Below are positions 1 to 64,000 of a DNA stretch of 64,000 nucleotides, piece by piece; the first letter of the stretch is position 1, and the number at the start of each line of letters is the position of its first letter. The notes below the pieces were generated by a model. That model saw nothing but the letters and a program-made list of their open reading frames with translations. It ran no database searches and was not told the origin of the DNA. The stretch comes from a virus. The translations under genes and the position numbers were made by a program. The stretch is from the IMG/VR virus record IMGVR_UViG_3300049855_000348, positions 1-64,000 of that record, one strand, 5' to 3'.

Positions 1-170
1 TCAAGCTCAAGCTCGTCAAGCTCAAGCTCGTCAAGCTCAAGCTCGTCAAGCTCAAGCTCGTCAAGCTCAAGCTCGTCAAGCTCAAGCTCGTCAAGCTCAA
101 GCTCGTCAAGCTCAAGCTCGTCAAGCTCTTCTTCGTCCTCAAGCTCAAGCTCAAGTTCTTCGTCTTCTGA
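1..170. repeat. Perfect 15-bp tandem repeat (TCAAGCTCAAGCTCG x8, nt 1-120) decaying into imperfect Ser codons to about nt 170; continues off the window's left edge
   Basis: Read directly. The period of 15 nt equals 5 Ser codons, in frame with the 1..435 ORF. Confidence 0.95.
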
Positions 171-435
171 TTGCACCTTGCCTAGTATGATTAGTGATAG
201 TACCGCATATGGTACACAGGGTGTGCCGTTTAGCTTCTTCTTGGTATTCTCACCGGGTCCTATTACTTCTTATTCATACTCACCAATGCCACCGGGTCTT
301 TCCTTGAATAGCTCTACCGGTGAAATCTCTGGTACACCATCAGCTACGACAGTAAGTGCTGGTCTTGCGAGTGCGAATAATAGTTGTGGTAACGGTTATG
401 ACGGACTTACCATTATTATTAGTGGTGGATCCTAA
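1..435 (+). CDS. 3' part of a surface/fiber-like protein: poly-Ser linker followed by a putative Ig (He_PIG-like) domain (5' partial)
   Basis: Frame 1 is open from nt 1 to TAA 433-435. About 57 consecutive Ser are followed by ...PMPPGLSLNSSTGEISGTPSATT..., a signature typical of putative Ig domains. Codon usage is AT-richer than in neighbouring genes. Confidence 0.6.
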   Translation, partial: SSSSSSSSSSSSSSSSSSSSSSSSSSSSSSSSSSSSSSSSSSSSSSSSSSSSSSSSDCTLPSMISDSTAYGTQGVPFSFFLVFSPGPITSYSYSPMPPGLSLNSSTGEISGTPSATTVSAGLASANNSCGNGYDGLTIIISGGS

Positions 436-438
436 CAA

Positions 439-1506
439 CTAATCGCAGCAGTTTACTTCACACTGATATTTGATCATCGGAACACCGCTGAGCAGTCCGC
501 GATTGTTGAACAGTTTGATCCAACCAGAAAGCTGTTCGGTATTCACACGAACGCCAGCAATGGCAATTTCGCTGAGCAGCGAGTTGGTGAGGAAGAGTTC
601 ACCGCACTGCCCCTGAACATGCAGGGCATAGTCCGCATTCTCGAATGAGCAGCGATCGATACAGACGCTGTGGTGAACGGCATCGGTAACGGTGATCAGT
701 GCGGGATTGTTGACTGCGCTGCCAAGCGTCAAACGACGGTAGAGACCGCCGTAATGAATGTTCAGCAATGGCTGACCGTTGATGGCTTTGGTGAAGTTGA
801 TGCGATCGAGCAGGCAGCCGATGCGCTCGAAGTATTGACGGCTCAGACTGCTTGGAGGGTAAGCGGTGGTCTCTTTGTAAGAAACCAGACTGTACTCGAT
901 GTCCAGACATGGAATGCAGTTCGTGATGCTCGCCGGCTTGTTGGTTTCCACGTTTCCAAGACGAGCACGATCAACGATGAGCGACATGCGATTCAGCGTG
1001 GTATCGAGACCGTCAGCGGTATTGGCAGCAGTGAGTTCGTTGCCGCTCATCTCGATATCGAGAGGAACACCCTGAATCTTCTTGAGCGTTACTTGACCAT
1101 TACCACACAGTAAGAGTTTGCCGTAGCCTTCGGTGACGATGCCGTTGAATTCAACGTCATTTTCCGGCGAGCGGAAGAAGATACCCTGTGCCGCAATGGT
1201 GACACCGGCGAAGTAGAATTTGCACTGACCAACCGCACTGAAGTAGAGGAAGTATTGGCTGGTCATCACCAGACGAGCCTGCAACCACCCCTGATCGCTG
1301 GTGGTGATGGTGATAACGCTGTTCACCTGACGCAGGATGCTCAGGAAGATGTTCGCCACTTCATGATCACCGGGTCCGAGTAAAATGCGGTAATTCTCGG
1401 TATCCGAAACGATGTAGTTGTTGAAATCGGAGACGATCTGAAGCAGACACAGATTCAGTGTCGGGAAATCACCAGAGCCATCGACGTTGATGTGGTAGGT
1501 GATCAT
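439..1506 (-). CDS. hypothetical protein (beta-rich, fiber/spike-module neighbour)
   Basis: 355-aa ORF. Its ATG overlaps the stop of the upstream 1503..3110 gene (ATGA). Confidence 0.55.
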   Translation of the reverse strand: MITYHINVDGSGDFPTLNLCLLQIVSDFNNYIVSDTENYRILLGPGDHEVANIFLSILRQVNSVITITTSDQGWLQARLVMTSQYFLYFSAVGQCKFYFAGVTIAAQGIFFRSPENDVEFNGIVTEGYGKLLLCGNGQVTLKKIQGVPLDIEMSGNELTAANTADGLDTTLNRMSLIVDRARLGNVETNKPASITNCIPCLDIEYSLVSYKETTAYPPSSLSRQYFERIGCLLDRINFTKAINGQPLLNIHYGGLYRRLTLGSAVNNPALITVTDAVHHSVCIDRCSFENADYALHVQGQCGELFLTNSLLSEIAIAGVRVNTEQLSGWIKLFNNRGLLSGVPMIKYQCEVNCCD

Positions 1507-3110
1507 GGGTAGCTCAGCGGATTGTCTTTGAGGAGGCCGTTCTTATCGCATGGGCCACACCACGTGCGCAGTTGGAACTTGGCTCCCGCCTCGTTGTAAA
1601 CCATCAGGTTCGACCAACCGTCTTCACCGGCCTGACTATGCACGTGCTGGATGAACACTGGCAGCGATGGATCGCAAGTCTCCATACCCAGTGGTTCGAG
1701 GCAGAAGAGGAAGCGAGCGCAGCATGGGCCACCGATCACGTTATTGATGGCGTAGCTGTTGAGGTCGGTGTACTTGGTGACGTTGGCGTAGACATCCGGA
1801 TTCGTCGGATCAGCCAGACGAGAGTGGAGATCTTGACCGAGCTTCTGCCACTCGCTGAGCGTCATGTACTCTGGCATTCCAAATGGACCACTGATCCAGT
1901 GGACAACCGGCTGTGAAGCGAGTTGATAGAAGACGTTGTAGTCAGAGTAGACGTGGTTGAGGTCGATCTGACCGACGATGGTGATCGGTACTTCATAGTT
2001 CTCGACGACAACGGGAACCACCGCTGGAATCGTCACGAGAGCGCCGGCAGCGACCATCGACGAAGGGTTGAGGAACACCAGACGCTCAAGTGCGATGTCG
2101 GCGAGTTCCTTTTTCGAGTTGGCGAAACGGAACAGTGAGAAACGACCGAGCCATTCATAACCGCCTGCGGCAGCATTGGCGAAGGTCATCGGAGTTTCAG
2201 TGTTGAGACCGGAGTTGATGTTGGCGAGATCGGTCGTGGCCAGGACAGAATCGAAGTAGACCTTCAAACCGTCAGCAGCCAGAACGATTCCGATGTGATG
2301 CCAGCCGAGATCACCAAGTGCTGGAACCAGGGTGTCTGTTACGAGAGCCCCGTTGACGACACGAAGCGTGAGTGGACCGAAACTGTCTTGGCTGATCAGT
2401 ACCTGAAATTTCTGTGGGCTGGTCAGATCAATCGACGAAATCAACGCAGAGAAACCGGAACCAGGGTTGGCTGCATGTTTGATCCAACCAGTGATGGAGA
2501 ACGAGTCCTCCATGCGTACCTGTGGGAAGTTGATCTTGGTCGCAATTGTGATCTTGCCGCATGGCAGACCGTTGAGTCCAGCCTCTTCGGTAACTGCTCC
2601 CAGGATGATCACGCCATCGTTGTTGGCGGGGGTCAGGTCATGAACGTAGGAGCCATCAACTTCGCCGAGAGTAACGATGTCTTCATCGATCGCCCAGGTA
2701 GCACTTGGTTCGGGCTGGGCGGGGTCACTTTGGGTACGACCGCAGTACAGGTAGATCAGGGTGTCTGCTACGCTGCTGATGACTGGGATCTTCACCCATA
2801 CCATCAGGTGACCGGTGACCGGATCGTAGACTTGGACCTTGCAGGGGATGTGGTCGATCTGATTGGAGTCGGTGAAGGCGATATCACTGCCATCACTGTT
2901 GACGACGTTGCCGCCATTGGCGATCGTCCGTAGACCGGCGTCGGTGATATCCACCAAGATGACGTAGTTGGTGCGATCAACTAAGAAATTCACCGAATCG
3001 ATGGTGATCGGCATACGGTGGGTGTAGCCACCGAGCAGATACCCTGCGGGGTTCGAGATCGTCTTCCTGTGGGGGAGGAAGGCGTGGTTCTTGATCGTTA
3101 CGTCGGGCAC
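1503..3110 (-). CDS. DUF2341 plus LamG/concanavalin-like lectin domain protein (receptor-binding/tail-fiber candidate)
   Basis: 535-aa ORF. The N-terminus (ITIDS..NFLV..DGSDIAFTD..VWVKIP..LYLYCG) resembles DUF2341. The central part (FSITGWIK...WHHIGIVL...KVYFDS) resembles LamG. The GTG start is preceded by CTGCTAGATAAGGC. Confidence 0.6.
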   Translation of the reverse strand: MPDVTIKNHAFLPHRKTISNPAGYLLGGYTHRMPITIDSVNFLVDRTNYVILVDITDAGLRTIANGGNVVNSDGSDIAFTDSNQIDHIPCKVQVYDPVTGHLMVWVKIPVISSVADTLIYLYCGRTQSDPAQPEPSATWAIDEDIVTLGEVDGSYVHDLTPANNDGVIILGAVTEEAGLNGLPCGKITIATKINFPQVRMEDSFSITGWIKHAANPGSGFSALISSIDLTSPQKFQVLISQDSFGPLTLRVVNGALVTDTLVPALGDLGWHHIGIVLAADGLKVYFDSVLATTDLANINSGLNTETPMTFANAAAGGYEWLGRFSLFRFANSKKELADIALERLVFLNPSSMVAAGALVTIPAVVPVVVENYEVPITIVGQIDLNHVYSDYNVFYQLASQPVVHWISGPFGMPEYMTLSEWQKLGQDLHSRLADPTNPDVYANVTKYTDLNSYAINNVIGGPCCARFLFCLEPLGMETCDPSLPVFIQHVHSQAGEDGWSNLMVYNEAGAKFQLRTWCGPCDKNGLLKDNPLSYP

Positions 3111-3113
3111 GCC

Positions 3114-3121
3114 TTATCTAG
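3114..3121 (-). promoter_or_regulatory. CTAGATAA start-proximal box (class II motif)
   Basis: Minus strand reads ctgCTAGATAAggcGTG, ending at the GTG start at 3110. Confidence 0.45.
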
Positions 3122-3128
3122 CAGTCAA

Positions 3129-3698
3129 TCAACCAAAACGGCAAACGGGAGTCAGTTCACAGGAGCTTTGCGTGGTGGCCTTACGAGCCTGTTCCTGGGT
3201 ATGCAGTGCCTGAGAGACCTCTTCGGCTTGCAAACGCTGGTTGTTGACCAGTGAATGGGTAGACACCCGAGCGACGAAGTCGGCCAGATCAAGCTCAATA
3301 CGGTTGAAGACTTCGGCCTTGATGTGAGCCTTGTCCAGGCACTCCTGCGCACCGGCAGGATCCTGGGTGTAGACGGTCAGGAAGGCAGAGGGGTCGAGGT
3401 CGGTGATGTTCAGCAGGAGGTTGAGGGCGGTACCATCCATCTCAACCCGGTCGATCATCTCCAGGTATTTGTACTCGTTCGATTCCGGATCAGTCGTCCA
3501 CCAGGAGGTCACGACGATGCGCGGGCGGATGCCAGCCTTGAAGAGACGCCAGTAGAGTCCGATAGCTTCGACTTGTGAGTCAGAGGTGTGTACCGTGGCT
3601 CCAAGCCCTTCAAACATTCGTGTGAGGGCTTTGGAGGTTCTTTTATCACTCATCAACAGCAGGACATGAGCATCATGCAGGATAGAGATGGTATTCAT
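3129..3698 (-). CDS. CheY-like receiver-fold protein with a degenerate phospho-acceptor site
   Basis: 189 aa. HVLLLMSDKRTSKAL...RPRIVVTSWW...EMDGTALNLLLNI follows the receiver-domain pattern, but SD replaces DD and TS replaces the phospho-Asp. AAGGTGA lies upstream of the ATG. Confidence 0.4.
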   Translation of the reverse strand: MNTISILHDAHVLLLMSDKRTSKALTRMFEGLGATVHTSDSQVEAIGLYWRLFKAGIRPRIVVTSWWTTDPESNEYKYLEMIDRVEMDGTALNLLLNITDLDPSAFLTVYTQDPAGAQECLDKAHIKAEVFNRIELDLADFVARVSTHSLVNNQRLQAEEVSQALHTQEQARKATTQSSCELTPVCRFG

Positions 3699-3704
3699 GA
3701 GGTT

Positions 3705-4262
3705 TCACCTTGGCCGTTTTTGGAAATGCGAAACTTCAGCTTCGAGTCTGGCGATGTCTTGCAGAGCGCCATCGTTTTTATCAACGAGGTTCTGCAATGT
3801 ACTCTTCAGGTTCGAGATCTCATTGGTGGTTGTGGCCTCACTGCGTAAAAGACTGCGAACATCGTCTCTCAACGTGTCCCAGTCTTGACGCTGTGTTTGC
3901 AAACCAGAGATGAGAATCTGAAGACGTGATTCAAGATTCTGTTGCTGTGCGAAATGATTCTGTTGTTCAATGGCACGATCATCAAGACGTTGGTGGATAC
4001 GAGTGATCGCAGCATTGAATTCATTACGAATTATTTCTGAAACATCATCATTACTCTCATTCAGATCGACCTTCACCTGATTGAGATGTTCTTTGACGAT
4101 AGAAGAGATCTTCTCTTCGTGTGGATTTGCTTCCTGATATTTCAGGATCTGTTCGAGCTTGGTGTTGACCTCGCCTTTCCAGATGCCGGCCTGAAAGATC
4201 CAGACAACACATCCACCGCCAGTGATCAGGGCGATGATCGAGATAACGAGGTTCCAGTCCAT
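3705..4262 (-). CDS. N-terminally membrane-anchored coiled-coil protein
   Basis: 185 aa with a hydrophobic N-terminus (WNLVISIIALITGGGCVVWIF) followed by heptad-like Q/E/L-rich sequence. Confidence 0.5.
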   Translation of the reverse strand: MDWNLVISIIALITGGGCVVWIFQAGIWKGEVNTKLEQILKYQEANPHEEKISSIVKEHLNQVKVDLNESNDDVSEIIRNEFNAAITRIHQRLDDRAIEQQNHFAQQQNLESRLQILISGLQTQRQDWDTLRDDVRSLLRSEATTTNEISNLKSTLQNLVDKNDGALQDIARLEAEVSHFQKRPR

Positions 4263-4272
4263 GACCTATGTA

Positions 4273-5031
4273 TCAGATCACTGTGTCGAATCTGGTGACA
4301 TATGCGACCCATCCGGTCGACAGAGCAGTGAGGACCAATGTGAAGTTGGGAGCGTTGTAGACCACAGAAGCAGACACATCAAAAGTGCCACCGGAATCCG
4401 GATGATTGAGGTAATCACTGATCAGGTATGAGAACTGATTGGCCGCACGCATGATGAGGGTCAGTTTGTAGCTTTCCATCACGCCATCTTTTCGCAGGAT
4501 GATGTCGTAGACGGTCTTGTGCAGGGTTCCTTCGGCGATCGAATCGATGTAATTTTCACCAACAGAAAGCGGTACTGGTGCCGGTGTCGCATTTCCGATC
4601 GGCAACACAGACCGCTCTGTCAGTACCTTGATTCCAGTGCCGATGAGCGGGTAGATCATCCCGCCTTCGCCAATCACGTAGAAGTGTAGATCGCTAGATC
4701 CATTGGGGGTGAACGGCAACACCGCCTCATAGACTCGGCCCACCACGAAGCCAGCAGGCATGACCTCTCTACTGCCAGACTTCCTTGGCAGGACGATGCA
4801 CTGACCGATAGCACGGATGGCGACGATCTTCACAGCGTCGTAGCGCAGTGGGTAGATCATCCCAGCTTCGCCGACCACGTAGAAGTGCAGGTCGCTGGAG
4901 CCGTTTGGGGTGAATGATCCGACGATCGGGTAACGGGTACCAATCTTGAAACCAGCCGGCAGCACCGTCCGTGTCCCCGACTTCCGGGGCAGTACCATAC
5001 AGAGCCCGCTGATTGTCGTGTTTACATCCAC
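4273..5031 (-). CDS. hypothetical protein with an internal tandem duplication of about 57 aa
   Basis: 252 aa. The two repeats are LPRKSGTRTVLPAGF..FTPNGSSDLHFYVVGEAGMIYPL and LPRKSGSREVMPAGF..FTPNGSSDLHFYVIGEGGMIYPL. The GTG start is preceded by a CTAGATAG box. Confidence 0.55.
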   Translation of the reverse strand: MDVNTTISGLCMVLPRKSGTRTVLPAGFKIGTRYPIVGSFTPNGSSDLHFYVVGEAGMIYPLRYDAVKIVAIRAIGQCIVLPRKSGSREVMPAGFVVGRVYEAVLPFTPNGSSDLHFYVIGEGGMIYPLIGTGIKVLTERSVLPIGNATPAPVPLSVGENYIDSIAEGTLHKTVYDIILRKDGVMESYKLTLIMRAANQFSYLISDYLNHPDSGGTFDVSASVVYNAPNFTLVLTALSTGWVAYVTRFDTVI

Positions 5032-5034
5032 GAT

Positions 5035-5042
5035 CTATCTAG
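5035..5042 (-). promoter_or_regulatory. CTAGATAG start-proximal box (class II motif)
   Basis: Minus strand reads aagCTAGATAGatcGTG, ending at the start at 5031. The TAG is also the stop of the 5035..5310 ORF. Confidence 0.4.
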
Positions 5043-5310
5043 CTTTCAATTTGCCACAGCCGCAGGACTTGGAACGACCAGAATAGAGATTTCCCGACAA
5101 AATCAGCACTTCTTTTCCGCAGTCACACCGGCATGCCCAGGCGCGGGAACGTGGGTGGTGCATCGTCACTGGAGCCAGGGCGACCAGCTTTCCGAAGCGT
5201 TGGCCTGTCACATCTTTGGCTCTCACACAACTATGTATGTTGGTTCCGTAGATAAGAATCCCAAGCCTCCACATCCTCCTGAAGGAAAGTCCCATGACCG
5301 AAACCACCAA
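5035..5310 (-). CDS. small Cys-rich (zinc-ribbon-like) protein; start uncertain
   Basis: GQRFGKLVAL...WACRCDCGKEV...SKSCGCGK follows the pattern of a common small phage/bacterial Cys-cluster protein. An alternative GTG start at 5211 would avoid overlap with the divergent 5294 gene. Confidence 0.4.
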   Translation of the reverse strand: MVVSVMGLSFRRMWRLGILIYGTNIHSCVRAKDVTGQRFGKLVALAPVTMHHPRSRAWACRCDCGKEVLILSGNLYSGRSKSCGCGKLKAR

Positions 5311-5722
5311 TGCCTACTACACCGACAAGACGCCGCCGCTCATCAAGATGACGGCGTTCACGGATCTGAGCGAGCAGGAAGTCGCCAAGATGCGCTCCTT
5401 CCGCACGGTGTCCGACCCCCTGATCCAGCCCGGTGAAGTGTTCTTCTACATGCCCAACAGTGGCGGTGCGAAGAACATCGAGGGTGATGATCGCTTCTGG
5501 GAGTCGAACAAGCGCATCAGCGCGGCCTTCCTCAACGAAGCGAATCCGATGAACCGTCGTAAGGTCGAAACCCTCCAGTCCAACGGTTCTTCGGTCACCG
5601 AGTTCCGTGAACTCGCTGCCACTGCCGCCCATGCCAACGATCAGCGTTGCATCAAGGTCATGTGGCTCAACCCGGTCACCAGCCCGGACTCCTTTGTCCA
5701 GGTCCGTGTCAACCTGAAGTGA
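5294..5722 (+). CDS. hypothetical protein (first gene of the plus-strand virion/tail block)
   Basis: 142-aa ORF with GAAGGAAAG upstream of the ATG. It is followed by a 12-bp stem-loop. Confidence 0.55.
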   Translation: MTETTNAYYTDKTPPLIKMTAFTDLSEQEVAKMRSFRTVSDPLIQPGEVFFYMPNSGGAKNIEGDDRFWESNKRISAAFLNEANPMNRRKVETLQSNGSSVTEFRELAATAAHANDQRCIKVMWLNPVTSPDSFVQVRVNLK

Positions 5723-5729
5723 TCCCTGT

Positions 5730-5762
5730 CTCGGGCGGTGGTTCTAACAGCCACCGCCCGAG
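5730..5762 (+). other. intergenic stem-loop (12-bp perfect stem, 9-nt loop) without a T-tract
   Basis: CTCGGGCGGTGG-ttctaacag-CCACCGCCCGAG, read directly. It abuts the GTAGATAA box of the next gene. Confidence 0.7.
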
Positions 5763-5770
5763 GTAGATAA
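5763..5770 (+). promoter_or_regulatory. GTAGATAA start-proximal box (class II motif)
   Basis: gGTAGATAAaccATG, ending at the start at 5774. Confidence 0.4.
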
Positions 5771-5773
5771 ACC

Positions 5774-6520
5774 ATGCCGATTTTCCCACGCGACAACGCC
5801 CGTTACGGTGATCCTGTGCGTCTCAACGCACAGTTCTTCAGTGGCGGTGTCTTGTTTGATCCGCCCATTCTTGAACGGGTCGAGATCTATCGTGGCGGAG
5901 ACGGTACCGAGAATGGTGGTGTCCTGGTCGATACGGTCGACAGCGCCAACATTTTCCAGACCGATGTGGGTCTCTACTACATCATCCTCGATCTGCTCTA
6001 CCATGCGTCGCCTTCGCCGGCACCGCTCTCGCCTGAAGATCCCGCTGCCATCATTCCGCAGATGCGGTACTATGATCGCTGGATCTACCGTGAAGAGGTT
6101 GACGGTCCCGAAGTCCACAGCGTTGGTCTGAGCTTCTACCTCTATCCGAGTGGTTCATTCGTCTGTGATGACACCTCGAAGTGGCGCTTCGAGATGAAGC
6201 CCGATCGCAAGCGTATCGTCAAGGGCGAGAACCTGGACATTCGTTTGCAGATCATCCCGGTACCGCTCTACCGCAGCCGCCGCGAGCCGATCGTCGACTA
6301 CCTGATGCCCATCAGCACGATGCGGTACCGGCTGATTGACGTTCAGAACAATCAACTGGTCGACTGGACCACGATTGCATTCACTGGCAAGGAAGGCATC
6401 CTGCCAACCAACATCTTCGCCGCCCTGCAACTCGGCGAGTACCACGTCATTGCCGAACTCACCCTTCCAAACGGTCAGTCAGTCAGATACCCACGTCTCC
6501 CCGTGATGCTTGTCGACTGA
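5774..6520 (+). CDS. hypothetical virion-module protein
   Basis: 248-aa ORF, tightly spaced in a co-oriented block. Confidence 0.6.
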   Translation: MPIFPRDNARYGDPVRLNAQFFSGGVLFDPPILERVEIYRGGDGTENGGVLVDTVDSANIFQTDVGLYYIILDLLYHASPSPAPLSPEDPAAIIPQMRYYDRWIYREEVDGPEVHSVGLSFYLYPSGSFVCDDTSKWRFEMKPDRKRIVKGENLDIRLQIIPVPLYRSRREPIVDYLMPISTMRYRLIDVQNNQLVDWTTIAFTGKEGILPTNIFAALQLGEYHVIAELTLPNGQSVRYPRLPVMLVD

Positions 6521-6524
6521 CACC

Positions 6525-6532
6525 CTAGATAA
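6525..6532 (+). promoter_or_regulatory. CTAGATAA box (class II motif), here 21 nt upstream of the ATG with an intervening GAGAGG Shine-Dalgarno
   Basis: cCTAGATAAaacatcGAGAGGccaaagccATG (start 6553). Confidence 0.4.
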
Positions 6533-6552
6533 AACATCGAGAGGCCAAAGCC

Positions 6553-7596
6553 ATGCCGACCAAATCTATCATCCACGAGAGCGTCGTCAGCGTCCTGAAG
6601 GAAGCTGGTGTCAAGCCCAAGGGAAGCGGCATCGCCCCCTCGAACCATCGCGGTCTGCTCGCTGAGAGCGGTCGTGCGGAACTGCTCGACAAGAAGTCGG
6701 TGGCAGTCATCAAGATGCAGTCGCATCCGAAGCTGTCGGACTGCTCTTGGGAAGCCAAGACCGTCGCCGAAGCCAAGACCCAGGCGTTCGCCGCCTGCAA
6801 GAAGGCTGGCGGGTTCGCCATCTTCGAGTCGTGCAAGGACGGCGTGCTGACCTGCCGCTTCACCCGCGACGCCGCCAAGGCGACCGTCAAGGATGAGGCC
6901 ACCCTGGCTGCCAGCATCAAGGAAGACGACGAGACCGACGGCACCGGTGAACCGACCGGCGACACCAAGACCGATGTCGAAGCCAAGAACGACAAGGGCG
7001 TCTCCCTCAAGACCGATGTCCAGGTCGACAACAAGGGCGAGAATCTGGCCGAAGGCGAGAACGAAGTCGAGACCAAGAAGATCTTCGTGAACAAAGAGAA
7101 GCTGGCCAAATACAAGGAACTGATGGCCAAGAAGGCGGAAGCCGCCAAGAAGAAGCCGGCCACTGCCGAAGAGAAGAAGGAAGTCGCCGAGCAGATCGCC
7201 GCCATCGACGCCGAACTCGATCAGATCAGCGAAGAGTTCTACAGCACCCGCTCGAAGACCATCACCTTCGTACTCTACGAAGGTGGCGTTGCTGAAGTCC
7301 ACGGCCTCAACGAAGATGAACTGGCTCCGTTCGGCGGCACCGCCCCGGCGATGCCCGTCCGCTACGCCAAGAAGGCCAAGGATGCTGGTCCGAACAGCAA
7401 GGTCGACATGGGCGTGTTCTCGCTCCAGAAGATCGAAGGCATGGCCGCCCAGTCGGCGACCATCCTCACCGGCAAGGACTTCAAGGCCAATGGCTGGGGA
7501 ACCCCGGGCAAGGGCACCGGCAAGCAGGGCAAGTGGTCGGATACGGGCAAGCACCCGCTCGACTCGGCCAAGAAGCTCAAAGCCGGCCAGGAGTGA
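6553..7596 (+). CDS. Lys/Glu/Ala-rich hypothetical protein (scaffold-like composition), probably highly expressed
   Basis: 347-aa ORF with a Shine-Dalgarno sequence. A strong intrinsic terminator follows immediately. Confidence 0.6.
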   Translation: MPTKSIIHESVVSVLKEAGVKPKGSGIAPSNHRGLLAESGRAELLDKKSVAVIKMQSHPKLSDCSWEAKTVAEAKTQAFAACKKAGGFAIFESCKDGVLTCRFTRDAAKATVKDEATLAASIKEDDETDGTGEPTGDTKTDVEAKNDKGVSLKTDVQVDNKGENLAEGENEVETKKIFVNKEKLAKYKELMAKKAEAAKKKPATAEEKKEVAEQIAAIDAELDQISEEFYSTRSKTITFVLYEGGVAEVHGLNEDELAPFGGTAPAMPVRYAKKAKDAGPNSKVDMGVFSLQKIEGMAAQSATILTGKDFKANGWGTPGKGTGKQGKWSDTGKHPLDSAKKLKAGQE

Positions 7597-7604
7597 GCCG
7601 ATCA

Positions 7605-7630
7605 AACCCCGGGTTGCCCCGGGGTTTTTT
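7605..7630 (+). terminator. rho-independent terminator
   Basis: AAACCCCGGG-ttg-CCCCGGGGTTTTTT, 9 nt after the stop of the 6553..7596 gene. Confidence 0.85.
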
Positions 7631-7650
7631 CATGCCTATCGATAAGGGTG

Positions 7651-7678
7651 TTGACTTAGACTAAAGTGTCGCTATACT
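7651..7678 (+). promoter_or_regulatory. class I promoter (TTGACT-N16-TATACT with TAGAC and GTCGC spacer blocks)
   Basis: TTGACTTAGACtaaagtGTCGCTATACT. The downstream gene has an 18-nt leader with GGAG. Confidence 0.75.
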
Positions 7679-7702
7679 GTGCTCATCAACCAAGGAGCAC
7701 TT

Positions 7703-8575
7703 ATGGCCGTCACCGTCAAAGCCTCGTCCGACCTCCAACTCTCGCTGCGCCTGGACAGCAAGCTCGGAGCCGAGAATCCCGCCGCCTTCGGCGTGAAGCG
7801 CGGCTATGACGGTGCCGATCGCTTCTTCCTCAAGCCGGGTGAGACCTACTTCGCCGGTCGCGTGGTACGGGTTCGCAGTCATACGGTGCAGGTGATGTCT
7901 GACGTGTGGGCTGATGAGACCTTGGTTGAGGTGGCTCTGCCCAACGGTCAGGTCGAAGAGATCATCCTCGGCTACAGCGGTGATGCTGAGGTCACGGTTG
8001 ACGCCACTCCAGCGGTGCTCTCGAAGGTCGAGACCTACAAGAACGTCGCCATGAAGCTCGAACAGGCGCTCTCCAAAGCCCAGGCCGAAGTCGACCGTTT
8101 GAAGCCGGCCCTGCGCAAGGGTGGCAAGGCGCTGGCCTTCAAGGGTCGCAAGGTGAAGGTCGGTACCGAGGTCGAGATCTTCTGGTCCGGCACCGTCCGC
8201 AACAAGTTCAACGGCTGCAACGAGCACCGTCTGGGTGTGATCCTGCCCAACGGAGACAAGACCTGGGTCTCGGCTGACAACTTCGAGCCCCTGCCCACCC
8301 CGGCAGAAGTCGCCGCCTACGGGTACGCCCTGAAGTTCCTGGATCTCGCCACGGTCGCCTCCCTGGAAGGTCCGAAGGATGTTGGCGACCTGGGCAACTA
8401 CGAGGAGGCCAAGCTCGCCAACCGTGAAGCTGAAGAGGACCTGCGTCGTCTGATGCCGGCCCGGGTCCGGGCTCGGGAGTTCGTCCGTGGGCAGGATGGC
8501 GATGAGGCTGCAAGCGAGCACGAGCGCCTGTACGCAGCCGAAAGCCGTCAGGAGGTGCAGATGGGGGACTACTGA
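7703..8575 (+). CDS. hypothetical virion-module protein
   Basis: ATG at 7703 preceded by GGAGCAC. The ORF track's GTG at 7679 lies inside the promoter -10 region and was rejected. Confidence 0.6.
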   Translation: MAVTVKASSDLQLSLRLDSKLGAENPAAFGVKRGYDGADRFFLKPGETYFAGRVVRVRSHTVQVMSDVWADETLVEVALPNGQVEEIILGYSGDAEVTVDATPAVLSKVETYKNVAMKLEQALSKAQAEVDRLKPALRKGGKALAFKGRKVKVGTEVEIFWSGTVRNKFNGCNEHRLGVILPNGDKTWVSADNFEPLPTPAEVAAYGYALKFLDLATVASLEGPKDVGDLGNYEEAKLANREAEEDLRRLMPARVRAREFVRGQDGDEAASEHERLYAAESRQEVQMGDY

Positions 8576-8614
8576 GAAAGTCCCGCAAATCGACCGCAAA
8601 GGGGGTTGGCGCTG

Positions 8615-8622
8615 CTAGATAA
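8615..8622 (+). promoter_or_regulatory. CTAGATAA start-proximal box (class II motif)
   Basis: ctgCTAGATAAgccGTG, ending at the start at 8626. Confidence 0.45.
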
Positions 8623-8625
8623 GCC

Positions 8626-9813
8626 GTGCCAACCCAGTTCGCATCCAATGTCAAAATCGGCCAGGACATCTTCGTCAACGATCTGGCGGTGTTGTATCTG
8701 TCGTACCGGATGCTCTGGGATAAGGGCAGCCGGCTCGATCTGTTGATCTTCGACCCTGACTGCAAGTTCCACCGGAGCCTGGAAGGCTTGGGTGGGGCAC
8801 CGTCGCCGGCAGTCGAGTTCCAGCTTGAGTACGAACCGTCTGAGGGGGCGCTCTACAAGAACAAGGGCACCAAGCACACCCTCTACCTGATCAAAGCTGG
8901 TCAGGTGCTGACCCCGCTCGGTCTCTGCCTGCGGCTGAAGGCCGTCGACAAGGCCAGCATGCTCCTGCGTGGCACTTCGCTCAACCACAACGCCAACGGG
9001 GTGAAGGCCGGCAAGTTCGTCGAGGCTCTGGCCGGTCGTGTCGGCATCACCGCCAAGATCCCCGACACCGGGGACAACGCCGGCTCTCACCGGGCGGTAC
9101 GTGCCAAGCCGATTGACGCCATCCGCTACGAACTGGACCGAGTGCTCTCCGGTGGTGGCAAGCCCATCAGTCTTCAGTTCGACGACCGTACCGATCAGCA
9201 GGTCCTGACCGGTTTCGAGGAACTGTACGACGCTCAGACTCAGCTACTCACCGACTCTCTCACCGGTGGCACCTACAGCTACGGCGTTGGCATCAAAGAG
9301 AACAATGGAGATTCGGTTTCTTACGGTAACGCCATCTACCATTGGGAACTCGATCAAGACTATCGTCCGGCCATCTGGGGTCACAAGGTCAGCATCGACC
9401 ACCTGAACTCGAAGGGCGAGCAGGTCACCGGTGAGATCTCGGCGAAGCTCTCGAAGAAGCTCGGCATCCAGGGTGACATCCTCGATGCTGGTTCGTCTCG
9501 CCTGCACCTGCCGATGAATGGTCCGGACTCAGCCACCTCAGACGACTACTACGCCAAGGCGGTGATGGTGAACTCAGTCTTCCAGACTGAGATGGCAGTG
9601 ACCAGTGGATGGATGCTGATCGACTCGGATTACAAAGCCTACGACGATCCTACTATTCTGAACCGGAAGCATGTAGTCGTTGCTCTAACAGGCGGAACCA
9701 ACGAGAAGAGTGGGAATGCGATCATTCCCAAGCAGGCGGTGATCATGGGCTTCGAGCATCGTATGACACGCAAGTCGGCCTATACCAGGGTCCACCTGCG
9801 TCGGGGTAGCTAA
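8626..9813 (+). CDS. hypothetical tail-module protein (immediately upstream of the tape measure gene)
   Basis: 395-aa ORF with a GTG start. Confidence 0.6.
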   Translation: MPTQFASNVKIGQDIFVNDLAVLYLSYRMLWDKGSRLDLLIFDPDCKFHRSLEGLGGAPSPAVEFQLEYEPSEGALYKNKGTKHTLYLIKAGQVLTPLGLCLRLKAVDKASMLLRGTSLNHNANGVKAGKFVEALAGRVGITAKIPDTGDNAGSHRAVRAKPIDAIRYELDRVLSGGGKPISLQFDDRTDQQVLTGFEELYDAQTQLLTDSLTGGTYSYGVGIKENNGDSVSYGNAIYHWELDQDYRPAIWGHKVSIDHLNSKGEQVTGEISAKLSKKLGIQGDILDAGSSRLHLPMNGPDSATSDDYYAKAVMVNSVFQTEMAVTSGWMLIDSDYKAYDDPTILNRKHVVVALTGGTNEKSGNAIIPKQAVIMGFEHRMTRKSAYTRVHLRRGS

Positions 9814-9814
9814 G
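9807..9814 (+). promoter_or_regulatory. TAGCTAAG variant of the class II box
   Basis: ggTAGCTAAGccATG, ending at the start at 9817. It contains the TAA stop of the upstream gene. Confidence 0.35.
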
Positions 9815-9816
9815 CC

Positions 9817-12360
9817 ATGGCCGAACCGATCATGCAGGAGGATGTTCTCGTCAACTTCATGGTTGGCGATGAAAAGGTTGTTGCCATGGCCAAGCGGCTG
9901 GCTGAGAACATCAATGGCGTCCGTGGTGCCTCTGAGCAACTGTCCAGTGGTCGTCATTTCATGAAGATGGCTGATGAAATCTTACACCTGGGAAAGGTGA
10001 TGGAGGCCATCAACTTCAACAAAATTCTCGACACCGCCTCCAGTGCGACCAACGATATGTTGAAGAACATGAGGGCTATCAGTGCCAGTGCCGGCATGAC
10101 GAGTAAACAGTTCGCAGAGTTGAATTCTGGCATCGTTGATGCGGCAGCACAGACCGGTGCAGAATTCGGGAACATCGCAGCGAGTGCTCGTGATCTTTTC
10201 GGCAGCACCGGTCTGAAAGAAGGTCTTGGTAAGTCCGTACTCGACGCTGAGCGTCTTGGTATGGTCTTCGACACGAGTTCTGGTTCTTTCGCCAAACTCA
10301 CTGCCAGCATGATCCAGTTCGGTGATGGCGCTGTTGATGCCAACGATGTGATGAAGTCGTTCGACAAGGTTACCGGCATCACCGGTAAGCGTATGGACGA
10401 TCTGTTGGAGTCGGTCACTGACATCAGCAAGACCATGCGGAATGCTGTCGGTAGTGGTAAGCAGTTCGGTGAAAACATGAAAGCCGTTTTGACTAATACG
10501 GCTCAGATCTCAGCACAGTTTACCGAGATGGGTGGCAGCGGTGCCTCTCTCAACGAACTGATGCAGGGTGTGATGGATCCCAACAAGTGGGGTGATATCG
10601 CACAGAAAATGCCGGGCATGGCTGGTCACTTGTTTGAGATGCAGCAGGCGATGGCGGCAGGAAACATGGATGCCTTCAACGCTGCGTTGAAGCAGGGTGC
10701 TGAAGATACCGCTGCGATGGGTGCCAACATGCCGGCCATCGCTCGTGTGGCATCAGGTATTGATTTCACCTCAGCAGAAATTCTTGGAAAGATTGATTTC
10801 AAGAAGGTCGGTACAGAGGCCGAGGGTACGAACGATGTGATGACTCGTTTTGCTGAGTTGTCACATGACCTTGGCACACGATGGGCTCAGTTCTCAAACA
10901 CGCTCTCGAAGAATCTGATGCCGGTTCTGAACATGATCATCGGTGGTATTTCCAAGCTGATGGGTTGGATCAACTTTGCCATGGATAGCCTTGGTCCAGT
11001 TGGTGGCCAGTTCCTTGCTTGGGGAATCGTCATCACAGGTGCAATGGTCAGCCTTCTTGCCGCAACGAAGATGTTCGCCAAGGGAGCGATCAAAGCAGTT
11101 TCCGAGACCGCTGCTGAAGCTGGTCATGGTGTTGGTAAAGCTGCCGGTTCAGTGGTTGGTGGCTTCATGGAAGCGATTGGCAAGGCTGCCTCATCGATTG
11201 CCAAGTATGCCGTTCCGATGTTGGTTATCTCTGCCGCCCTGCTCGTCTTCGCCGCAGCGGTCTACGTGCTCGCCAAGTCCTTCCAGGTCCTCGATAGTGT
11301 TGATCTCGGTCACGTTGCTCTGGGTCTGTTGTTGGTCATTGGTGCCTTCGCCGTATTCGCTATCGCAGCAGTCCTATTGGCACCGGTAGCGCCGGCTCTG
11401 ATCGTGGTTGGCTTGGCCTTCCTGGTCTTCGCCGCAAGCGTCTATGTGATGGCAGCCGCCTCGACCATCCTGGTGGCCTCCGCCATGGCTATGGGTGAAG
11501 TCCCATGGTCGGTACTCGCCGCTGGCTTCATGGAACTGGCACCAGCCCTGCTGGCTCTGTTCATCGCTGCTATGCCATGGGCGTCGCCGGTTGGCTGGCT
11601 GGTCTCTGCCGGTCTGGCTCTTCTCGGTACGTCGCTGGAAGGCGTCGCTGCATCCGCTCAGCAACTCGGCATGGGCTCGCTCAATGCAGCCAAGGGTCTC
11701 AAGGGAATCACTGACTCAGCAGACAAGATCAGTGCTCTGTCGGGGCTGGACTTCACTGGCCTGGAGAAGCTGGGCAACGCCGTCTCTGCCTACAACGTTC
11801 AGGTCACCACCAGCATCAGTGGCAAGACCACCGGTGGCAATGCTGTGCTCAAGGGTATCCAAGAGTCGATCGCCTCGGTGGTCAACACCGTCAAGTCGAT
11901 GCAGGACTTCTCGGTCGATGGTACCCAGGCCATCCTCGATCCGATTCGTGAGATGACTGCCATGGGTACACTGTTCGCCTCCGGCAAGGACAAAGATCTG
12001 CTCTACTTCGCTGCTACGCTCACTGCCTTCATGGGCATGATGCACAATGCCGCTGGCTCCTTCAGCGAAGGTGACTTCGACAAGCTCGGCATCGCAGCTA
12101 GCAAGCTGGAGAACGTGCAGGCAGCTATCAGTCATGACGTGAAGATCAGCACCAAAACTGGCGCTGAGTTGGCTCTCGAAGACCACACCGCTGCTACCGC
12201 TGAACACCAGAAGAACGTCGAGACCCTGTTGGCTGATATCCGTGATGGCATTGATCGCATCAATGGTGGCCCTGGCTCTAAGCAGGTTGCTGAGTACAAC
12301 GGAGGAACCCCAAGCTGGCGTCCTGAAAGTCTGTTCTCGTCTGAGGGAGAGAGCTTCTAA
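9817..12360 (+). CDS. tail tape measure protein
   Basis: 847 aa. The N-terminal region has TMP-core character (Ala/Gly/Ser/Met-rich helical repeats such as ...AGMTSKQFAELNSGIVDAAAQTGAEFGNIAASARDLF...). A central run holds several hydrophobic segments. Confidence 0.8.
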   Translation: MAEPIMQEDVLVNFMVGDEKVVAMAKRLAENINGVRGASEQLSSGRHFMKMADEILHLGKVMEAINFNKILDTASSATNDMLKNMRAISASAGMTSKQFAELNSGIVDAAAQTGAEFGNIAASARDLFGSTGLKEGLGKSVLDAERLGMVFDTSSGSFAKLTASMIQFGDGAVDANDVMKSFDKVTGITGKRMDDLLESVTDISKTMRNAVGSGKQFGENMKAVLTNTAQISAQFTEMGGSGASLNELMQGVMDPNKWGDIAQKMPGMAGHLFEMQQAMAAGNMDAFNAALKQGAEDTAAMGANMPAIARVASGIDFTSAEILGKIDFKKVGTEAEGTNDVMTRFAELSHDLGTRWAQFSNTLSKNLMPVLNMIIGGISKLMGWINFAMDSLGPVGGQFLAWGIVITGAMVSLLAATKMFAKGAIKAVSETAAEAGHGVGKAAGSVVGGFMEAIGKAASSIAKYAVPMLVISAALLVFAAAVYVLAKSFQVLDSVDLGHVALGLLLVIGAFAVFAIAAVLLAPVAPALIVVGLAFLVFAASVYVMAAASTILVASAMAMGEVPWSVLAAGFMELAPALLALFIAAMPWASPVGWLVSAGLALLGTSLEGVAASAQQLGMGSLNAAKGLKGITDSADKISALSGLDFTGLEKLGNAVSAYNVQVTTSISGKTTGGNAVLKGIQESIASVVNTVKSMQDFSVDGTQAILDPIREMTAMGTLFASGKDKDLLYFAATLTAFMGMMHNAAGSFSEGDFDKLGIAASKLENVQAAISHDVKISTKTGAELALEDHTAATAEHQKNVETLLADIRDGIDRINGGPGSKQVAEYNGGTPSWRPESLFSSEGESF

Positions 12361-13733
12361 TGGCTAAAGAAAAAATTGGTGCAGCCGGCATGACCCGTGG
12401 CCCCGTTCAGGGTGCTGACGTTGGTGCCACTCGTAATTCTCCTCCGCTATCGGCACAGGAGCAGGAGGCGAATCGTCAGAGTGATGAAGTCAACATCGCT
12501 GACGCCAAGACCAACATTGCCAACAACAACATGCCGGCAGCCAACCAGAATGTGGCCAATATCCATGATCCGCAGAAACGCATTGAAATGCACAATCAGT
12601 TGGCTGCTGCTGGTGGTGCCGAGTCTCCGCCCGCGAGCCTGTTCAAAGATGGTAGCGGCGGACTCTCTGATCCGCTAGCTCTCTTCTTTATGATGGTGTT
12701 TTACCTCGACAAGGCTTCGCCGACATTCAACTGGAATGATGTGCTGAAGACCGCCAGCGATAATGGCGGGGACAACGTCAAATTCGGAACCATCAAGGTC
12801 GAGGATGGTTTCCTCCCACAACGCCGCTTCAGCGATTCCAACGTTCAGACACCACCAGTGGTTTCATCGAGTGCTGGAAACACCAGTCCAGAAACCACAC
12901 GTGAACTCAACACAAAGCAGACCGAGGTCGGTGCGCAGAAAGATGCCAACCCCAACCCGACAGCCGTCAGTCAGGGTCAGGGCACGTCTGAAAAGAAGGC
13001 CGGTAACGTCATTGTCTGGCCAACCCAGACTATGCCGATCATCTCTGGTGGTATGAACAAGAGTGTTGATTGGCCAAGTCAATCAGTGGCGACTTTGGCT
13101 GAACCAGTTCTCTCGCTCAACAAGGGTGCTTCACCTATCGAGATCGACATCGAGTTCGTCTATGCCGTTGGTACCTTCGGCATCGGTGATGGTGAGATCA
13201 GCGGCTACAGCAGTGTTGGTGACAAGGACCGTGGAGGTGAACCAGCCAGCACATCAGAGCCGCCTCTGACGAACCGCCAGAAGGGCTGGTGGACTGTTGA
13301 GGAGATCATGGGTGCGATGTATCTCGCCACCTCCCTAGTCTATCCATTCAAGAGCAGTCAGGTAGTATCCAAGGGAGTGAAGGACAAGGAGAGTGCTGGT
13401 GCTCAAGCGCAGTTCCCTGTGATCTTCATGCGGCATTACAGCCTCTTCCCCTTCCTGACGCCGTTCGTCGTCAAGGCGGTCAAGATCGAGCCAGATGAGG
13501 AACAGCCGCTCATCGTGACGGAACCACTCAACCTCAACAAGACCATGAAGTCTCACCTGACCTTCCCAGCCGTGCGTCAGGTCGTGAAGATCACCCTATC
13601 GATGATCTCGGCTCACTACTACCTGCCGGTCTTTGGTGGTAAGGACGAAGGCAATCAGATTCAGATTCAAACTTCAGGTGAGACCTATCTTGCCCTGGCT
13701 CAAAGTCTCTTGGGTAAAAGGTTAGAAAAATAA
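12360..13733 (+). CDS. hypothetical tail/baseplate-associated protein
   Basis: 457-aa ORF. Its ATG overlaps the TMP stop (TAATG). Confidence 0.6.
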   Translation: MAKEKIGAAGMTRGPVQGADVGATRNSPPLSAQEQEANRQSDEVNIADAKTNIANNNMPAANQNVANIHDPQKRIEMHNQLAAAGGAESPPASLFKDGSGGLSDPLALFFMMVFYLDKASPTFNWNDVLKTASDNGGDNVKFGTIKVEDGFLPQRRFSDSNVQTPPVVSSSAGNTSPETTRELNTKQTEVGAQKDANPNPTAVSQGQGTSEKKAGNVIVWPTQTMPIISGGMNKSVDWPSQSVATLAEPVLSLNKGASPIEIDIEFVYAVGTFGIGDGEISGYSSVGDKDRGGEPASTSEPPLTNRQKGWWTVEEIMGAMYLATSLVYPFKSSQVVSKGVKDKESAGAQAQFPVIFMRHYSLFPFLTPFVVKAVKIEPDEEQPLIVTEPLNLNKTMKSHLTFPAVRQVVKITLSMISAHYYLPVFGGKDEGNQIQIQTSGETYLALAQSLLGKRLEK

Positions 13734-13738
13734 ACCAT

Positions 13739-14059
13739 ATGCCTGACTATGGAAGTAACAGCCGTTTCAGCACAGACGACGAATTCAAGGTCGTCACCCG
13801 TAAAGGCGTGACCCTTGGTACAGTCACCATCATGCCAGTCCCCAACCGTGGGCCGGACGACTCGCAGTACATCGTACCGCTGAACTTCCAATACCGGTGG
13901 GATCTCCTGGCCAACGCATTGCTGGGTGATCCAAACGACAAGTGGATCCTGATGCGCCACAATCGCATTGAGGACCCGTTTACCGGTCCTTTGGCCGGTG
14001 ATCGTCTGCTGGTGCCTACGGCTGATCAGATCGCTTATTACAGGGGTCAGCAGAGCTAA
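13739..14059 (+). CDS. small tail-module protein (possibly tail-X/LysM-like)
   Basis: 106 aa. The C-terminal ...WDLLANALLGDPNDKWILMRHNRIEDPF..LAGDRLLVP pattern gives only a weak resemblance. Confidence 0.45.
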   Translation: MPDYGSNSRFSTDDEFKVVTRKGVTLGTVTIMPVPNRGPDDSQYIVPLNFQYRWDLLANALLGDPNDKWILMRHNRIEDPFTGPLAGDRLLVPTADQIAYYRGQQS

Positions 14060-14081
14060 GTGTTCGGTCCAGAGTGAACGG

Positions 14082-14109
14082 TTGACATAGATTGTGGTGT
14101 CGCTAATAA
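14082..14109 (+). promoter_or_regulatory. class I promoter, upstream member of a tandem pair
   Basis: TTGACATAGATtgtggtGTCGCTAATAA. Confidence 0.6.
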
Positions 14110-14134
14110 ATTGGCATGCGCCCACAACCAGTCG

Positions 14135-14162
14135 TTGACTTCGACCCTTTTGTCGCTATACT
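14135..14162 (+). promoter_or_regulatory. class I promoter with leaderless geometry
   Basis: TTGACTTCGACccttttGTCGCTATACT. The ATG at 14169 lies exactly 7 nt after the -10 hexamer. Confidence 0.75.
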
Positions 14163-14168
14163 GTGAGC

Positions 14169-14510
14169 ATGCAAAAGAAACTCATCACCCTGGAACTCGA
14201 AACTGAAGTCGGTGGCCCGGCGCGGATGCCCCGTGCGCCCCAACTGCCAGTCCCCGAAACCTACTTCGATACCCTGTGGATGGCGATCGAAGGGTGGTAC
14301 AACTACCTCAGCTTCAAAGGTGCGCAGAAGGGCTGGGGTGAGCCCGCGACCTTCCTGTCTGATCTGGATGTCAAGGTGATGTACGCCGGACAGACCCAGC
14401 AGTTCCTGATCCCCTACGTCAACGGCAAGGGCAGCCACGCCATGCTGATCACCATCTACAAGCGCGACGAAGGTCAGCGCGTGTACGAGGTCACCGCTTA
14501 CAACTCCTGA
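14169..14510 (+). CDS. hypothetical early protein (probably a leaderless mRNA)
   Basis: ATG at the predicted +1. The ORF track's GTG at 14163 would lie inside the -10/discriminator region. Confidence 0.55.
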   Translation: MQKKLITLELETEVGGPARMPRAPQLPVPETYFDTLWMAIEGWYNYLSFKGAQKGWGEPATFLSDLDVKVMYAGQTQQFLIPYVNGKGSHAMLITIYKRDEGQRVYEVTAYNS

Positions 14511-14516
14511 GGATTC

Positions 14517-15059
14517 ATGAGCCCACAAGAGATCATGCGAGCCTACCCAGTAGGCCGCATCCTTGAACTGTCACCTGAGGCGAAGCATCGCATCAAGTTC
14601 CTGGCAGTGTGCCTTGATAACATCGACCTCTGCCAGCGTAAATTGCAAGACAAGCTCGGTGGAATGCATGCAATCGGCCAGCCCGTCACCGGCGAGCAGA
14701 TCACCGAGGTGATCGACAACATGCTCGATGCCCAACCGTTCGAGGGGATGATCTCGCTCACCCTCGGCGAGGGATGGAATGGTCCGGAAGCGATCATCCA
14801 CGCCAAGAATTCGGCTCGATGCCTGCGCAAGGTCATCTGGTCGGTGATCTACGACGATGTCGTCGCCACCTACAGCATCACGTTCTCGGTCTGGAAGAAA
14901 CTCAAGTGCTCGCTGCTGGAGAATCCACCCGGTGGTGGCGTTCTCATTCGTGGCTACGAGTTCGCCGAGAAGGAACTCGGACACGAGGGTAAGTCGAACC
15001 GCCCTGATGTCTGTCCCGACTTCCCACCGATGGGTCTCATGGATGAGGATGAGGAATGA
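14517..15059 (+). CDS. hypothetical protein
   Basis: 180-aa ORF with GAGGA upstream of the ATG. Confidence 0.6.
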   Translation: MSPQEIMRAYPVGRILELSPEAKHRIKFLAVCLDNIDLCQRKLQDKLGGMHAIGQPVTGEQITEVIDNMLDAQPFEGMISLTLGEGWNGPEAIIHAKNSARCLRKVIWSVIYDDVVATYSITFSVWKKLKCSLLENPPGGGVLIRGYEFAEKELGHEGKSNRPDVCPDFPPMGLMDEDEE

Positions 15060-16957
15060 GCAACCTCAACCAAATCATGGAAGCGATCATGTGCTCGGAC
15101 ACCGGCGAGGAGGTCGACACCGACCCGATCGTTGGCCAGCTTGCCGGTGGAAACGCCGTCAGTTGGAAACCGTCTGACCAGATGCTTCAGGCTGCTGCCT
15201 CCCTCGGTTACGGCCAAGGCGTCTCACAGTTGAAGCCGATGATGACCCCCAAGGGTCGTCTGATCGGCTTCCCCTTCCCGACCCCACGTCCCTTTCAACT
15301 TGAAGCTGTGGATGCCGTGCTCGAAGAGTTCAAGGCCGGCAACAACGTTCTATTCGAGGCTGGTACCGGGTTCGGTAAGTCACCACTGGAGATCGGTGTC
15401 GTCTCGGCCTTCCAGTCCGCCTACCTGCTCATCGGTCGCAATGATCTGGTCGACCAATGGGAGCGTGACTTCGATCACTTCAGCAAGATCGGCTTCTACA
15501 AAGCTCGTGCTCGCTTCGACTGCACAGAGATCTCCGGCGATCGTGGCCCTCTCAACTGTTCCCAGGCCAAGACCCCCTGCGGCAAGAAGCGCCAGAGCAA
15601 AGACAACGACTGCCAAGCCTGCCCCTACGCCGTGAATCGTGATGTGGCGCTCGCCAAGCCCTACACCGTGATGACGCTGTCCCTGGGGATGACCATCTTC
15701 AAACACCTCCAGATGCACCCTGGCGTGACCAAGCGTGACGTGATGGTGATCGACGAGTGCTCAGAGCTTGAGTCTGAGATCATGAAGTTCTTCGAGTTCC
15801 AGGTGTCGACCAAGACGCTCTTCCGGGCAATTCAGAAGACGATCACCATGGGTCAGTTCTTCAGCGAAGGGGATGATTTCTATAGCCGCTGGCCGAACGT
15901 CACGCCCAGCACCAACTTCGCCATCGCCATCAACCAAATGCGCCCGATTTCAGACACCTCCGCCTGCTTCCGTTGGGCGATCGAGATCTCAGGCATTGCC
16001 CAGCAACGCATGAACTGGCTTGGTGCCGGCCAGAAGTCCGAGGAGGCTGAGAAGATCGCCGAAGCCTGCGAACAGATCATCCGCATGTGCAAGCAGGTGA
16101 TCGACGCCATCGGCGACAACGTGCCCTACTTCGGGGAGATGGTCCCAGATGAGGTTGATGGCACCTACAAGGTCCGCGTCTCCCCCCTGGAGGCTAAGGG
16201 CATGCTGAGGCGTCTCCTGGCCCCGTACGCGAAACATCTCCTGTTCGTGAGTGCTACGACCGGGTCAGCCGAGATGTTCGCTAGAACGCACTCCCTGCCC
16301 AAGGAAGCGCCTGTCGTCAAGGTGACCGCCCCGTCCGGCTTCCCGGTGGCCAATCGTATGGTCTACAACCTGCGTGCCGGCAACATGAGTAACAAGACCC
16401 AGGTGGCCGACTCCCCCTTGGTCCTGAAGATGCTGGTCGACCTCGCCACCCAACGCCAGTCAGAGCAGCCCCGGTTCGATCACATCAACCAGAAGGGCAT
16501 CATCCACACCTACAACAACAAGATCACGGACATGGTCCTGGAAGCCTTCCGGTCGGCTGGCCTTGGTCACCGGGTGATCCCTCTCAAGGGGTCTGGCAAG
16601 GCTCGTGAGCAGGCCATGGAGATCTTCACCAAGACCACCCAGCCGCTGATCCTGGTCAGTCCCTCGGCGATGCTCGGCCTGTCTCTGAATGACGATCTGG
16701 CCCGCTGGCAGGCCATCGTGAAGGTACCGTACCCGTACCTCGGGGATCAGAGCATTGCCCATCGCAAGGAGACAATCGCAGGCTGGTACGAGTGGCAGAC
16801 CGCCAAGGATCTGATCCAGACCTTCGGTCGCATCGTGCGCTCAGACAGCGACTGGGGATCCACCTACATCCTCGACGACGCCTTCACCGGGTTCTACTCC
16901 CGCAACAGTGATCTCTTTCCTGCGTTCATCCGCGAAGCCATCTGGCAGAAGCCGTGA
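15056..16957 (+). CDS. XPD/DinG-family (Rad3-like) ATP-dependent DNA helicase with a 4-Cys Fe-S-type insertion
   Basis: Walker A FEAGTGFGKS, a DEAH-like VIDECSE, and the Cys cluster C..C..C...C..C between motifs I and II. The C-terminal FGRIVRSDSDWGSTYILDDAF is typical of DinG/XPD. Confidence 0.75.
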   Translation: MSNLNQIMEAIMCSDTGEEVDTDPIVGQLAGGNAVSWKPSDQMLQAAASLGYGQGVSQLKPMMTPKGRLIGFPFPTPRPFQLEAVDAVLEEFKAGNNVLFEAGTGFGKSPLEIGVVSAFQSAYLLIGRNDLVDQWERDFDHFSKIGFYKARARFDCTEISGDRGPLNCSQAKTPCGKKRQSKDNDCQACPYAVNRDVALAKPYTVMTLSLGMTIFKHLQMHPGVTKRDVMVIDECSELESEIMKFFEFQVSTKTLFRAIQKTITMGQFFSEGDDFYSRWPNVTPSTNFAIAINQMRPISDTSACFRWAIEISGIAQQRMNWLGAGQKSEEAEKIAEACEQIIRMCKQVIDAIGDNVPYFGEMVPDEVDGTYKVRVSPLEAKGMLRRLLAPYAKHLLFVSATTGSAEMFARTHSLPKEAPVVKVTAPSGFPVANRMVYNLRAGNMSNKTQVADSPLVLKMLVDLATQRQSEQPRFDHINQKGIIHTYNNKITDMVLEAFRSAGLGHRVIPLKGSGKAREQAMEIFTKTTQPLILVSPSAMLGLSLNDDLARWQAIVKVPYPYLGDQSIAHRKETIAGWYEWQTAKDLIQTFGRIVRSDSDWGSTYILDDAFTGFYSRNSDLFPAFIREAIWQKP

Positions 16958-17145
16958 TCGAGATCCACATCGACGAAGTTACGTGGATGAGTGCTGATCC
17001 TGAAACACAGGAAGCAGCGAAACGTTCATGGCCTCCTGGCTATTTTCTTTTTCTACACGTGGTCGACCCAACGGGCCAGAAGCTCGGTCGCCATCGCTGG
17101 GATCGCCACTACCCATCTCTACCAAAGGAATCTTCATGTCCCTGA
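16954..17145 (+). CDS. small hypothetical protein
   Basis: 63 aa. The GTG overlaps the helicase stop (GTGA). Confidence 0.4.
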   Translation: MIEIHIDEVTWMSADPETQEAAKRSWPPGYFLFLHVVDPTGQKLGRHRWDRHYPSLPKESSCP

Positions 17146-17612
17146 CCAATCTCACTGAACACGCTCAGCGTGTTCTCTCCTTCATGCTCCGTGCGAAACA
17201 GAATTGCCCGGTTGTGCCGACCTTGCCTGATGAAAAGACGCGGATTCTACGGGCGAAGTTGATCTTTGAGGAGGCGATGGAACTCATCAAGGATGGTCTG
17301 GGAATCGATGTCAGCATCGAGACCGACAAGGAAGGGAATGCTGAGTACGCTTTCAAAATCGTCGGCCCTGGTGATCTCGTGCAGATCGCCGATGGCTTCG
17401 CTGATCTCTCGGTGGTGAACACCGGCACGGCGCTCGCCTGCGGCATGGAAGATGTTCGTCTGTTGGAGATCGTCGACCGCAACAACCTCGCCAAGTTCCG
17501 CCCTGGTCATTCATTCCGCGAGGATGGCAAGTTGATCAAGCCACCTGACCACCAGAAGCCGGACTTCAAATCTGAACTCATGCTTCAGGAACACGCAGCG
17601 AAACATGCCTGA
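17136..17612 (+). CDS. MazG-like/PRA-PH-like nucleotide pyrophosphohydrolase
   Basis: ATG at 17136 after AAGGAA. The helical protein carries LIFEEAMELI and IADGFADL acidic motifs. Confidence 0.55.
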   Translation: MSLTNLTEHAQRVLSFMLRAKQNCPVVPTLPDEKTRILRAKLIFEEAMELIKDGLGIDVSIETDKEGNAEYAFKIVGPGDLVQIADGFADLSVVNTGTALACGMEDVRLLEIVDRNNLAKFRPGHSFREDGKLIKPPDHQKPDFKSELMLQEHAAKHA

Positions 17613-17859
17613 AAAAGTTCCATTCGTCCAAGAACCAGACACGTTCATCACTGCAAAACCAGTCGAGAAAAAGGCTGGGAAGCAATGGGTCGTGAAGAAA
17701 GTTCACACCACTATCAAAATCATGGATCAAGATATTCCAATGAAAGATCCAGAAAGTGGTGTGGTTGGTTTTCTGCCAGTTCTGGATGATTATGAGAAAG
17801 CACTTCGTTTCGTAGATGGTGATAGAAGTCTTCTAGCCGGTATCGAACCGGTCACTTGA
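17605..17859 (+). CDS. small hypothetical protein
   Basis: 84 aa. It overlaps the upstream stop, and its own stop overlaps the 5' end of the first tRNA-like RNA. Confidence 0.5.
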   Translation: MPEKVPFVQEPDTFITAKPVEKKAGKQWVVKKVHTTIKIMDQDIPMKDPESGVVGFLPVLDDYEKALRFVDGDRSLLAGIEPVT

Positions 17860-18008
17860 CTCCTATGGTAGCCGTGAAAGCGCAAGGTGTAAAACCCCCA
17901 GGCGAGTAGAACGGAAGGAATCCGAAGTGGGTAGTTGACCAAGCTGTGGCCACAGCCGTCAGCGAGAGCGGAGGAGATAGGTGGGTTCGATTCCTGCCGG
18001 AGTCACCA
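17858..18008 (+). ncRNA. 151-nt tRNA-like RNA with an acceptor stem, T-arm and encoded CCA but a greatly expanded body
   Basis: 5' GACTCC pairs with 3' GGAGTC-A-CCA. The T-arm is GTGGG-TTCGATT-CCTGC. The body carries a copy of the CAAGG..CCCCCAG loop motif and a GCTGTGGCCACAGC palindrome. Confidence 0.5.
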
Positions 18009-18016
18009 AATGCTGT

Positions 18017-18055
18017 GTCCGTGATGGTTATTTTCTTCGGAAACCCATCACGGAC
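18017..18055 (+). other. 11-bp perfect hairpin
   Basis: GTCCGTGATGG-ttattttcttcggaaac-CCATCACGGAC, read directly. Confidence 0.7.
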
Positions 18056-18308
18056 AAGAACCTACGACACACTTGCCAAATTGTTCTTGCAACTGAAATC
18101 AGTCTTGCTACACCTCCACGTACCAGCCATGAGACCTCTCACCTCCATACCAGCCGTTCGCGCCACCAAGTGGCAAGCGAAGCCCATGACCAAAACGGTC
18201 AATGGCGCACAGGGTTGCTTTGGAGTGACAACTGAACGCAATCAGGCCGATCACATTCCGGAACCAGGGTTCATGTAGCAGACAAGGGTAAAACCTCCAA
18301 GCCACATG

Positions 18309-18350
18309 AACCCCGGGACCAAAAAGTCTCGGGGTTCTTCTTTTTCTGAT
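18309..18350 (+). terminator. terminator-like hairpin with a T-rich tail
   Basis: AACCCCGGGAC-caaaaa-GTCTCGGGGTT followed by CTTCTTTTT. Confidence 0.55.
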
Positions 18351-18490
18351 CCTCACGGATCTTGACAACTTTATAATCGTGGAAGCCAATGAGGGGAGAA
18401 ATCCCTTCATTCTTGGACCTACCATCCTGTTCTACTAGACAGGGAAGCCTGTGGGGAGAAATCCTCTAGCCGTGGTGGTGGTCCTGGTAT

Positions 18491-18565
18491 CGTCGAGTAT
18501 TTCAGCGGAAGAATATCTGCATGACATGCAGAAGGTCGGTGGTTCGATCCCACCCTCGACGACCA
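18491..18565 (+). tRNA. tRNA-Val(GAC)
   Basis: 75 nt. Acceptor cgtcgag/ctcgacg, T-arm ggtgg-ttcgatc-ccacc, anticodon arm tctgc-atGACat-gcaga, CCA encoded. Confidence 0.7.
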
Positions 18566-18570
18566 AACAA

Positions 18571-18648
18571 TGCGGAGTAACTGGAGATGGAACCAGCCCA
18601 GCCTCATAAGCTGAACAAACGTGTGTTCGAGTCACACCTCCGCAACCA
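18571..18648 (+). tRNA. tRNA-Met or Ile2 (CAT)
   Basis: 78 nt. Acceptor tgcggag/ctccgca, D-stem ctgg/ccag, anticodon loop ctCATaa, T-arm gtgtg-ttcgagt-cacac, CCA encoded. Confidence 0.7.
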
Positions 18649-18650
18649 TT

Positions 18651-18839
18651 TGCAAGGACCTCTCTGCCCACCATCTCGATCCTAAGAAGAAAGAAGACAA
18701 CATCGGTACGATGGTCAGAAGAAGAGTGGCTATCAAAACTTTGGAAATCGAACTGCAAAAGTGTCTCTGCGTGTGTGAGAACTGTCATCGCAAGATCCAT
18801 GCAGGTATCATCAAACCTTTTCTCAGTGCTGGATCATGA
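18651..18839 (+). pseudogene. HNH endonuclease remnant (HNH core only, no credible start)
   Basis: The frame reads ...SAHHLDPKKKEDNIG...CLCVCENCHRKIHAG.., the H-H...N...CxxCH..H core. There is no ATG upstream of the HH, and the ORF-track start lies inside the tRNA-Met. Confidence 0.5.
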
Positions 18840-18886
18840 CCGAACGCCTGTGGTCATTCCCTGGCGGGCACTCGGATTCTTCACAT

Positions 18887-18963
18887 GGTGGTCGTAGCTC
18901 AATGGATAGAGCACTGGACTGTGGCTCCAGCGGCTGTGGGTTCGACTCCCATCGATCACACCA
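18887..18963 (+). tRNA. tRNA-His(GTG)
   Basis: An extra 5' G (G-1), acceptor gtggtcg/cgatcac, D-arm gctc-aatggata-gagc, anticodon loop ctGTGgc, CCA encoded. Confidence 0.8.
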
Positions 18964-19047
18964 GTTCATTGTGCGGAGTACGCGCCTGACCCAGGCAAGA
19001 GGGTTTGCTCTAACCTCCCAGAGAAGAACGGGAGGTTGCTTCGGCAT

Positions 19048-19121
19048 GGCTTGGTCGCTCAACGGCAGGGCGCTGGTTTGAAAAACCAGAGACGAAGGTT
19101 CGACTCCTTCTCAAGCCACCA
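19048..19121 (+). tRNA. tRNA-Phe(GAA)
   Basis: 74 nt. Anticodon arm ctggt-ttGAAaa-accag, T-arm gaagg-ttcgact-ccttc, CCA encoded. Confidence 0.8.
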
Positions 19122-19133
19122 TCTCCTTCTCAC

Positions 19134-19211
19134 GGTCGGTTCACTGCATGGTGCAGTGTGCGCAAGGACAGTCCCCTAAGCACGGCGGTTCGATTCCCCG
19201 GCTGACCACCA
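19134..19211 (+). ncRNA. tRNA-like RNA A: normal acceptor, D-arm, T-loop and CCA but no canonical anticodon arm
   Basis: Acceptor ggtcggt/gctgacc and D-arm actg-catggtg-cagt. The 26 nt at the anticodon position form only gtgc/gcac around an 18-nt loop, gcAAGGacagtCCCCTAAgc. No 5-bp/7-nt arm is found in any register. Confidence 0.5.
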
Positions 19212-19221
19212 TTTTTTTCAT

Positions 19222-19294
19222 CGGCTGGAATAGGTGCGCGTAAGGCATCAGATCCCCTCAAGCGATGGAGGTTCGATTCCTCCCTGGCCGACCA
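19222..19294 (+). ncRNA. tRNA-like RNA B: 7-bp acceptor, T-arm and CCA with a 38-nt non-cloverleaf body
   Basis: Acceptor cggctgg/ctggccg and T-arm ggagg-ttcgatt-cctcc. The body contains cgc-GTAAGGcatcagatCCCCTCAA-gcg. Confidence 0.5.
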
Positions 19295-19407
19295 AGTACG
19301 ACTTCTCGGGTTCCGCAAGGAACGATCGTCCTACTGGCTACAACGGTGAAAATCCGGTGGATGCCAGAGGTGGTGGGATGGCTCACCAAATAAACTGAGA
19401 CTCATAA
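19295..19407 (+). ncRNA. structured spacer RNA (GNRA-capped helices), homologous at its 3' end to 19485..19592
   Basis: Helices gttcc-GCAA-ggaac, ctggc...gccag enclosing ccgg-tgaaaat-ccgg, and ggtg...cacc, followed by AAATAAACTGAGACT. Confidence 0.4.
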
Positions 19408-19484
19408 GCACCGATCGGCTGGTGGAAAAGCTACCTCCCTTTCAAGGAGATTCTTCGCGGGTTCGACTCCCGTTCGGTGTACCA
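19408..19484 (+). tRNA. tRNA-Glu(TTC)
   Basis: 77 nt. Acceptor gcaccga/tcggtgt, anticodon loop ctTTCaa, T-arm gcggg-ttcgact-cccgt, CCA encoded. Confidence 0.75.
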
Positions 19485-19592
19485 ACGACGGAGCACAGTG
19501 ATCGAAAGATCGACCGGCTAGGCAACTCGCAAGAGTGCTCGAAAGGGCGGAGTCTAGTGGGGTGTAAGCACCTCGAATAAACTGTGAGTTAT
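19485..19592 (+). ncRNA. structured spacer RNA (GAAA- and GCAA-capped helices)
   Basis: Helices gatc-GAAA-gatc, actc-GCAA-gagt, gagcac...gtgctc and ggtg-taag-cacc, followed by GAATAAACTGTGAGTT. Confidence 0.4.
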
Positions 19593-19666
19593 GGTCCTTT
19601 CTGTCAGTGGCAGGCAGCCTGATTCTCAGTCAGACAACGTCGGTTCGATTCCGACAAGGACTACCA
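19593..19666 (+). tRNA. tRNA-Glu(CTC)
   Basis: 74 nt. Acceptor ggtcctt/aaggact, D-arm tgtc-agtggca-ggca, anticodon loop ttCTCag, T-arm gtcgg-ttcgatt-ccgac, CCA encoded. Confidence 0.65.
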
Positions 19667-19670
19667 GCAA

Positions 19671-19766
19671 GAGCGGGACACTGGTTCGAGGCCAGTCATC
19701 GCAAGATGTAGCTCAGGGTGAAAACGTAAGGCATCAAACCCCCAAGTAATCCGGAAGAGCACGCTC
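19671..19766 (+). ncRNA. circularly permuted tRNA-like RNA X1 (T-arm, then GCAA-capped acceptor-like hairpin, then D-arm; the termini form the anticodon-like stem)
   Basis: GAGCG-ggac-ACTGG-ttcgagg-CCAGT-CATC-gcaa-GATG-ta-GCTC-[42-nt insert with GTAAGGcatcaaaCCCCCAAG]-GAGC-a-CGCTC. Every helix was read directly. Confidence 0.55.
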
Positions 19767-19771
19767 TATTT

Positions 19772-19849
19772 GTTCCTGAGGACTAACGGCTAGGTCACCT
19801 CCCTGTCACGGAGTCATTCAAGTGGGTTCAACTCCCATCAGGAACGCCA
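19772..19849 (+). tRNA. tRNA-Asp(GTC)
   Basis: 78 nt. Acceptor gttcctg/caggaac, anticodon loop ctGTCac, T-arm gtggg-ttcaact-cccat, CCA encoded. Confidence 0.75.
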
Positions 19850-19853
19850 ACAT

Positions 19854-19927
19854 CCACGCTTCGTCTAATGGCAGGGCACCGATCTGATACGTCGGATACC
19901 AAGGTTCGATTCCTTGAGCGTGGACCA
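19854..19927 (+). tRNA. tRNA-Ile(GAT)
   Basis: 74 nt. Acceptor ccacgct/agcgtgg, anticodon arm ccgat-ctGATac-gtcgg, T-arm caagg-ttcgatt-ccttg, CCA encoded. Confidence 0.75.
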
Positions 19928-19941
19928 CTTCAGTTTCACAT

Positions 19942-20016
19942 TGTGGGATGGCCTATGTGGTAGGGCACCCGGTTGTTACCCGGACTATACTGGTTCGACT
20001 CCAGTTCCCACAGCCA
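19942..20016 (+). tRNA. tRNA-Asn(GTT)
   Basis: 75 nt. Acceptor tgtggga/tcccaca, anticodon loop ttGTTac, T-arm actgg-ttcgact-ccagt, CCA encoded. Confidence 0.75.
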
Positions 20017-20021
20017 CTTTT

Positions 20022-20097
20022 GGGGTCGTAGCTCAATTGGCAGAGCACCTGTTTTGCACGCAGGATGTTAGCGGTTCAAGTCCGCTCGATTCCACCA
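20022..20097 (+). tRNA. tRNA-Ala(TGC)
   Basis: 76 nt. G3:T70 wobble present, anticodon arm cctgt-ttTGCac-gcagg, CCA encoded. Confidence 0.8.
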
Positions 20098-20167
20098 CGC
20101 GGGAGTAATCTGAGAAATCAGAGAGAATTACCAGCCTCACAGCCGGCAAGGAGTAGACTGTGGTTTT

Positions 20168-20243
20168 GGGGAGTTAGCTCATCTGGTAGAGCGCGAGCAT
20201 GGCATGTTCGAGGCGAGGAGTTCAAGTCTCCTACTCTCCACCA
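20168..20243 (+). tRNA. tRNA-Ala(GGC)
   Basis: 76 nt. G3:T70 wobble present, anticodon arm cgagc-atGGCat-gttcg, CCA encoded. Confidence 0.75.
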
Positions 20244-20602
20244 CTTTCAATCATACGGGCGGCGATATCTCAGAAGCGTAAGGATGATCCCCCAAGTTAT
20301 GAGAAAATCCTATGGGGTGAAAGCCCTCAACTGTCCACCACTCGATCGGAACGTCAGTCGCAGCGTAAGGCTTTTATCAAATCCCCAAGCTGTGCAGTAA
20401 CGCAACTGCTGGTGAAAGACCAGCCTGATCACTCTTCAAACGAAACCCTGGCGGTGAAAAACCGCTTCCTCGGCGCATCCCCTACGTTGGTCTACCTCTG
20501 AAGTTTATCGACCCAGGGCTTCGTGTTTCTGCTAGCTAGATTCATGGGTACCATCAGCGACATCGACGATCAACTCTACGTTCAGCACATCAAGTAACGC
20601 AT
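20244..20602 (+). ncRNA. about 360-nt non-tRNA structured region rich in GNRA-capped helices, with two copies of the GTAAGG..CCCCAAG loop motif
   Basis: Helices gggt-GAAA-gccc, gctggt-GAAA-gaccagc, gcggt-gaaaa-accgc, gcagt-aacgca-actgc and cagc-[GTAAGGcttttatcaaatCCCCAA]-gctg. The only ORFs are short and overlap tRNAs. Confidence 0.4.
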
Positions 20603-20677
20603 ACGTCGATAGCTCCAATGTAGAGCGACGGTTTCCAAAACCGTTGGTTGGGGGTTCAAGTCCCTCTCGACGTGCCA
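20603..20677 (+). tRNA. tRNA-Trp(CCA)
   Basis: 75 nt. Acceptor acgtcga/tcgacgt, anticodon arm acggt-ttCCAaa-accgt, CCA end encoded. Confidence 0.8.
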
Positions 20678-20682
20678 TTCAC

Positions 20683-20757
20683 TGAGAGATAGTTCAACGG
20701 TAGAACGCTGCCCTCTGGAGGCAGATGCTAGAGGTTCGAGTCCTCTTCTCTCAACCA
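20683..20757 (+). tRNA. tRNA-Gln(CTG)
   Basis: 75 nt. Anticodon arm ctgcc-ctCTGga-ggcag, T-arm agagg-ttcgagt-cctct, CCA encoded. Confidence 0.8.
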
Positions 20758-20760
20758 CAC

Positions 20761-20835
20761 TCAGGAATAGTTCAACGGTAGAACGCTGACCTTTGGAGTC
20801 AGTTGCTCCAGGTTCGAGTCCTGGTTCCTGAACCA
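20761..20835 (+). tRNA. tRNA-Gln(TTG)
   Basis: 75 nt. Anticodon arm ctgac-ctTTGga-gtcag, T-arm ccagg-ttcgagt-cctgg, CCA encoded. Confidence 0.8.
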
Positions 20836-20843
20836 TTTCACAT

Positions 20844-20922
20844 CTGCGTGTAGCTCAGCCTGGAACAGAGCACTTGCCTTGGGAGCAAGGGGTCGGAGGT
20901 TCAAATCCTCTCACGTAGACCA
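20844..20922 (+). tRNA. tRNA-Pro(TGG)
   Basis: 79 nt. Anticodon arm cttgc-ctTGGga-gcaag, T-arm ggagg-ttcaaat-cctct, CCA encoded. Confidence 0.8.
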
Positions 20923-20927
20923 TTCAT

Positions 20928-21009
20928 GACGGTCGAGTCGAAAGTCGGGCGCTCCGGCATCAGATTGCAACCCTGATGACAGGTGGTTGAACTCCACCGA
21001 TCGTCTCCA
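20928..21009 (+). tRNA. tRNA-Cys(GCA) with an enlarged (about 14-nt) D-loop
   Basis: 82 nt. Acceptor gacggtc/gatcgtc, D-stem gtcg/cggc, anticodon loop ttGCAac with an A:C at the 31:39 pair, T-arm ggtgg-ttgaact-ccacc, CCA encoded. Confidence 0.55.
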
Positions 21010-21014
21010 TTCAC

Positions 21015-21090
21015 GTGTGTGTATCTCAGTGGCTAGAGAGCTTCCTTGCCAAGGAAGAGGTCGCAGGTTCAAGTCCTGTCACACACTCCA
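21015..21090 (+). tRNA. tRNA-Gly(GCC)
   Basis: 76 nt. Anticodon arm cttcc-ttGCCaa-ggaag, CCA encoded. Confidence 0.8.
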
Positions 21091-21092
21091 AC

Positions 21093-21161
21093 AGGGGCAA
21101 ATGCGGGTTCAACTCCCGCTGCGACTTCGGTCGTATCGTCTAACCCGGTAGGACGGCCCCA
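21093..21161 (+). ncRNA. circularly permuted tRNA-like core X2 (T-arm, then UUCG-capped acceptor-like hairpin, then D-arm); further helices extend to about 21282
   Basis: aGGGG-caaat-GCGGG-ttcaact-CCCGC-t-GCGAC-ttcg-GTCGT-at-CGTC-taacccggtag-GACG-g-CCCC. Downstream helices are ccgtgcgg/ccgcacgg and ccgctc/gagcgg. Confidence 0.5.
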
Positions 21162-21282
21162 CCCCGTGCGGATTGGATACCCGCACGGAATCCGAAGTCC
21201 TCAGGTTCAAGCCAAGGCAACCGCTCGCCGAGCGGAATACAAAATGCGGCTAGAGCAGGGGAGCACGAACGTGGCCCCGTTT

Positions 21283-21356
21283 GCCGATGTAGGTCAATGG
21301 TAGATCTGCTGCCTTCCAAGCAGAGGACGCGGGTTCGATTCCCGCCATCGGCTCCA
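21283..21356 (+). tRNA. tRNA-Gly(TCC)
   Basis: 74 nt. Acceptor gccgatg/catcggc, anticodon loop ctTCCaa, T-arm gcggg-ttcgatt-cccgc, CCA encoded. Confidence 0.8.
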
Positions 21357-21360
21357 TCAT

Positions 21361-21436
21361 GTGTGCCTAGCTCAATGGATAGAGCATCTGACTACGGATC
21401 AGAAGGTTGAAGGTTCGAGTCCTTCGGTACACGCCA
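21361..21436 (+). tRNA. tRNA-Arg(ACG)
   Basis: 76 nt. Anticodon arm tctga-ctACGga-tcaga, T-arm gaagg-ttcgagt-ccttc, CCA encoded. Confidence 0.8.
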
Positions 21437-21469
21437 TTGCATAGCGATCTTTTTGGCTAGCATGTAACC

Positions 21470-21997
21470 ATGTCACTCAAAGATGCCCTCTTTCACTTTC
21501 GTGATCTTGGTTACTACGTTGATGATCAAGGAAATGTATTCAACCCAAGAGGAAAGATTCTTCGGTGTTCAACAAACAAAGATGGTTACAAAAGAATTAC
21601 CACAAGAATGAGAAATCATCCAGTTCATGGGGATTGGTGCCCTAAGGTTGAGGTTCACCGTCTTGCCGGTTATCAGAAGTTCGGAGACAAAATCTTCACC
21701 GAAGGACTTGAGATCTGTCACGATGATGGCGATAAGCGAAACAACGCCAAAGACAATCTGCGACTCGATACGCACAAAAGTAATATGATGGATGTTCCTC
21801 AAGAGGTAAGGATCAATAGAGCAAGACGTGCTGGTAGAGAACATGCCAAGCTAACAGATGAGCAGGTTGCTCACATTCGTTCATCTGGCATGACTCTGAA
21901 ACAGATCATGCAAACATACGGTATCAGTAAGTCTGGTGCCTCCTACGTCAGATCAGGAAAGACTTACGCCAGCCCGTGTATCCCCTCGCTTTCCTAA
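21470..21997 (+). CDS. HNH (HNH_3-type) homing endonuclease with a C-terminal HTH
   Basis: 175 aa with ...GYKRITT...EVHRLAGYQKFG...EICHDDGDKRNNAKDNLRLDTHKSN.. and LTDEQVAHIRSSGMTLKQIMQTYGISKSG. The gene is AT-richer than its surroundings and is embedded in the tRNA array. Confidence 0.75.
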   Translation: MSLKDALFHFRDLGYYVDDQGNVFNPRGKILRCSTNKDGYKRITTRMRNHPVHGDWCPKVEVHRLAGYQKFGDKIFTEGLEICHDDGDKRNNAKDNLRLDTHKSNMMDVPQEVRINRARRAGREHAKLTDEQVAHIRSSGMTLKQIMQTYGISKSGASYVRSGKTYASPCIPSLS

Positions 21998-22051
21998 AGC
22001 GGTGAAAGGGTAACTGGACACATGCAGGTTCAAATCCTGCCTCGGGTACCA
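21972..22051 (+). ncRNA. atypical tRNA-like RNA E1 (possible tRNA-Arg(CCT) lacking a D-arm)
   Basis: Acceptor gcccgtg/ctcgggt (one T:T mismatch), then 7 nt, then arm tcgct-ttCCTaa-agcgg, then 21 nt, then T-arm gcagg-ttcaaat-cctgc and A-CCA. Its 5' end overlaps the HNH gene's 3' end. Confidence 0.4.
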
Positions 22052-22054
22052 CAT

Positions 22055-22132
22055 CGGGGTCCTAGTACGGGAGTGTCTGCATACCATTCGGTCACTACAG
22101 CCTCGGCGGTTCAATCCCGCCAACCTCGACCA
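22055..22132 (+). ncRNA. tRNA-like RNA with acceptor, T-arm and CCA but a long hairpin in place of the D and anticodon arms
   Basis: Acceptor cggggtc/aacctcg (6 of 7 pairs) and T-arm ggcgg-ttcaatc-ccgcc. The body forms agtgtctg-cataccatt-cggtcact, an 8-bp stem with a T:T mismatch and a 9-nt loop. Confidence 0.4.
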
Positions 22133-22135
22133 CAT

Positions 22136-22211
22136 GCGATCGTATTTCAATTGGAAGAACACCACCCTCCGAAGGTGGAAGGTGCAGGTTCGAGTCCTGC
22201 CGATCGCGCCA
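22136..22211 (+). tRNA. tRNA-Arg(CCG)
   Basis: 76 nt. Anticodon arm ccacc-ctCCGaa-ggtgg, T-arm gcagg-ttcgagt-cctgc, CCA encoded. Confidence 0.8.
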
Positions 22212-22214
22212 TCT

Positions 22215-22290
22215 GGTGACGTAGCTCAATGGACAGAGCTTCCAGCTTCTACCTGGATGGTTGGAGGTTCGAGTCCTCCCGTCATCGCCA
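22215..22290 (+). tRNA. tRNA-Arg(TCT)
   Basis: 76 nt. Anticodon arm tccag-ctTCTac-ctgga, T-arm ggagg-ttcgagt-cctcc, CCA encoded. Confidence 0.8.
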
Positions 22291-22294
22291 TCAT

Positions 22295-22369
22295 GCTGCC
22301 ATAGCCGAGTGGTAAGGCACTTCATTCGTAACGAAGAGACCGGGTGTTCGATTCACCCTGGCAGCACCA
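22295..22369 (+). tRNA. tRNA-Thr(CGT)
   Basis: 75 nt. Acceptor gctgcca/tggcagc, anticodon loop ttCGTaa, T-arm gggtg-ttcgatt-caccc, CCA encoded. Confidence 0.7.
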
Positions 22370-22373
22370 TCAC

Positions 22374-22449
22374 GCCCCCATAGCTCAGTTGGTAGAGCAA
22401 CAGTTTTGTAAACTGTAGGTCGTCGGTTCGATCCCGACTGGTGGCTCCA
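22374..22449 (+). tRNA. tRNA-Thr(TGT)
   Basis: 76 nt. Anticodon arm acagt-ttTGTaa-actgt, T-arm gtcgg-ttcgatc-ccgac, CCA encoded. Confidence 0.8.
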
Positions 22450-22456
22450 TTTTCAC

Positions 22457-22530
22457 GCTGCTATAGTTCAGTGGTAAAACACGTCCTTGGTAAGGACGAG
22501 CCCCAGGTTCAATTCCTGGTAGCAGCACCA
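22457..22530 (+). tRNA. tRNA-Thr(GGT)
   Basis: 74 nt. Anticodon arm cgtcc-ttGGTaa-ggacg, T-arm ccagg-ttcaatt-cctgg, CCA encoded. Confidence 0.8.
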
Positions 22531-22535
22531 TTCAT

Positions 22536-22611
22536 CCATCAGTAGCGTAATTGGCAGCGCAGCGGGTTTTTACCCCGTGGGTTGTGAGTTCGACTCTCAC
22601 CTGATGGACCA
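22536..22611 (+). tRNA. tRNA-Lys(TTT)
   Basis: 76 nt. Anticodon arm gcggg-ttTTTac-cccgt, T-arm gtgag-ttcgact-ctcac, CCA encoded. Confidence 0.8.
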
Positions 22612-22617
22612 TCGCAT

Positions 22618-22693
22618 GCATCCATAGCTCAACTGGCAGAGCACTCGGTTCTTACCCAAGGGGTTGGAGGTTCAAATCCTCCTGGATGCACCA
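22618..22693 (+). tRNA. tRNA-Lys(CTT)
   Basis: 76 nt. Acceptor gcatcca/tggatgc, anticodon loop ttCTTac, T-arm ggagg-ttcaaat-cctcc, CCA encoded. Confidence 0.75.
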
Positions 22694-22707
22694 TCATTAC
22701 ATAAGTC

Positions 22708-22941
22708 ATGCCAGCATGGAAATGGATGATCCTGAAGTTCTGTACCAGAGCGCATTTCATGCGGCTCATAGCAACCTTGATCATCCTCATCGCAGGCTTT
22801 CAATCTCTCTACTACCAGAAGATTGAAGACACGTGGTTGATCCTGGTTGGTGCAGTGATGAACCACTACTTCAACCACAAAGAAGCTGCGAACGTCACGG
22901 AAGAAGACAAGAATCCGGACGACGAATGCAAGGTCGGTTAG
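22708..22941 (+). CDS. small two-TM membrane protein (hypothetical) inside the tRNA array
   Basis: 77-aa ORF with two hydrophobic segments (LIATLIILIAGF and WLILVGAVM). Its 3' end overlaps the next tRNA by 10 nt. Confidence 0.4.
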   Translation: MPAWKWMILKFCTRAHFMRLIATLIILIAGFQSLYYQKIEDTWLILVGAVMNHYFNHKEAANVTEEDKNPDDECKVG

Positions 22942-23006
22942 TTCAGCGGTAGAACGCTTCTCTTACACGGAAGATGTCGGGGGTTCGATCCCCTCACCGA
23001 CTACCA
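22932..23006 (+). tRNA. tRNA-Val(TAC)
   Basis: 75 nt. Acceptor ggtcggt/accgact, anticodon arm cttct-ctTACac-ggaag, T-arm ggggg-ttcgatc-ccctc, CCA encoded. Confidence 0.8.
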
Positions 23007-23011
23007 CTTGC

Positions 23012-23091
23012 CGGTCTGTATCGGCTCGGTCTTATAAGCCGTCGAAACCGTAATTGGTTACATGAGGGTTCGACTCCCTCCAGACCGACCA
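23012..23091 (+). ncRNA. atypical tRNA-like RNA E2 (possible tRNA-Ile(TAT) lacking a D-arm); same architecture as E1
   Basis: Perfect acceptor cggtctg/cagaccg, then 8 nt, then arm cggt-ctTATaa-gccg, then 22 nt with an aacc/ggtt hairpin, then T-arm gaggg-ttcgact-ccctc and A-CCA. It lies immediately upstream of an HNH gene. Confidence 0.4.
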
Positions 23092-23126
23092 CAAGGCTTC
23101 CACGATTCCCCTCCAAGGAGAACGCC

Positions 23127-23678
23127 ATGGCACCCGGTGCCTGCATAGTGCTGAACAACTCGTATGCCTTCCTCTCGATCAACAACTGGTTCGAGGCGAT
23201 GCGTCTCGTCGTCCGTGGCCGCGCCGTGCCGCTGGCAAACTACGAGACCAAGATCCGGGCAGAGCGTGAAGAGTTCGACGCACCAGCAGTCGTGATGCTG
23301 AAGCACCACGTGAACCTGGGGCGGAGAAGGCAACCTTTCACCCTGCCATCACATCGCAACATCTGGGTCCGTGATGGTGGGCACTGCGCCTACTGCAATC
23401 ACCCGCTGACGCTGCGGACAGTGACCAAGGAACACGTGATGCCCAGGTCACGCGGTGGAGAAGACAGCCTCTTGAACGTCGTGTCCGCCTGTGGCGACTG
23501 CAACGCCAAGAAGTCGAACCGCACGCCGGCAGAAGCCGGCATGAAGTTCCGTGACGGCATCGAACTGCGTCACCTCAACGATGAGGAGAAGCTGACGGTG
23601 CTGCTCAAGACCTCCCAGAGCCACGAACGGAAGACGTGGCTGGGGTTCCTCAAGAAGCAGGGTCTGACGCTGTTCTGA
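23127..23678 (+). CDS. HNH endonuclease (McrA-like)
   Basis: ATG at 23127 after AAGGAGAA. Motifs CAYCNH...EHVMPRSRGGEDSLLNVVSACGDCNAKKSN are present. The longer ORF-track start at 22974 runs through tRNAs and was rejected. Confidence 0.75.
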   Translation: MAPGACIVLNNSYAFLSINNWFEAMRLVVRGRAVPLANYETKIRAEREEFDAPAVVMLKHHVNLGRRRQPFTLPSHRNIWVRDGGHCAYCNHPLTLRTVTKEHVMPRSRGGEDSLLNVVSACGDCNAKKSNRTPAEAGMKFRDGIELRHLNDEEKLTVLLKTSQSHERKTWLGFLKKQGLTLF

Positions 23679-23844
23679 CGGATGTTGTGCCTCCGGCTCT
23701 GATCGCTTGATCACAGTCGGAGGCGAACCGTCGAACGGACTCCCGATCGTTCCAGTTGAAGGTCCATTCGTGAACCTCTCCGCTGGATGTGGTGATGGTT
23801 CCGATCACGAGTAGAGTGCCGGATGGATAGGGGCGTGCTGGCAT
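23650..23844 (-). CDS. small hypothetical protein
   Basis: 64-aa ORF downstream of the release-factor gene with no clear Shine-Dalgarno. Its 3' end overlaps the convergent HNH gene. Confidence 0.3.
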   Translation of the reverse strand: MPARPYPSGTLLVIGTITTSSGEVHEWTFNWNDRESVRRFASDCDQAIRAGGTTSVRTASDPAS

Positions 23845-23896
23845 ACCGGTGAAGTCTACAGACTAGCACCGATTGCAAGTCGTCTGGGTGTGAAGT

Positions 23897-24578
23897 TCAC
23901 TCCATCAAGCCGTCCAGGTCCCCCTTCATCCAAGCACGCACCGTGATGGATCGCCCTGTGCGGTGGTCCCTCACGTTGTCGTTCTGCACCTGGATGGTGC
24001 GGATCTTGTCACCACGCTCGCCGGAGCCTATCTGCTGCCGGCGATCGTCGTTTTGATCGGTATGGTGTTGGGTAGCGATGCCCCCCGCCAGACGCTCCTG
24101 TAACAGGGCCATGGCAGCATGCTTGTTCGACAACTGGTGGCGCTCTTTGTCGGCACGGACAGTCATGCCCGTCGGACGATGGGTGATCTGCACACCCGAC
24201 TCAGTCTTGTTGCGGTGCTGACCACCTGGGCCAGATCCACGGACGGTGATGATATCCAGGTCGCGTTCATCCAGCACGAACTTCTGCTGCTGGCTTCCAT
24301 CGATCACCGCCACGGTGACCGTCGAGCTATGGACACGACCCTTGCGCTCAGTGGGTGGAACCCGCTGCCAACGATGGCCGCCTGCTTCTTGGCTGAAGGC
24401 TTCTTTGGCTCCCTTACCAGTAACGGTGAGCCGCAGAAAGCCGTGAGACTCTTGATCCACTACAACTTCAAAGACCCCTCCGCGCTCCCCATTTGCGATA
24501 GATGGTGAGGTGTTCGCGCACGAGCAATCGTGCGTCCTCGCCGCCTTCAGCGGCTCTGATTTCGAGGTGGATAGTCAT
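23897..24578 (-). CDS. RF1-like peptide chain release factor lacking domain 1; needs a +1 ribosomal frameshift at CTT TGA: join(24578..24471, 24469..23897) on the minus strand
   Basis: Frame 0 reads MTIHLEIRAAEGGEDARLLVREHLTIYRKWGARRGL then TGA. The +1 frame continues EVVVDQESHGF...GGHRWQRVPPTERKGRVHSSTVTVAV...GSGPGGQHRNKTESGV (a PxT-like PPT and the GGQ motif). The slip site is cGGAGGGGT CTT TGA A. Confidence 0.8.
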
Positions 24579-24584
24579 GACGGG

Positions 24585-24612
24585 CTTGTAGCAGGTGGGT
24601 GACTAGATTCAA
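24585..24612 (-). promoter_or_regulatory. weak promoter-like element with leaderless geometry for the release-factor gene
   Basis: Minus strand reads TTGAAT-N16-TACAAG-cccgtc-ATG. The -10 is poor (it ends in G) but the spacing matches the class I promoters. Confidence 0.3.
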
Positions 24613-24619
24613 CGAGCAC

Positions 24620-24647
24620 TTGACATAGACCTTTTGGTCGCTAATAG
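24620..24647 (+). promoter_or_regulatory. class I promoter with leaderless geometry
   Basis: TTGACATAGACcttttgGTCGCTAATAG. The ATG at 24654 is 7 nt after the -10. Confidence 0.75.
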
Positions 24648-24653
24648 TAAGCC

Positions 24654-24872
24654 ATGGCAAGCGATCCGCAGCAGATCTCAATCGACAAACAGATCGAGCA
24701 ATCTCGCATCATCAAGAATCTGACTGCCAACAACAATCAGCTTCGCTCGGCGCTCAAGAAGTGCCTCAACGTGTTGAGTGGTGAGGATCTAAATAAGGAT
24801 TGTCTGATCAGGGCTTTAGAAGCCGGTCGAGACGCCTTGCAGAACCAAAAAACACAGAAGAAAAAATCATGA
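24654..24872 (+). CDS. hypothetical early protein
   Basis: 72-aa ORF starting at the predicted +1. Confidence 0.55.
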   Translation: MASDPQQISIDKQIEQSRIIKNLTANNNQLRSALKKCLNVLSGEDLNKDCLIRALEAGRDALQNQKTQKKKS

Positions 24873-25174
24873 ACGACACCCCCGAGCCCGCTCCTGTTCT
24901 CTTCACCCTCGAAAACATCAAGTCAATCGTCGACTGGCAGTTGGCTGGCTTCGTCCATCCGCTGACCTGTGGGAACGACAGTAGCCACCCCGATCTGTTG
25001 CCGACCATGGGAGAGGTTCTTCCATACGCACCCGGCAATGTGACCATGGCCCTGGTCTGTGTTCAGTGCGGCTACAAGCAGACGCACATCCCTGAAACCT
25101 GCATCACCAGCCCTCGTGACCCGGCGTGGTTGCAGATGCGTGATATGCTCAGCGGGAAGAGCAGTCCGGGATGA
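24869..25174 (+). CDS. hypothetical protein (Cys pairs suggest a zinc ribbon)
   Basis: ATGA overlap with the upstream stop. CGND...CVQCGY is present. Confidence 0.5.
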   Translation: MNDTPEPAPVLFTLENIKSIVDWQLAGFVHPLTCGNDSSHPDLLPTMGEVLPYAPGNVTMALVCVQCGYKQTHIPETCITSPRDPAWLQMRDMLSGKSSPG

Positions 25175-25995
25175 GCACCAAGATCTACAACGGCTACCGG
25201 ATCATGTCCTCGAATATCTTCGAGATCATGAGGCTGCTCGATGATGTTGGCAAAGCCTATGACAAGGCTGCCAAGGTCTACATGGCCACCCTGTCCGCCC
25301 ACGTGATGATCAATGCCTGGGATACGCTGACGTTGGCCGCACCACAGAGGATCGCACAGGATGAGGAGATGGAAGATCTCCTGGAGTATTCGGTCTCAAT
25401 CCACACCTACCAGTTTATCGCCAGTCGGCAGAAGAAGATCAAGGCGACGAACCGTCGTGACCCGGTCTATGACTTTCAACTCGACATCATCATCTTCCCA
25501 GAAGGCGGCTGGAGCGATACGCTGGCCATGGTCTACACTGAGAACGCCACGTTCAAAAAGGCGTTCGAGGAGCATCCGCTGGTGGAGGAGTTCGGCTATT
25601 GGGACAACTCTGATCGCCCCGAAGAAGTACCAGAGCACGCCTGGAACAGTCGTGGTGAGCGGTGGATGGCTCTGGTTGGTGATGATGTTCCGAGCCGCCG
25701 TGGCCTGACCAGACAGTACGAACGGCAGTACGGACCTGAAGTTCTCTACTCCGACATATTGCCGCTTTTCCCACTCATCGAGCATCGTGCTGAGCGGTGG
25801 GCAGAGGAGAGTTTGGTCAGTGAGTATGGCGAGAAAGTTGAGGCACCAGCCAAAGATGGGGTCTACTCATGGCTGACAAGAGCCAGGGCATGGGCCAAGG
25901 AAGGTACCCGGTTGAAAGACCGCATCGCCAAGATCCTGCCCTTGATGAGCAACCCAACCAAAGAACAGATCAGCAAGTTCCCCGAGAAGAAGTGA
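25171..25995 (+). CDS. hypothetical protein
   Basis: 274-aa ORF with an ATGA overlap. Confidence 0.6.
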   Translation: MSTKIYNGYRIMSSNIFEIMRLLDDVGKAYDKAAKVYMATLSAHVMINAWDTLTLAAPQRIAQDEEMEDLLEYSVSIHTYQFIASRQKKIKATNRRDPVYDFQLDIIIFPEGGWSDTLAMVYTENATFKKAFEEHPLVEEFGYWDNSDRPEEVPEHAWNSRGERWMALVGDDVPSRRGLTRQYERQYGPEVLYSDILPLFPLIEHRAERWAEESLVSEYGEKVEAPAKDGVYSWLTRARAWAKEGTRLKDRIAKILPLMSNPTKEQISKFPEKK

Positions 25996-26231
25996 TGCCG
26001 AAGCACCACACCTATCTGACCAGTCCACGGCTGGCTTTGCAGGAGATCCGGAAGCTCCGTCATGGTCCGAGTTCAATCGTCGATCCAAGAGGCTCGGATC
26101 CCATTGCCACACTGACACCAGCGCAGCGAGAGCAGATCAAGCGTGACTTCCATCTCTGGTGGGATTCGTGGGTCGCTCCTTGCCTGACCACGCTCGAACG
26201 TCGCCACAGCAAGACCAGGGTGAAGAAGTGA
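25995..26231 (+). CDS. hypothetical protein
   Basis: The ATG at 25995 overlaps the upstream TGA (GTGATG). 78 aa. Confidence 0.45.
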   Translation: MPKHHTYLTSPRLALQEIRKLRHGPSSIVDPRGSDPIATLTPAQREQIKRDFHLWWDSWVAPCLTTLERRHSKTRVKK

Positions 26232-26527
26232 ACAGACACGGCATCAAAACGACAACGAAGGAGGTTTTCTTTTTCTCCTTCAAGGGTGACTCTACCGTCA
26301 GTTCACTCGATCAGATCACCCTTCCCCCAGCAATGGGACTCAGTGATCAGATGTTTCACCGTTTTGGCGAATGGCTCAAGCGTGAGGGTCATGCCTGGGA
26401 ATACCTTTCAGAGGAACGACTCTGTCAGCTATCGATTGAGTTCTTCAACCTTGCTCTCATGCAGCATGAGAAGCCACGTCGCTTCGATCGGATGGCTACC
26501 AAGGAAGAGATCAAAGTAGGGTGTTGA
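26228..26527 (+). CDS. hypothetical protein (start uncertain)
   Basis: The GTG at 26228 overlaps the upstream stop. The gene's own stop is the TGA inside the TTGACT of the next promoter. Confidence 0.45.
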   Translation: MNRHGIKTTTKEVFFFSFKGDSTVSSLDQITLPPAMGLSDQMFHRFGEWLKREGHAWEYLSEERLCQLSIEFFNLALMQHEKPRRFDRMATKEEIKVGC

Positions 26528-26551
26528 CTTAGACTGAATGGTCGCTATACT
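26524..26551 (+). promoter_or_regulatory. class I promoter with leaderless geometry
   Basis: TTGACTTAGACtgaatgGTCGCTATACT followed by ctgggcATG. The ATG at 26558 is 7 nt after the -10. Confidence 0.8.
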
Positions 26552-26557
26552 CTGGGC

Positions 26558-27085
26558 ATGAGCAAGAACAAAGACGCCACCACTGATCCCGCCAACGCCG
26601 TCGAATCCGCCCGTGGCATCCTGGAAGAGTTGAGGGAAGAGTTGCAGGCGTGGTATGACAACCTCCCCGAGAACTTTCAGAACGGCAGCAAGGGTGAAAC
26701 CCTCCAGTCCGCCATTGATCAGTTGGAGTCGGCTGACGGGTACCTGGAAGAGCCGCCCACCTGCGCTGAACTGCTCACGGTCAACTACAGCTTCTCGACC
26801 AAGCGGAAGCAGTCCCGCGCCGACCGCTGTGCTGATGCGTGCAGTCTCCTGGCCGGCTGTGTCGATGCCGCCCGCGAGAAAGCCACCGAGCTTCAGGAAG
26901 CCCAGGCGCTCTCCTCCGAAGCCAACCAGGACCAGACCGGCCTGGATGAAGCCACCAAAGAGAAGATCGCCAAGGAAGCCAAGCAGGTTGAATCTGACAT
27001 CAGTGAACTGGAATCGTTCGCTGATGCCTGTGAGAGCGCCAAGGATGAAGCCGAAGCCACTGAGTTTCCAGGGATGTTCGGATGA
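26558..27085 (+). CDS. acidic hypothetical protein
   Basis: 175-aa ORF starting at the predicted +1. Confidence 0.6.
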   Translation: MSKNKDATTDPANAVESARGILEELREELQAWYDNLPENFQNGSKGETLQSAIDQLESADGYLEEPPTCAELLTVNYSFSTKRKQSRADRCADACSLLAGCVDAAREKATELQEAQALSSEANQDQTGLDEATKEKIAKEAKQVESDISELESFADACESAKDEAEATEFPGMFG

Positions 27086-27405
27086 ATGACCTGAACGATC
27101 CAAAACTCACCGGCCCCTGGTTCGCTGCCCGCCTTCAGGTCTACGTGACCGGCAAGTACAATGCCTTCAAGCACTGCGCCTCATCTGGCCTGCGCTGGGC
27201 TTGGGTGATCACCAATGGTGAGGTGGTTGAAGGCTCAGGCGACCCGATTGGCAGCGGGTGCTACTATCGCCGTTACGACACCAAGAAGGACGCAGCCGAA
27301 ATGGCTGCCAAGTACGACCCCAATCGTGGTGTCTACACTCCCAGGATCCTCAACGCTACCTGCCGGCAGCAGGTGGCCAAGTACGCCCCGAAAGGCACCC
27401 CATGA
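27082..27405 (+). CDS. hypothetical protein
   Basis: 107 aa with an ATGA overlap. Confidence 0.55.
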   Translation: MNDLNDPKLTGPWFAARLQVYVTGKYNAFKHCASSGLRWAWVITNGEVVEGSGDPIGSGCYYRRYDTKKDAAEMAAKYDPNRGVYTPRILNATCRQQVAKYAPKGTP

Positions 27406-27623
27406 GCACTCAGACCCAGGTTCGTGTCACCGTCCGCTTCTATGGCCGGCTCTCGGGAGCCTTGGGCATTGGTAGCGAGCATGTCGAGCGTCGCACCATC
27501 ACGGTGCCCAGCCCGTTCACCGAGGAGGAGGCGAAGGAAGCCGCCCGGGTGAATCTCTACGATCGCCAAGGCGACAGCTTGGCCTACGAACACGTCACCG
27601 TCAAATCCATCGCTTTCAACTGA
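27402..27623 (+). CDS. hypothetical protein
   Basis: The ATG at 27402 overlaps the upstream stop (ATGA). 73 aa. Confidence 0.5.
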   Translation: MSTQTQVRVTVRFYGRLSGALGIGSEHVERRTITVPSPFTEEEAKEAARVNLYDRQGDSLAYEHVTVKSIAFN

Positions 27624-27630
27624 GCACCCC

Positions 27631-28065
27631 ATGACCATCTCCAAAATGAACTGCATGCACTGCGGCAAACTCTTCACCGAGCAGGAGCCATCCTACCTCG
27701 GCCTGCTGCTGCACAGGATCTGCTACCAAGTGGTCGGTGGTCAGATAGACGAGCAGTTGCCGACCCTGTCATCCCACAGCAGCCACGGAGACCGGCAAAC
27801 CGACCTCCTGGCCCAGAAGGTCGCCTACCCTCCGACTGCCGACCTTCCTGGTCAGCGTGGTACTCACGGCTGCCAGTATCCGGCCCCGCCACTCGATACC
27901 GGCGAGATGTCCCTCAACGAGGTGCTGGTCCGCCTGGGCATCTCGAAGACCAAGATTCCCCTGTCGTTCGACAAGTACGACTTCGAGAAACGGGGTCATC
28001 GGATCTTCACTGGTGACTGCCAAGAGATCTGGGTGTGGCTGCGCGAGCAAAAACTCATCCTCTGA
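27631..28065 (+). CDS. hypothetical protein
   Basis: 144-aa ORF. Confidence 0.5.
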   Translation: MTISKMNCMHCGKLFTEQEPSYLGLLLHRICYQVVGGQIDEQLPTLSSHSSHGDRQTDLLAQKVAYPPTADLPGQRGTHGCQYPAPPLDTGEMSLNEVLVRLGISKTKIPLSFDKYDFEKRGHRIFTGDCQEIWVWLREQKLIL

Positions 28066-28094
28066 CAAGATCAGGAACCCGGTAGTTGAAACCC

Positions 28095-28112
28095 GTGTTC
28101 CACGTGGAACAC
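28095..28112. repeat. perfect 18-bp palindrome GTGTTCCACGTGGAACAC in a 137-bp intergenic gap
   Basis: Read directly. It could be an operator or an RNA hairpin. Confidence 0.8.
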
Positions 28113-28202
28113 TGGGGGCTCTCACAGCCTCGTACAGGCAAGATCTCCCACAAAGTGACCATGGCCAGCCAATGACCATCGTCTTCGCTCTGAGGGGTTT
28201 CT

Positions 28203-28484
28203 ATGACTCGCAAGCGCCTCCCTGGAACCTCGATCATGAGCCACGCCCTCGACATCACTCCGATCCTTGGGATACCAGTTCTTTTTGACCCATCAAAGCT
28301 GGTGATCCCGGTCAATGAGGCTCGGGTGATCACCAACCGGACCTACCACGAGCGGGATACCCGGTGGTCGGTCATCTGGCAGCGGGCCGATGGACGGGTG
28401 ACGGCGACTGGGTTCCTGACCGAGAAGGCTGCGCTGACCTGGGCATGCGCTCGGGCAGCGGTGACCCAGGTGCTGCCGGAATGA
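28203..28484 (+). CDS. hypothetical protein
   Basis: 93-aa ORF. Confidence 0.5.
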   Translation: MTRKRLPGTSIMSHALDITPILGIPVLFDPSKLVIPVNEARVITNRTYHERDTRWSVIWQRADGRVTATGFLTEKAALTWACARAAVTQVLPE

Positions 28485-28858
28485 ATGAGGTCCAGGTCTA
28501 CGATGGTGATGGTACCATTCCGCTGGTCGACTTCACGACGATTGAACCCATGCGTGGCGGTCAGCAGGTGAAGGTTCTCTTCTTCAACGATGACGACTCC
28601 ATCAAGCGTGCGTACGGGTTGGCAACGGTGAGGAAGCTCGAACACACTCTCTCGCTTGTCATCGGGAGCCGTTTACTGCCGGCCAACGAAGAACTCGGTA
28701 AGAGACTGACGAGTCTTCACGGCTCTTTCGAGAGGTTCAACCTGGAGATCCTTGGCGTCAGGTACGTCGATTGCCTTGTCGCCAACCTCATCTTCAACCC
28801 CAAGACCGAATACAGTTACATCCAGGTCAGATTCGCCAGAACCATTCAGAGGGATTAG
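28481..28858 (+). CDS. hypothetical protein (N-terminal EVQVYDGDG motif family)
   Basis: The ATG at 28481 overlaps the upstream stop (ATGA). 125 aa. Confidence 0.5.
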   Translation: MNEVQVYDGDGTIPLVDFTTIEPMRGGQQVKVLFFNDDDSIKRAYGLATVRKLEHTLSLVIGSRLLPANEELGKRLTSLHGSFERFNLEILGVRYVDCLVANLIFNPKTEYSYIQVRFARTIQRD

Positions 28859-28861
28859 GTG

Positions 28862-28889
28862 TTGACTTAGACCAAAAGGTCGCTAATAT
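28862..28889 (+). promoter_or_regulatory. class I promoter with leaderless geometry
   Basis: TTGACTTAGACcaaaagGTCGCTAATAT. The ATG at 28896 is 7 nt after the -10. Confidence 0.8.
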
Positions 28890-28895
28890 ACCGGC

Positions 28896-29165
28896 ATGAG
28901 CACTACCACTGAAGCCCCTGCCACCCTCATCCCTGCTTACAAGGTCCGCGTCCGTGATGACAAGGGCACCAACGTGGGCTGCCTGGGTCACAACGGCGAT
29001 GTCTGGCGACTGAGGGTCTACCACGGGCACTACACCAAGGAACAGGCCGATCGGTACGCTGCCGAGTTGACCAAGCAGAACCCTGGCTACGTCGCCACCG
29101 CCGAACGCTACGAGAAGGGCGACGGTTTCCTCAACGCCTTGCTCGCCAGCAACAAGAAGACCTGA
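28896..29165 (+). CDS. hypothetical protein
   Basis: 89-aa ORF starting at the predicted +1. Confidence 0.55.
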   Translation: MSTTTEAPATLIPAYKVRVRDDKGTNVGCLGHNGDVWRLRVYHGHYTKEQADRYAAELTKQNPGYVATAERYEKGDGFLNALLASNKKT

Positions 29166-29166
29166 C

Positions 29167-29343
29167 ATGGCCCACCAGTGGGTACATCGTCCCCATACCC
29201 TTGAGCACTTCCAGAAGCCGGAACAGCGGACGTGCTCCGTCTGTGGTGCTCAGCAGGAACTGGTTGTTGAACAGGCTTGGATGCGGGTTGTCTCTCGTCG
29301 CTGGCTGCCGCTGGCTGGCCGGTGCAAGATCAAGAAGTCTTGA
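29167..29343 (+). CDS. possible 58-aa Cys-containing protein (below the ORF-track cutoff)
   Basis: The ATG follows 1 nt after the upstream stop. The frame ends on the TGA inside the TTGACT of the next promoter, as seen for other genes. It competes with the 29201..29398 track ORF. Confidence 0.35.
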   Translation: MAHQWVHRPHTLEHFQKPEQRTCSVCGAQQELVVEQAWMRVVSRRWLPLAGRCKIKKS

Positions 29344-29367
29344 CTTAGATCAAAGAGTCGCTATACT
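29340..29367 (+). promoter_or_regulatory. class I promoter (leadered; the downstream gene has an AAGGAAG Shine-Dalgarno)
   Basis: TTGACTTAGATcaaagaGTCGCTATACT. Confidence 0.75.
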
Positions 29368-29394
29368 TCCCATGTCACCCAAGGAAGCCTGTCT

Positions 29395-29718
29395 ATGACC
29401 ATGTCTCTCGCCGAAGTCTGCACCTTGGTTCAAGATCTGCACGGTAAGAAGACTGGTAGCCGCGACATCTTTCGTCTGGTGATCAAGGCGCTCGTTGCGA
29501 GTGGGAAAGATACAATCGAGGCCGGTGACACCTTACTCGGTGTCGTGCCGGGTAGCCCACGTGAAAAAACCGCATGGCTCAAAGCCGATGCAGAGGTACT
29601 GGGCGGACGCTGGGTCAAGGGCCGTCAGGTCGTGACCGGACGTGGTCCTTTCGGTCGTTACGGTGGCGGGAGTGCTCGCAGTGGATACTACAGCGGTTAC
29701 TTCACCACCAGAATATAA
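29395..29718 (+). CDS. hypothetical protein
   Basis: 107-aa ORF with AAGGAAG upstream. Confidence 0.55.
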   Translation: MTMSLAEVCTLVQDLHGKKTGSRDIFRLVIKALVASGKDTIEAGDTLLGVVPGSPREKTAWLKADAEVLGGRWVKGRQVVTGRGPFGRYGGGSARSGYYSGYFTTRI

Positions 29719-29753
29719 TGCTTACTTCAAACCCATCACAAAGGAATCCCTTC

Positions 29754-30350
29754 ATGCGCTTCTTCCTCCTGCTCCTCCTGTCCTTCTCCACTCTGTTCGC
29801 CGGTGATCCTCCGGCTGCCGAGGCCAAGCTGCCTGCCGATGTGCAGAAGGTAGTCGATGAACGTGATGCTGCGGTGGCCAAGGCCAAGGCGGTCTTCGAT
29901 GCGGCTCAGGCCAAGGCGACGACCGAGGCTATCGCCAAGCTGGAGAAGGTGGTTGTCGCCATCACAAAAAAGGGCGATCTCGCCAACGCTACGGCTATCC
30001 AGAAGTTGGTCGACGAGTACAAGGCCGGGCTTCCGGATCTATTGGGTAAGAAACCAGAAACAAAAATCGATCTTGAGGAGGCGATTGTTGGTGTGAAGTG
30101 GAAATTTTACTGGCAAGGTCTTGGTGGTGAAAACAAGATCATGAGATTTGCCCGTAAGGGTGTCATTAGTGAAGGGTCCAACTTCGGTGAAAACAGTTAT
30201 CGCATCAAGGACGGTGTTCTACAACTTCTCAATCAGAATGGTGGAATACACAGCACTCTCACTCTGAGGGCTGATGGGAATCTTGAAAGTGGAGACACTT
30301 CTGAATCAACCTGGAAGGGGAAGTGCTTCTTGATCAAGGCCGAGAAATAA
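29754..30350 (+). CDS. secreted protein (signal-peptide-like N-terminus)
   Basis: ATG at 29754 after AAGGAA. The N-terminus MRFFLLLLLSFSTLFAGD is followed by an Ala/Lys-rich helix and a beta-rich C-terminus. Confidence 0.55.
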   Translation: MRFFLLLLLSFSTLFAGDPPAAEAKLPADVQKVVDERDAAVAKAKAVFDAAQAKATTEAIAKLEKVVVAITKKGDLANATAIQKLVDEYKAGLPDLLGKKPETKIDLEEAIVGVKWKFYWQGLGGENKIMRFARKGVISEGSNFGENSYRIKDGVLQLLNQNGGIHSTLTLRADGNLESGDTSESTWKGKCFLIKAEK

Positions 30351-31146
30351 TCCTGATCAGTTCGTTGTTTTTCACGTCCTGACAGAATGATGGGCGATCA
30401 ATAAGAAGGCTGTCGTTTTCAAATACGTCGATCGACAGCCTTTCAACTTCTGCCCATCTATAGAGAAAATGAAAGTGGTAGGAGTAGATCTCGAAGTCTG
30501 ACTCAACCTGAAGAAGTCGACCATCGATGTAGCGAACGGCTGGATGAATGCCTTTGTGATTCTGAAGAGAGTCGCGGCCAACGTGCTTGGCTCCAACTCG
30601 CTTCATCGCTATGGAAAACCACCGCTCATCAAGACAATGATGTTTTTCAGTATCGCAGATCTTTTGCCGAAAGTCCAGATCTTCTGAAAATTCTTTGAAC
30701 CACTTTTCTTGAGTAGAAGAAAAGTAGTCATTTTTGAACCATGTCCAATATCCTCCGATGCGATCATAATGACTGATTATTTCAACATCGTCAGAGATCA
30801 GATTTTTTACTAGATCGTAGTTTCCGTACATGGCATCCATGTCGGTCCACATAAAACAATCGTAATCTTTGATGATGTCGTTGAAGATCCAATAGAAGAG
30901 CGGTCGAAGATCACAAATTTTATAGGCATGCGGAAGACCCTTGAACTCTGGAATTATCTTTCTTACACGCTCGTTGATGTCCTCCATCGACATCTTTACG
31001 AATTCCATGTTAGGATACATCTTGGGAGGAGGTGTATCAGCAATAACGATGTACTTGTCGATTCCCTGCTTCGCACCTGAACGTCCAGTCAGGTGCCAGA
31101 TCTTAGGGTAAGGTCCCTGCCAAACGTTGAGCATGCAAGAACGCAT
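30334..31146 (-). CDS. putative glycosyltransferase (DUF6625-like pattern)
   Basis: 270 aa with YKICDLRPLFYWIF..DYDCFMWTDMDAMYGN. Last gene of the AT-rich minus-strand operon. Confidence 0.45.
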   Translation of the reverse strand: MRSCMLNVWQGPYPKIWHLTGRSGAKQGIDKYIVIADTPPPKMYPNMEFVKMSMEDINERVRKIIPEFKGLPHAYKICDLRPLFYWIFNDIIKDYDCFMWTDMDAMYGNYDLVKNLISDDVEIISHYDRIGGYWTWFKNDYFSSTQEKWFKEFSEDLDFRQKICDTEKHHCLDERWFSIAMKRVGAKHVGRDSLQNHKGIHPAVRYIDGRLLQVESDFEIYSYHFHFLYRWAEVERLSIDVFENDSLLIDRPSFCQDVKNNELIRIISRP

Positions 31147-31147
31147 C

Positions 31148-34009
31148 TTACCACCATGCCTTGAAGAAGCCGATACCGTCGGCGAAATATCTGAATGTAA
31201 CTGACATACCTTTTTTACGCAGGTAGGTAGAAAGACCTTCTATGGTATAATCAGAGATTGAATGACCACTCATCATACTTGCTGAGTATCGATTGTCTCC
31301 TTCCCTGAAGTTATGAAACTCACCGACAATCTTTTTTATTTTAGAAAGTTTTTTGGTGGTGTAGAGGATAGGGAACTCAGATCCTTCACAGTCAATCTTC
31401 AAAAGATCAACTTCATCTAAGATATCGTCTAGACCAATTACAGGGACACTTATTGTTCCACGCTCATAAATCACGTGTGCTCCTCCAAAGTTGTTTCCAA
31501 CGTTGGTGAGACTTGCTATTGATTTACGATATTCGTCTGATCTTCCTATAGCGGCTGTGATGACTTTGATAGATGGATATTTTTTTACATTTTGTGCAAG
31601 TATGAGGAGGTTGTCTAACATCGGCTCACAACATATCACTTCTTTTGCACCAAGTGAGGCGCACATGGCTGAGAATGCACCAATGTTGCCGCCGATGTCC
31701 AACACTGTTTTTCCGCTCACGTCAGATGGTTGTATCTCATACTCGTTTTCAATGACAACAGAGTGAATGACGCCCTGGTCAGTTGTATTTTCACGATAAA
31801 CGAGTTCGTTGGCGATGTTTTTTGCTTTGGCTTTACTGATAGGAAGTTTTGGAATAACTCTTTTGTGTGAATAGTATTCATCAAGCTGTGTTTGAGCAGT
31901 GATAAACTCAACAACATCGCCATGATAAAAACCAAGACCACCACTCTTCTTTATTTTGAAAAGATACAATGGTGTTCCACAACACATAGCCACATGCGCA
32001 ATACCTGAATCAACGGCAAACACAGCACGAGCCGACGAGATTTCGTCAAACAAGGCTTTCATGTCGGTGCCATGGTCTTTGAATGTTGCTAATGGGAAGG
32101 ATGCCTTCATCCATTCATCATGTGGTTGAAGGAAGACTATGTTATAGCCTTGCTCCGTGAATCGAGCGACCAATTGAACGATGTCGTCTTTAGAGATGTC
32201 GTAGTTGTTCGAGTAAGATCCCGACGAATGACCTACAAGGTGAAAAATGACATTGTTCCTTCCGGAATCACCACAAGAATATCCAAGATAGTCATGTGGA
32301 AAATCCAACGCATCAGCCGAACGGTCTTTATTACCGAATTTCATGACCTTGATGAAATTTGAAATAAAGTTAGAGCACTCGAAACTACTCCAGTGCTCGT
32401 GAACACAGTTGTCACTAGGAACTGGGATCCACCCTGTGAAATCCTCAGGTCCACCGTCAACTGGTCGAATCTTTGTTACAGGAATCTGCTCGATCCATTG
32501 ATCAATGTCTTGGTGTTCTATCCTGGCGATGTCTACAAACTCTCGCATCTTTTGATCAATGAGTTTGCTGTTACCGTAAAAGTAAAGTTTCTGCTTTGTA
32601 TGTTTAGCATACCAATAATACAAAGAGACATGCAATATAGCATCACCAAGACCTGACTTCCAGTTGATGTAAAGGAAGGGTTTTTCTTTCACCGCATTCT
32701 CCTTCCTATCAAACCACCGCTCAACCTTGTGTTCATCGTAGTTGAGCGTCCAGTCCCAGAAGGCTTCCTTGCTGCGGTAGACCCACATAGGAACACGCCA
32801 CCCTGCCGCGATGAAGCAGGGTCCGCTCTGGGGGGTGATCAACAGATCGAGCTTGCTGACCATGTCGACTATCCAGGAGATGTCGCCGTTGACCTGTCGC
32901 AGGTCTTCAACGCCCTCAGGAACGATTCTGTTGTCTCGGTTGCCTATCAGGAAGATCCGATGCTTTGGATAGCTTTGACGGGCTTCCTTGAGCATCTGGT
33001 CTAGGACTACAGGGTCGATATCTCCCTGGGTGTTGCTGTGGGTGATCAAACCGATGAGTCCGCCGTTTGGCCTTGGCTTTGGTCTGTTGAAGTGGATGTC
33101 AAAAGACTTTCCTGGAGTCATGGTCGGATCCATGAAACGGTAAAATCTCTTCACACCGTTCATCTGAGGCCATTCGTCTAAAGAAGGGTTACCACCGCAA
33201 TCGATCATGTCGGGAGTGCGTTCAGACCAGATCACCCCATCAAAAAACTCACAGGCAGCTTTGCGTTCTGGTTGAAACCAGACCAACACCGAGTGACCGG
33301 TTTTTATATGATAGAGATGAGCGGCAGCACAGAAACCTAACACATCACCGAGCATCTGGTGACCCATCCAGAATGATTTTTCGGCTTTCTTGACGTTGTG
33401 TGAATCGATAAGGAAATCGTCGTAGACGACCTTTTTCTTGAATCGAACGACTACCTTTTTTTCAATATCAGAGAAGTCATCAAGCTGGAAGGCATATCCC
33501 TCTACGGTGATTTTGACATTTAGATTACTTGCACGATAGAGATAATCGACACCTTCCTGCTTCAAAATCTCAACATTATATTTGAGAAAATCATAGGTCT
33601 TTTTTGGATCATTTACGGCATAAAATTGTGTGCCCCATGGAGCACCACTTTTGATGGTGAATAAGCCTTTTGTATCGAGAGGTAGTGTTGTTTCACTGTG
33701 AAAAAACAAAAGGTCGTAATCGTCACCTTCGTTCATGATACCATCAATATCAGACATGAGTCCACGACGAAAGAGAGCATCATCTTCACAGATGAAGATC
33801 TTCTTATGTCCAGCTTTTATCGCCATTTCTAGGACTTTGATATGACCGAGAGTACAAGCCAGTCGACGATTCTCGTTCACGACTCCGTCTACCACAACGT
33901 AGGTCGTGTTCATCTCTTCCATTTGCTTAGCAAAAATGGCACGTCGATCACTACGGCTGGGGAGACTCAGGACGTAGACCTGATCAACGTAATCATTCAA
34001 CGATGTCAT
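31148..34009 (-). CDS. 953-aa multidomain fusion: GT25-like glycosyltransferase, two GT9 (heptosyltransferase)-like modules and an FkbM-type methyltransferase
   Basis: The N-terminus (YVLSLPSRSDRR...GHIKVLEMA...IFICEDDALF) looks like GT25. The middle (LGDVLGFCAAAH..., LIGLITHSN..., ITPQSGPCFIAAGW...) looks like GT9. The C-terminus (VLDIGGNIGAFS...LLKIDCEGSEFPIL) looks like FkbM. Confidence 0.6.
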   Translation of the reverse strand: MTSLNDYVDQVYVLSLPSRSDRRAIFAKQMEEMNTTYVVVDGVVNENRRLACTLGHIKVLEMAIKAGHKKIFICEDDALFRRGLMSDIDGIMNEGDDYDLLFFHSETTLPLDTKGLFTIKSGAPWGTQFYAVNDPKKTYDFLKYNVEILKQEGVDYLYRASNLNVKITVEGYAFQLDDFSDIEKKVVVRFKKKVVYDDFLIDSHNVKKAEKSFWMGHQMLGDVLGFCAAAHLYHIKTGHSVLVWFQPERKAACEFFDGVIWSERTPDMIDCGGNPSLDEWPQMNGVKRFYRFMDPTMTPGKSFDIHFNRPKPRPNGGLIGLITHSNTQGDIDPVVLDQMLKEARQSYPKHRIFLIGNRDNRIVPEGVEDLRQVNGDISWIVDMVSKLDLLITPQSGPCFIAAGWRVPMWVYRSKEAFWDWTLNYDEHKVERWFDRKENAVKEKPFLYINWKSGLGDAILHVSLYYWYAKHTKQKLYFYGNSKLIDQKMREFVDIARIEHQDIDQWIEQIPVTKIRPVDGGPEDFTGWIPVPSDNCVHEHWSSFECSNFISNFIKVMKFGNKDRSADALDFPHDYLGYSCGDSGRNNVIFHLVGHSSGSYSNNYDISKDDIVQLVARFTEQGYNIVFLQPHDEWMKASFPLATFKDHGTDMKALFDEISSARAVFAVDSGIAHVAMCCGTPLYLFKIKKSGGLGFYHGDVVEFITAQTQLDEYYSHKRVIPKLPISKAKAKNIANELVYRENTTDQGVIHSVVIENEYEIQPSDVSGKTVLDIGGNIGAFSAMCASLGAKEVICCEPMLDNLLILAQNVKKYPSIKVITAAIGRSDEYRKSIASLTNVGNNFGGAHVIYERGTISVPVIGLDDILDEVDLLKIDCEGSEFPILYTTKKLSKIKKIVGEFHNFREGDNRYSASMMSGHSISDYTIEGLSTYLRKKGMSVTFRYFADGIGFFKAWW

Positions 34010-34026
34010 GAGATGGACGCCCTGTC

Positions 34027-34215
34027 TTATTGACGTTGCAGATTCAGTATTTCTAGCTCAAGGTCAATAAGCAAACGCGGAACGTCGCCTCCGTTTGGCT
34101 TACCCTCACGCTTCAGACGTTCATTGATCCAAACGTCGAGGTGTTCCTTCGGGGTATGCTTACGAAGGTGATCAACGACTCGTTGCAGTAGATCGATTTC
34201 ACGATTTTTTGACAA
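34027..34215 (-). CDS. small hypothetical protein
   Basis: 62-aa ORF within the operon. Confidence 0.4.
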   Translation of the reverse strand: MSKNREIDLLQRVVDHLRKHTPKEHLDVWINERLKREGKPNGGDVPRLLIDLELEILNLQRQ

Positions 34216-35050
34216 TGTTGAATCCTTTGATCAAGAGTTCTTTGGCACGCATCAAGTGGACAATAGCCGGACTGTTTTTGTTTTTCTCTCCGCTCATGTA
34301 GTCTTCAAATGTCCAAACCTCTCCCATAGGGAGCTTGTTTACATACTGACCAGTCCAATCAGAAGCCCAGTAGTTGTTGGTGTTTTTGTAGACGTTCAAC
34401 TTCCAGTCATTCACGAAATGACCGATATAGGCTAGAGCAACTTCCTCGGTGATATCAAGTAGGTGTAGCTCGTTACGACCAAACTCATAGAACTCAATGG
34501 CTTTATTGTAAAATTCGTCAATCGACTCACGACGCACAATCCAAAAGCCGGCGTTTGTGTTGTAGACAGGTTGGTCTTGAGGAACACCACGATAGTGTAG
34601 AAGAACCTTGTACCATTTTATCGGTACTCCCCACCAGTCATCACGCTTTACGAACTGACCTTCGCACTTGGATTCAAGCTGGACGAACCATTTGTTGTCG
34701 CGCAGTAGTTTGTCGAATGGACGTGGCTTGCGGACGAAGAAATTGTCAGCATCGAGCCAGACAAAGTAGGCGTAGTCGAGCTTGGAGACCTCTTCCTTCA
34801 GGTACTCGAACTTGAACAGGTAGTGATCGTTGCTCAATTCCTCAATATGGTGGAAGAAGACACCTGGATCGCCAAGGGTATCCCATGGCTCATCAGTCCA
34901 CACATGGAAGTCTTCAGTAACACCAACTCGCCGTGCTGAGATAATGCAGGTCCTGAACATTTTAGCGTGGTCACCGGTGGCAACCGACCAGTAACAGAAC
35001 TCACGATTCGTATTCGGTTGTACGTGGATCAATTCATTTACTTTGTTCAC
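34199..35050 (-). CDS. putative GT-A fold glycosyltransferase (DXD motif)
   Basis: 283 aa with YAYFVWLDADNFFV. Confidence 0.45.
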   Translation of the reverse strand: MNKVNELIHVQPNTNREFCYWSVATGDHAKMFRTCIISARRVGVTEDFHVWTDEPWDTLGDPGVFFHHIEELSNDHYLFKFEYLKEEVSKLDYAYFVWLDADNFFVRKPRPFDKLLRDNKWFVQLESKCEGQFVKRDDWWGVPIKWYKVLLHYRGVPQDQPVYNTNAGFWIVRRESIDEFYNKAIEFYEFGRNELHLLDITEEVALAYIGHFVNDWKLNVYKNTNNYWASDWTGQYVNKLPMGEVWTFEDYMSGEKNKNSPAIVHLMRAKELLIKGFNIVKKS

Positions 35051-35238
35051 GGGTTGTCCTTCGAGTAGGCTGCGTCGTCGATGATGCGATGAAGGCGCTT
35101 GACCTCCATCATCAGAATAACGATGTCCCAGTCGCTTGGTACGACCTGAACGATGTGGGGTAGCTCACACATGGTTTTGTGAGCGTGGTCCATGGCCTCT
35201 TTGAGTGTTCGATCTTTGATGGTCGCGTTCTTGGCCAT
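35047..35238 (-). CDS. small hypothetical protein
   Basis: 63-aa ORF that overlaps the downstream start. Confidence 0.4.
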   Translation of the reverse strand: MAKNATIKDRTLKEAMDHAHKTMCELPHIVQVVPSDWDIVILMMEVKRLHRIIDDAAYSKDNP

Positions 35239-35265
35239 GACGAATCTACCCAGGGGAAAGGTGAA

Positions 35266-35472
35266 TCAGGACGGGTCAGCCGGTGTGTAGCGGATGACCC
35301 CGCGACCCTTGGCAATCAGGGCAGCACTTTCGGCATCCCAGCCATCGGCGGTGTAGGTCACGAGGTGCTTCTCGTGGGAGTTGAACGCCAGGGACACCCA
35401 GTATTTGCCGGGCTCCTCAGGCTTCTTTCCCTTGATCCAGGGGCAGCGGTAGCCGTTGGGGGTGATGGTCAT
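35266..35472 (-). CDS. small hypothetical protein
   Basis: 68-aa ORF. Confidence 0.4.
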   Translation of the reverse strand: MTITPNGYRCPWIKGKKPEEPGKYWVSLAFNSHEKHLVTYTADGWDAESAALIAKGRGVIRYTPADPS

Positions 35473-35753
35473 GTTGGCCTCGGTTTGAACTGGCCGATGT
35501 CGTCGGCGAACTTGGCCCAGCGCAGGAGAGCTTTGGTGGCATCCTCCATGTTCCAGATCAGATCTCGGCCATTCTCTTTTCGAGTGGCTTCGCTGATGGC
35601 TGTGTAAAGCGGAAGGTTGCCTCTGATCAGATCCTCAGCGAAGAACTTCCGGCTCTCCTCCTCTTGCGAGTGTTTGCAGATGATCTCGACAGCGTCTGGG
35701 ACATTGTCTGGTGAGTCTGGTGGAGTGAGACCGCTGCCGACCTGGATGCTCAC
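35469..35753 (-). CDS. hypothetical protein
   Basis: 94-aa ORF with overlapping stop and start. Confidence 0.45.
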   Translation of the reverse strand: MSIQVGSGLTPPDSPDNVPDAVEIICKHSQEEESRKFFAEDLIRGNLPLYTAISEATRKENGRDLIWNMEDATKALLRWAKFADDIGQFKPRPT

Positions 35754-36337
35754 AGGCGACTCGCTGTGTTCCCGATTTGTTCGAGCTTGTCGAGGCGAGT
35801 ACCGAGTTGATATTTGGCATGCTCGGTGATGAGTTGGCCGAGGATTCTACCCTTCAACTGGTAGTCTGACAGGTTGTAGGCGATGGTGTTGAAATGCTGA
35901 TCTCCGCGCACACTATTGACGATGTCTCGGATGATCTCGCAGATGTTCTTGAGGGCGTTTTTCGCATCGTACTCACCACTGAAACCGGGCAAACTCTGAT
36001 CGTTGTCTTTGAGTAGCTGTTGTTCGATCTCGTTTAGCCTAACACTGAGAGATTCGACGAGCTTGGTAAAGTCGTTTTGATTGACGCTGTGAATAGCATT
36101 CAAAACCTTATTACCCTCATCGATGAGTTTTTTCAGGTCAGCAGCTTTGGCTTCGATATCGACGTAAACCTTCTTCGCCGCGACATCGATGATCGTCTCA
36201 ATCTCTTTCTTTGTGCTCTCTGAGATCTTGAGGCTTACTACCTTGATGGCCTCATCGATCGCACGCTGACGCATCTCTGGCGATGGCCAGAGAAAGGCTT
36301 CGTCCATCTGAACTGGCTCAGGAGCATCAACCATCAC
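35750..36337 (-). CDS. hypothetical helical protein
   Basis: 195-aa ORF. Confidence 0.5.
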   Translation of the reverse strand: MMVDAPEPVQMDEAFLWPSPEMRQRAIDEAIKVVSLKISESTKKEIETIIDVAAKKVYVDIEAKAADLKKLIDEGNKVLNAIHSVNQNDFTKLVESLSVRLNEIEQQLLKDNDQSLPGFSGEYDAKNALKNICEIIRDIVNSVRGDQHFNTIAYNLSDYQLKGRILGQLITEHAKYQLGTRLDKLEQIGNTASRL

Positions 36338-36732
36338 TTCGACTCGACGCGGGCACCACTCAGGGCGAGTGTACGGGCTAGGACGACCGCATCAGCCTCG
36401 GAGGAGCAGGGGATCCAGACGCCGAATTGCAGCGGTGGATTCATCGGAGGAACAGCCAGTTCCTTCTCGACCGGTTTGACACGGAAGCGGTTGATGATTT
36501 CAGTCAACTCTTGGAAGAGGACCTTGGAACGATCCTGGATCTCGACGCAGACCAGAACGGTACCTTTTTTGACATCTTCGCCGATAGGATACCGGGAGAC
36601 TCGGTGGTACTTTTTCTTCTTCAGACCGGAGTTGATCTTGTCGGTTCTCTTGTTGAAAGCGACGATTACTTTCGAGAACTCATTGAACCGATCGTGCTTG
36701 ATGGTGGCTTTGAGATCGTGTCCGCTGCTCAT
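36334..36732 (-). CDS. hypothetical protein, first gene of the glycosylation-island operon (leaderless)
   Basis: The ATG at 36732 is 7 nt after the -10 of promoter 36739..36766. Confidence 0.55.
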   Translation of the reverse strand: MSSGHDLKATIKHDRFNEFSKVIVAFNKRTDKINSGLKKKKYHRVSRYPIGEDVKKGTVLVCVEIQDRSKVLFQELTEIINRFRVKPVEKELAVPPMNPPLQFGVWIPCSSEADAVVLARTLALSGARVESK

Positions 36733-36738
36733 GCCGGA

Positions 36739-36766
36739 AGTATAGCGACCTTTTGGTAGCTGTCAA
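36739..36766 (-). promoter_or_regulatory. class I promoter with leaderless geometry
   Basis: Minus strand reads TTGACAGCTACcaaaagGTCGCTATACT followed by tccggcATG. Confidence 0.75.
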
Positions 36767-37077
36767 CCGTGATCCATGTCTGGTCTGCTGTTGACGAGAC
36801 GGATCTCGACGAACTCGGTGATCTCAACCTCCAACTTCAGGAAGTCCTCACTGTGGATGCTCCTGGACCCACCAGATGGCACCAGGATCCTGCCGGCGAC
36901 AGCCTCGTAGAGGATCTGTTCGAGAACCTGCACCGAGAGCCGTTTGTCCTTGATGGTGAATGACCAGCACCGTGGAGTGGAGACCAAGGAGGTCATGCCG
37001 GCGTTCTCACCCGACCTGATCATCCAGAGCACACCATCGCCATCCTGGTGAACATCGATCAGGTCGAGGAGCTTCAT
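36763..37077 (-). CDS. hypothetical protein
   Basis: 104-aa ORF. Confidence 0.45.
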   Translation of the reverse strand: MKLLDLIDVHQDGDGVLWMIRSGENAGMTSLVSTPRCWSFTIKDKRLSVQVLEQILYEAVAGRILVPSGGSRSIHSEDFLKLEVEITEFVEIRLVNSRPDMDHG

Positions 37078-37084
37078 GGCTTAG

Positions 37085-37411
37085 TTAGGCTTCGCCGTTG
37101 TTGGTGTCTTTCCATTTATTCCAATCCAATCCCATCATCACCTTTGTGGGATCGGTGTCTCTACCAGTGTGATAGGTATCACCTTCATCTTCTTCCATCG
37201 GTTGTGAGAGTAGACGATTGATGCCGTTGAATTTATCCCATAGAAATTCGTTTTGTTTACGAAGATCGGCTATGTCTGAATTTTTATATTCAGATTCTCT
37301 TTCAAGCTCTATGATACGTTGGCGTAGCCGTTCATTCTCCTCAATCAGCTTCTGAAGCTCTGGAGGAATCACGCCATCACCATCAAACACCTGCACTTCA
37401 GACAAGCCCAT
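37085..37411 (-). CDS. hypothetical coiled-coil protein (N-terminal SEVQVFDGDG motif family)
   Basis: 108-aa ORF. Confidence 0.5.
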   Translation of the reverse strand: MGLSEVQVFDGDGVIPPELQKLIEENERLRQRIIELERESEYKNSDIADLRKQNEFLWDKFNGINRLLSQPMEEDEGDTYHTGRDTDPTKVMMGLDWNKWKDTNNGEA

Positions 37412-38261
37412 CGGTCACCATGTCCTCTCTGTCGACATCTTCTCCGAGGTACTTCTTCTCGAAACGTTTTTCAGCGATCTCACAGTTTCTGATGAAGCAC
37501 TCCTGCTGTTTGGTGGTCCACTTTGCGGTGGTCACCTTGTAGGGCTGCTGGCCTTTGTTCGTCATCTGCGTCCGGTCACGAGTGTTACGAAGGCAGATGT
37601 AGAAGGCTTCCGAATCGTACTGTGACTGAACGATCCACATCACGGTCGTGTCTTTGAAAATGATGCGACGAGAGCCGACTACCACTATCAATGATTTCAG
37701 CTTGAATGGGTCGATGATGCCGATGAAGTTTTCTCTTGTCTCGTCGGTGATCTTCTTCACCTCAAGGACGATCGTATGTTGCGATCGAAAGAGATTGGCT
37801 TCGAGAGAACCGCATACGATGGTGTGTGAAGTCTGGTTCATCGCATTCTCGTACAGACAGCGATGCTTCTGACGAAGGGCGTCTATGTCGATCCGCAATC
37901 CAATGTTGGCCAGGAAAGCGCAGAGGTAGCCGTTGATGCGAACGAAGACATCTTCGTGTTTCTTATCTTCCCCTGTGAACTGGTAGAGACGCAGAGCCAG
38001 CACGTGCTCATCGAGCAGCAACTGTTGGAGCGACAACTGGTCACGGTCCTTCTCCGTGATGTTGTGATAGTCCATGACCTGACCTTTGCCGGAGATCAGG
38101 AAGCAGTAGAGCAGTCGACGGCAGGCGACGCCGACCCGGTCAGCGTAGCCGGCACGCTCCAGGATGAAGTTCCGGCAATCGCCTGGGATGTAACCCCAGT
38201 TGATCGGGTTCTCCCACTCAAGGGGGCCGCCAATGCCGTCACCGACCTGGATCGATCTCAC
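37398..38261 (-). CDS. hypothetical protein
   Basis: 287-aa ORF. Confidence 0.55.
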   Translation of the reverse strand: MRSIQVGDGIGGPLEWENPINWGYIPGDCRNFILERAGYADRVGVACRRLLYCFLISGKGQVMDYHNITEKDRDQLSLQQLLLDEHVLALRLYQFTGEDKKHEDVFVRINGYLCAFLANIGLRIDIDALRQKHRCLYENAMNQTSHTIVCGSLEANLFRSQHTIVLEVKKITDETRENFIGIIDPFKLKSLIVVVGSRRIIFKDTTVMWIVQSQYDSEAFYICLRNTRDRTQMTNKGQQPYKVTTAKWTTKQQECFIRNCEIAEKRFEKKYLGEDVDREDMVTDGLV

Positions 38262-39211
38262 TTGGCAGCTTTCGCCAGCTTGAGCTTTTCCTTGGCGTCC
38301 TTCACCGCTTGGCGGGTCTCTTTGACCATGACCTTGGCGCTGGCCAGGGTCGGCAGGAACTGAACCTCGGGGTTGTTGCCGAGCTTGGCCCAGTTCTTCT
38401 GGACGCTTTCCAGGTTGCCATTGGCCAGCACCCCGCCGTTGTACTTGGCGCAGTAGCTCAGGGTGCCGTAGAGGTCATCCCAGCAGCGTTTCCGGCGCTC
38501 CAGAGCCTCGATCTCGGTCTGAAGGGTCTCCAGGTGCGTCTTGCGATCAACCTTCGCCTGAGCGACCGCACGGTCGATCTCTGCCTGCCGGGCGACCACA
38601 TCGAAGCCCTCAGCCGACTCAACCAGGGTGGGCACCTGACGGTAGACGGTCATCTGACCATCGGCAGCGTTCTCGCCGTAGCGGTAGTTGGTCTTGAGGC
38701 TGGTTCTGAGGACCAGCTTCTTGTCGCCCAGGACCACAGTGCAGTAGCCGACCAGTTCCGAGTCCAGGCTGACGTTCAGGGTCACCTCACCATCACCACC
38801 GATCAGATCGGCCTTCTCGCCGACACGGGCGGCGAAGAACGCCTTGTTGTCTTCCCACTGCTGATCAGCCGCCTTCTCGATCGCGGCTTCATCCAAGGTC
38901 CAGCCGGCGATTTCCTTCTGGAGGTTGCGGAAGCGGAGGTCCTGATTCTGGTAGGTGGGGGTGGCCGGAGCGGCTTCCTTGTTCTTGTTGACCCAGGCGT
39001 GGCGGATGCGGCTGGCCGGGAAGCTCTTGTAGTCGTCCATGGAGCGGACGTGGACCGGCAGGCGCTCGCTGGGCACCCAAGCGGCGACCTCCTTCTGGGT
39101 GATCGCCAGCAGGCGCTTGGCCCAGTCCAGCATGTTGGCGCGGATCTTGTCGCGCACGACATCGAAGGCCGGGGTGTTCAGGGCAGCGAGGATGGCGGTG
39201 CTGTTGCTCAT
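38258..39211 (-). CDS. hypothetical protein (leaderless)
   Basis: The ATG at 39211 is 7 nt after the -10. The ORF-track ATG at 39217 abuts the -10 and was rejected. Confidence 0.55.
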   Translation of the reverse strand: MSNSTAILAALNTPAFDVVRDKIRANMLDWAKRLLAITQKEVAAWVPSERLPVHVRSMDDYKSFPASRIRHAWVNKNKEAAPATPTYQNQDLRFRNLQKEIAGWTLDEAAIEKAADQQWEDNKAFFAARVGEKADLIGGDGEVTLNVSLDSELVGYCTVVLGDKKLVLRTSLKTNYRYGENAADGQMTVYRQVPTLVESAEGFDVVARQAEIDRAVAQAKVDRKTHLETLQTEIEALERRKRCWDDLYGTLSYCAKYNGGVLANGNLESVQKNWAKLGNNPEVQFLPTLASAKVMVKETRQAVKDAKEKLKLAKAAK

Positions 39212-39217
39212 GCCCAT

Positions 39218-39245
39218 ATATTAGCGATCTTTTGGTCTAAGTCAA
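39218..39245 (-). promoter_or_regulatory. class I promoter with leaderless geometry
   Basis: Minus strand reads TTGACTTAGACcaaaagATCGCTAATAT followed by atgggcATG. Confidence 0.75.
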
Positions 39246-39253
39246 CACCTATC

Positions 39254-39841
39254 CTAGAACTTCCATCCAATCCCGAAGCTCACGTCCGACAGGTAGACGG
39301 AAAGCATGCCTAGAAACGGCCCGTTTTCCAACTCGGCCACCACCCCAACGTGGTCGCTGCGGCTGACGATGCTGTTCATGCAGTCAGAAAGCTGATCCCC
39401 ATACCAGTAGCGGTACCGGAGGATGAGGGAGCCACCGAAGGTCGGATCTCGCAAGGCTGGACCACCGAAGATCCAACCACCCTCAGCCCAGGATCTGGAC
39501 TCAAGGTCGAACCAGGGGTGATCGTAGTCAATGCCGATGAAAGGACGAACGGTCGTGTGCTCCTCTTCCCGAAGATTATACCTTTGGCTGCCGAAGGTGT
39601 CGTGAACGCTGTTCTGGATCTGCTTGCCATTGAGATCGCCGGAAAGCAACACACCAGCCCTGATGAATTCGTAGCGAACCGAAGTTGCCAGGATGTCTAC
39701 CCGGGAGTCGCCGTAGATGCGATCGGTGTAGAGTCGTCCGTCGATGGTCAGTTCTGTGGTCGCTTGTCGGAGTGTGAGAACAAGACCACCGGTCATGTAA
39801 TCATCACCACCGTCGTTGAGAAGGAGCAGTAGGAAATCCAT
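39254..39841 (-). CDS. hypothetical protein with an outer-membrane beta-barrel-like C-terminus (...GIGWKF)
   Basis: 195 aa with alternating aromatic/hydrophobic strands and a terminal Phe. No convincing signal peptide. The start is leaderless. Confidence 0.45.
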   Translation of the reverse strand: MDFLLLLLNDGGDDYMTGGLVLTLRQATTELTIDGRLYTDRIYGDSRVDILATSVRYEFIRAGVLLSGDLNGKQIQNSVHDTFGSQRYNLREEEHTTVRPFIGIDYDHPWFDLESRSWAEGGWIFGGPALRDPTFGGSLILRYRYWYGDQLSDCMNSIVSRSDHVGVVAELENGPFLGMLSVYLSDVSFGIGWKF

Positions 39842-39847
39842 CTTTCA

Positions 39848-39875
39848 AATATAGCGACTTTTTTATCTAAGTCAA
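39848..39875 (-). promoter_or_regulatory. class I promoter with leaderless geometry
   Basis: Minus strand reads TTGACTTAGATaaaaaaGTCGCTATATT followed by tgaaagATG. The ATG at 39841 is 7 nt after the -10. Confidence 0.75.
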
Positions 39876-39878
39876 GAA

Positions 39879-39967
39879 TGGCGGAAGTGGCACGAATCGA
39901 ACGTGCAAGACCCGTGAAGGTCTGTTGAGGTTCAAGCTCAGTCCCCTCGCCTATAGGGAGCACTTCC
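39879..39967 (-). tRNA. tRNA-Ser(TGA), class II
   Basis: 89 nt. Acceptor ggaagtg/cacttcc, anticodon loop ctTGAac, long variable arm agacc-ttcac-gggtct, T-arm gcacg-ttcgatt-cgtgc, CCA encoded. Confidence 0.75.
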
Positions 39968-39972
39968 ATGAA

Positions 39973-40064
39973 TGGCGGATACGGCAGGATTTGAACCTGC
40001 GGGTGACTTGCGCCACCTCCTAGTTTCGAGCTAGGTGCGATAAGCCGGGCTCTGCCACGTATCC
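39973..40064 (-). tRNA. tRNA-Ser(CGA), class II
   Basis: 92 nt. Anticodon arm cctag-ctCGAaa-ctagg, long variable arm, CCA encoded. Confidence 0.75.
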
Positions 40065-40069
40065 ATGAA

Positions 40070-40162
40070 TGGCGGATTGCTAGGGAGTCGGACCCTCAAC
40101 GTGTTTCCACGTTTCATCGCTTTCCAGGCGAGTACGGTTAGCCACCACCGTCAACACAATCC
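40070..40162 (-). tRNA. tRNA-Ser(GGA), class II
   Basis: 93 nt. Anticodon loop ctGGAaa, variable arm aacgtg-gaaa-cacgtt, T-loop tccgact, CCA encoded. Confidence 0.65.
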
Positions 40163-40167
40163 ATGAA

Positions 40168-40259
40168 TGGCGGAACGGGTGAGATTTGAACTCACGGGTG
40201 ACTTTCGCCACCTCTTCCTTAGCAAGGAAGTGCAATAGGCCAGACTCTGCCACCGTTCC
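40168..40259 (-). tRNA. tRNA-Ser(GCT), class II
   Basis: 92 nt. Anticodon arm cttcc-ttGCTaa-ggaag, long variable arm, CCA encoded. Confidence 0.75.
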
Positions 40260-40263
40260 ATGA

Positions 40264-40347
40264 TGGTCTCTGAGGTGGGACTCGAACCCACAAAGCTGCG
40301 ATGTTTAGGACCGCAAGGTGTGCCATTCCCTATGAAGCCACTCAGAG
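40264..40347 (-). tRNA. tRNA-Leu(TAA)-like, atypical (C at position 33, long D region, short variable loop)
   Basis: 84 nt. Acceptor ctctgag/ctcagag, anticodon arm gcggt-ccTAAac-atcgc, T-arm gtggg-ttcgagt-cccac, A73, CCA encoded. Confidence 0.5.
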
Positions 40348-40351
40348 AAGT

Positions 40352-40429
40352 TGGTGTCCCATGCAGGAGTCGAACCTGCAAAGATCTGCATTTTGAATGC
40401 AGCGCGTCTGCCAATTGCGCCAATGGGAC
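40352..40429 (-). tRNA. tRNA-Leu(CAA) with a short (6-nt) variable loop
   Basis: 78 nt. Leu-type D-arm tggcgcaattggcagacgcg, anticodon arm ctgca-ttCAAaa-tgcag, A73, CCA encoded. Confidence 0.65.
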
Positions 40430-40430
40430 G

Positions 40431-40507
40431 TGGTATCCACGAAGAGATTTGAACTCTTACTGTTCGGTGCCTAAGACCGATGCCTCTGCCGGTTGGGCTA
40501 CGTGGAC
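40431..40507 (-). tRNA. tRNA-Leu(TAG) with a short (5-nt) variable loop
   Basis: 77 nt. Anticodon arm tcggt-ctTAGgc-accga, T-arm aagag-ttcaaat-ctctt, A73, CCA encoded. Confidence 0.65.
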
Positions 40508-40513
40508 GTGAAA

Positions 40514-40599
40514 TGGTGGGATAGGCTGGAGTCGAACCAACAGTGGCGGTGAAGCGTCACGTTTACAGCGTGGTGAGCCTTCCAATGCTCAACTATCCC
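40514..40599 (-). tRNA. tRNA-Tyr(GTA), class II
   Basis: 86 nt. Acceptor gggatag/ctatccc, D-arm gagc/gctc, anticodon loop ctGTAaa, 15-nt variable arm, CCA encoded. Confidence 0.75.
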
Positions 40600-40609
40600 A
40601 GATGAAAAA

Positions 40610-40688
40610 TGGTACCCGTGACAGGAGTCGAACCTGCAATTTTACTACCACCTCAAGGTAGCGCGTCTGCCAATTTCGCCACACGGGC
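40610..40688 (-). tRNA. tRNA-Leu(GAG) with a short (7-nt) variable loop
   Basis: 79 nt. D-arm tggcgaaattggcagacgcg, anticodon arm ctacc-ttGAGgt-ggtag, A73, CCA encoded. Confidence 0.65.
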
Positions 40689-40691
40689 ATG

Positions 40692-40769
40692 TGGTACCGG
40701 GGGCGGGAGTCGAACCCGCAAAGAACATGGACCTGAACCATGCGCGTCTGCCTGTTTCGCCACCCCGGC
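40692..40769 (-). tRNA. tRNA-Leu(CAG) with a short (6-nt) variable loop
   Basis: 78 nt. D-arm tggcgaaacaggcagacgcg, anticodon arm catgg-ttCAGgt-ccatg, A73, CCA encoded. Confidence 0.65.
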
Positions 40770-40800
40770 GTGTATGAAGCGACCACGATCAGAAAGTTGT

Positions 40801-40834
40801 AAAAGAAAGAACCCCGGCTTTTTGGGCCGGGGTT
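40801..40834 (-). terminator. rho-independent terminator between the 40983..41564 gene and the minus-strand tRNA array
   Basis: Minus strand reads AACCCCGGC-ccaaaaa-GCCGGGGTT followed by CTTTCTTTT. Confidence 0.7.
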
Positions 40835-40982
40835 CGAGAGTTCGCTTTGGGCTTTTGTGCCTACTCCAGCGTGCTCCGAATCCCGGTCTCCGAATAGGAG
40901 AGGGACAACGACAGCAGACTGAGTGAGAGAGAACGGCGCATTGCGCTGCTCCTCATAGCGAGACTACTCCAGGTGGCAAGAA

Positions 40983-41564
40983 CTATTTCTTGTGGGTGCC
41001 CTCCACGCCACGAGCGACACGGTCCATGGTGCGCTTGTGCAGCCAGAGGCGAGCAGTGTCGAGATGGTTCAGTGCGACAGCATTGTCACGGCAGGAAAAT
41101 TCTCCCTTCATGAAGCCCTCCAAACGATCGATGAGGATGGCGAGCAGGGCTTCGTGGCTGTTGCCGTTGTAGCCGGCTTCTTTCACTGGGCCGTTCTGGA
41201 AGGTGATGCGCTGGACTTTGAAGGGGGTTTTGACTTTGAACCCAAGGGAACCCATGATTGGGATCTTCGCAAAGTTGAAATCGTCCAGAATAGTGAGGGT
41301 GGTTTCTTCGTTGATGTCGAATTCGGTTCGACTCGGGCCATCCTCTTCGTTGGAATCCAACAGAGCTACAACATCTTCCCATTCTTTGTGTTGTTTCCGA
41401 ATCACCGGATCTTCAGAATCCGGTTCAGGTTCGCCATAGGGGATCAACACGACATAGTCGTGGCAGGCACCACCACTTCCCGGCTTGTCCAACACGAAGA
41501 TGCGCAAAGCCTCGTTGAGGCCGTTGACGCGGTGGGCGGTGAGTTCACGGATATTAGGACGCAT
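40983..41564 (-). CDS. hypothetical protein (conserved-looking C-terminal helical region ending ...RGVEGTHKK)
   Basis: 193-aa ORF with GGAGAA upstream of the ATG. Confidence 0.55.
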   Translation of the reverse strand: MRPNIRELTAHRVNGLNEALRIFVLDKPGSGGACHDYVVLIPYGEPEPDSEDPVIRKQHKEWEDVVALLDSNEEDGPSRTEFDINEETTLTILDDFNFAKIPIMGSLGFKVKTPFKVQRITFQNGPVKEAGYNGNSHEALLAILIDRLEGFMKGEFSCRDNAVALNHLDTARLWLHKRTMDRVARGVEGTHKK

Positions 41565-41709
41565 GGCGTTCTCCAGACACGCCGCAGGCCGGGTGGGAAC
41601 AGAGTGTCCCCGGTGCCGTCGGCCACATATGGGCTTCAGGCGTGATGGATCGACCTGCGATCACTGTCGACCTCTGTCTACCTGCCGGCTAAATACGTCA
41701 AGCCCAGGC

Positions 41710-41737
41710 TTGACTTGGTCATGATAGCGACTACTAT
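41710..41737 (+). promoter_or_regulatory. class I-related promoter (TTGACT-N16-TACTAT), leadered
   Basis: TTGACTtggtcatgatagcgacTACTAT. The downstream ATG at 41756 is preceded by GAGGAAA. Confidence 0.55.
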
Positions 41738-41755
41738 GTCGCCAACGAGGAAACG

Positions 41756-42262
41756 ATGGCCTATCCTAACCGTGAACTCTACCTGCCGATCCTCCTAGAG
41801 GTCGAGGAGGCTGTCACCCGTCGCGGCGAGAACCGTCCACTGATCGTCGAGGCGGCCTACAAGAAGATCATCGCCGAGTGGGGTGCCAACCTCACCGAAG
41901 AGGAGCAGACCTCGCTGGGTGCCTTCCGCCTGATCATGGAGCAGTTCGCCCTGCGGAACCAGATCCAGGCCGAGGCGGCTGCGCAGATCGTCACCAAGTC
42001 GGCGGTACAGCGTTGGGGCGTCGACAACGTCCCGAACTGGGCCAACCTCACTACCATCCAGCAGACCGCTGCCCTCTTCACTCGTCTTAGCTCGAAGGCG
42101 AAAGAGATCGTCTACGAGGACATCATCTCGAAGGACGGCAAGCCACAGCCCGGCAGCACGCTGAAGTGGGATTTCCCCGATGTCGATGAGACACGGGCGA
42201 AGATCGCCAAGGTCTTCCTCGACGACATCATCGCTCAGGGTCAGGGTGCGGAGCAGCAGTGA
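41756..42262 (+). CDS. hypothetical protein
   Basis: 168-aa ORF with a Shine-Dalgarno sequence. Confidence 0.6.
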   Translation: MAYPNRELYLPILLEVEEAVTRRGENRPLIVEAAYKKIIAEWGANLTEEEQTSLGAFRLIMEQFALRNQIQAEAAAQIVTKSAVQRWGVDNVPNWANLTTIQQTAALFTRLSSKAKEIVYEDIISKDGKPQPGSTLKWDFPDVDETRAKIAKVFLDDIIAQGQGAEQQ

Positions 42263-43059
42263 AGAAGCCGATCAATCAATCCGTTGCCAAGATCATCACT
42301 GAAAACGACTGGGGTTCTTACCTCAAGTTGCCAGTTTCTGAAGATGATCTCCTGAACGAATCGCAGAATGATCGGCTCAAGCGGCTGCAACGCATTCTGA
42401 CCGCACGGCATTTCGGCATCATGAGCCCGCATCGTTCCTTCGCACATCATCAAGACATTCCTCAGAAGGGAATGCGTCCTGAAGGTGATCCTGCGATCTA
42501 TCGTGGTGATCAATCCGCCCTTCGCTTTGTCGGCGCTGACTTTCGTGGCGGCAAACAGGCGATGAAGATGACGCACAACGCCGCTGCATGGAGTCAACTC
42601 CGTCAGACCGTATCGCATCTTGGTTTCAAGCCGCTGCCGGTAACCGGAGCCTTCAAAGAGAAGGGGGGTGAACTGGGGGCGGAGGCTGCGCTGGTGATCC
42701 CAGGGACAGGTCACGGGAAAGTCCAACTTTCTCAAGCCGTCCTGGTCAACCTCGCTCGTCGCTACAACCAGGACAGCTTCATCTACGCCGGTCCCGAAAC
42801 GCAGGGCAAAGTACACCTGTTCGAGGTGTCGGCGCGAGGGAAGAGTGGCCTTCCAACCGCCTATGATCATCACTTCCCAATCGGCTCAGCAGAGACACCA
42901 TCTGATATCCGATCGCTAGTGCAGCGACTCTACAAAGCCGAAGACGATCCTCAGAAGATCCAAGGCTTGGCACAGCCACGTCGTCATGGTGAACAGCCAG
43001 TGAAACGTCCGACGTTTGGCACCCAACTCGGAAAGGGTAAGGGAATAACATTTACATGA
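42259..43059 (+). CDS. hypothetical protein
   Basis: 266-aa ORF with a GTGA overlap. Confidence 0.55.
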   Translation: MKKPINQSVAKIITENDWGSYLKLPVSEDDLLNESQNDRLKRLQRILTARHFGIMSPHRSFAHHQDIPQKGMRPEGDPAIYRGDQSALRFVGADFRGGKQAMKMTHNAAAWSQLRQTVSHLGFKPLPVTGAFKEKGGELGAEAALVIPGTGHGKVQLSQAVLVNLARRYNQDSFIYAGPETQGKVHLFEVSARGKSGLPTAYDHHFPIGSAETPSDIRSLVQRLYKAEDDPQKIQGLAQPRRHGEQPVKRPTFGTQLGKGKGITFT

Positions 43060-43589
43060 GCGAGATCCAGGTTCTTGACGGCATGCTCGACACCTCCCTG
43101 CACGATGAGCAGGGGAGAAAACATGGTGTTTTCAGACTGGTCGGGGATCCGTATAACTGGAACAAGGGCAACTGGACCTTGTTGGTTGAGTACGTTCGTG
43201 GAGTTCAACAGTTCCCGGTCAAATGGGAGTCTCCATCTGGTCGCATCGAACGCCGATCGAGAAGCTACTGGGTTGATGAGAAGGGTCTCGTTGGTCCTGA
43301 TGGATGGACTCGATACTACAGCACCAATCCAGATGCGATTCTTGAGGAAGGCTTCGCCGGCCCATCAACACCTGCCGAGCACATCTACTACAACAAGGAT
43401 GGCACAGAGGTTCTGTACCATAAGCGTTGGACGGCAAAACAGACACGTAAACGGAAGACCGAACCACCATCGCCGAACAAGTGGCCGAAGGTCTGGCCTG
43501 CCGAGAGTGTCAAGAAGCCCCGTCACCCCCGTTACATCGAGATCTCTGAATCAAACAACGTCACGCCAACCGATGTGATCTATAAGTAA
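43056..43589 (+). CDS. hypothetical protein (N-terminal SEIQVLDG motif family)
   Basis: 177-aa ORF with an ATGA overlap. Confidence 0.55.
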   Translation: MSEIQVLDGMLDTSLHDEQGRKHGVFRLVGDPYNWNKGNWTLLVEYVRGVQQFPVKWESPSGRIERRSRSYWVDEKGLVGPDGWTRYYSTNPDAILEEGFAGPSTPAEHIYYNKDGTEVLYHKRWTAKQTRKRKTEPPSPNKWPKVWPAESVKKPRHPRYIEISESNNVTPTDVIYK

Positions 43590-43592
43590 GTC

Positions 43593-44246
43593 ATGGACTT
43601 CATCGGCTTCGTCAATCGTCTGAACGAAGGTTTCGTCAGCGTCCCCAAGCAGCCATGGAAGACCAAGGAAGAAGCCCTGGCCCTGGCTGAGAAGGCGCTG
43701 CCGGCCTTCCGTCGTATCCTGATGAAGGCTGCGCCGGCTGATTCCGTGGTGAAGTACGCCATCAAGCCATCAGAGTCGATTGATGACAAACTCCAACGCT
43801 GGAAGCCTGCCGGTCGTGGTATCGACACCATGTTCGACATGCTGCGTGGTGCCATCCTGGTCCGTGACGGTGAGGAGATCCAGGACACCATTCATCGCCT
43901 GAGCCGTGGGCCAGTGGTCGCCAAGTTCGAGCACAAGGATGAGCCGAAGGATGCTCTGGGCTACTACGGCAGCTACCACATCGACCTGTACCTGCCTGAG
44001 TTCAAGGTGGTGGCTGAGGTCCAGGTGATGACCAAGAAACTCTGGGCGTACAAGAAAGAGGCGCACCGGATCTACAAGGAGCAGCGCGGTAAACCTCAGA
44101 TCGACCCTGCTGCTGCGAGCAAGTCACGGGAACTCTACCGTGTCGGCAACACGCCGAAGAAACTTACTGCGCAGAAGCCTGAGAAAGCCGATCGCGCAAT
44201 GCTGCAAGCTGCCCGTAGAGGCGAGCACCCGGACCTATCTGATTGA
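43593..44246 (+). CDS. RelA/SpoT-type small alarmone synthetase-like nucleotidyltransferase (SAS/toxSAS-like)
   Basis: 217 aa. It carries KPSESIDDKLQR, DMLRGAILV, GYYGSYHIDL and AEVQVMTKKLWAYKKEAHRIYK, in the order of the synthetase-domain motifs. Confidence 0.65.
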   Translation: MDFIGFVNRLNEGFVSVPKQPWKTKEEALALAEKALPAFRRILMKAAPADSVVKYAIKPSESIDDKLQRWKPAGRGIDTMFDMLRGAILVRDGEEIQDTIHRLSRGPVVAKFEHKDEPKDALGYYGSYHIDLYLPEFKVVAEVQVMTKKLWAYKKEAHRIYKEQRGKPQIDPAAASKSRELYRVGNTPKKLTAQKPEKADRAMLQAARRGEHPDLSD

Positions 44247-44757
44247 TGCCAGCCTTGCGGGATGCCAGCAGCAAAGCCTCGGCACCTTGAAGGTAGTTCT
44301 TCACCCATTCTGGCTTCATGGTCTTCGACCCGTCCAGTAGGTTGTCGTAGCGATCGGCGAGCTTGATCAGCACCGCATCCAACGACTTGCCCGAGAAGCC
44401 AGCGATGTAGGCGTTCTTGTCCTTGGTCCCCGGAGGCTTGGTCAGTTCACGCACCAGCTTTTGCACCCGTTCAGGGAACTCGGAGATGTCAGCCTTGGTG
44501 TCTTCGAGCACGTCGTGGAGGTAAGCCGCTGCCAGCACCTCTTTGTCCACCACACCAGCGTTCTGGAGGATCTTCACTACCCGTTCAGGGTGGACGATGT
44601 AGGGGTTCTTCCCATCCTTCCGGATCTGACCTTCGTGGGCGATGGTGGCGAATGAGCGAGCGTGTTCCAGCAGGTCGCGTTGACCATTGCCAGCGATGTG
44701 GTCCATCACATCGTGGTCATCGTTCGAGAGGGCTTCGCAGAGGATCTTCTTTTTCAT
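44164..44757 (-). CDS. HD-domain (p)ppGpp hydrolase-like protein (small alarmone hydrolase, Mesh1/SpoT-type)
   Basis: 197 aa with ATIAHEGQIRKDGKNPYIVHPERV and AAYLHDVLEDT. Its 3' end overlaps the convergent synthetase gene by 83 nt. Confidence 0.7.
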   Translation of the reverse strand: MKKKILCEALSNDDHDVMDHIAGNGQRDLLEHARSFATIAHEGQIRKDGKNPYIVHPERVVKILQNAGVVDKEVLAAAYLHDVLEDTKADISEFPERVQKLVRELTKPPGTKDKNAYIAGFSGKSLDAVLIKLADRYDNLLDGSKTMKPEWVKNYLQGAEALLLASRKAGINQIGPGARLYGQLAALRDRLSQASAQ

Positions 44758-44766
44758 GTTGTCCTT

Positions 44767-44794
44767 ATGATAGCGTTAGTTTTGTCTAAGTCAA
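44767..44794 (-). promoter_or_regulatory. class I promoter (3-nt leader)
   Basis: Minus strand reads TTGACTTAGACaaaactAACGCTATCAT, with the ATG at 44757. Confidence 0.65.
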
Positions 44795-44811
44795 CCTTTT
44801 GATCGACGTTC

Positions 44812-44838
44812 TTGCGTCTACCAAAATAGCGATAGAGT
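44812..44838 (+). promoter_or_regulatory. weaker divergent promoter for dnaE (TTGCGT-N15-TAGAGT)
   Basis: The ATG at 44846 is 8 nt after the -10. There is no Shine-Dalgarno. Confidence 0.4.
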
Positions 44839-44845
44839 GATCGCC

Positions 44846-47800
44846 ATGCCGACCCTTTCCTTGCATTCCCATACTGTCTACTCCCAACGTGACTCGATCG
44901 TAAAGCCTGATGCAATAGCTACCAAGATCAAAGCCAACGGCGGGACGCACTACGCCGTTACCGACCACGGCACTGCCCAGGGCTGGCTGGCCGTCCGTGA
45001 TGCCTGCAAGAAGGCCAAGTTGATCCCGATCTATGGGGTCGAGCTTTACGTCAACGACTTCATCCTCGTTTTCAAGGAGATCCAACGACTCCGTGATGCC
45101 GCCCCCAAGAAGGAAGCCCCACAGGTCGTATTGCAGGCGATCAGGGACAAGATCCTGCCTCTGATGTCCCCAGCACAGGCCACCTACTTCACGTCGAACC
45201 TGGACGATCCCAAGGACCCTGTCGCAACCGCCAAGCAACTGATGATGCGCCTGGGCTACGGCTACGAGCATCTGGTGGCTGTGGCCGTCACCGCCCAAGG
45301 CCGGGAGAACTTGATCCGCCTACACAACAAGGGGCAGACCGACGGCAACTACTTCAAGCCGCAGGTGACCACCGACCAATGCCTTGCCGCTGCTGAGGGC
45401 ATCATTTGGACGACCGCCTGCATGGGTGGTCCGATCGCCAAACGTTTCCGCTACGACCCGACTGGCCAGGAGGCGCTGAATTACCTCAACCGCTGGCAGG
45501 CACACAAGGCGAACTTCTACCTGGAGGTCCAGCCGCTCGACCTACTCGACCAACGCCGGAACAACAAGCGCCTGATCGCTGTCTCCAAGGTGACCGGCTT
45601 CCCGCTGGTCCTGTCACAGGACAACCACCACCTGAACGAAGAGGACTGGGTTGCTCACCGTGCGCTGATGCTCTCTCAGAACGACCGTACGATCGAACAG
45701 ATCGAAGAGACCTATGCCTACCAGGGGAGCCTTTTCACCTTCACCGAACTGAAGCGCAAGCTCGGCGTCTCCACCACGTGGCAAGCGCAGGAGATCATCG
45801 AGAACGAAAAGATCGAAGTGAGGATCCCGGCTGGTCACCACTACGGGGATGTGAAGCTCCACTGGCGTACCAATGACGATGTCCGCAAACAGTGTGAGAC
45901 CACCAACCCTGAGTTGATGCCGATCATCGACGAATGCTTCGCCACCACCGATCGACTCTGCCAGGAGATCAAAGAGATCCCCTGGTCAACCAAGCATCGC
46001 CTGACGCACTATGACGACGCCAGGGCACAAGCGTTGGCAATCTGCCATCAGCGTCTGAAGGACCTTGGCTTCGATCGTGAGACCGTCAACGATGGTACTG
46101 TGGTTGTCACTGAAGGTGAAAAGCCGTCAGAGATCAAGGCCAAGTATCTCGCTTGGTTGGAGAAGGAAGACAAGGTTATCACCGCCTGTGGATTCTGGGA
46201 TTACATCTGGACGCTCTATCGAGTGACCAAGGCTGTGCAGGACGAAGGTATCCCAGTCGGCTACGCTCGTGGCTCTGGCGGTGGTTGTCTCGTGATGTTC
46301 CTCCTTGGTATCATCCGTGTGAACCCAGTGAAGTATGGTCTGTACTTCGAGCGATTCCTGAACCCGGCTCGTCTCGGTTTGGATCCGAAAACCTTGAAGC
46401 GTGTGAAGGAGATGGCGTCCTGCCCTGACGCTGACCTGGACTTCTCATCGATCAGTCGCAAGCGGGTCATCGAGATCACCGAACAGATGTTCGGCAAGGA
46501 GTTCGTGGTTCCTGTTGGAACCGTCGGCGAAGCGAAACTCAAGACCGCCATGGCCGATCTGTGCCGCGTACTCAAGATCACGCAGGCTACCTACATGCCG
46601 GTCTCGAAGGAACTGCCTGAAGACATCAATGGCGTCATGACCTTCGAGGATGCGATGAAGGTGCCGGCATTCGCCGAGTTCATCGCCAAGCATGAACTCC
46701 TGTCCAAGCTGTTGGCTCCGCTCATCGGTGTGATCCGTTCTACTGGTCAACACGCTGGCGGTGTCTGCATCGCCGACGTTCCGGTTGCCAATGCTGTGCC
46801 GGTGATCCGTGCTGGTGCCAAGGATGGTGGCAACATTGTCACCGGCTTCGGTGAGTCTGGTGCTGAGCGTGCTCTTGAATCCATCGGCTTCGTGAAGTTC
46901 GACTTCTTGGCTACTGATACTGTCGACCATGTCTCTTTGTGTGCCCGTTCGCTCTACGAAGAACATCTGGCCAACGGCGGTCAGCCGTGGGTGAAGCCTG
47001 GGGAAATTCTGCTCTACCCTGAGCAAATCCCACACTTCACCGAGAACGATCCCAACGTGATGAAGGCGATCTTCCATACCGGCAACACCGACGGCATCTT
47101 CCAGATGGAAGAACAGATCGGTAAGCAGATGGTGCAGTTGGTGAAGCCAGACACCGTCGATGAAATCTCCGACATCAGCACCATGATCCGTCCTGGTTGT
47201 TTGCAGGCGCATTGTACGTGGTTCACCAATGCCACCGGTGCGGTTGAGAACAAAGTCGGCAGTGGTCTCCACTTCGCTTACGCTGCTCGTAAGTTCGAGC
47301 GTGAACTCAACCCACCACCAGATCTACCTCAGGAAATCTTGGAGGTCTTGAAGCCAACGCACTACTGCTGCATCTACCAGGAACAGATGATGTTCCTGAT
47401 TGAGATCGTCACTGGTGGCAAGATGTCACTCGGTGAAGGTGACATCTACCGTCGTGCCGTCGAGCACTCGGCGAAGGGTGTTCCGGCAGCAATCGAGACG
47501 CTGGCCAAGATGGAAGGCGAGATGAAGGCTGCCGGTGCCTACTCACCGGACATCGTCGAGACTGTCTGCACGATCATCAAGGGTGGTGCGGCCTACTCAT
47601 TCAATAAAGCACACTCGCTGTCCTACTCGCTCTTCAGCTACGGTCAGGCGTGGTTCAAGCATTACTACCCGCACATCTTCCTGGCCAGTCACGTGAGTCT
47701 GCTCGCAGCGAAGAACAAGCTGGAGAAGGCTCACAAGATCATCAACAACGGTCGCTCGATGGGTATCGAGATCAAAGCACCACACGTCCTCCACTCGAAA

Positions 47801-48601
47801 GAGAAGGCAACGTGGGGCGCAGACAAGAAGACAATCTTCCTTCCGTTCACCACCGTCAAAGGTGTGAAGGATGAAACCGCTCTGGCAATCCCTAGACTCG
47901 CTCAGGGCTGCACCACCGTTCTCGATTTCATGCTCAAGGCTCGGAAGGATCCGGCGATCAAGAAGAATCATCTGATCGACCTCGCTCGCATCGGCGGCTT
48001 CGATGGTATGGACAATGTTCCGCGCCTCAAAACGGTTGCTGCGATCACTTACTGTCTTGCTCGTGTGACGGCTAAACAAAGCGATCAGATCTTCACCGAG
48101 TTCTGGAATCAGGCTCTGGCATTCACGTGCCTTGGCGAGATCACCAACGAACGAAAGTCACAGATCGAAGTGGAGGTGTTCGGTTCGTTCATCAACGAGT
48201 CACCACTCGACCGTATGCTGCCATGGCTCCACGAGAACGGCTGGCAACCCATGTCCCAGATCGTGCCAGAGAAGGATCAGGAATTCCCGGTGTTCTTCCT
48301 CACCACCGGTGTGACGAAGAAGGTCCACAAGACCGGCAACAGCAAGGGTAAGGAATGGCTCAAGCTGACATGCTGGGATGGTGAGGGCGTCTGCGAACTC
48401 AACATCTGGGCTCATGACCTCCAGGGAACTCCCGAGGAGGGCATCGTCGGCTACCACGGAATCATCAAGCCGAACCAAGTCTATTTGGCCATCATCCAAG
48501 CCGACGGGGAGCGCCCGGTCTCCTTGGCTCGACGCAAGGTCTACAACGCACGGGTTCCTGAGATCCGGACGACATTGGCGATCAAAAACCTGGGTAGCTA
48601 G
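44846..48601 (+). CDS. dnaE: DNA polymerase III alpha subunit (DnaE-type)
   Basis: The PHP N-terminus is MPTLSLHSHTVYSQRDS. GSGGGCLVMFLLGIIRVNPVKYGLYFERFLNP and FNKAHSLSYSLFSYGQAWFKHYYP match conserved Pol IIIa motifs. The ATG at 44846 is preferred over the track's GTG at 44837. Confidence 0.9.
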   Translation: MPTLSLHSHTVYSQRDSIVKPDAIATKIKANGGTHYAVTDHGTAQGWLAVRDACKKAKLIPIYGVELYVNDFILVFKEIQRLRDAAPKKEAPQVVLQAIRDKILPLMSPAQATYFTSNLDDPKDPVATAKQLMMRLGYGYEHLVAVAVTAQGRENLIRLHNKGQTDGNYFKPQVTTDQCLAAAEGIIWTTACMGGPIAKRFRYDPTGQEALNYLNRWQAHKANFYLEVQPLDLLDQRRNNKRLIAVSKVTGFPLVLSQDNHHLNEEDWVAHRALMLSQNDRTIEQIEETYAYQGSLFTFTELKRKLGVSTTWQAQEIIENEKIEVRIPAGHHYGDVKLHWRTNDDVRKQCETTNPELMPIIDECFATTDRLCQEIKEIPWSTKHRLTHYDDARAQALAICHQRLKDLGFDRETVNDGTVVVTEGEKPSEIKAKYLAWLEKEDKVITACGFWDYIWTLYRVTKAVQDEGIPVGYARGSGGGCLVMFLLGIIRVNPVKYGLYFERFLNPARLGLDPKTLKRVKEMASCPDADLDFSSISRKRVIEITEQMFGKEFVVPVGTVGEAKLKTAMADLCRVLKITQATYMPVSKELPEDINGVMTFEDAMKVPAFAEFIAKHELLSKLLAPLIGVIRSTGQHAGGVCIADVPVANAVPVIRAGAKDGGNIVTGFGESGAERALESIGFVKFDFLATDTVDHVSLCARSLYEEHLANGGQPWVKPGEILLYPEQIPHFTENDPNVMKAIFHTGNTDGIFQMEEQIGKQMVQLVKPDTVDEISDISTMIRPGCLQAHCTWFTNATGAVENKVGSGLHFAYAARKFERELNPPPDLPQEILEVLKPTHYCCIYQEQMMFLIEIVTGGKMSLGEGDIYRRAVEHSAKGVPAAIETLAKMEGEMKAAGAYSPDIVETVCTIIKGGAAYSFNKAHSLSYSLFSYGQAWFKHYYPHIFLASHVSLLAAKNKLEKAHKIINNGRSMGIEIKAPHVLHSKEKATWGADKKTIFLPFTTVKGVKDETALAIPRLAQGCTTVLDFMLKARKDPAIKKNHLIDLARIGGFDGMDNVPRLKTVAAITYCLARVTAKQSDQIFTEFWNQALAFTCLGEITNERKSQIEVEVFGSFINESPLDRMLPWLHENGWQPMSQIVPEKDQEFPVFFLTTGVTKKVHKTGNSKGKEWLKLTCWDGEGVCELNIWAHDLQGTPEEGIVGYHGIIKPNQVYLAIIQADGERPVSLARRKVYNARVPEIRTTLAIKNLGS

Positions 48602-48602
48602 G
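48595..48602 (+). promoter_or_regulatory. TAGCTAGG variant of the class II box
   Basis: ggTAGCTAGGccATG, ending at the start at 48605. It contains the dnaE TAG stop. Confidence 0.35.
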
Positions 48603-48604
48603 CC

Positions 48605-48877
48605 ATGGGATTACCAGCCGCTCGCATCGGTGACACCTACGCCATGCACACCGACATGATCCTCACCGGATCACCGAACGTGTTGGTCAACGGCAGGGGT
48701 ATTCACCGGGTGATGGACATCTTCATGTGTCCGATCGTTGGCATCGGCATGACCGTTATGGGTTCGCAGACGGTCAAAGTGAACAACCAGTTTGCCGCCC
48801 GGGTGATGGGGGTCGGTATCTGTGCCGGCCAAAACCTCATTGCTACAGGGAGCCAAGACGTATCAATCGGAGGTTGA
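48605..48877 (+). CDS. PAAR-domain spike-tip protein
   Basis: 90 aa. AARIGD...GSPNVLVNGRGIHRVMD...GSQTVKVNN..AARV matches the PAAR repeat pattern. The stop is the TGA inside the next TTGACT. Confidence 0.75.
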   Translation: MGLPAARIGDTYAMHTDMILTGSPNVLVNGRGIHRVMDIFMCPIVGIGMTVMGSQTVKVNNQFAARVMGVGICAGQNLIATGSQDVSIGG

Positions 48878-48901
48878 CTTAGACCAGTTGGTCGCTATAC
48901 T
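48874..48901 (+). promoter_or_regulatory. class I promoter with leaderless geometry onto a GTG
   Basis: TTGACTTAGACcagttgGTCGCTATACT followed by ctgggcGTG. The GTG at 48908 is 7 nt after the -10. Confidence 0.75.
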
Positions 48902-48907
48902 CTGGGC

Positions 48908-49423
48908 GTGCTAAGATTCCACCCCATGATTGATCGAGCCATCGATCGCTTCGCCTTGGATGAGGAGTCCATTCATGGTCCTGCCCACTGGGCACGGGTC
49001 CTTGAAAACGGGATGCGAATCGCCCCCTTCACCGGTGGCGACAAGATTGTGGTGGGACTCTTCGCCATCTTCCATGACTGCTGCCGCCAGAATGACGGCA
49101 CAGACATCTACCACGGTCCCCGGGCTGCCAAGTGGGTAGCCGACATGGAGGACCTGGGTCTCGACCGGCATCAGAAGCTCGACCTGATCAAGGCGCTGGC
49201 AGGGCACACCAACAGCCTGCACACGCCCAATGTGACGGTTGCCACCTGCTGGGATGCGGATCGCCTGGACATCAGTCGCTGCGGCTTTCAGATCAACCCC
49301 ATGTTCCTGACCACGGATGCAGCCAAGAATCCCGACGTGATCGCCTGGGCTCAGAAGCGGGGCGAGTACGGTGAGGTCCCCAAGTTCGCCAACCCCTACG
49401 TTTTCAAAGGGAGCACCCCATGA
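48908..49423 (+). CDS. HD-domain metal-dependent phosphohydrolase
   Basis: HGPAHWARV...FAIFHDCCR...HG...CWDADRLD gives an H..HD..D pattern. An alternative ATG lies at 48926. Confidence 0.6.
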   Translation: MLRFHPMIDRAIDRFALDEESIHGPAHWARVLENGMRIAPFTGGDKIVVGLFAIFHDCCRQNDGTDIYHGPRAAKWVADMEDLGLDRHQKLDLIKALAGHTNSLHTPNVTVATCWDADRLDISRCGFQINPMFLTTDAAKNPDVIAWAQKRGEYGEVPKFANPYVFKGSTP

Positions 49424-49779
49424 GCTATAGCAACACCAACAGCGAGGGTACCAATTCGCTGGGCAACCTGCTGACCTACCTGATCACCGGCGTGGTGCTG
49501 GTCTACATCTGGAACGGCTTGGTCTGGCTCTTCTTCCGCCACTTCGGCTGGGGTTACGTGCCGATCAACCTCTGGACGCCCTTCCTCGGCTGGGTGATGC
49601 TGGTGGCCTTCGCTGCCCCCTCCCTCTTCGCCTTCCATGCCACCCTGATGCCCGATGCCATCGTAGGCTCCAGCAACCCTGCGACCTACTACGCTCACCC
49701 CAATGCATGGCTCTGGTCCTTCCTGACGGTACCCCTGATGCTGCTCTTCCTGCGGGCGTTTCCTAAAACCGATGAATGA
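49420..49779 (+). CDS. membrane protein (about 3 TM segments)
   Basis: 119 aa, hydrophobic, with an ATGA overlap. Confidence 0.55.
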   Translation: MSYSNTNSEGTNSLGNLLTYLITGVVLVYIWNGLVWLFFRHFGWGYVPINLWTPFLGWVMLVAFAAPSLFAFHATLMPDAIVGSSNPATYYAHPNAWLWSFLTVPLMLLFLRAFPKTDE

Positions 49780-49782
49780 CCA

Positions 49783-49790
49783 CTAGATCA
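49783..49790 (+). promoter_or_regulatory. CTAGATCA variant of the class II box
   Basis: caCTAGATCAgggtATG, ending at the start at 49795. Confidence 0.3.
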
Positions 49791-49794
49791 GGGT

Positions 49795-50148
49795 ATGAAT
49801 AACCAAGAGACCCTTCGTCACGACCCCAGCCTGGGTGAAGTCGATCCCCGCACCTATCATCTGGTTGGGTGCGTTCGCTTTGTCTGTGAGAAGATCGGCA
49901 GCAACGACCGCATCGCCCAGGCCAACCGGCTCATCTACGCCGTCGACAAGGCATGCGAGGCGTCAGGGGAGACCCGGGTAAGGGTCCACCTGACTTCGAC
50001 CCCTGGAATCGATCCCAAGGTCTCTGTGGAGGTCCGGATCCAGCCTCTGACCACCTCCGAGAAGGATGAGAAAGCCCTGTTCGAGAAGGTGGCCAAATTG
50101 TGGCCCGAGGTGCTGGCCAAGGGTGTTGGCCGTTGGGTAGCCGCCTAA
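49795..50148 (+). CDS. hypothetical protein
   Basis: 117-aa ORF. Confidence 0.55.
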   Translation: MNNQETLRHDPSLGEVDPRTYHLVGCVRFVCEKIGSNDRIAQANRLIYAVDKACEASGETRVRVHLTSTPGIDPKVSVEVRIQPLTTSEKDEKALFEKVAKLWPEVLAKGVGRWVAA

Positions 50149-50161
50149 GCCTCTGCCGGCG

Positions 50162-50169
50162 CTAGATAA
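50162..50169 (+). promoter_or_regulatory. CTAGATAA start-proximal box (class II motif)
   Basis: gCTAGATAAgcgcATG, ending at the start at 50174. Confidence 0.45.
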
Positions 50170-50173
50170 GCGC

Positions 50174-51796
50174 ATGGCTCTGGAAAACCCTCTCCACCGG
50201 ATCGACACGGCGAATATCGAGACCGAAGCCCCTGCCATCCCGTGGCAGAAGAGGGACTTCGACGGATATTCCCTCCGAAACGTACACGAACGGGCATTGG
50301 CAGATCGTGATGTGTGGTTGCTCGGTCTGATCAAGACCGTCAAGGATCACGGCGGGGCAAATGTCAGCCCACAGTTCCCGTTCACCGAGACGGCCACCAT
50401 GAAGCCGTCGCAGGCGGTGGCGCTCGACAACGTCGGCGACGTGATGGCCGGCTTCACCGTTGACCCGGCACCCCTCAAGCTCAGTACCAGCTTCCTGGCT
50501 GATCTCAAGTTGATCCTCAGCAACGAGTTCCGTGAGCCTTACATCTCAACGATGGTGCTGCGCAAGGCACTCGACACGAACACCTCCCTGGTGCAGATCT
50601 TCGTCGATCTGGAGATCAGCGCACGCTACACCGGTGACCAGCAGGACCACGTGATCCTGGCTCTCACCGGCAAAGCCTTCAACGACGTGCAGGACAACAC
50701 GAATCCGTCCTCCCGTGATGACATCGCTCTGACGTTGACCCCGCAGACCGTTGATGGTCGTGAATGGCTCAACTCCGGCGTCGTCCGCTTCGCCTTCATC
50801 GGCTCGGTTCAGAGTTCGCTCTCCACCTCATGGTCGGTTGGTCTCTACAACAACGCCATGGTCGAAGGCTTCTCGACGCTGCCGACGCTGGAACGCATCA
50901 CCTTCGCCTTCACCCGCCCGGCGACCGAACTGACGGAACTGGCCTACAACCTTCTCGGCGATCTTCAGAGCGCGGTGCCGTTCCTCGACAAGATCAAGAA
51001 CTACCCGTTCGACATCGGTGCGACGGCAGGTCAGATCCTCGCCAAGTACATCCTCGACATCAATGTCTCCGGCCCACCGGTTGCGCCGGTCTACATCAAG
51101 CGCATTCGTATCGATGGCAGCAATTACATTTTCCTGCTGGCCTACAACGAATACGATTCGCTCGGCAACTACCTCGGCACGGTGAACATCGGTGTCGCCA
51201 CGCTGACACCAACCTCGGCCAACAAGATCACTGTGTCGTCTCTGGGCTCGAACCGTGTTGCCGGCGTCTCGCCGACATGGCTCGATGAAGTCCCCACCAC
51301 CGGCACGACTGACAACTACGGCAACGGCACGCTGAAGGTAAAGTCGTACGCCGACATGGCATCGCTCTTTGCCGAACTCATCTCTGCGCCGGTGACCGTC
51401 GGAAGTCCAAGCCCAATCGATGTGAGCCCAGTCTCCCCTGAGCCGATCGTCGGTCTCTATGCTGATCCGACCATGATCGAAATGGTTGAGAGCAACAGCT
51501 ACCTCGACTCGTTGGCGCTCGACATCCAGGGAACACCAGTGTCGGTTTACAACCGGCCACTCAGTTCTTCCCATACGTCACCGAACGTTCAGGTCTCCAT
51601 CGGCGGTGTGCTGGTCAATCGCCGCACTTGCTACGGTCAAGAAGCCCTGATGCGTGACTTCTATGGCATCGCCTCGTCTGAGTCGCTGATCGACAACCCG
51701 AAGATCCCGTTGGAAGATCAATGGTATGACACCACATCAGCAACGCTGAAGGTGTACCAGTTCATCCAAGGTAAGCGTCGGTGGAGGACCCTGTGA
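50174..51796 (+). CDS. hypothetical virion structural protein (540 aa)
   Basis: Large ORF heading the co-oriented structural block. Confidence 0.6.
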   Translation: MALENPLHRIDTANIETEAPAIPWQKRDFDGYSLRNVHERALADRDVWLLGLIKTVKDHGGANVSPQFPFTETATMKPSQAVALDNVGDVMAGFTVDPAPLKLSTSFLADLKLILSNEFREPYISTMVLRKALDTNTSLVQIFVDLEISARYTGDQQDHVILALTGKAFNDVQDNTNPSSRDDIALTLTPQTVDGREWLNSGVVRFAFIGSVQSSLSTSWSVGLYNNAMVEGFSTLPTLERITFAFTRPATELTELAYNLLGDLQSAVPFLDKIKNYPFDIGATAGQILAKYILDINVSGPPVAPVYIKRIRIDGSNYIFLLAYNEYDSLGNYLGTVNIGVATLTPTSANKITVSSLGSNRVAGVSPTWLDEVPTTGTTDNYGNGTLKVKSYADMASLFAELISAPVTVGSPSPIDVSPVSPEPIVGLYADPTMIEMVESNSYLDSLALDIQGTPVSVYNRPLSSSHTSPNVQVSIGGVLVNRRTCYGQEALMRDFYGIASSESLIDNPKIPLEDQWYDTTSATLKVYQFIQGKRRWRTL

Positions 51797-52761
51797 GCGA
51801 TCTGAGTTCCCTACCGGAAGTCACCCCGCTGTCTTGTCAGCGGGAACTGTCTTTCACCGAGTTCAACCGCGTCATCAGTGAACTGATGGAGCGTGACCGT
51901 GTTCTCGAAGAAGCCGTGCTCGCCTTCACTGACGAGGCATTCCTTCAGAACACCGTCAAGATGCTTCAGGCCACCGAGATCATCCTTGGATCAGATCTGA
52001 TGCAGTCTGTCATCACTGCTGGCATTCTGCCGGTGGGTGTCGACAGCTACGAGAACTTCCAGGCCGATGTGAAGCAGCGTCTGGCCAATCTCGAATTGGA
52101 GACCACGGTCACCACCGGTGATCAGGCTCCACGTTCACTGAAGAGTGTGGTCGACGGACTGGTTACTACCACACAAGCCTTTGCCACTGAGCTTGCCACC
52201 TTCGCCACTCAGCTTGAAGAGATCAAGTCGCTGACTTCTGACATCGCCGAAGTGAAGGCGACGATGGACAGTCTGGATCGTCGTGTCACCGATCTCGAAT
52301 CGTTGACGGCTGATATCGCTGACGAACTTCGCAACGCTCGCAAGGAACTGGCTACCGATCCGAGCAAGCGTCTGGTCGACAAGATCGACGCCATGGATTC
52401 GGTCAGCCGTGCTCTGCGGCAGCGTGTGGATTCTCTCACCAAGGAGATCACCGACGCCCGTTCAGCAGATCGCTACGACACCCTAGCCCAACACATCGGT
52501 GCCATCGAGTCGAACGTCGAAGCACTCCAGGAAACCCTGGAGCGCATCAAGGGCAAGGGTGCGGTCTCCGGCATCAAGGCTGGCCGCTCGATCCTGCATG
52601 GTGATGTTGAACTCATCCCAGGCAGCAACATCAGCATCACCCGTGAGCGCAATGGATTCCGCTTCGATGTCGTTGAGATCGGCACTGTGGTCGACCTCGG
52701 TGCTCCAAGCATCGACCCGAACAACTGCTGTGGACCGGGCCGCCCGACCTTCGGGAACTGA
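51793..52761 (+). CDS. hypothetical structural protein with a central coiled coil
   Basis: The GTG at 51793 overlaps the upstream TGA (GTGA). An alternative GTG lies at 51781. Confidence 0.55.
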   Translation: MSDLSSLPEVTPLSCQRELSFTEFNRVISELMERDRVLEEAVLAFTDEAFLQNTVKMLQATEIILGSDLMQSVITAGILPVGVDSYENFQADVKQRLANLELETTVTTGDQAPRSLKSVVDGLVTTTQAFATELATFATQLEEIKSLTSDIAEVKATMDSLDRRVTDLESLTADIADELRNARKELATDPSKRLVDKIDAMDSVSRALRQRVDSLTKEITDARSADRYDTLAQHIGAIESNVEALQETLERIKGKGAVSGIKAGRSILHGDVELIPGSNISITRERNGFRFDVVEIGTVVDLGAPSIDPNNCCGPGRPTFGN

Positions 52762-52764
52762 TCT

Positions 52765-53856
52765 GTGCGCTTCCATCCGCAGGTGGCCAGGATCCTGAAG
52801 GAAGCCGTCGGTGAGACCAAACTCCCCGTCAAGGTCTACGCACCGAATCCAACCAGTGCTCGTGGCTTCTTCCCTGAACGCAATCACCCCAACCTGAGCA
52901 TCGAGTTCAAGCCGGTTGGCGGTGGTAAGCACATCGAGCTTGGTTCCGGTCGTGCCACCCACGTGCAGTATTCTGGTGAGCACTTCGGAGGCACTTCCAA
53001 CCAAGCCGAGTACGCCACCAAGAAGCGGTGCTTGATCATCTCAGCCATCGGCTCGAACTCTGGTGGCCGATACACGGCTGTGGCCCTCGATTACATCTCC
53101 AAGAACGGCGGCAAGCTGATGGGCGAAGGGTACTTCTCCTGGCAGGGCCAGCGGGCCAGCGGTGGTACCAACGACGAGATCATCGACCGCTTCTTCGCTA
53201 AGATGAACAGCCTGTTCGGGCTGCTCAACCATCGCATCCCAAATCGTAAGGCGGATGCTGACCTGTTCCGTGCTGCCGGTCTGGAGGTCGAGGAACAGCC
53301 CGCAGAGGCGATTCCAGACATCATCAAGGATCACCCCACCCTACTGCCAGCCACGAAGGTCCTGACGGCTCTGGGAGCCAAGCTGGACACTCCTCCTGGT
53401 ATCACCTTCGAGATCACCAAGATCCCGACTGACTTGGGCCACCAGCACGTCATCCAGAAGGCTCTGGATGACCTGAAGGATGCCAAGCTGCTCGACTACG
53501 ATCTGGCCTACCAGGGGCCGAAGATCTCGAAGATCACGATCATGAGGGAAGGTGTTGACTTAGACCGTAAGGTCGCTATAATCGAGAGCATGAGAAACCG
53601 CGACATTATCGCCACCGCCAACAAGGGAAAATACGGTAACGGTCTCAGGATCGTCTGTCAGGGCATCACCTTCGTGACGATCGAGGCGACCGATGGTAGC
53701 GGCTCGATCGCGGTGGCCGAGGGTGAGAAGGAGTTCTCGCTCTGCGACTACGAGAAGGGCGAGTTGGTCGACAAGATCCGCACGTTGGCCGGCAAGGTCA
53801 CTCGTCAGGGTATCACCGAGACTATCCGCGAGTACGCCAAGCCCATCAACGGGTGA
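52765..53856 (+). CDS. hypothetical structural protein; contains an in-frame class I promoter copy
   Basis: 363-aa ORF with a GTG start. The promoter is translated as ...GVDLDRKVAII... Confidence 0.55.
   Translation: MRFHPQVARILKEAVGETKLPVKVYAPNPTSARGFFPERNHPNLSIEFKPVGGGKHIELGSGRATHVQYSGEHFGGTSNQAEYATKKRCLIISAIGSNSGGRYTAVALDYISKNGGKLMGEGYFSWQGQRASGGTNDEIIDRFFAKMNSLFGLLNHRIPNRKADADLFRAAGLEVEEQPAEAIPDIIKDHPTLLPATKVLTALGAKLDTPPGITFEITKIPTDLGHQHVIQKALDDLKDAKLLDYDLAYQGPKISKITIMREGVDLDRKVAIIESMRNRDIIATANKGKYGNGLRIVCQGITFVTIEATDGSGSIAVAEGEKEFSLCDYEKGELVDKIRTLAGKVTRQGITETIREYAKPING
53555..53582 (+). promoter_or_regulatory. class I promoter embedded in frame within a coding sequence
   Basis: TTGACTTAGACcgtaagGTCGCTATAAT. 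The in-frame ATG at 53590 is 8 nt after the -10. Confidence 0.6.
53590..53856 (+). CDS. possible nested 88-aa product (C-terminal part of 52765..53856) from the internal promoter
   Basis: The in-frame ATG lies at leaderless distance from the embedded promoter. Confidence 0.35.
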   Translation: MRNRDIIATANKGKYGNGLRIVCQGITFVTIEATDGSGSIAVAEGEKEFSLCDYEKGELVDKIRTLAGKVTRQGITETIREYAKPING

Positions 53857-53859
53857 GCC

Positions 53860-54177
53860 ATGCAACAGGTCGTCGAAGTTCTTCCAGACGAGTCGATCCC
53901 GGTGACCGAGTGGGAGAGGGCGTTGGAAGGTTTCAACAGCTACCAGCAGGCTGAGATCCGAAATGCCATGGCCTACCATTCGCGGCTTGGCTGGTCACCC
54001 AAGTTGATCCAGCGTGACCGTCCAGGCAAGCCGAGCACCTTCGCGCTTCGTTCTGGCAGTTCGGCGACGCCAACAGACAAGCCTTTCGAGGTGCCGTTCG
54101 AGTTCTCGATCTGCAACGTCTGCCATACCGCTACCTGCGAGCACAAGGAAGGAAGACCGGACTGGCCTGCTAGATAA
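53860..54177 (+). CDS. hypothetical protein
   Basis: 105-aa ORF. Its TAA stop lies inside the next CTAGATAA box. Confidence 0.55.
   Translation: MQQVVEVLPDESIPVTEWERALEGFNSYQQAEIRNAMAYHSRLGWSPKLIQRDRPGKPSTFALRSGSSATPTDKPFEVPFEFSICNVCHTATCEHKEGRPDWPAR
54170..54177 (+). promoter_or_regulatory. CTAGATAA start-proximal box (class II motif)
   Basis: ctgCTAGATAAgccATG, ending at the start at 54181. Confidence 0.45.
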
Positions 54178-54180
54178 GCC

Positions 54181-55956
54181 ATGATCAGGGATCTCTACCA
54201 AAAGCTCACCGAAGAGGACAAGAAGGACTCTCCGAAGAAGAAGACTGATCGTCCTGAGAAGGAAGAGCCAGTTCTCATCATCAAGTTGGTTGATGGCAAG
54301 AAGATCCGTGACGGTGTCTGTGTCGATTTCATCGGTGGTGGTCACAACCTCGCCTATCCCGACATCATCCCCAAGGGTGAGATCTGGATCGAACAGGATC
54401 TGTCACCGGAAGAGCAGACCGACATCCTGGTGCATGAACTCGTCGAATTCGCGCTCATGTCGAAGGCCGACATGACCTACACGCCGGCCCACACCTTCGC
54501 CAACAAGATGGAGAAGGTGTTCCGTGGCTTCGAGGGTCGCTGGAAGATCCGTGGTGCTCCGGAGGCCGGTGAGGCGATCGTCAAGGGCAAGGAGAAGGCG
54601 GAGGTAGAAGAGAAGGAGAAGAAGGTCGCCGAGTCTCTGATCAACGAGACCTACACCAATGGTCTGATCTACTTTCTCAAGTACCTCGAAGCCGGCATCG
54701 ACGTGTACGACTTCGCTCATGAACTTGAAGCCTTCTTCGAGTCCAAGGGAATGGACCATCCGGAAACCTATGATCCCGATGAGCCATTCGAGTTCTTGGA
54801 GTCGAAAGAGTTTGAGTCATTGAAACCGAAGTTCCAGAAATACCTCGAAGAGAACATTCGTGCTGATGATGCTGCGTTGCCGACTTACCTCTACCTCGAC
54901 AGCGCCAAGCTGGTCCCACGCAACACGTGGTTGGTCCACTTCTCTGATGACGCTGATGACATTGCCACCAGTGGCTTCACCTATGGTGCTGAAGACTACA
55001 CCAAGATCGGCCTGACTACTCACTTCAGCGACAAGGTCCGCAAGAAGGGTCCTGGTTGGAACTTCGCCTTCAAGCTGGACAGTCGGTATTCAACTCGTGC
55101 AGCGGACAGTGGAAAATACGGCAAGCATGCCGTTCTCTTCCAGTGCGCTGGCGTTGAAGCTCATCATAGTGGTGACAGCGAAGATCAAGTCGTCTTCTGG
55201 GGTCCTGCTGCACACAATCGTTACCTGCTGATGAAGGATGGCGAAGGTAATTGGTGCGTTCGTCATGCACGCACGCACCGTGTTCTCTTTCAATCGGAAG
55301 AGTTCGATGATGTCGCTGTCTGGGTAACAAAGAACGAACATCAGTACCGCAAGGTCATCACCAACGACCTGCCGCAGAAACCAATCTTCCCGACGCCGGT
55401 CAAAGACCGTGCTCGGATGCAAGCCAAGCCTTCGGTACCGATGCCGAAGTCGATTCAAGAAGCCAAGAAGTGGGACACCAAAGGTGGACGCTTCATCACT
55501 CCAGAAGAAAAGAATGACAAAAAGAAAAAGCGCCCGTCCTACAAAATCTACAAGGGCATCCCGACCAATCCGCCGCAGGCTATTCAAGTAGCACAGGGCA
55601 TCTCCGAGAGCGAAGAGAACCAGTCACTGCTGGTGATCGTCAACAAGTATGCCTCGAACAAGCATCCTGATGACCATGTGCCAGAGGACTACGACTGGGC
55701 TCGTGACAAGGCGTTCAACGTCAGCAGCCTGGAGCACATGATGCCCGGTGGCATAGCTGGCTGGAAGTCTTGGCTCGCCGATGAGGTGAAAGGTGTTCCA
55801 GGTCAGTGGGACAAGCTCGCCACGACAAAGAAGATCGATGACCCAGTCATCATCTCCCCAGGCCACATCTGGGATGGCTGGCATCGCATCGCTGCTGCCA
55901 TCGTCAATGGACACGCAACCATTCCGGCGATCGTAGGAAGACTCCATGCTCGGTAA
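54181..55956 (+). CDS. large hypothetical protein with a C-terminal ParB/sulfiredoxin-like nuclease-fold motif
   Basis: 591 aa. The C-terminus reads ...IWDGWHRIAAAIVNGHATIPAIVG, a DGxHR...IP pattern. Confidence 0.5.
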   Translation: MIRDLYQKLTEEDKKDSPKKKTDRPEKEEPVLIIKLVDGKKIRDGVCVDFIGGGHNLAYPDIIPKGEIWIEQDLSPEEQTDILVHELVEFALMSKADMTYTPAHTFANKMEKVFRGFEGRWKIRGAPEAGEAIVKGKEKAEVEEKEKKVAESLINETYTNGLIYFLKYLEAGIDVYDFAHELEAFFESKGMDHPETYDPDEPFEFLESKEFESLKPKFQKYLEENIRADDAALPTYLYLDSAKLVPRNTWLVHFSDDADDIATSGFTYGAEDYTKIGLTTHFSDKVRKKGPGWNFAFKLDSRYSTRAADSGKYGKHAVLFQCAGVEAHHSGDSEDQVVFWGPAAHNRYLLMKDGEGNWCVRHARTHRVLFQSEEFDDVAVWVTKNEHQYRKVITNDLPQKPIFPTPVKDRARMQAKPSVPMPKSIQEAKKWDTKGGRFITPEEKNDKKKKRPSYKIYKGIPTNPPQAIQVAQGISESEENQSLLVIVNKYASNKHPDDHVPEDYDWARDKAFNVSSLEHMMPGGIAGWKSWLADEVKGVPGQWDKLATTKKIDDPVIISPGHIWDGWHRIAAAIVNGHATIPAIVGRLHAR

Positions 55957-56683
55957 GCCATGGCTGGAGATCTTGACGGAGTCGCACGATCCAGAACCCG
56001 AGGTGACTTGGGTACCATGCGAAGCCTGGGAAGATGACTGCCTCGTCTTGCCGGCTGTCGCCGATGAACAGATCATCACCGAGGGCAATGCTGCCGACGT
56101 GCTCAAGAAGCTGCGTGCTGACGGTTGGTCAACCTCTGGTCGTTCCCTGTCCAGAATCCTCAAGGAAGTCGACCCACGCTTCATCAACCACGCTGAGCAC
56201 TTGAAACGCCTCACGCAGGGCGGTGTGCGCCCCGATGGGACACCTTTCCCTGGTGGTGGTGGTCTGCGGTGGGGTGGACTGCTGATCTCGGCCAAGGAAG
56301 CCCTGCTGCGCGTCCTGGGCTCGTATGAATACAACGACACTCAGGAGCAGTACCAGCAGACCATCCGCTTCGCCAACTTCCACAAGATCGCCAAGGCTCG
56401 TGGAGTGAACTGGACCGAGAAGGCTCGGATGCTGATGAACGACCGGATCAAGGTCCACTGCGACTGCCCGGCCTTCCGGTACTTCTACGCCTACACCGCC
56501 ACCAAGAAGGGCTTCGGCCTGTACCCGGAACTGCGACCCAGCGAGAAGACCAACAAGCAGAAGAACGGCGGTATCTGCAAGCACCTGAATCTGGTCTTGG
56601 CCCACCTGCCTTCCCAGGCACAGAGCATCGCCGGTGAGATGAAGAGCCACTTCGGGGTGAAGATCAAGAAGAAGACCAAGTAG
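55946..56683 (+). CDS. SWIM zinc-finger protein
   Basis: 245 aa with VHCDCPAFRYF...GGICKHLNLVL, a CxC...CxH pattern. Confidence 0.55.
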   Translation: MLGKPWLEILTESHDPEPEVTWVPCEAWEDDCLVLPAVADEQIITEGNAADVLKKLRADGWSTSGRSLSRILKEVDPRFINHAEHLKRLTQGGVRPDGTPFPGGGGLRWGGLLISAKEALLRVLGSYEYNDTQEQYQQTIRFANFHKIAKARGVNWTEKARMLMNDRIKVHCDCPAFRYFYAYTATKKGFGLYPELRPSEKTNKQKNGGICKHLNLVLAHLPSQAQSIAGEMKSHFGVKIKKKTK

Positions 56684-56686
56684 GTG

Positions 56687-56714
56687 TTGACTTAGACTGA
56701 AAGGTCGCTATAAT
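56687..56714 (+). promoter_or_regulatory. class I promoter with leaderless geometry
   Basis: TTGACTTAGACtgaaagGTCGCTATAAT followed by ctgggcATG. The ATG at 56721 is 7 nt after the -10. Confidence 0.8.
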
Positions 56715-56720
56715 CTGGGC

Positions 56721-56894
56721 ATGAACGAAGCGAAGAAAATCACCTTCCTGCCCATCCGCACGACGCTCTCTGGTCGTGACTCGACCTGCGGCAAGATCCG
56801 CGAGTGGTTGGTCCTCGAAGGTGGTGTGCAGATCAGCCGCCGCTACTCTCTCAAGGACTGCAAGCGTGACTACCCGACGGGAGTGAAGGCATGA
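56721..56894 (+). CDS. 57-aa hypothetical protein (below the ORF-track cutoff)
   Basis: The ATG sits at the predicted +1. The frame (MNEAKKITFLPIRTT...) ends in an ATGA overlap with the next gene. Confidence 0.5.
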   Translation: MNEAKKITFLPIRTTLSGRDSTCGKIREWLVLEGGVQISRRYSLKDCKRDYPTGVKA

Positions 56895-57139
56895 CCAACT
56901 CCGAGACCATCGCTCAAGCCCTCCGTGAGTTCGCCAATTTACTGGGCGAGGAGGTCAAGAAGTCCGAAACTCCTGAAGATCAGGAGAAATGGATGGAACT
57001 GAGCGTCCTGATGCGTCGTTTCGCTCGCTTGGCGGCTGCGATGCCGTTCGAGGCGGCCAAGGAACTGGTCAAAGAGTTCGAGGAAGAGGACCGCAGCATC
57101 ATCATGGACTTGCTGGGTAAGAAGGGGATCTTCTTCTAA
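56891..57139 (+). CDS. hypothetical protein
   Basis: 82-aa ORF. Confidence 0.5.
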   Translation: MTNSETIAQALREFANLLGEEVKKSETPEDQEKWMELSVLMRRFARLAAAMPFEAAKELVKEFEEEDRSIIMDLLGKKGIFF

Positions 57140-57158
57140 GTCCCGTCTAAATAGGTGC

Positions 57159-58070
57159 ATGCCTGATGGACCTGGACGTGCAACACGCCGAGATGTAGCC
57201 AGCCACAACAGCAACCCGCTGGGTTTTCAGGGGTTGTGGAGTGGTGTTGTCGTTGACGATCTCGATCCGCTGAAAATTGGTCGTGTTCGTCTGCGCATCT
57301 TCGACCTGCACGATGAAGAGACCCCGGTGGCAGAACTGCCCTGGGCGTTGCCGTGCTTCCCCTCAGCCTTCATGAACGCCACCGATCCGACCAAGTCGGG
57401 TGGTTTCTTCCAGGTGCCGCCGATCGACGCCATGGTCCACGTGATGTTCCAGAAGGGAGATCCAGAGTTCCCTGTTTGGATGGGTGGCTGGTTCCCCAAG
57501 GAACCCGGCATCATCGGTCGTGAGAAGTACACCTCGAACGACAATCGCAAGGCGCTCTACAACGGCGAAGGTCGACCAGCTTGCCCATCGTGGCGGTCAT
57601 TGCGTGGTCACGTCATCGAACTCGATGATGAGGTTCCCGAACTTCGCATCACCTCCACCAATGGTCACAAGATCACGATGTCGGATGGTGCTGGTGAGCA
57701 GGGCGACTGCATCAAGCTCGAAGATCATGCCGGCAATTACATCTGGATGGATACCGGTCGCGGTCTCTTGTCGATTCGTTGGGACGGTGATGTGAAGGAA
57801 CACATCACTGGCAATAAACAAATCATCATCGACGGCAATCTTCAGATGACCGTCGGTGGTAACCACGAGACATCAGCCGACGGTAACATCACGCACCTCG
57901 CTTCTGGTCAGATGTCTCTCGACTCGCCAATGATCAATCTCAACGGAGGCATTGCTCAAGAGCCTTCCATCAGCGAAGCTGCGCAGGGTGCGGAATCCGC
58001 TGGCGACTCTGTCGGCGAAGTTCTGAAACGCCTCGGCAACACCATCCGCAAGATCCTGACAGGAAAGTAA
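57159..58070 (+). CDS. baseplate central spike/hub protein (gpV / gp5 OB-fold-like)
   Basis: GVVVDDLDPLKIGRVRLRIF...LPWALPCFP...GGFFQVPPIDAMVHVMFQKGDPEFPVWMGGWF, followed by beta-helix-like repeats. Confidence 0.75.
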   Translation: MPDGPGRATRRDVASHNSNPLGFQGLWSGVVVDDLDPLKIGRVRLRIFDLHDEETPVAELPWALPCFPSAFMNATDPTKSGGFFQVPPIDAMVHVMFQKGDPEFPVWMGGWFPKEPGIIGREKYTSNDNRKALYNGEGRPACPSWRSLRGHVIELDDEVPELRITSTNGHKITMSDGAGEQGDCIKLEDHAGNYIWMDTGRGLLSIRWDGDVKEHITGNKQIIIDGNLQMTVGGNHETSADGNITHLASGQMSLDSPMINLNGGIAQEPSISEAAQGAESAGDSVGEVLKRLGNTIRKILTGK

Positions 58071-58071
58071 C

Positions 58072-59787
58072 ATGGCCATCTGCACCGATCCGGTTGATCT
58101 CTGCGGCGTAAAGATCCCTCACGCTGGCTGCAACATCGACTCGTATGAGAACGGCCTTGGACCCGGCATGCAGCACATCATCCAGTTGAACTGGATCACT
58201 GTGCCTAGCGAAGAGGCGACGATCCCCGAGGTGTGGGTGTTCGTCGATGGCTACAAGCCGCTCCGCCTCGGCAATTTCGCTGATGGTCAATACTACTCCA
58301 TTTCGTGGGATCTTCGTAAGACGATGCAATCAGGCACCGTCCGTATTGGTCTCCAGTTCCCGCCGACGGAAGATGAGAAGATCCAGGGCAAGCAAGGTGC
58401 GCTGGTCTTCAGCACGGTCACCAACTACTTCGAGAACCGCATCGAACTGACCTTCGATCACAACGTCAGCGGTGCGGCATCTGAGACCTTCGCTGAAGTC
58501 CAGGCTGTTCCCGGTTCTCAAGAGGTCTGCGGTACCGACAGCAGCTATGGTGTCTGCATCTTCGATTGCTGCCCTCAGAACTGCACGAAGCCCTACGACA
58601 ACAACGTCTTCTGCTGGGAGACTCACAACGAGTCAGCCTTCGCCGTTCGTGATGCCATCGATCCCGGTCTCGCCAAGCAGGTCTTCGTTGCTTCCGAATC
58701 TGGTGTCATGCCCATCCGTGGTGTGGCTCTGACACGTTCCGGTGACGCCTACGACCAGGACACGAAGCTCCTCTACGCCAGCCAGCAATGGGTCATGGTG
58801 TGGGACTTTGAGCAGGGTCGCTTGATGGATTTCTTCCCCAAGGAATGGCTGCGCTACGGCGCTGCGTTCTATTATCAGAACCAGACCCTACGGAAGGAGA
58901 TCAAGGCCGGCTTCTCGAACCGCAAGCCGTACTACATCGAGATCGTCGATCTCGGCTTGGTGAACAACCCTCAGGGTGCCTACAACCTCGACCTCGACTC
59001 CAGCGGTCAGCATGCGCAGAACTGGGATGTCCCATCCCGCATCCTGGCTCTGCACCGTGAAGGTCAGCAGCGTCCCGCTCCCGGCTGGGGCAAGCCGAAA
59101 CCAGTGGGCGCTGAAGCCCTCTACACCGAGTTCAATCACCTCAGTGTCGACACTTACCGTCAGGTCTCGAATGAGGCTGCGCCGGCCCTGCGTCAGCGTT
59201 TCTTCGAGGACCGTAAGCTGTTCCTCGAACACACCACCAAGCAGCGCCACCACGATCAGATCATGTTCCTGACCAAGGAGGTCGCCGAGCGTACCCTTCG
59301 TGCCTTGCAGGATGTGGTGGAGAATGGTCGCCATCTGGTCGATACGTTGAACCCCGAAAGCCAGAACGGCTTCGGCTATTACATGATCACCATCCTGAAC
59401 ATCATCAGCCAGAAGATGCTGAAGGCGAAGGCTGACATCAAGATGCAGCAGTTTGGTGACTTCAAGCTCGAAGCCGATGAAGAGACGGCTGCTGACTGGT
59501 CTCGTTACATCTACGGCGAGCTACGCCGTCTGGTGGAGATCACCAAGATCGAGAAGAAGGACTTCCAGGCCACCATGCTGGAAGCTCTGAAGACGGCTGA
59601 TCCGGCTGACCCGACCAGCCTGCTCAAGAAGATCCAGGAACTGATCGACCCGGCCCTGCTCAAGCAGCAGTACGACATCGCCGCCAACGGTCGAATCAAT
59701 GCCGGTGGTGGTCTCAACGATCCGGATACCGCCACTGAAAATCAGATCCGTGGCATCCCAACTGCGAAGACCATCAAGTCGACGTAA
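58072..59787 (+). CDS. hypothetical baseplate-module protein
   Basis: 571-aa ORF. Confidence 0.6.
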   Translation: MAICTDPVDLCGVKIPHAGCNIDSYENGLGPGMQHIIQLNWITVPSEEATIPEVWVFVDGYKPLRLGNFADGQYYSISWDLRKTMQSGTVRIGLQFPPTEDEKIQGKQGALVFSTVTNYFENRIELTFDHNVSGAASETFAEVQAVPGSQEVCGTDSSYGVCIFDCCPQNCTKPYDNNVFCWETHNESAFAVRDAIDPGLAKQVFVASESGVMPIRGVALTRSGDAYDQDTKLLYASQQWVMVWDFEQGRLMDFFPKEWLRYGAAFYYQNQTLRKEIKAGFSNRKPYYIEIVDLGLVNNPQGAYNLDLDSSGQHAQNWDVPSRILALHREGQQRPAPGWGKPKPVGAEALYTEFNHLSVDTYRQVSNEAAPALRQRFFEDRKLFLEHTTKQRHHDQIMFLTKEVAERTLRALQDVVENGRHLVDTLNPESQNGFGYYMITILNIISQKMLKAKADIKMQQFGDFKLEADEETAADWSRYIYGELRRLVEITKIEKKDFQATMLEALKTADPADPTSLLKKIQELIDPALLKQQYDIAANGRINAGGGLNDPDTATENQIRGIPTAKTIKST

Positions 59788-59790
59788 CTG

Positions 59791-59798
59791 CTAGATAG
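59791..59798 (+). promoter_or_regulatory. CTAGATAG start-proximal box (class II motif)
   Basis: ctgCTAGATAGgaacaccATG, ending at the start at 59806. Confidence 0.4.
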
Positions 59799-59805
59799 GA
59801 ACACC

Positions 59806-60642
59806 ATGAGCGCACCATCTGGAGCAGGAATCAGCGACCCACGAGCCAAGCACCGTCCGGTGAATTATGGCCGTCCGTCGACCAATCAGCCGCTGCGCCT
59901 GCCACGTGATACTAACTCACCGGTGGCACGCATCTCCTCGAACCCGCTGTCACGTTCGGCTAGCCAGAGTTCGACCTTCAGCAGCAATGCCATTCAGGTC
60001 GGCCAGCCCGTCGATACCTCGAACAGCACTGCCCGTATGGTGGCGTTCACGGTGGACAACCAGACCAATGCCGGCGCATCACAACTGACGGCTGCTGAAC
60101 AGGCTCGCAACCTGGAAGCTGTCAACGCTCGCAAGTCGGGCGTGCTTGGTTGCATCGGTAAGAGCCCGTCGAATCCGAACCCTGGCTGTGCCACGCCGTG
60201 CGACACGATCGACTGCTTGGAGAAGATGCTGGTGGGCAACCTGCTCGACCTGGATGCCAAGAAGCTCCTGTGCGATGCAGTCACTGCCACCGAGCGTGCC
60301 ATCAAGCGTGATGTCGACTCGGCTGGTGATCAGCTTCTCGGAGCCGCCAAGGCACTGACCGACATCAGCGTCATCAATGCCCCGCTGCGTGTGGTGAACA
60401 ACTTCATCGGCAAGATCGACCCTGGTCAGGTGGCCAACTGCTTGGGTGCCCAAGCGGTGAAGGACAACATCCAGGGCAAGCTGCGCAAAGCTCAGAACAC
60501 GGTCAAGAAGTTCCAGAAGGGCTACCAAGACAAGATCGCCAAGAAATTCAACGATGGCACGGCTGCCCTCCAGCAGTTCAGCCTTGCACCTGATCAGTGC
60601 AACCGCCCGAAACCAGCTAGCCTCAGTGGAATCCTGGTGTGA
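59806..60642 (+). CDS. hypothetical baseplate-module protein
   Basis: 278-aa ORF. Confidence 0.55.
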   Translation: MSAPSGAGISDPRAKHRPVNYGRPSTNQPLRLPRDTNSPVARISSNPLSRSASQSSTFSSNAIQVGQPVDTSNSTARMVAFTVDNQTNAGASQLTAAEQARNLEAVNARKSGVLGCIGKSPSNPNPGCATPCDTIDCLEKMLVGNLLDLDAKKLLCDAVTATERAIKRDVDSAGDQLLGAAKALTDISVINAPLRVVNNFIGKIDPGQVANCLGAQAVKDNIQGKLRKAQNTVKKFQKGYQDKIAKKFNDGTAALQQFSLAPDQCNRPKPASLSGILV

Positions 60643-61085
60643 TCGACATCGTCAAACCGGTGCGGCCTCCGAATGTGACGGGAAGTTCAATCTTCTCGTC
60701 CGGGTTCGGTTTCAACACCTTCACACCGCAGCGTAAACAGTTCGCGTTGCTGGCCAACTTCGATTCGATCAGGGACAATATCCGTAACATCATCTTCTTC
60801 CGCAAGGGTGACTACCCGGACAATCCTGACTTCGGCATCGGCCTGCAAGACTATCTCTTCGAGCAAGCTGACGAAGTCATGCGTATCGCTCTGAATCAAG
60901 AGACACGCCGTCAGATCTCTCGCTACGAGCCACGTGTCGTCATTCGCTCCATCAGCGTCAGCACCCCATCGTGGGCTGATGATGCGGTGGTGCTGGATAT
61001 CGATCTGCTGGTGAACAACATCCAACTCTCAGGCGCGGCATCTGCCAGTGGCGGCTTCTCCATCAACCCAACAGGTTCAGCATGA
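60639..61085 (+). CDS. baseplate wedge protein, GPW/gp25-like
   Basis: IRDNIRNIIFFRKGDYPDNPDFGIGLQDYLFEQ...ISRYEPRV matches the gp25-family pattern. Confidence 0.75.
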   Translation: MIDIVKPVRPPNVTGSSIFSSGFGFNTFTPQRKQFALLANFDSIRDNIRNIIFFRKGDYPDNPDFGIGLQDYLFEQADEVMRIALNQETRRQISRYEPRVVIRSISVSTPSWADDAVVLDIDLLVNNIQLSGAASASGGFSINPTGSA

Positions 61086-63040
61086 GCACAGAAGTCGAAG
61101 TCGGCCTCATCCCACGTGGACGCAAGTCCTACTCCCAGGTCGAATACTCGTCACTGGACCGTGAGACCATCGAACAGTCGTTGATCGACTACGTTCGTGC
61201 CACGTTCCCTGAGCAGCGCGACTACGTCGAGTCGGCTGGCTTCCGCATCGTCACTCGTGAGATCTCCTACGTTGCTGACCTGCTCAGCTACCGCGCCGAC
61301 TACCTCGCCAACAACAACTACCTGCCGACTGCCACCAACCTGCGTGCGCTCGACAACCTGTTGGCTTTGATCGGCTACCGTCGCTCCTCGGTGCAGCCTG
61401 CTGCTACCGACGTGATCATCGTTCCGCAGCAGACCATCGGCAATCCAGACATTCCGGCTGAAGCTGCCAACACTGTCCGCATCCCGGCCAAGACCGTCAT
61501 CACCGGCGTCGGCAAGATGGGCAACCCGGTCAGCTTCGAGTTGTTCGCTGGCCCCACCAACATCTTCGACGACATTGAGATCCCAGCCGGTCAGGCGAAC
61601 GTCGCCGCCTATGCTGTTGAAGGCATCAGCAAGACCATCGTCGTCAAGAGTAACGGCGAACGCTTCCAGCAGATCTACCTGTCGGACATCAGCATCATCC
61701 AGGATACCATCCGCATCAATGCCGGTGTCTACGACTCCACTGATCCCAGCGTCGGCACGACCTACAATCCGAACCTCCCACAATGGGAGCGTGTCGACTA
61801 CATCGTCACCCATCGTGCTGAGAACGTCTTCGAGGCTCGCCTTCGTCCTGATGGTCTGACGCTGATCAGCTTCGGTGATGGCACCTTCGGCAATACCATC
61901 CCCCTCGGCCAAGACATCATCATCAACTACCGTCAAGGCGGTGGTGAGAACGGTAACGTCCTGCCCGGTGGTCTGACCGGCAATGGCAACTTCCCGATCT
62001 ACAACGGTGGTCTGCGTACGCCGAACTCGGTCGGCTGCGCCATGACCAACGTCGCTCGTGGCGTGGGTGGCCGCGACGAGGAAGGCATCGAAGAGGCCAA
62101 GTTCCTCGCTCCGCTGGTCTACCAAGCCCAGAGCCGTGCCGTCAAGGATATCGACTTCACCGCCCTGGCGCTGAAGCACCCCAAGGTCAGCAAGTGCGTT
62201 GCGGTGTCCCGTCAGGACATCGTCGTCGACAGCTTTGAGGATCCTGCCGAGTGGACCTTCCCATTGGCCGCCACTCAGCCGTACACCATCAACATCAACG
62301 TTCACCGTCTCGACCTGCGTACCTCGCAGAACTACACCGCCAACGTTCGCCCATCGAAAACCGTCTACACCGACATCAACGAGTTGGTGATCGAGTTGAA
62401 TGCGCTGCTCGGCTGGTCGTACGATGAAGCCTCGTTGAGTTTCTATCCGACGGTACTCAACAAACAGTTCATCGGTCGCTTCGATGTCTCCATCCAGGGC
62501 TACATCGAGTTCTGGGTCACCCCAGGCAGCTACCAAGCACGCCTGAGCATCAACACCGGTGGCAATGCCTTGCTGCCGCGCCTGTTCATCCCGGCTGGTG
62601 ATTACGGTCGTGTCGATGCCAACTACGTCGACCTGCACATCCTCACCTACGCCGATGACGGCAACGTGGCAGTCCCCAATGTCGCCCTGGTCAACGATCT
62701 GCGCACCTACTTCGACAAATACCGTGAGATCCAGACCGAGATCGTCATCCGTCGTGGCTTCATCCAGCGTGTCGACATCGACGGCAACGTCTACATCGAC
62801 AAGACCGCAGATCCCATCCAGATCCGCAACAAGGTCGATCAAGCCATCAAGGATCTGTTCTCTGCCAGCAAGCGTGAACTGGGTGAGCCGTTCTACGTCT
62901 CGAAGCTCTTCGAGGCCATCGAAGCTATCAGCGGTGTCGCCTACGTTGACGAGTTCAAGCCCGCACAGAATGTCTTCCCAGACTCCCGCACGCTTCTTCA
63001 ACTGGGCACGGTCAACGTCGTGTTCTATGAGGCCAAGTAA
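61082..63040 (+). CDS. baseplate J-like protein (gp6/gpJ family)
   Basis: 652 aa. It follows the gp25-like gene with an ATGA overlap. GGRDEEGIEEAKFLAP... and the C-terminal region are typical of baseplate J. Confidence 0.75.
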   Translation: MSTEVEVGLIPRGRKSYSQVEYSSLDRETIEQSLIDYVRATFPEQRDYVESAGFRIVTREISYVADLLSYRADYLANNNYLPTATNLRALDNLLALIGYRRSSVQPAATDVIIVPQQTIGNPDIPAEAANTVRIPAKTVITGVGKMGNPVSFELFAGPTNIFDDIEIPAGQANVAAYAVEGISKTIVVKSNGERFQQIYLSDISIIQDTIRINAGVYDSTDPSVGTTYNPNLPQWERVDYIVTHRAENVFEARLRPDGLTLISFGDGTFGNTIPLGQDIIINYRQGGGENGNVLPGGLTGNGNFPIYNGGLRTPNSVGCAMTNVARGVGGRDEEGIEEAKFLAPLVYQAQSRAVKDIDFTALALKHPKVSKCVAVSRQDIVVDSFEDPAEWTFPLAATQPYTININVHRLDLRTSQNYTANVRPSKTVYTDINELVIELNALLGWSYDEASLSFYPTVLNKQFIGRFDVSIQGYIEFWVTPGSYQARLSINTGGNALLPRLFIPAGDYGRVDANYVDLHILTYADDGNVAVPNVALVNDLRTYFDKYREIQTEIVIRRGFIQRVDIDGNVYIDKTADPIQIRNKVDQAIKDLFSASKRELGEPFYVSKLFEAIEAISGVAYVDEFKPAQNVFPDSRTLLQLGTVNVVFYEAK

Positions 63041-64000
63041 TGTCTCTTCAGGCGAACATCAATGTCCCTGGCCTGATCACGCTGAACTACCCCTACCAAG
63101 GGCAGTCCATCACCAGCCACGTTCGCTTGGCCGGCAACGTCATCATCCCGGACAAGGACAGCCTGCCCGCTGGTACCGATTACCTGATGGAGCAGTTGTC
63201 TCCTGGTGATCAATTGTTGGTCCTGCCGAGCCACGCTCTCTACGGCAAGACCTACAACATCAAGGACATCACCTACTACATGGACGGTGTTGCGGTTCGT
63301 CAGGTGGACTACACCGAAGACGAGATCCGCACCTACCGTTTCAACGATGACTACCTCTCGGTGTTCTACGGTGATGAGATCTCTGAAGGCAATCACGTCT
63401 ACACCATCGTGGTGACGGCCTACTCATCGCAGAACCCTGGCATCATCATCTACGACAGCCTCGAATTGAATTTCGTCTACGATCTGGCCAGCAACAGCAT
63501 CAAGACGATGCTCGATGCCATCACGCCTCAGCCATTCCTTGGTGCTGATGATCACCAGACGATCATGTACGCTTTGGACTACGTCCTCACGAAGCGCACT
63601 GAAGGCTCGCTGAAGACTGACATCGACTTCCTCGGCAGTCTCTACGATCTCGACAAAATCCCCGACTACCTGATCCCGTTCCTCGCCAAGACCATCGGCT
63701 ACGACTACTTCGCTGGTCTCCTCGGCAACGGTGACAGCATTCGTGAAGAACTGCGTTTCCTGCCTGACTGGCAGAAGTCTGTCGGTACCAAGGAAAGCAT
63801 CCTGGTCCTACTGCGTGCCCTGGCCATCTCAGGTAACATCGTTCCGCTCTACCTTGATCTCCAGAACAAGACTTTGGTCACTGGTGCCAAGCAGCGGTAC
63901 TTGCAGACCGACAGCACCAGCTTCCCAGCACAGACCAAACAAGCTCGTTGGACCATTCCACTCGTCCAACAGAACTTCGTCACCACGTCGATCAATCACA
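63040..64000 (+). CDS. tail/baseplate protein I-like (gpI family), 3' partial
   Basis: Not in the ORF track. The ATG at 63040 overlaps the TAA (TAATG) and the frame stays open to the window end. It contains ...IPFLAKTIGYDYF...LRFLPDWQKSVGTKESILVLLRAL... Confidence 0.65.
   Translation, partial: MSLQANINVPGLITLNYPYQGQSITSHVRLAGNVIIPDKDSLPAGTDYLMEQLSPGDQLLVLPSHALYGKTYNIKDITYYMDGVAVRQVDYTEDEIRTYRFNDDYLSVFYGDEISEGNHVYTIVVTAYSSQNPGIIIYDSLELNFVYDLASNSIKTMLDAITPQPFLGADDHQTIMYALDYVLTKRTEGSLKTDIDFLGSLYDLDKIPDYLIPFLAKTIGYDYFAGLLGNGDSIREELRFLPDWQKSVGTKESILVLLRALAISGNIVPLYLDLQNKTLVTGAKQRYLQTDSTSFPAQTKQARWTIPLVQQNFVTTSINH

Follow-up and report, generated by a model that had tools for sequence, protein, structure and literature searches.

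Large phages carry big tRNA arrays, which are mainly viewed as codon supplements or as counters to tRNA-targeting immunity. RNA C and RNA D of phage T4 are small non-tRNA RNAs that come from such a tRNA cluster and have no known role (PMC3014915). In the engineered tRNA scaffold of Ponchon and Dardel, the acceptor, the T arm and the D region are kept, and an RNA whose anticodon stem-loop has been swapped for a foreign hairpin is correctly processed and stable in E. coli (PMC3753655). The Y RNAs YrlA and YrlB (RF02553) are modular, with a tRNA-like domain (T arm, D arm and an acceptor-like stem) and a protein-binding module, and some of them are encoded by mycobacteriophages; in M. smegmatis, the tRNA-like YrlA is an RNase P substrate and acquires a CCA (PMC4201824). 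The tRNA-like domain of tmRNA has an acceptor and a T arm, is matured by RNase P, ends in CCA and has no anticodon arm.

The window analyzed here (64,000 nucleotides of IMG/VR record IMGVR_UViG_3300049855_000348, part of a 220-kb genome) belongs to a novel tailed phage. ARAGORN at default settings called 33 tRNAs in it. RNA A and RNA B lie inside a 4.6-kb tRNA array, in the order tRNA-Phe, RNA A, RNA B, tRNA-Glu. The only strong plus-strand terminator was predicted just upstream of the array (18308-18337), and no plus-strand terminator-like site was predicted inside it, so the array is probably transcribed as a single long precursor. The sequence-only reading had described RNA A as a 78-nt RNA with a 7-bp acceptor, an encoded A73-CCA and no anticodon arm, in which gtgc/gcac closes an 18-nt motif-bearing loop, and the anatomy bears this out (Table 1): the loop GCAAGGACAGUCCCCUAA is closed by (G)UGC/GCA(C). 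Its "perfect D-arm" is actually a 7-bp hairpin with a 3-nt loop and not a canonical D arm. The "intact" T arm was overstated, because the T stem of the window copy is weak, with three of five positions paired. For RNA B, the 7-bp acceptor, the perfect T arm, the CCA and the 38-nt body with the same motif as RNA A were all found as described.

Table 1. Positions of RNA A, RNA B and associated features in the window
Feature	Position	Strand	Sequence or parts	Basis
RNA A, tRNA-shaped, 78 nt	19134..19211	+		Sequence, anatomy, no ARAGORN/Rfam call, orthologues
RNA A, acceptor	19134-19140 : 19201-19207		GGUCGGU/GCUGACC, 5 Watson-Crick and 2 G-U pairs	
RNA A, D-position hairpin	19142-19158		CACUGCA-UGG-UGCAGUG, fully paired, loop UGG	
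RNA A, module closing helix	19159-19161 : 19180-19182			
RNA A, module loop	19162-19179			
RNA A, T arm	19184-19200		T loop UUCGAUU	
RNA A, 3' end	19208 (A73); 19209-19211 (CCA)		CCA encoded	
RNA B, tRNA-shaped, 73 nt	19222..19294	+		Sequence, anatomy
RNA B, acceptor	19222-19228 : 19284-19290		CGGCUGG/CUGGCCG	
RNA B, single strand in place of D arm	19229-19236		AAUAGGUG	
RNA B, module closing helix	19237-19239 : 19262-19264			
RNA B, module loop	19240-19261			
RNA B, T arm	19267-19283		GGAGG-UUCGAUU-CCUCC, perfect	
RNA B, 3' end	19291 (A73); 19292-19294 (CCA)			
151-nt tRNA-like RNA	17858..18008	+	Begins at the upstream ORF stop codon; acceptor-like stem, module (17880-17903) after GUGAAA, T arm, ACCA	
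Sequence within the extra domain of 17858..18008	17919-17928		AAUCCGAAGU	
Variant hairpin, possibly related	18281..18302	+	(GC)AGAC-AAGGG-UAAAA-CCUCC-AA-GC	
Module copy	19722..19749	+	In an isolated D-arm-like stem GCUC...GAGC, ~19690-19760	Covariance model, 24.6 bits
84-nt module-bearing tRNA-like RNA	20257..20340	+	Closing stem GGGCGG/CUGUCC; module core 20274-20299; T-like arm UGGGG-UGAAAGC-CCUCA; G3-U70; A-CCA end	Sequence, minimum-free-energy fold, covariance model (28.3 bits)
Module-bearing tRNA-like RNA without CCA	20344..20431	+	Closing stem GAUCGG/CUGAUC; module 20361-20392; T-like arm CUGG-UGAAAGA-CCAG	Sequence, minimum-free-energy fold, covariance model (27.3 bits)
Anticodon-less tRNA-like RNA of another type, no module	22055..22132	+	G3-U70, A73, CCA	
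tRNA-Cys-like gene	~20928-21012		9-nt loop	
D-arm-less tRNA-Arg(CCU) relative	21972-22051			28 bits, just below threshold

Neither RNA was called by ARAGORN at default settings or in intron mode, and the Rfam tRNA model gave no match over RNA A or RNA B even at E<=10. When the 173 nt were searched alone with Rfam, RNA A matched only tRNA-Sec, at 16.8 bits (threshold 47), and RNA B yielded T-arm-only matches; with a score of only 16.8 bits, an identity as tRNA-Sec or allo-tRNA was dropped. Cloverleaves could be forced only by ARAGORN at thresholds lowered to 80%, as Pro-AGG for RNA A and Leu-CAG for RNA B. The expectation that a dedicated finder would reject both RNAs held for ARAGORN, which skipped them at default and gave no confident canonical cloverleaf. 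Because tRNA finders silently skip such genes, caution is called for in annotation. ARAGORN found no tmRNA, also at 70% thresholds, and the Rfam tmRNA model matched the T arm only (15.5 bits, threshold 84). Both RNAs belong to the small RNAs of phage tRNA clusters, which is a positional class only.

Orthologues occur at the same Phe/Glu position in four related metagenomic phage contigs whose helicase is 54-83% identical. The RNA A orthologues each lie directly 3' of tRNA-Phe (L121 4899-4973, L181 5257-5338, L182 2971-3051 and L120 13133-13205), and relatives of RNA B were found at L121 6704-6776 and 4985-5067, L120 14515-14597 and L182 3057-3129. In all ten members, 5-7 of the 7 acceptor pairs form and the CCA is encoded. 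The T loops of the family read UUCGAUU, UUAGAUU, UUAAAAU or UGCAAUU. A canonical D arm (3-4-bp stem, 7-11-nt loop, G18 G19) is present in neither RNA A nor RNA B; a GG-bearing element is kept at the D position in most members, so an elbow contact is possible. A canonical anticodon arm (5-bp stem, 7-nt loop, U33) is absent from both, and its position is taken by a 3-5-bp helix closing a motif-bearing region of 16-26 nt.

The acceptor and T stems of the ten members were paired in 93.3% of cells, compared with 64.1% in shuffles and 42-63% in slid controls. They contained 34 double changes (12.9 in shuffles). Because the five contigs represent one lineage, common descent and paralogy inflate some of the covariation counts. 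Pairs were counted in a fixed register instead of by whole-RNA MAFFT alignment with RNAalifold, in which the 5' parts misalign. Folding energies were not better than those of shuffles (z = -0.87 and -0.06). Between the window and L120, identity was 0.69 for RNA A and 0.72 for RNA B, and bona fide tRNAs ranged from 0.61 to 0.93. The tRNA-like build, the common motif and the compensatory changes in relatives indicate that RNA A and RNA B are neither chance nor junk.

The common motif is a hairpin module of about 26 conserved positions at the place of the anticodon arm. A covarying helix closes it, and inside are the 5' strand G-Y-A-A, a GG:CC step, a variable loop poor in G, and the 3' strand C-Y-(N0-2)-A-A. 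Its internal loop contains four conserved adenines that adjoin G:C pairs. The 5' strand always reads Y-A-A-G-G and invariably forms a GNRA-type tetranucleotide (GCAA, GUAA or GAAA); four of the 3' strands read CCUAA(G/A), and most of the rest read C-C-C-(C)-A-A-G. With instances and helix boundaries picked by eye, the closing helix was paired in 81% of cases (62% in the comparison, 20-41% in slid controls), with 17 double changes against 6.1. The inner GG:CC step never varies and so gains no support from covariation.

The window contains six or seven copies of the module, all on the sense strand of the array, and the motif pattern had 6 matches where 0.84 were expected. A covariance model trained on the window, L120 and L121 gave six matches in the window, all on the plus strand of the array, among them RNA A (29.8 bits at 19158-19183) and RNA B (26.9 bits at 19236-19265); the next best score was 13 bits. 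In L181 and L182, which were outside the training, the model recovered six instances at 19-29 bits, and the best score in 1.2 Mb of unrelated loci was 16.6 bits. A regular expression that requires pairing matched 14 times on the sense strand across the five arrays. It matched four times in 2.83 Mb of other loci, with three of the four in loci fetched with a motif-containing pattern, and once in a further 1.54 Mb.

Beyond this lineage, a loose motif-plus-T-arm pattern found ordinary tRNAs only in IMG/VR, and a strict motif pattern found nothing there. A metagenome scan returned 53 loci, all ordinary tRNAs or chance, and none of the 23 loci from a scan of GTDB genomes was related. No similar sequence was found by blastn among 50,697 phage records. 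Helicase-based retrieval from IMG/VR gave nothing or relatives at 23-26% without tRNAs, and helicase relatives at 36-39% identity had no array downstream. Nothing comparable to the module was found in unrelated DNA or in the public collections searched, and we consider it a previously undescribed structured module.

Several known elements were compared with the module and rejected. A K-turn lacks support since tandem G-A pairs are absent. For a boxB or N-utilisation hairpin, neither the fifth loop base nor the closing pair is constant, so that a T-loop reading fits better. In CsrA/RsmA sponges, A(N)GGA recurs and its GGA is displayed in hairpin loops; here GG is followed by A in only about half of the copies, with C, U or G in the rest, and the conserved C-run is left unexplained by a CsrA model. 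PreQ1, twister, pistol and other small ribozymes or riboswitches had no Rfam match at E<=10. Local look-alikes in 5S rRNA, 16S helix 27, 23S rRNA and the telomerase template are anecdotal; TTGGGG repeats are not present.

At least five family members are present in the window. Two similar cases had been proposed alongside RNA A and RNA B, at 17858-18008 and 22055-22132. The first has the motif, a T arm and CCA; it scores 21.4 bits at 17878-17905 and has an orthologue at L121 ~3790-3947 (module 3826-3854). The second has a T arm, a CCA and no anticodon arm, as proposed, but it does not carry the motif. Its anticodon arm is replaced by CUGCA..ACC-AUUC-GGU..UACAG, and L120 15905-15982 matches it at 92% identity. 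Of the 24 bona fide tRNA pairs used for comparison (61-93%), tRNA-Trp alone (93%) exceeds this. A conserved 28-mer of this element had no match in IMG/VR. The module copy at 19722..19749 is just upstream of tRNA-Asp and has counterparts before tRNA-Asp at L121 ~5775 and L182 4113-4140, and the architecture of 20257..20340 was also found at L120 ~14715-14795 and L121 ~6790-6880. The scaffolds of the module thus vary, including a divergent T-like arm, one RNA without CCA and plain hairpins. Because of the RNA without CCA and the copies in plain hairpins, the tRNA scaffold is not obligatory, and the family is defined by the hairpin module and not by the CCA end. The variant hairpin at 18281..18302 follows the stop codon of a conserved 49-codon ORF (18129-18278) and precedes the terminator upstream of the array. 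It was unmatched by the covariance model of the module and has counterparts with covarying stems in L120, L121, L127, L181 and L182.

On balance, we incline to the view that RNA A and RNA B are members of a family, specific to this lineage, of tRNA-shaped RNAs that do not decode and that use a natural tRNA scaffold to display the module. The tRNA-like minihelix and elbow would make them substrates for RNase P and for 3' maturation like the neighboring tRNAs, and maturation would give abundant RNAs of about 75 nt that resist nucleases and end in CCA. With such maturation and stability, the tRNA part would act as a natural "tRNA scaffold", and the selected effector would be the module, shown where the anticodon arm would sit. 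The conserved adenines beside G:C pairs suggest a putative protein docking site or an A-minor type RNA-RNA contact. With its several copies, the module may titrate a phage or host factor as a sponge or decoy, or may assemble such a factor at multiple sites. More tentatively, and with less confidence than in the display itself, these RNAs may be a new class of phage ncRNA, tRNA-scaffolded aptamers whose module would be made in quantity by riding on the transcription and maturation of the tRNAs, and which would capture or inactivate a host factor (in immunity or translation control, for example) or dock onto the translation machinery during takeover. Searches of the window ORFs with Pfam, PHROGs and PADLOC found no Ro60, RNA ligase, CCA-adding enzyme or known RNA-binding protein.

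Another explanation is that the acceptor ends are what matters, and that CCA-ending minihelices serve as decoys absorbing toxins or enzymes that act on tRNA 3' ends or elbows, such as nucleotidyltransferases, pyrophosphokinases and RNases. The N73-CCA and the covarying acceptor and T stems are retained in all ten tRNA-shaped members, and the heavy investment of the phage in translation, with about 34 tRNAs plus a GGQ protein that resembles a release factor, would be in keeping with it. However, decoys, like primers or chaperones, do not alone explain why the internal module is the most conserved part. The discriminator is variable (A in seven members, U in two, G in one), CCA is missing from one module-bearing member, further copies are found in plain hairpins, and CCA ends are already supplied by 34 real tRNAs. 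A link to the "synthetase-like" gene at 43593-44246 had also been suggested and is unsupported: its RelA_SpoT match of 23.2 bits is below the Pfam threshold of 27, and the gene has no solved-structure match at E<=1e-3 and no match to a defense-system profile. We consider the decoy explanation unlikely.

The adenine-rich module could also act by RNA-RNA docking, as a GNRA-like or receptor-like contact with array RNAs, tRNAs or rRNA, for RNA assembly or tRNA tethering. The strands of the 11-nt GAAA tetraloop receptor are 5'-UAUGG-3' and 5'-CCUAAG-3', and the four module 3' strands CCUAA(G/A) resemble one of them. The receptor is likewise asymmetric, with conserved adenines beside tandem G:C pairs, as are UAA/GAN loops. 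The GNRA-type 5' strand is in line with docking, and U-G-A-A-A-R-N-loop hairpins are enriched in the array (7 of the 20 NGUGAAAN sites in the window). A covarying GNRA hairpin also follows RNA B on its 3' side (GUUCC-GCAA-GGAAC in the window, GCUC-GAAA-GAGC in L121). GNRA-like sequences can be split across internal loops, where their adenines stack and make long-range A-minor contacts (PMC12550061). However, the receptor consensus UAUGG/CCUAAG is not matched: the module has G-Y-A-A-G-G in place of UAUGG, and the U of CCUAAG is usually C. The GAN strand of UAA/GAN-type loops is absent from the module, neither RNA A nor RNA B contains a GAAA-type loop itself, and no partner helix covaries with the module. 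The receptor resemblance comes from pattern matching, and the likeness to the receptor and to UAA/GAN-type loops (PMC12550061) is a lead and no proof that the module belongs to either. Docking as the main function seems to us improbable, much as the decoys do.

We hold it to be more doubtful that the elements act only in cis in the long untranslated precursor, as punctuation, folding aid or protection (guiding RNase P or RNase E cuts, or blocking exonucleases or Rho) with no function as free RNAs. Every copy does lie between tRNAs, on the sense strand of one transcription unit, and the spacing to adjacent tRNAs is tRNA-like. However, punctuation needs no sequence-specific internal loop conserved across contigs with 54-83% helicase identity, the second tRNA array (39879-40769, minus strand) has no copy, and many tRNAs of the main array directly adjoin with gaps of 3-8 nt and no such elements between them. 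It is very improbable that RNA A and RNA B are decaying pseudogenes, left from duplicated tRNAs that lost the anticodon arm, or unusual decoding tRNAs with an aberrant anticodon loop: the array does hold degenerating tRNAs (21972-22051 and the Cys-like gene) and ARAGORN can be forced to Pro(AGG) and Leu(CAG), but the stems covary and stay 93% paired over ten members, divergence is the same as that of functional tRNAs, all five RNA A orthologues have the module and no anticodon arm, the anticodon stems of the forced models contain mismatches, and neither A34 nor a Leu tRNA without a long arm is plausible. Since the called tRNAs serve 19 amino acids and the odd candidate gene serves Cys, nothing is missing for RNA A or RNA B to supply; a "missing tRNA-Cys" role was rejected with that Cys-like gene elsewhere in the array. 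As judged from their sequences, then, RNA A and RNA B are not decayed tRNAs.

Compared with the known systems, RNA A and RNA B have no detectable sequence relationship with T4 RNA C and RNA D (blastn, 50,697 phage records); the likeness is positional, and the module is unreported for the T4 RNAs. tmRNA has the G3-U70 alanine identity, a tag frame and pseudoknots, whereas G3-U70 is missing from RNA A and RNA B, whose length is only 73-78 nt. YrlA has a permuted tRNA-like domain with a closed acceptor-like stem-loop, whereas the acceptor of RNA A and RNA B is open and CCA-ending. The Ro60-binding stem of YrlA is formed from the RNA ends with the motif GNCGAAN0-1G, which is absent in RNA A and RNA B, and the Rfam YrlA model did not match either RNA. 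YrlA genes adjoin Ro60, and no TROVE domain was found by Pfam among the 49 ORFs scanned in the window, which covers less than half of the genome. RNA A has the same architecture as the engineered tRNA scaffold, whereas class-2 members such as RNA B have no D hairpin. The engineered scaffold was designed in the laboratory, whereas the arrangement found in this phage is natural and conserved, with several paralogues and one specific module. A phage tRNA array can thus also house conserved non-decoding tRNA-shaped RNAs built round a new module. If expressed, they would provide an entry point to the role of non-tRNA RNAs in phage tRNA clusters and to the factor that binds the module, and would parallel the engineered tRNA scaffold in nature.

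RNA A and RNA B, two tRNA-sized, non-decoding RNAs, are flanked by tRNA-Phe and tRNA-Glu at tRNA-like distances, in the larger of the two tRNA arrays of the window, where CCA is encoded throughout. The sole strong + strand terminator of the region lies just upstream of this array. No + strand terminator-like site was predicted within it, so the array is probably one long transcription unit. The source is a novel tailed phage (window G+C, 55%), and the window encodes a gp5-like baseplate protein, a Rad3/DinG-type helicase, a MazG-like pyrophosphatase, HNH endonucleases and a truncated release-factor-like GGQ protein. The DnaE-type polymerase of the phage shares only ~25% identity with Streptomyces phage counterparts, and no close relative was found among 50,697 phage records.

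RNA A has 7 acceptor pairs, an A73-CCA end, and GCAAGGACAGUCCCCUAA closed by the helix (G)UGC/GCA(C). RNA B has 7 acceptor pairs, a perfect T arm, A73-CCA and a 38-nt body in which GUAAGGCAUCAGAUCCCCUCAA is closed by CGC/GCG. The sequence-only reading, which proposed both as CCA-ending tRNA mimics, had described features that are present in the sequence, with two corrections in RNA A. Its supposedly perfect D arm, although fully paired, is a hairpin of 7 bp with a 3-nt loop at the D position and differs from a canonical D arm; its T arm, taken as intact, keeps the loop UUCGAUU, but the stem pairs at only 3 of 5 positions. The same reading rightly expected rejection by tRNA finders: ARAGORN (default and intron modes) called neither RNA, neither matched the Rfam tRNA model even at E<=10, and no Rfam family matched them. 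When their 173 nt were searched alone, RNA A gave only a tRNA-Sec match of 16.8 bits (threshold 47) and RNA B gave T-arm matches. ARAGORN thresholds lowered to 80% forced implausible cloverleaves (Pro-AGG and Leu-CAG). Folding energies were not better than those of shuffles and were taken as neutral. Because 19 amino acids are served by called tRNAs and Cys by an odd candidate, RNA A and RNA B do not fill a gap as a missing tRNA. This candidate tRNA-Cys(GCA), overlooked by both tRNA finders, has a 7-bp acceptor, U73, the T loop UUGAACU, a long, aberrant D region and an apparently 9-nt anticodon loop; the syntenic tRNA-Cys of contig L120 is canonical.

Homologues of the helicase just upstream of the array led to four metagenomic contigs with syntenic arrays (helicase identity to the window: L121, 83%; L120 and L181, 59%; L182, 54%). 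In all four, tRNA-Phe is directly followed by an anticodon-less, CCA-ending RNA with the motif of RNA A and RNA B, and extra B-like copies occur nearby or at other places in the arrays. The stems of ten such RNAs were compared in a fixed register (first 7 nt and last 28 nt). The acceptor and T stems were paired at 93.3% of positions versus 64.1% in shuffles (slid controls, 42-63%), with 34 double-sided changes versus 12.9, in a sample of five contigs from one lineage whose paralogues and orthologues are not independent. Between the window and L120, identity was 0.69 for RNA A and 0.72 for RNA B, and 0.61-0.93 for bona fide tRNAs. Because the stems covary and divergence is within the tRNA range, the sequences argue that RNA A and RNA B are maintained genes, not decaying tRNA copies.

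Coordinates of the tRNA arrays, module-bearing elements and neighbouring features
Feature	Window	Strand	Relatives	Remark
tRNA array 1	18491-23006	+		25 tRNAs (ARAGORN)
tRNA array 2	39879-40769	-		8 tRNAs (ARAGORN)
tRNA-Asp	19772-19846			added by Rfam
RNA A	19134-19211	+	L121 4899-4973; L120 13133-13205; L181 5257-5338; L182 2971-3051	module
RNA B	19222-19294	+		module
151-nt element	17858-18008			module; tRNA-like
Isolated D-arm-like stem	19722-19749			module; upstream of tRNA-Asp
tRNA-like RNA	20257-20340			module; T-position hairpin loop U-G-A-A-A-R-N; ends ACCA
tRNA-like RNA	20344-20431			module; T-position hairpin loop U-G-A-A-A-R-N; no CCA
49-codon ORF	18129-18278			
Module-like hairpin	18262-18307			
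Looser module variant	18281-18302			after 49-codon ORF, just before terminator
Terminator	18308-18337	+		
U-G-A-A-A-R-N-type hairpins	17873, 19345, 19717, 20316, 20411, 20453, 22001; also 18396, 18456	+		
GNRA-capped hairpin	19310-19323		L121 ~5094-5106	
Structured RNA	19296-19390			ends ...CUCACCA
Candidate tRNA-Cys(GCA)	~20928-21012		L120 15231-15304	
Permuted element	21091-21282		L120 15384-15598	T arm 21103-21119; acceptor-like hairpin 21120-21135; D-like arm with GG ~21136-21155
AAUCCGAAGU	17919-17928; 21189-21198			in 151-nt RNA; in permuted element
Degenerate tRNA-Arg(CCU)	21972-22051		L120 15828-15902	overlaps 3' end of HNH ORF 21470-21997
Anticodon-less RNA of other type	22055-22132		L120 15905-15982	
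HNH genes	18621-18839; 21470-21997; 22974-23678		L120 13710-14222, 17528-18079; L182 3529-4098	
Uncalled element, T arm and CCA	23010-23092	+		overlaps annotated start of an HNH ORF
Uncalled element, T arm and CCA	40262-40348	-		
Release-factor-like protein	23897-24460	-		187 residues
RelA/SpoT-like gene	43593-44246			

By sequence comparison, the motif common to RNA A and RNA B, a hairpin replacing the anticodon arm, is the most conserved feature. The anatomy of this module was drawn from ~25 instances in five contigs, with instances and registers chosen by eye. A closing helix of 3-6 bp is followed by G-Y-A-A (GCAA, GUAA or GAAA), GG, a G-poor loop of 3-12 nt, CCC(C/U), 0-2 nt more, A-A and the 3' strand of the helix. 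The closing helix varies freely (GUGC/GCAC, UCGC/GCGA, AUGC/GCAU, UCGU/ACGA, CAGC/GCUG, AACC/GGUU, GGC/GUC, GCCGGC/GCCGGU); it was paired in 81% versus 62% in shuffles (slid controls, 20-41%), with 17 double changes versus 6.1. Because the inner GG:CC step is invariant, its pairing is one that we only infer. A simple module pattern matched 6 times in the window versus 0.84 expected. With pairing required, 14 sense-strand matches were found in the five arrays, 4 in other loci totalling 2.83 Mb (3 in loci fetched with a motif-containing pattern) and 1 in a further 1.54 Mb. A covariance model trained on the window, L120 and L121 found six copies in the window at 21-30 bits, all on the + strand of the array (next match, 13 bits), and six at 19-29 bits in L181 and L182, outside the training set; across 1.2 Mb of unrelated phage loci, no match exceeded 16.6 bits. 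Neither blastn against the phage records nor pattern scans (IMG/VR, JGI metagenomes, GTDB genomes) gave further members. On present data, the family is specific to this lineage. The searches also retrieved an unrelated dense array of 31 tRNAs in 8 kb (L185, Planctomycetota MAG contig CAVVSQ010000006.1; also L137, L138 and L150), in which a tRNA with the anticodon loop CCCUCAA (C33) matched the pattern by chance, and an unrelated metagenomic RNA candidate (L166, reverse strand, ~1330-1460) with a CACCAGG/CCUGGUG stem around two T-arm-like hairpins.

The module recurs in several settings (Table). The looser variant did not match the covariance model. Because GG is kept in the D-position hairpin loop of 5 of 6 members (UGG, AGG, AAGGC, UCUGGUU and UUGGUUC; UGU in L182), a tRNA-type elbow contact is possible in members with this hairpin. 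Lying between helicase module and array, the 49-codon ORF (motifs WQ..GCF..ERNDHIP) is conserved in each of the six related contigs (the window is one of them) and is always followed by a covarying, loosely module-like hairpin and then a terminator. Its product matched no protein family; a functional link between the ORF and the array RNAs is possible. The array is enriched in hairpins whose 7-nt loop reads U-G-A-A-A-R-N or GAGAAAU (7 of the 20 NGUGAAAN sites of the window). These loops fit the T-loop consensus, and two module-bearing RNAs carry them at the position of the T arm. One of these hairpins, GCGGU-GAAAA-ACCGC, is also lambda boxB-like. Directly downstream of RNA B, a GNRA-capped hairpin covaries (GUUCC-GCAA-GGAAC in the window, GCUC-GAAA-GAGC in L121) and belongs to another structured RNA.

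From this architecture, its conservation and covariation, and from a module that is multi-copy and strand-specific, we propose that the acceptor/T minihelix and encoded CCA would let RNA A and RNA B be matured like the flanking tRNAs. Stable RNAs of ~75 nt would result, and the module, shown in the anticodon-arm place, would be the effector. Six or seven module copies in the window suggest putative titration or multi-site assembly. The four conserved adenines between G:C pairs are compatible with a specific protein site and with an A-minor type RNA contact, a kind of contact known to be formed by GNRA-like motifs that internal loops split in two (PMC12550061). RNA-RNA docking is a live alternative; the module does not match the 11-nt receptor consensus. 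It is also possible that the RNAs are decoys for enzymes acting on tRNA 3' ends, but this leaves unexplained that the conserved core is an internal module, and one module-bearing member has no CCA. The RelA/SpoT-like gene to which the sequence-only reading pointed was sub-threshold in Pfam, with no solved-structure match at E<=1e-3 and no defence-profile match. The sequence-specific conservation and the lack of the module in the second tRNA array speak against a purely cis-acting punctuation role. Pseudogenes or decoding tRNAs are disfavoured by the covariation, the evolutionary rate and the absence of an anticodon arm in 5 of 5 orthologues.

The window has other tRNA-like elements. An anticodon-less RNA of a different type from the module family has G3-U70 and A73, resembling alanine identity, and an irregular arm capped ACC-AUUC-GGU; its 92% identity between the window and L120 equals that of the best tRNAs. 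A permuted element has YrlA/Y-RNA architecture, with T arm, acceptor-like hairpin and D-like arm in that order; the hairpin is UUCG-capped in the window versus closed by a CCA triloop in L120. It scored 27.3 bits with Rfam YrlA, far under the threshold of 69; tRNA junctions are known false positives of this model. A Ro60 gene was not found in the window, which spans 64 kb of the 220-kb genome. The 10-mer AAUCCGAAGU occurs twice and resembles, with one mismatch, the Ro60-contact sequences of Y RNAs, GGUCCGA and GNCGAAN0-1G (PMC4201824). The degenerate tRNA-Arg(CCU) has lost its D arm and has a 22-nt variable region and an intact anticodon loop UUCCUAA (28 bits with Rfam, threshold 29); its L120 orthologue is normal. 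Insertion points of HNH homing-endonuclease genes within the arrays differ between related phages. Of the two uncalled elements, that on the + strand is a weak tRNA-Sec match (26.6 bits), and the other has a 5-bp arm with the loop CCUAAAC (C33; UAA). The release-factor-like protein adjoining the array combines a GGQ RF-1 domain (93 bits) with a PCRF domain of which only the C-terminal part is present; it resembles PrfH-type rescue factors.

Among known systems, the engineered tRNA scaffold comes closest in architecture: a hairpin of interest takes the place of the anticodon stem-loop, and the chimera undergoes tRNA-like processing and protection (PMC3753655), the same logic as the mechanism proposed here. 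The closest natural analogues in logic are YrlA and YrlB, in which a tRNA-like domain is coupled to a module that binds protein; M. smegmatis YrlA is cleaved by RNase P and receives CCA (PMC4201824). RNA A and RNA B lack the defining features of YrlA: the permuted domain, GNCGAAN0-1G and, within the window, an adjacent Ro60 gene. In genomic setting, T4 RNA C and RNA D, which have yet to be assigned roles, come closest (PMC3014915). Overall, RNA A and RNA B belong to a known kind, tRNA-like non-coding RNA, and the module that defines them is new.

Follow-up and report, generated by a model that had tools for sequence, protein, structure and literature searches.

Permuted tRNA-like cloverleaves with compensatory base changes between the tRNA genes of a large uncultured phage

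RESULTS

A phage tRNA array contains structured spacers.

The window (the whole stretch of DNA analysed here, 64,000 nucleotides) is part of the genome of a large or giant uncultured phage of about 220 kb. Its gene content, as read with Pfam and PHROGs, includes a DnaE-type polymerase, a Rad3/DinG-type helicase, HNH endonucleases, and baseplate and tail proteins. The identical helicase is present on a 220-kb JGI contig and a 112-kb Logan contig, and the nearest cultured phage by this protein is Tunturiibacter phage Tunturi_5, at 28% identity. On the plus strand, a tRNA array extends from 18491 to 23006 and comprises 25 ARAGORN calls together with a tRNA-Asp known from Rfam only. Two spacers of this array carry the elements studied here, which we call X1 and X2 (Table 1). 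Neither region (19667-19771 or 21091-21282) is called as a tRNA by ARAGORN or by Rfam RF00005 in the form in which it is encoded.

X1 occupies most of the 105 nt that separate tRNA-Glu(CUC) from tRNA-Asp. The encoded CCA of tRNA-Glu(CUC) stops 3 to 4 nt 5' of X1, and X1 stops 4 nt 5' of tRNA-Asp. We found no promoter-like or terminator-like sites adjoining X1 on the plus strand and no credible ORF overlapping the window copy. The scanned ORFs within 4 kb of X1 or X2 are the helicase, an ORF with a MazG-like PHROGs match, two HNH ORFs, an RF-1-domain ORF, and a 124-aa ORF without a Pfam match. A small conserved ORF at 18129-18278 has no protein-database entry.

Table 1. Coordinates of X1, X2, their parts, their neighbours, and their homologues. 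Positions are those of the window unless a contig is named.
Feature	Position	Strand	Description and evidence
tRNA-Glu(CUC)	19593-19666	+	Upstream neighbour of X1; ARAGORN; Rfam 48.5 bits
X1, entire permuted cloverleaf	19670-19767	+	98 nt; MFE fold; descriptor; covariance-model alignment and pair counts
X1 terminal anticodon-stem-like helix, 5' strand	19670-19675	+	AGAGCG, partner 19762-19767; 6/6 pairs kept, each with a two-sided change in at least one homologue
X1 variable-loop-like link	19676-19679	+	GGAC; read from sequence; tRNA numbering
X1 T arm	19680-19696	+	ACUGG / UUCGAGG / CCAGU; fold; 3/5 pairs compensated; aligns to YrlA T stem-loop
X1 closed acceptor-like hairpin	19697-19708	+	CAUC-GCAA-GAUG, 4 bp; fold, homologue comparison
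X1 UA connector	19709-19710	+	Equivalent to tRNA U8 and A9; invariant in three X1 homologues
X1 D arm	19711-19760	+	GCUC (19711-19714) / GAGC (19757-19760), 42-nt loop; fold; stem nearly invariant
X1 recurrent hairpin module in D loop	19725-19746	+	CGUAAGG-caucaaa-CCCCCAAG; exact and looser copy counts; kept in L003 and L077
X1 A26-like connector and terminal helix, 3' strand	19761-19767	+	Connector followed by CGCUCU; pair counts
tRNA-Asp(GUC)	19772-19846	+	Downstream neighbour of X1; Rfam 42.9 bits; no ARAGORN call
X2, permuted cloverleaf without insert	21094-21160	+	Terminal stem GGGGC/GCCCC, T arm GCGGG-UUCAACU-CCCGC, hairpin UGCGAC-UUCG-GUCGUA, D arm
Conserved non-tRNA segment 3' of X2	21161-21253	+	ACCCCG, compensated hairpin, AGUCCU, GCAACCGC..GCGGAAUACAAAAUGCGGCUAG; L002 alignment; folds
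X1 homologue	L003 5730-5825		Directly upstream of tRNA-Asp
X1 homologue	L077 4046-4158		Directly upstream of tRNA-Asp
X2 homologue	L002 15386-15454		Just after tRNA-Gly(GCC), same place as window X2

X1 and X2 fold as cloverleaves with rotated connectivity.

The initial annotation had read the X1 spacer by eye as the full set of tRNA helices in permuted order, with an anticodon-like stem made by the RNA's own ends. Folding bore this out. All of the helices are present where they had been placed, and the proposed cloverleaf is both the minimum free energy (MFE) structure and the centroid computed by RNAfold (-27.1 kcal/mol). The elements follow one another as terminal stem, T arm, closed acceptor-like hairpin, and D arm, and the 5' and 3' ends pair where the anticodon stem of a tRNA would stand. 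The terminal stem, first described as 5 bp (19671-19675/19762-19766), extends to 6 bp through A19670-U19767. The junctions are of tRNA length: a 4-nt variable link, no nucleotide between the T stem and the acceptor-like hairpin, UA before the D stem, and the A26 equivalent after it.

The T loop and the start of the D loop had also been described as canonical, and the window copy indeed keeps the tertiary-contact residues of the tRNA elbow: U8, A14, G15:C48, the early D-loop GG, T54/C56/A58, G53:C61, and A21. The D loop begins with AGGG (A14, R15, GG) and finishes with A21. By analogy with tRNA, the last C of the GGAC link can pair with G15 of the D loop in a Levitt-type G15:C48 pair.

A second element of the same topology, claimed at 21093-21161, proved to be real and lies at 21094-21160. 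The acceptor-like stem of window X2 has 6 bp and a UUCG cap. The conserved segment 3' of X2 may be part of the same RNA. We discarded a distal GCCCC that could close the whole X2 spacer in the window fold, as it is not conserved in L002, one of the related arrays described below.

When the three X1 and two X2 sequences now available were folded separately, each gave the same cloverleaf as its MFE structure, and the RNAalifold consensus for X1 is again this cloverleaf; thus, for X1 in the window, L003, and L077, thermodynamic folding prefers no unrelated structure. X2 folds better than all of its shuffles (z = -3.06; 0 of 200 shuffles fold as well), and the folding energy of X1 is ordinary for its composition (z = -0.83 in the window; -0.83, -1.98, and -0.65 for the X1 set). 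Ordinary folding-energy z values are common among tRNA-sized RNAs.

Base pairs of X1 and X2 are compensated in related phages.

Through helicase homologues we reached four metagenomic contigs that carry related arrays with the same tRNA order: L003, whose helicase is 83% identical to that of the window, L002 and L076 (59%), and L077 (54%). Wider searches added no further arrays. Close DNA relatives were absent from the INPHARED phages (megablast of 19400-21500; blastn of the X2 spacer). In IMG/VR, the helicase as a single query found no relatives, the helicase alignment found only helicases of 23 to 26% identity, and a DNA pattern combining the hairpin module of Table 1 with a T arm had no match. 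A scan of JGI metagenomes with the helicase alignment returned two distant loci, both without tRNAs, and the further helicase relatives with DNA had no tRNA array.

X1 is present in L003 and L077. In an unfitted MAFFT alignment of the window and L003 copies, all 19 pairs form in both sequences and 7 are compensated, 4 of them in the terminal helix and 3 in the T stem. A covariance model built from these two sequences recovered the L077 copy with 25 bits (E about 0.002). MAFFT misplaced the L077 copy, and X1 was therefore realigned with the covariance model; in the resulting three-way alignment, which comprises three sequences and is fitted to the model, all 63 cells across 21 pairs are paired. 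Two-sided changes occur at 10 of the 21 pairs, a count equalled in 0 of 500 shuffles, and slid controls gave 0 to 2 such pairs. Covariation among homologues, which the initial annotation had named as the check on its helices, is thus present. Variation is minimal in the D stem (GCUC/GAGC) and the 4-bp hairpin, which therefore receive no support from covariation; they rest on thermodynamics and the analogy with tRNA.

The three copies differ in several details. L003 has CAUC-GAAAA-GAUG (4 bp) as its acceptor-like hairpin, and in L077 the stem has 7 bp and carries an 8-nt loop. The originally described GNRA cap (GCAA) is therefore correct for the window and is not conserved. Position 55 of the T loop is G, not U, in both L003 and L077. 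Positions 15 and 48 form G15:C48 in the window and L003 and G15·U48 in L077. In the L003 copy, a competing proximal D stem is possible (GCUU-AGAGUGGAA-GAGC).

For X2, two sequences (window and L002) could be compared. MAFFT misaligned their acceptor-like and D arms, so the pairs were counted by hand: of 14 pairs that could be aligned, 6 are compensated, and no helix is disrupted. The acceptor-like stem of the L002 copy has 7 bp and the loop ACCA-U. The tertiary-contact residues are all present in both copies, which have A15:U48 as against the G15:C48 of X1 (window, L003), so the Levitt pair covaries between the elements. Taken together, these comparisons show that X1 is a four-way junction with tRNA geometry and rotated connectivity that is conserved by compensatory change in related phages.

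X1 is absent from some arrays and lies beside an HNH gene in one.

In L002 and L076, X1 is absent, and tRNA-Glu(CUC) and tRNA-Asp stand 2 to 3 nt apart. Because the site is empty in two of the five arrays, X1 is accessory or dispensable in this lineage. Two losses may account for this, or X1 may be mobile with homing-endonuclease cassettes. In L077, an HNH_3 ORF (3529-4098) lies between tRNA-Glu(CUC) and X1, and its last ~17 codons overlap the 5' half of X1. One could thus suppose that X1 is the passenger or remnant of such a cassette, with a fold that serves the cassette (for instance as a stable, RNase P-defined 3' end of the HNH mRNA) and does not act in trans. The empty sites would be consistent with presence/absence polymorphism, these arrays contain HNH ORFs at several places (window 21470-21997 and 22974-23678; L002 17528-18079), and related HNH_3 genes adjoin tRNA genes in unrelated phages. 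However, those closest relatives of the L077 ORF, found beside single tRNA-Ile genes, have no X1-like element, and X2 of L002 has no adjacent HNH gene. Moreover, X1 is free of ORFs in the window and L003, where every pair is nonetheless kept despite many substitutions, which argues for selection on the RNA itself. We therefore regard a role confined to the cassette as unlikely.

The same data bear on a still less probable reading, namely that X1 is nonfunctional debris of tRNA rearrangement, formed by the inner halves of an ancient tandem tRNA pair and tolerated in a spacer. A tRNA array is the natural site for such debris, and an origin from dimeric tRNAs has been proposed, as a hypothesis only, for the bacterial Y RNA YrlA (bioRxiv 10.1101/312249); the absence of X1 from two of five arrays and its unexceptional folding energy would also agree. 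Against this stand ten compensated pairs, with none broken, at 54 to 83% identity of the neighbouring helicase, and the conservation of both the tertiary-contact residues and the D-loop module. Furthermore, no parental tRNA of X1 or X2 is recognisable among the 101 tRNAs of the five arrays; X1 is therefore old and not a recent accident.

The permuted fold is rare in 0.94 Mb of phage DNA.

We scanned both strands of the window and 76 loci, 0.94 Mb of phage DNA, with a strict descriptor requiring the T loop T-N-C-R-A, four helices, and tRNA-like linkers. It matched X1, X2, two homologues of these, an identical Logan copy, and one AT-rich site inside an ORF that looks like a chance match. No tRNA-tRNA junction in the 0.94 Mb matched it. 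When the T arm was held fixed and the rest of the spacer was shuffled, the other three helices re-formed in 14 of 20,000 sequences for X1 (7e-4) and in 94 of 20,000 for X2 (5e-3). The covariance model R1 also scores tRNA-tRNA junctions (23 bits at 22174-22246) and is therefore unusable alone as a detector.

The initial annotation had suggested looking for tRNAs in the re-permuted sequences. We swapped the halves in silico, added an arbitrary anticodon loop, and ran ARAGORN, with a divided outcome. Re-permuted X2 was called as a tRNA in both the window and L002 forms. Re-permuted X1 from the window and L077 was called only after its D-loop insert had been trimmed, and the L003 copy gave no tRNA call.

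The D-loop insert of X1 carries a recurrent hairpin module.

Between the GG and A21 of its D loop, X1 holds an insert of 39 to 46 nt across copies, which forms a hairpin of its own. The recurrent motif reported within it is well outside chance expectation: GTAAGG..CCCCAAG occurs in 3 exact copies in the window, against 0.01 expected. Looser copies of the module, with the core (C)G-Y-A-A-G-G / loop / C-C-C-(C/U)-N-A-A-G, number more than 20 over the five arrays, all on the tRNA strand. Some tRNA-like RNAs (window 19134-19211 and 19221-19295), conserved in all five arrays, combine an acceptor stem and T arm with an encoded CCA and have the module where the anticodon arm would be; three-way-junction RNAs (20257-20336) carry it as well.

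The 11-nt GAAA-tetraloop receptor consists of UAUGG and CCUAAG, and we take the D-loop module to resemble it. The module reads (G)UAAGG ... CC(C)UAAG or CCCCCAAG, some copies are one substitution away from the receptor, and GGUGAAA loops are frequent in the same spacers. It differs in having extra C residues, and many copies have C for U at two receptor positions. The module is probably where a shared partner binds, whether a protein or an RNA that docks on it, and the hairpin might cover the face of the elbow that most tRNA-binding factors use.

DISCUSSION

X1 as a tRNA mimic released from the array.

We favour the reading that X1, and likewise X2, is a genuine, selected, tRNA-derived non-coding RNA, a stable tRNA mimic released by the processing of neighbouring tRNAs; we put the probability of this at about 0.55. 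X1 would be transcribed within the tRNA array, since it lies on the tRNA strand, is tightly flanked by tRNAs, and adjoins no promoter-like or terminator-like site. The 3' maturation of tRNA-Glu would set its 5' end, and RNase P cleavage at tRNA-Asp would set its 3' end, leaving a 4-nt AUUU tail past the 6-bp terminal stem. The product would be an RNA of about 100 nt with paired ends, and because these ends are locked in a helix it should be stable. X1 would most likely adopt an L shape through the conserved elbow residues and could then act as a tRNA mimic without an anticodon or CCA end. A factor that recognises the body of a tRNA would find in it a decoy or scaffold. The D-loop module would offer a second interaction site, common to other RNAs of the array.

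A broader and more speculative suggestion, about which we are ourselves doubtful, is that the lineage of this phage encodes, independently of Ro, a set of tRNA mimics that have no anticodon, many of them with a tetraloop-receptor-like module that binds a common factor or each other, and that this set diverts tRNA-directed host enzymes or defence nucleases. It would contain two classes, the permuted cloverleaves (X1 and X2) and the acceptor/T-arm RNAs with encoded CCA. In this array a whole set of tRNA-like RNAs is unannotated, and large phages can have, hidden among their arrayed tRNA genes, several classes of structured non-tRNA RNA that escape tRNA finders and Rfam. Such RNAs bear on how phages manipulate translation and evade tRNA-targeting defences.

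Comparison with known RNAs.

The tRNA cluster of phage T4 includes small, stable, co-transcribed RNAs, species 1 and 2 (rnaC/rnaD). X1 and X2 would resemble these as stable non-tRNA RNAs of a phage tRNA cluster that are freed by tRNA-processing enzymes; the T4 RNAs are not described as permuted cloverleaves, and the comparison is one of descriptions only. Two-piece tmRNA (alpha-proteobacteria, cyanobacteria, and others; RF01849, RF04321) has a permuted gene and a tRNA-like body after processing. As in X1 and X2, the T arm precedes, with the CCA-bearing strand, the 5' acceptor strand. However, tmRNA has a G3:U70 pair, a tag reading frame, and pseudoknots, none of which occur in X1 or X2, where the corresponding acceptor-like pair is C3-G70. 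ARAGORN made no tmRNA call, RF04321 had no match at X2, and Rfam returned only a 17-nt T-arm match. We therefore rejected a tmRNA reading of the X2 spacer, as it has no Ala identity pair and reading the sequence gave no plausible tag frame.

Circularly permuted tRNA genes occur in Cyanidioschyzon merolae and in certain other algae and archaea (Soma et al. 2007, as cited in bioRxiv 10.1101/312249). X1 and X2 share with them the 3' half upstream of the 5' half and the presence of all four helices. It follows to ask whether X1 or X2 could itself be such a gene, with ligated ends and an opened hairpin, or a two-piece chargeable tRNA-like RNA. The ACCA-U of the L002 X2 could be read as a discriminator with CCA, after which comes a plausible RNase P site, as in the YrlA of M. 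smegmatis, and the tails of window X1 beyond the 6-bp stem would join as a 7-nt loop, AUUUGCA. Nevertheless, permuted tRNA genes yield real tRNA precursors with a full 7-bp acceptor stem and, after ligation, an anticodon loop, and they use a splicing endonuclease and ligase pathway; X1 is without these features. In the window and L003 its acceptor-like stem is 4 bp, with a GCAA or GAAAA cap, and in L077 it is 7 bp without CCA, so that no X1 copy has CCA; a 7-bp stem together with an ACCA-U loop occurs in the L002 X2 only. In L003 the presumptive anticodon loop would have 12 nt, and in L077 it is undefined, so no 7-nt loop with U33 is conserved, and we ruled out ligation of the X1 ends on this ground. 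Window X2 is capped by UUCG, and the ACCCCG... that follows it has no U33-type loop. With the G3:U70 pair, the tag frame, and an ARAGORN tmRNA call also wanting, we consider either form of chargeable tRNA very improbable, and a true permuted tRNA gene was rejected for its short, capped acceptor-like stem and the lack of a conserved anticodon loop.

The closest likeness is to YrlA. In this RNA, T, closed acceptor-like, and D stem-loops follow one another in that order; YrlA is modified like tRNAs, and a version with a 7-bp stem is cut by RNase P and receives CCA (PMC4201824). Most YrlA RNAs are likened to circularly permuted tRNAs whose acceptor stems are closed, and the crystal structure 6CU1 (Wang et al. 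2018) shows a close tRNA mimic (bioRxiv 10.1101/312249). YrlA is bound by Rsr and modified by TruB and DusA. The sequences of its T and D stems are strongly conserved (Wang et al. 2018). Ro60 and YrlA-like RNAs have been found in several large phages that have tRNA arrays (PMC4201824; PMC12135203).

The initial annotation had likened the topology of X1 to the tRNA-like module of YrlA, and the likeness holds. In X1 and X2, too, the T stem-loop precedes a closed acceptor-like stem-loop and then a D stem-loop; the flanking strands pair to close the domain, and a variable link is optional. They also have the tertiary-contact residues (U8, A14, R15:Y48, D-loop GG, T54-A58, G53:C61), except for G55 in L003 and L077 and G15·U48 in L077, and the Levitt pair likewise switches between G15:C48 and A15:U48. 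The acceptor-like stem is of variable length, with 7-bp forms (L002 X2 and L077 X1) that look RNase P-cleavable, and YrlA-like RNAs, too, are found in large phages beside tRNA genes. In cmscan searches, X1 and X2 align to positions 27/30-81 of the YrlA model RF02553. No other Rfam family matches X1 (YrlA: 14.2 bits, E = 1.2), and X2 has its best match there (27.3 bits, over the T/acceptor-like/D part only). In stem sequence the picture is mixed: every copy of X1 has the YrlA consensus D stem (GCUC/GAGC) but a T stem of its own, and in window X2 the T stem (GCGGG/CCCGC) is that of the consensus and the D stem is not.

These likenesses invite the view that X1 and X2 are true YrlA-type Y RNAs, tethered to an effector through their tRNA-like domain, with Ro60 or Rsr encoded in the host or elsewhere in a genome of which we inspected 64 of ~220 kb. 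The precedent of large phages that combine tRNA arrays, Ro60, and YrlA-like RNAs would agree with it. As criteria for YrlA (RF02553) we used a GNCGAAN0-1G motif near the 5' end, the presumed Ro60 contact; a TROVE gene within ~4 kb on the same strand; and the gathering threshold of 69 bits. The motif is absent from X1 and X2 and from the sequence 5' of each, and its array-wide count, 3, is that of chance (2.7 in shuffles). X1 and X2 begin 3 to 4 nt after a tRNA, and there is therefore no room for a 5' Ro-binding strand. The earlier remark that no Ro/Rsr-like ORF is seen in the window was borne out by the ORFs scanned: Pfam gave no TROVE/Ro60 match among 40 window ORFs, and PHROGs gave no Ro-like match among 10 of these. 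The scanned ORFs within 4 kb of X1 or X2 thus include no TROVE gene, nor did the genes called in L002, L003, and L077 include a TROVE match. The Rfam searches did find matches at the YrlA model, yet at 14.2 and 27.3 bits they lie far below threshold, and ordinary tRNA-tRNA junctions score as well, at 19 to 33 bits (27.1 at 22166-22270; 33.3 at L002 15114-15178). In addition, the T stems of X1 and X2 covary instead of being fixed (that of X1 differs in each copy), and X1 has a structured D-loop insert and, in two of three copies, G55. Membership among the Ro-bound Y RNAs thus seems to us unlikely, and the resemblance of X1 to YrlA is one of topology and not of family.

As YrlA has the same order of elements and Y-like RNAs are known in phages, the topology is not new. 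Rather than a member of the YrlA family, X1 is a free-standing, array-embedded variant of the YrlA-type permuted tRNA mimic, with a lineage-specific D-loop module and no detectable connection to Ro. If the broader suggestion of a Ro-independent set of mimics is true, X1 and X2 would be free-standing relatives of the tRNA-like domain of Y RNAs, located in the dimeric-tRNA setting that has been proposed for the origin of those RNAs. Since the permuted fold here stands alone and is conserved with no recognisable Ro module or gene nearby, it offers an independent and simpler system than YrlA in which to ask what binds such a mimic.

A recurrent hairpin module in the array RNAs

The hairpin inside the D-loop insert of X1, the permuted tRNA-like RNA between tRNA-Glu(CUC) and tRNA-Asp, runs from a closing C-G pair through GYAA and a GG/CC mini-helix enclosing a variable loop to CC(N)AA. 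We observed more than 20 copies of this module across the window and four related phage contigs (L002, L003, L076, and L077), in every case on the tRNA strand.

Several other RNAs in or upstream of the array carry the module. In the two tRNA-like RNAs that follow tRNA-Phe, it stands in place of the anticodon arm, and the remainder consists of a T arm, an encoded CCA, and a 7-bp acceptor stem. These RNAs are kept in all five arrays; neither ARAGORN nor Rfam detects them. The three-way-junction RNAs, including the one in L003, combine a module hairpin with a GGUGAAA-loop hairpin, and their outer stem shows compensatory changes between the window and L003. In the 151-nt RNA-like element upstream of the array, for which ARAGORN made no tmRNA call, the two ends pair in acceptor fashion (GACUCC/GGAGUC); the element also encodes ACCA and contains a T arm and an internal module copy. 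A further module hairpin and a strong intrinsic terminator come after a 49-codon ORF, for which the protein database contains no entry; both lie shortly 5′ of the conserved array leader (..TATAAT..CGTGGAAGCCA).

The segment 3′ of X2, the second permuted RNA, is also conserved. Its GCGGAAUACAAAA(U/A)GC block is found in L003 in another spacer, between two tRNA-Ala genes; therefore, small RNA modules seem to be shuffled among array spacers.

Features of the window and their counterparts in related contigs
Feature	Window	Related contigs	Remarks
Module copies	19725-19746, 19160-19183, 19238-19264, 20276-20297, 20363-20390, 17881-17905, 18283-18304		tRNA strand
tRNA-like RNAs 3′ of tRNA-Phe	19134-19211, 19221-19295	L003 4897-5068; L002 13130-13330; L076 5256-5412; L077 2960-3130	
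Three-way-junction RNAs	20257-20336, about 20345-20440	L003 about 6790-6880	
151-nt RNA-like element	17858-18008	near L003 3800-3955	
49-codon ORF	18129-18278; terminator 18308-18337		conserved in all five relatives
Segment 3′ of X2	21161-21253	L002 15455-15570; L003 6388-6430	
tRNA-Cys(GCA) candidate	20928-21009		
tRNA-like RNA without anticodon loop	22054-22134	L002 15903-15984	
Degenerate tRNA-Arg(CCU)-like gene	21972-22051		Rfam 28 bits, just below threshold
tRNA-like element	23012-23091		weak tRNA-Sec match, 26.6 bits
HNH endonuclease genes	21470-21997, 22974-23678	L077 3529-4098; L002 17528-18079	
187-aa ORF	23897-24460 (-)		RF-1 (GGQ) domain, PCRF domain fragment; adjoins tRNA array
217-aa ORF	43593-44246 (+)		weak RelA/SpoT-domain match, 23 bits, under Pfam cut-off
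Low-GC island	30000-34000		43-46% vs about 56%

Unusual tRNA-like elements and HNH genes

In the tRNA-like RNA without an anticodon loop, an extended hairpin closes the anticodon arm; this RNA is nearly identical to its L002 homologue, although the helicases of the two genomes are only 59% identical. A probable non-canonical tRNA-Cys(GCA), undetected by ARAGORN and Rfam, has a D stem that is both extended and bulged, and its anticodon loop is closed by an A·C mismatch; L002 carries a normal tRNA-Cys at the matching position. The tRNA-Arg(CCU)-like gene is without a D arm and has a long extra arm, and the tRNA-like element with the weak tRNA-Sec match combines an acceptor stem of 7 bp with a T arm, CCA, a long extra hairpin, and a loop containing CUUAUAA.

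HNH insertion sites differ among the arrays of L077, the window, and L002, and the 3′ ends of these genes extend into whichever tRNA or tRNA-like gene follows. In the window, the end of the first HNH ORF overlaps the tRNA-Arg(CCU)-like gene, and the element with the weak tRNA-Sec match is located within the annotated start of the second. HNH_3 relatives in unrelated phages (loci L078 and L079) adjoin tRNA-Ile(UAU).

Other genes in the window

The 187-aa ORF could be a truncated release factor or an ArfB-like peptidyl-tRNA hydrolase. About 2.8 kb separate the 217-aa ORF from the tRNA array on the minus strand (39879-40769). Within the low-GC island lies a 953-aa ORF, probably acquired horizontally, whose product combines a glycosyltransferase domain with an FkbM methyltransferase domain.

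Comparison of the module with known RNAs

The module has no match in Rfam. Judged by eye, we take it to be close to the 11-nt GAAA-tetraloop receptor.
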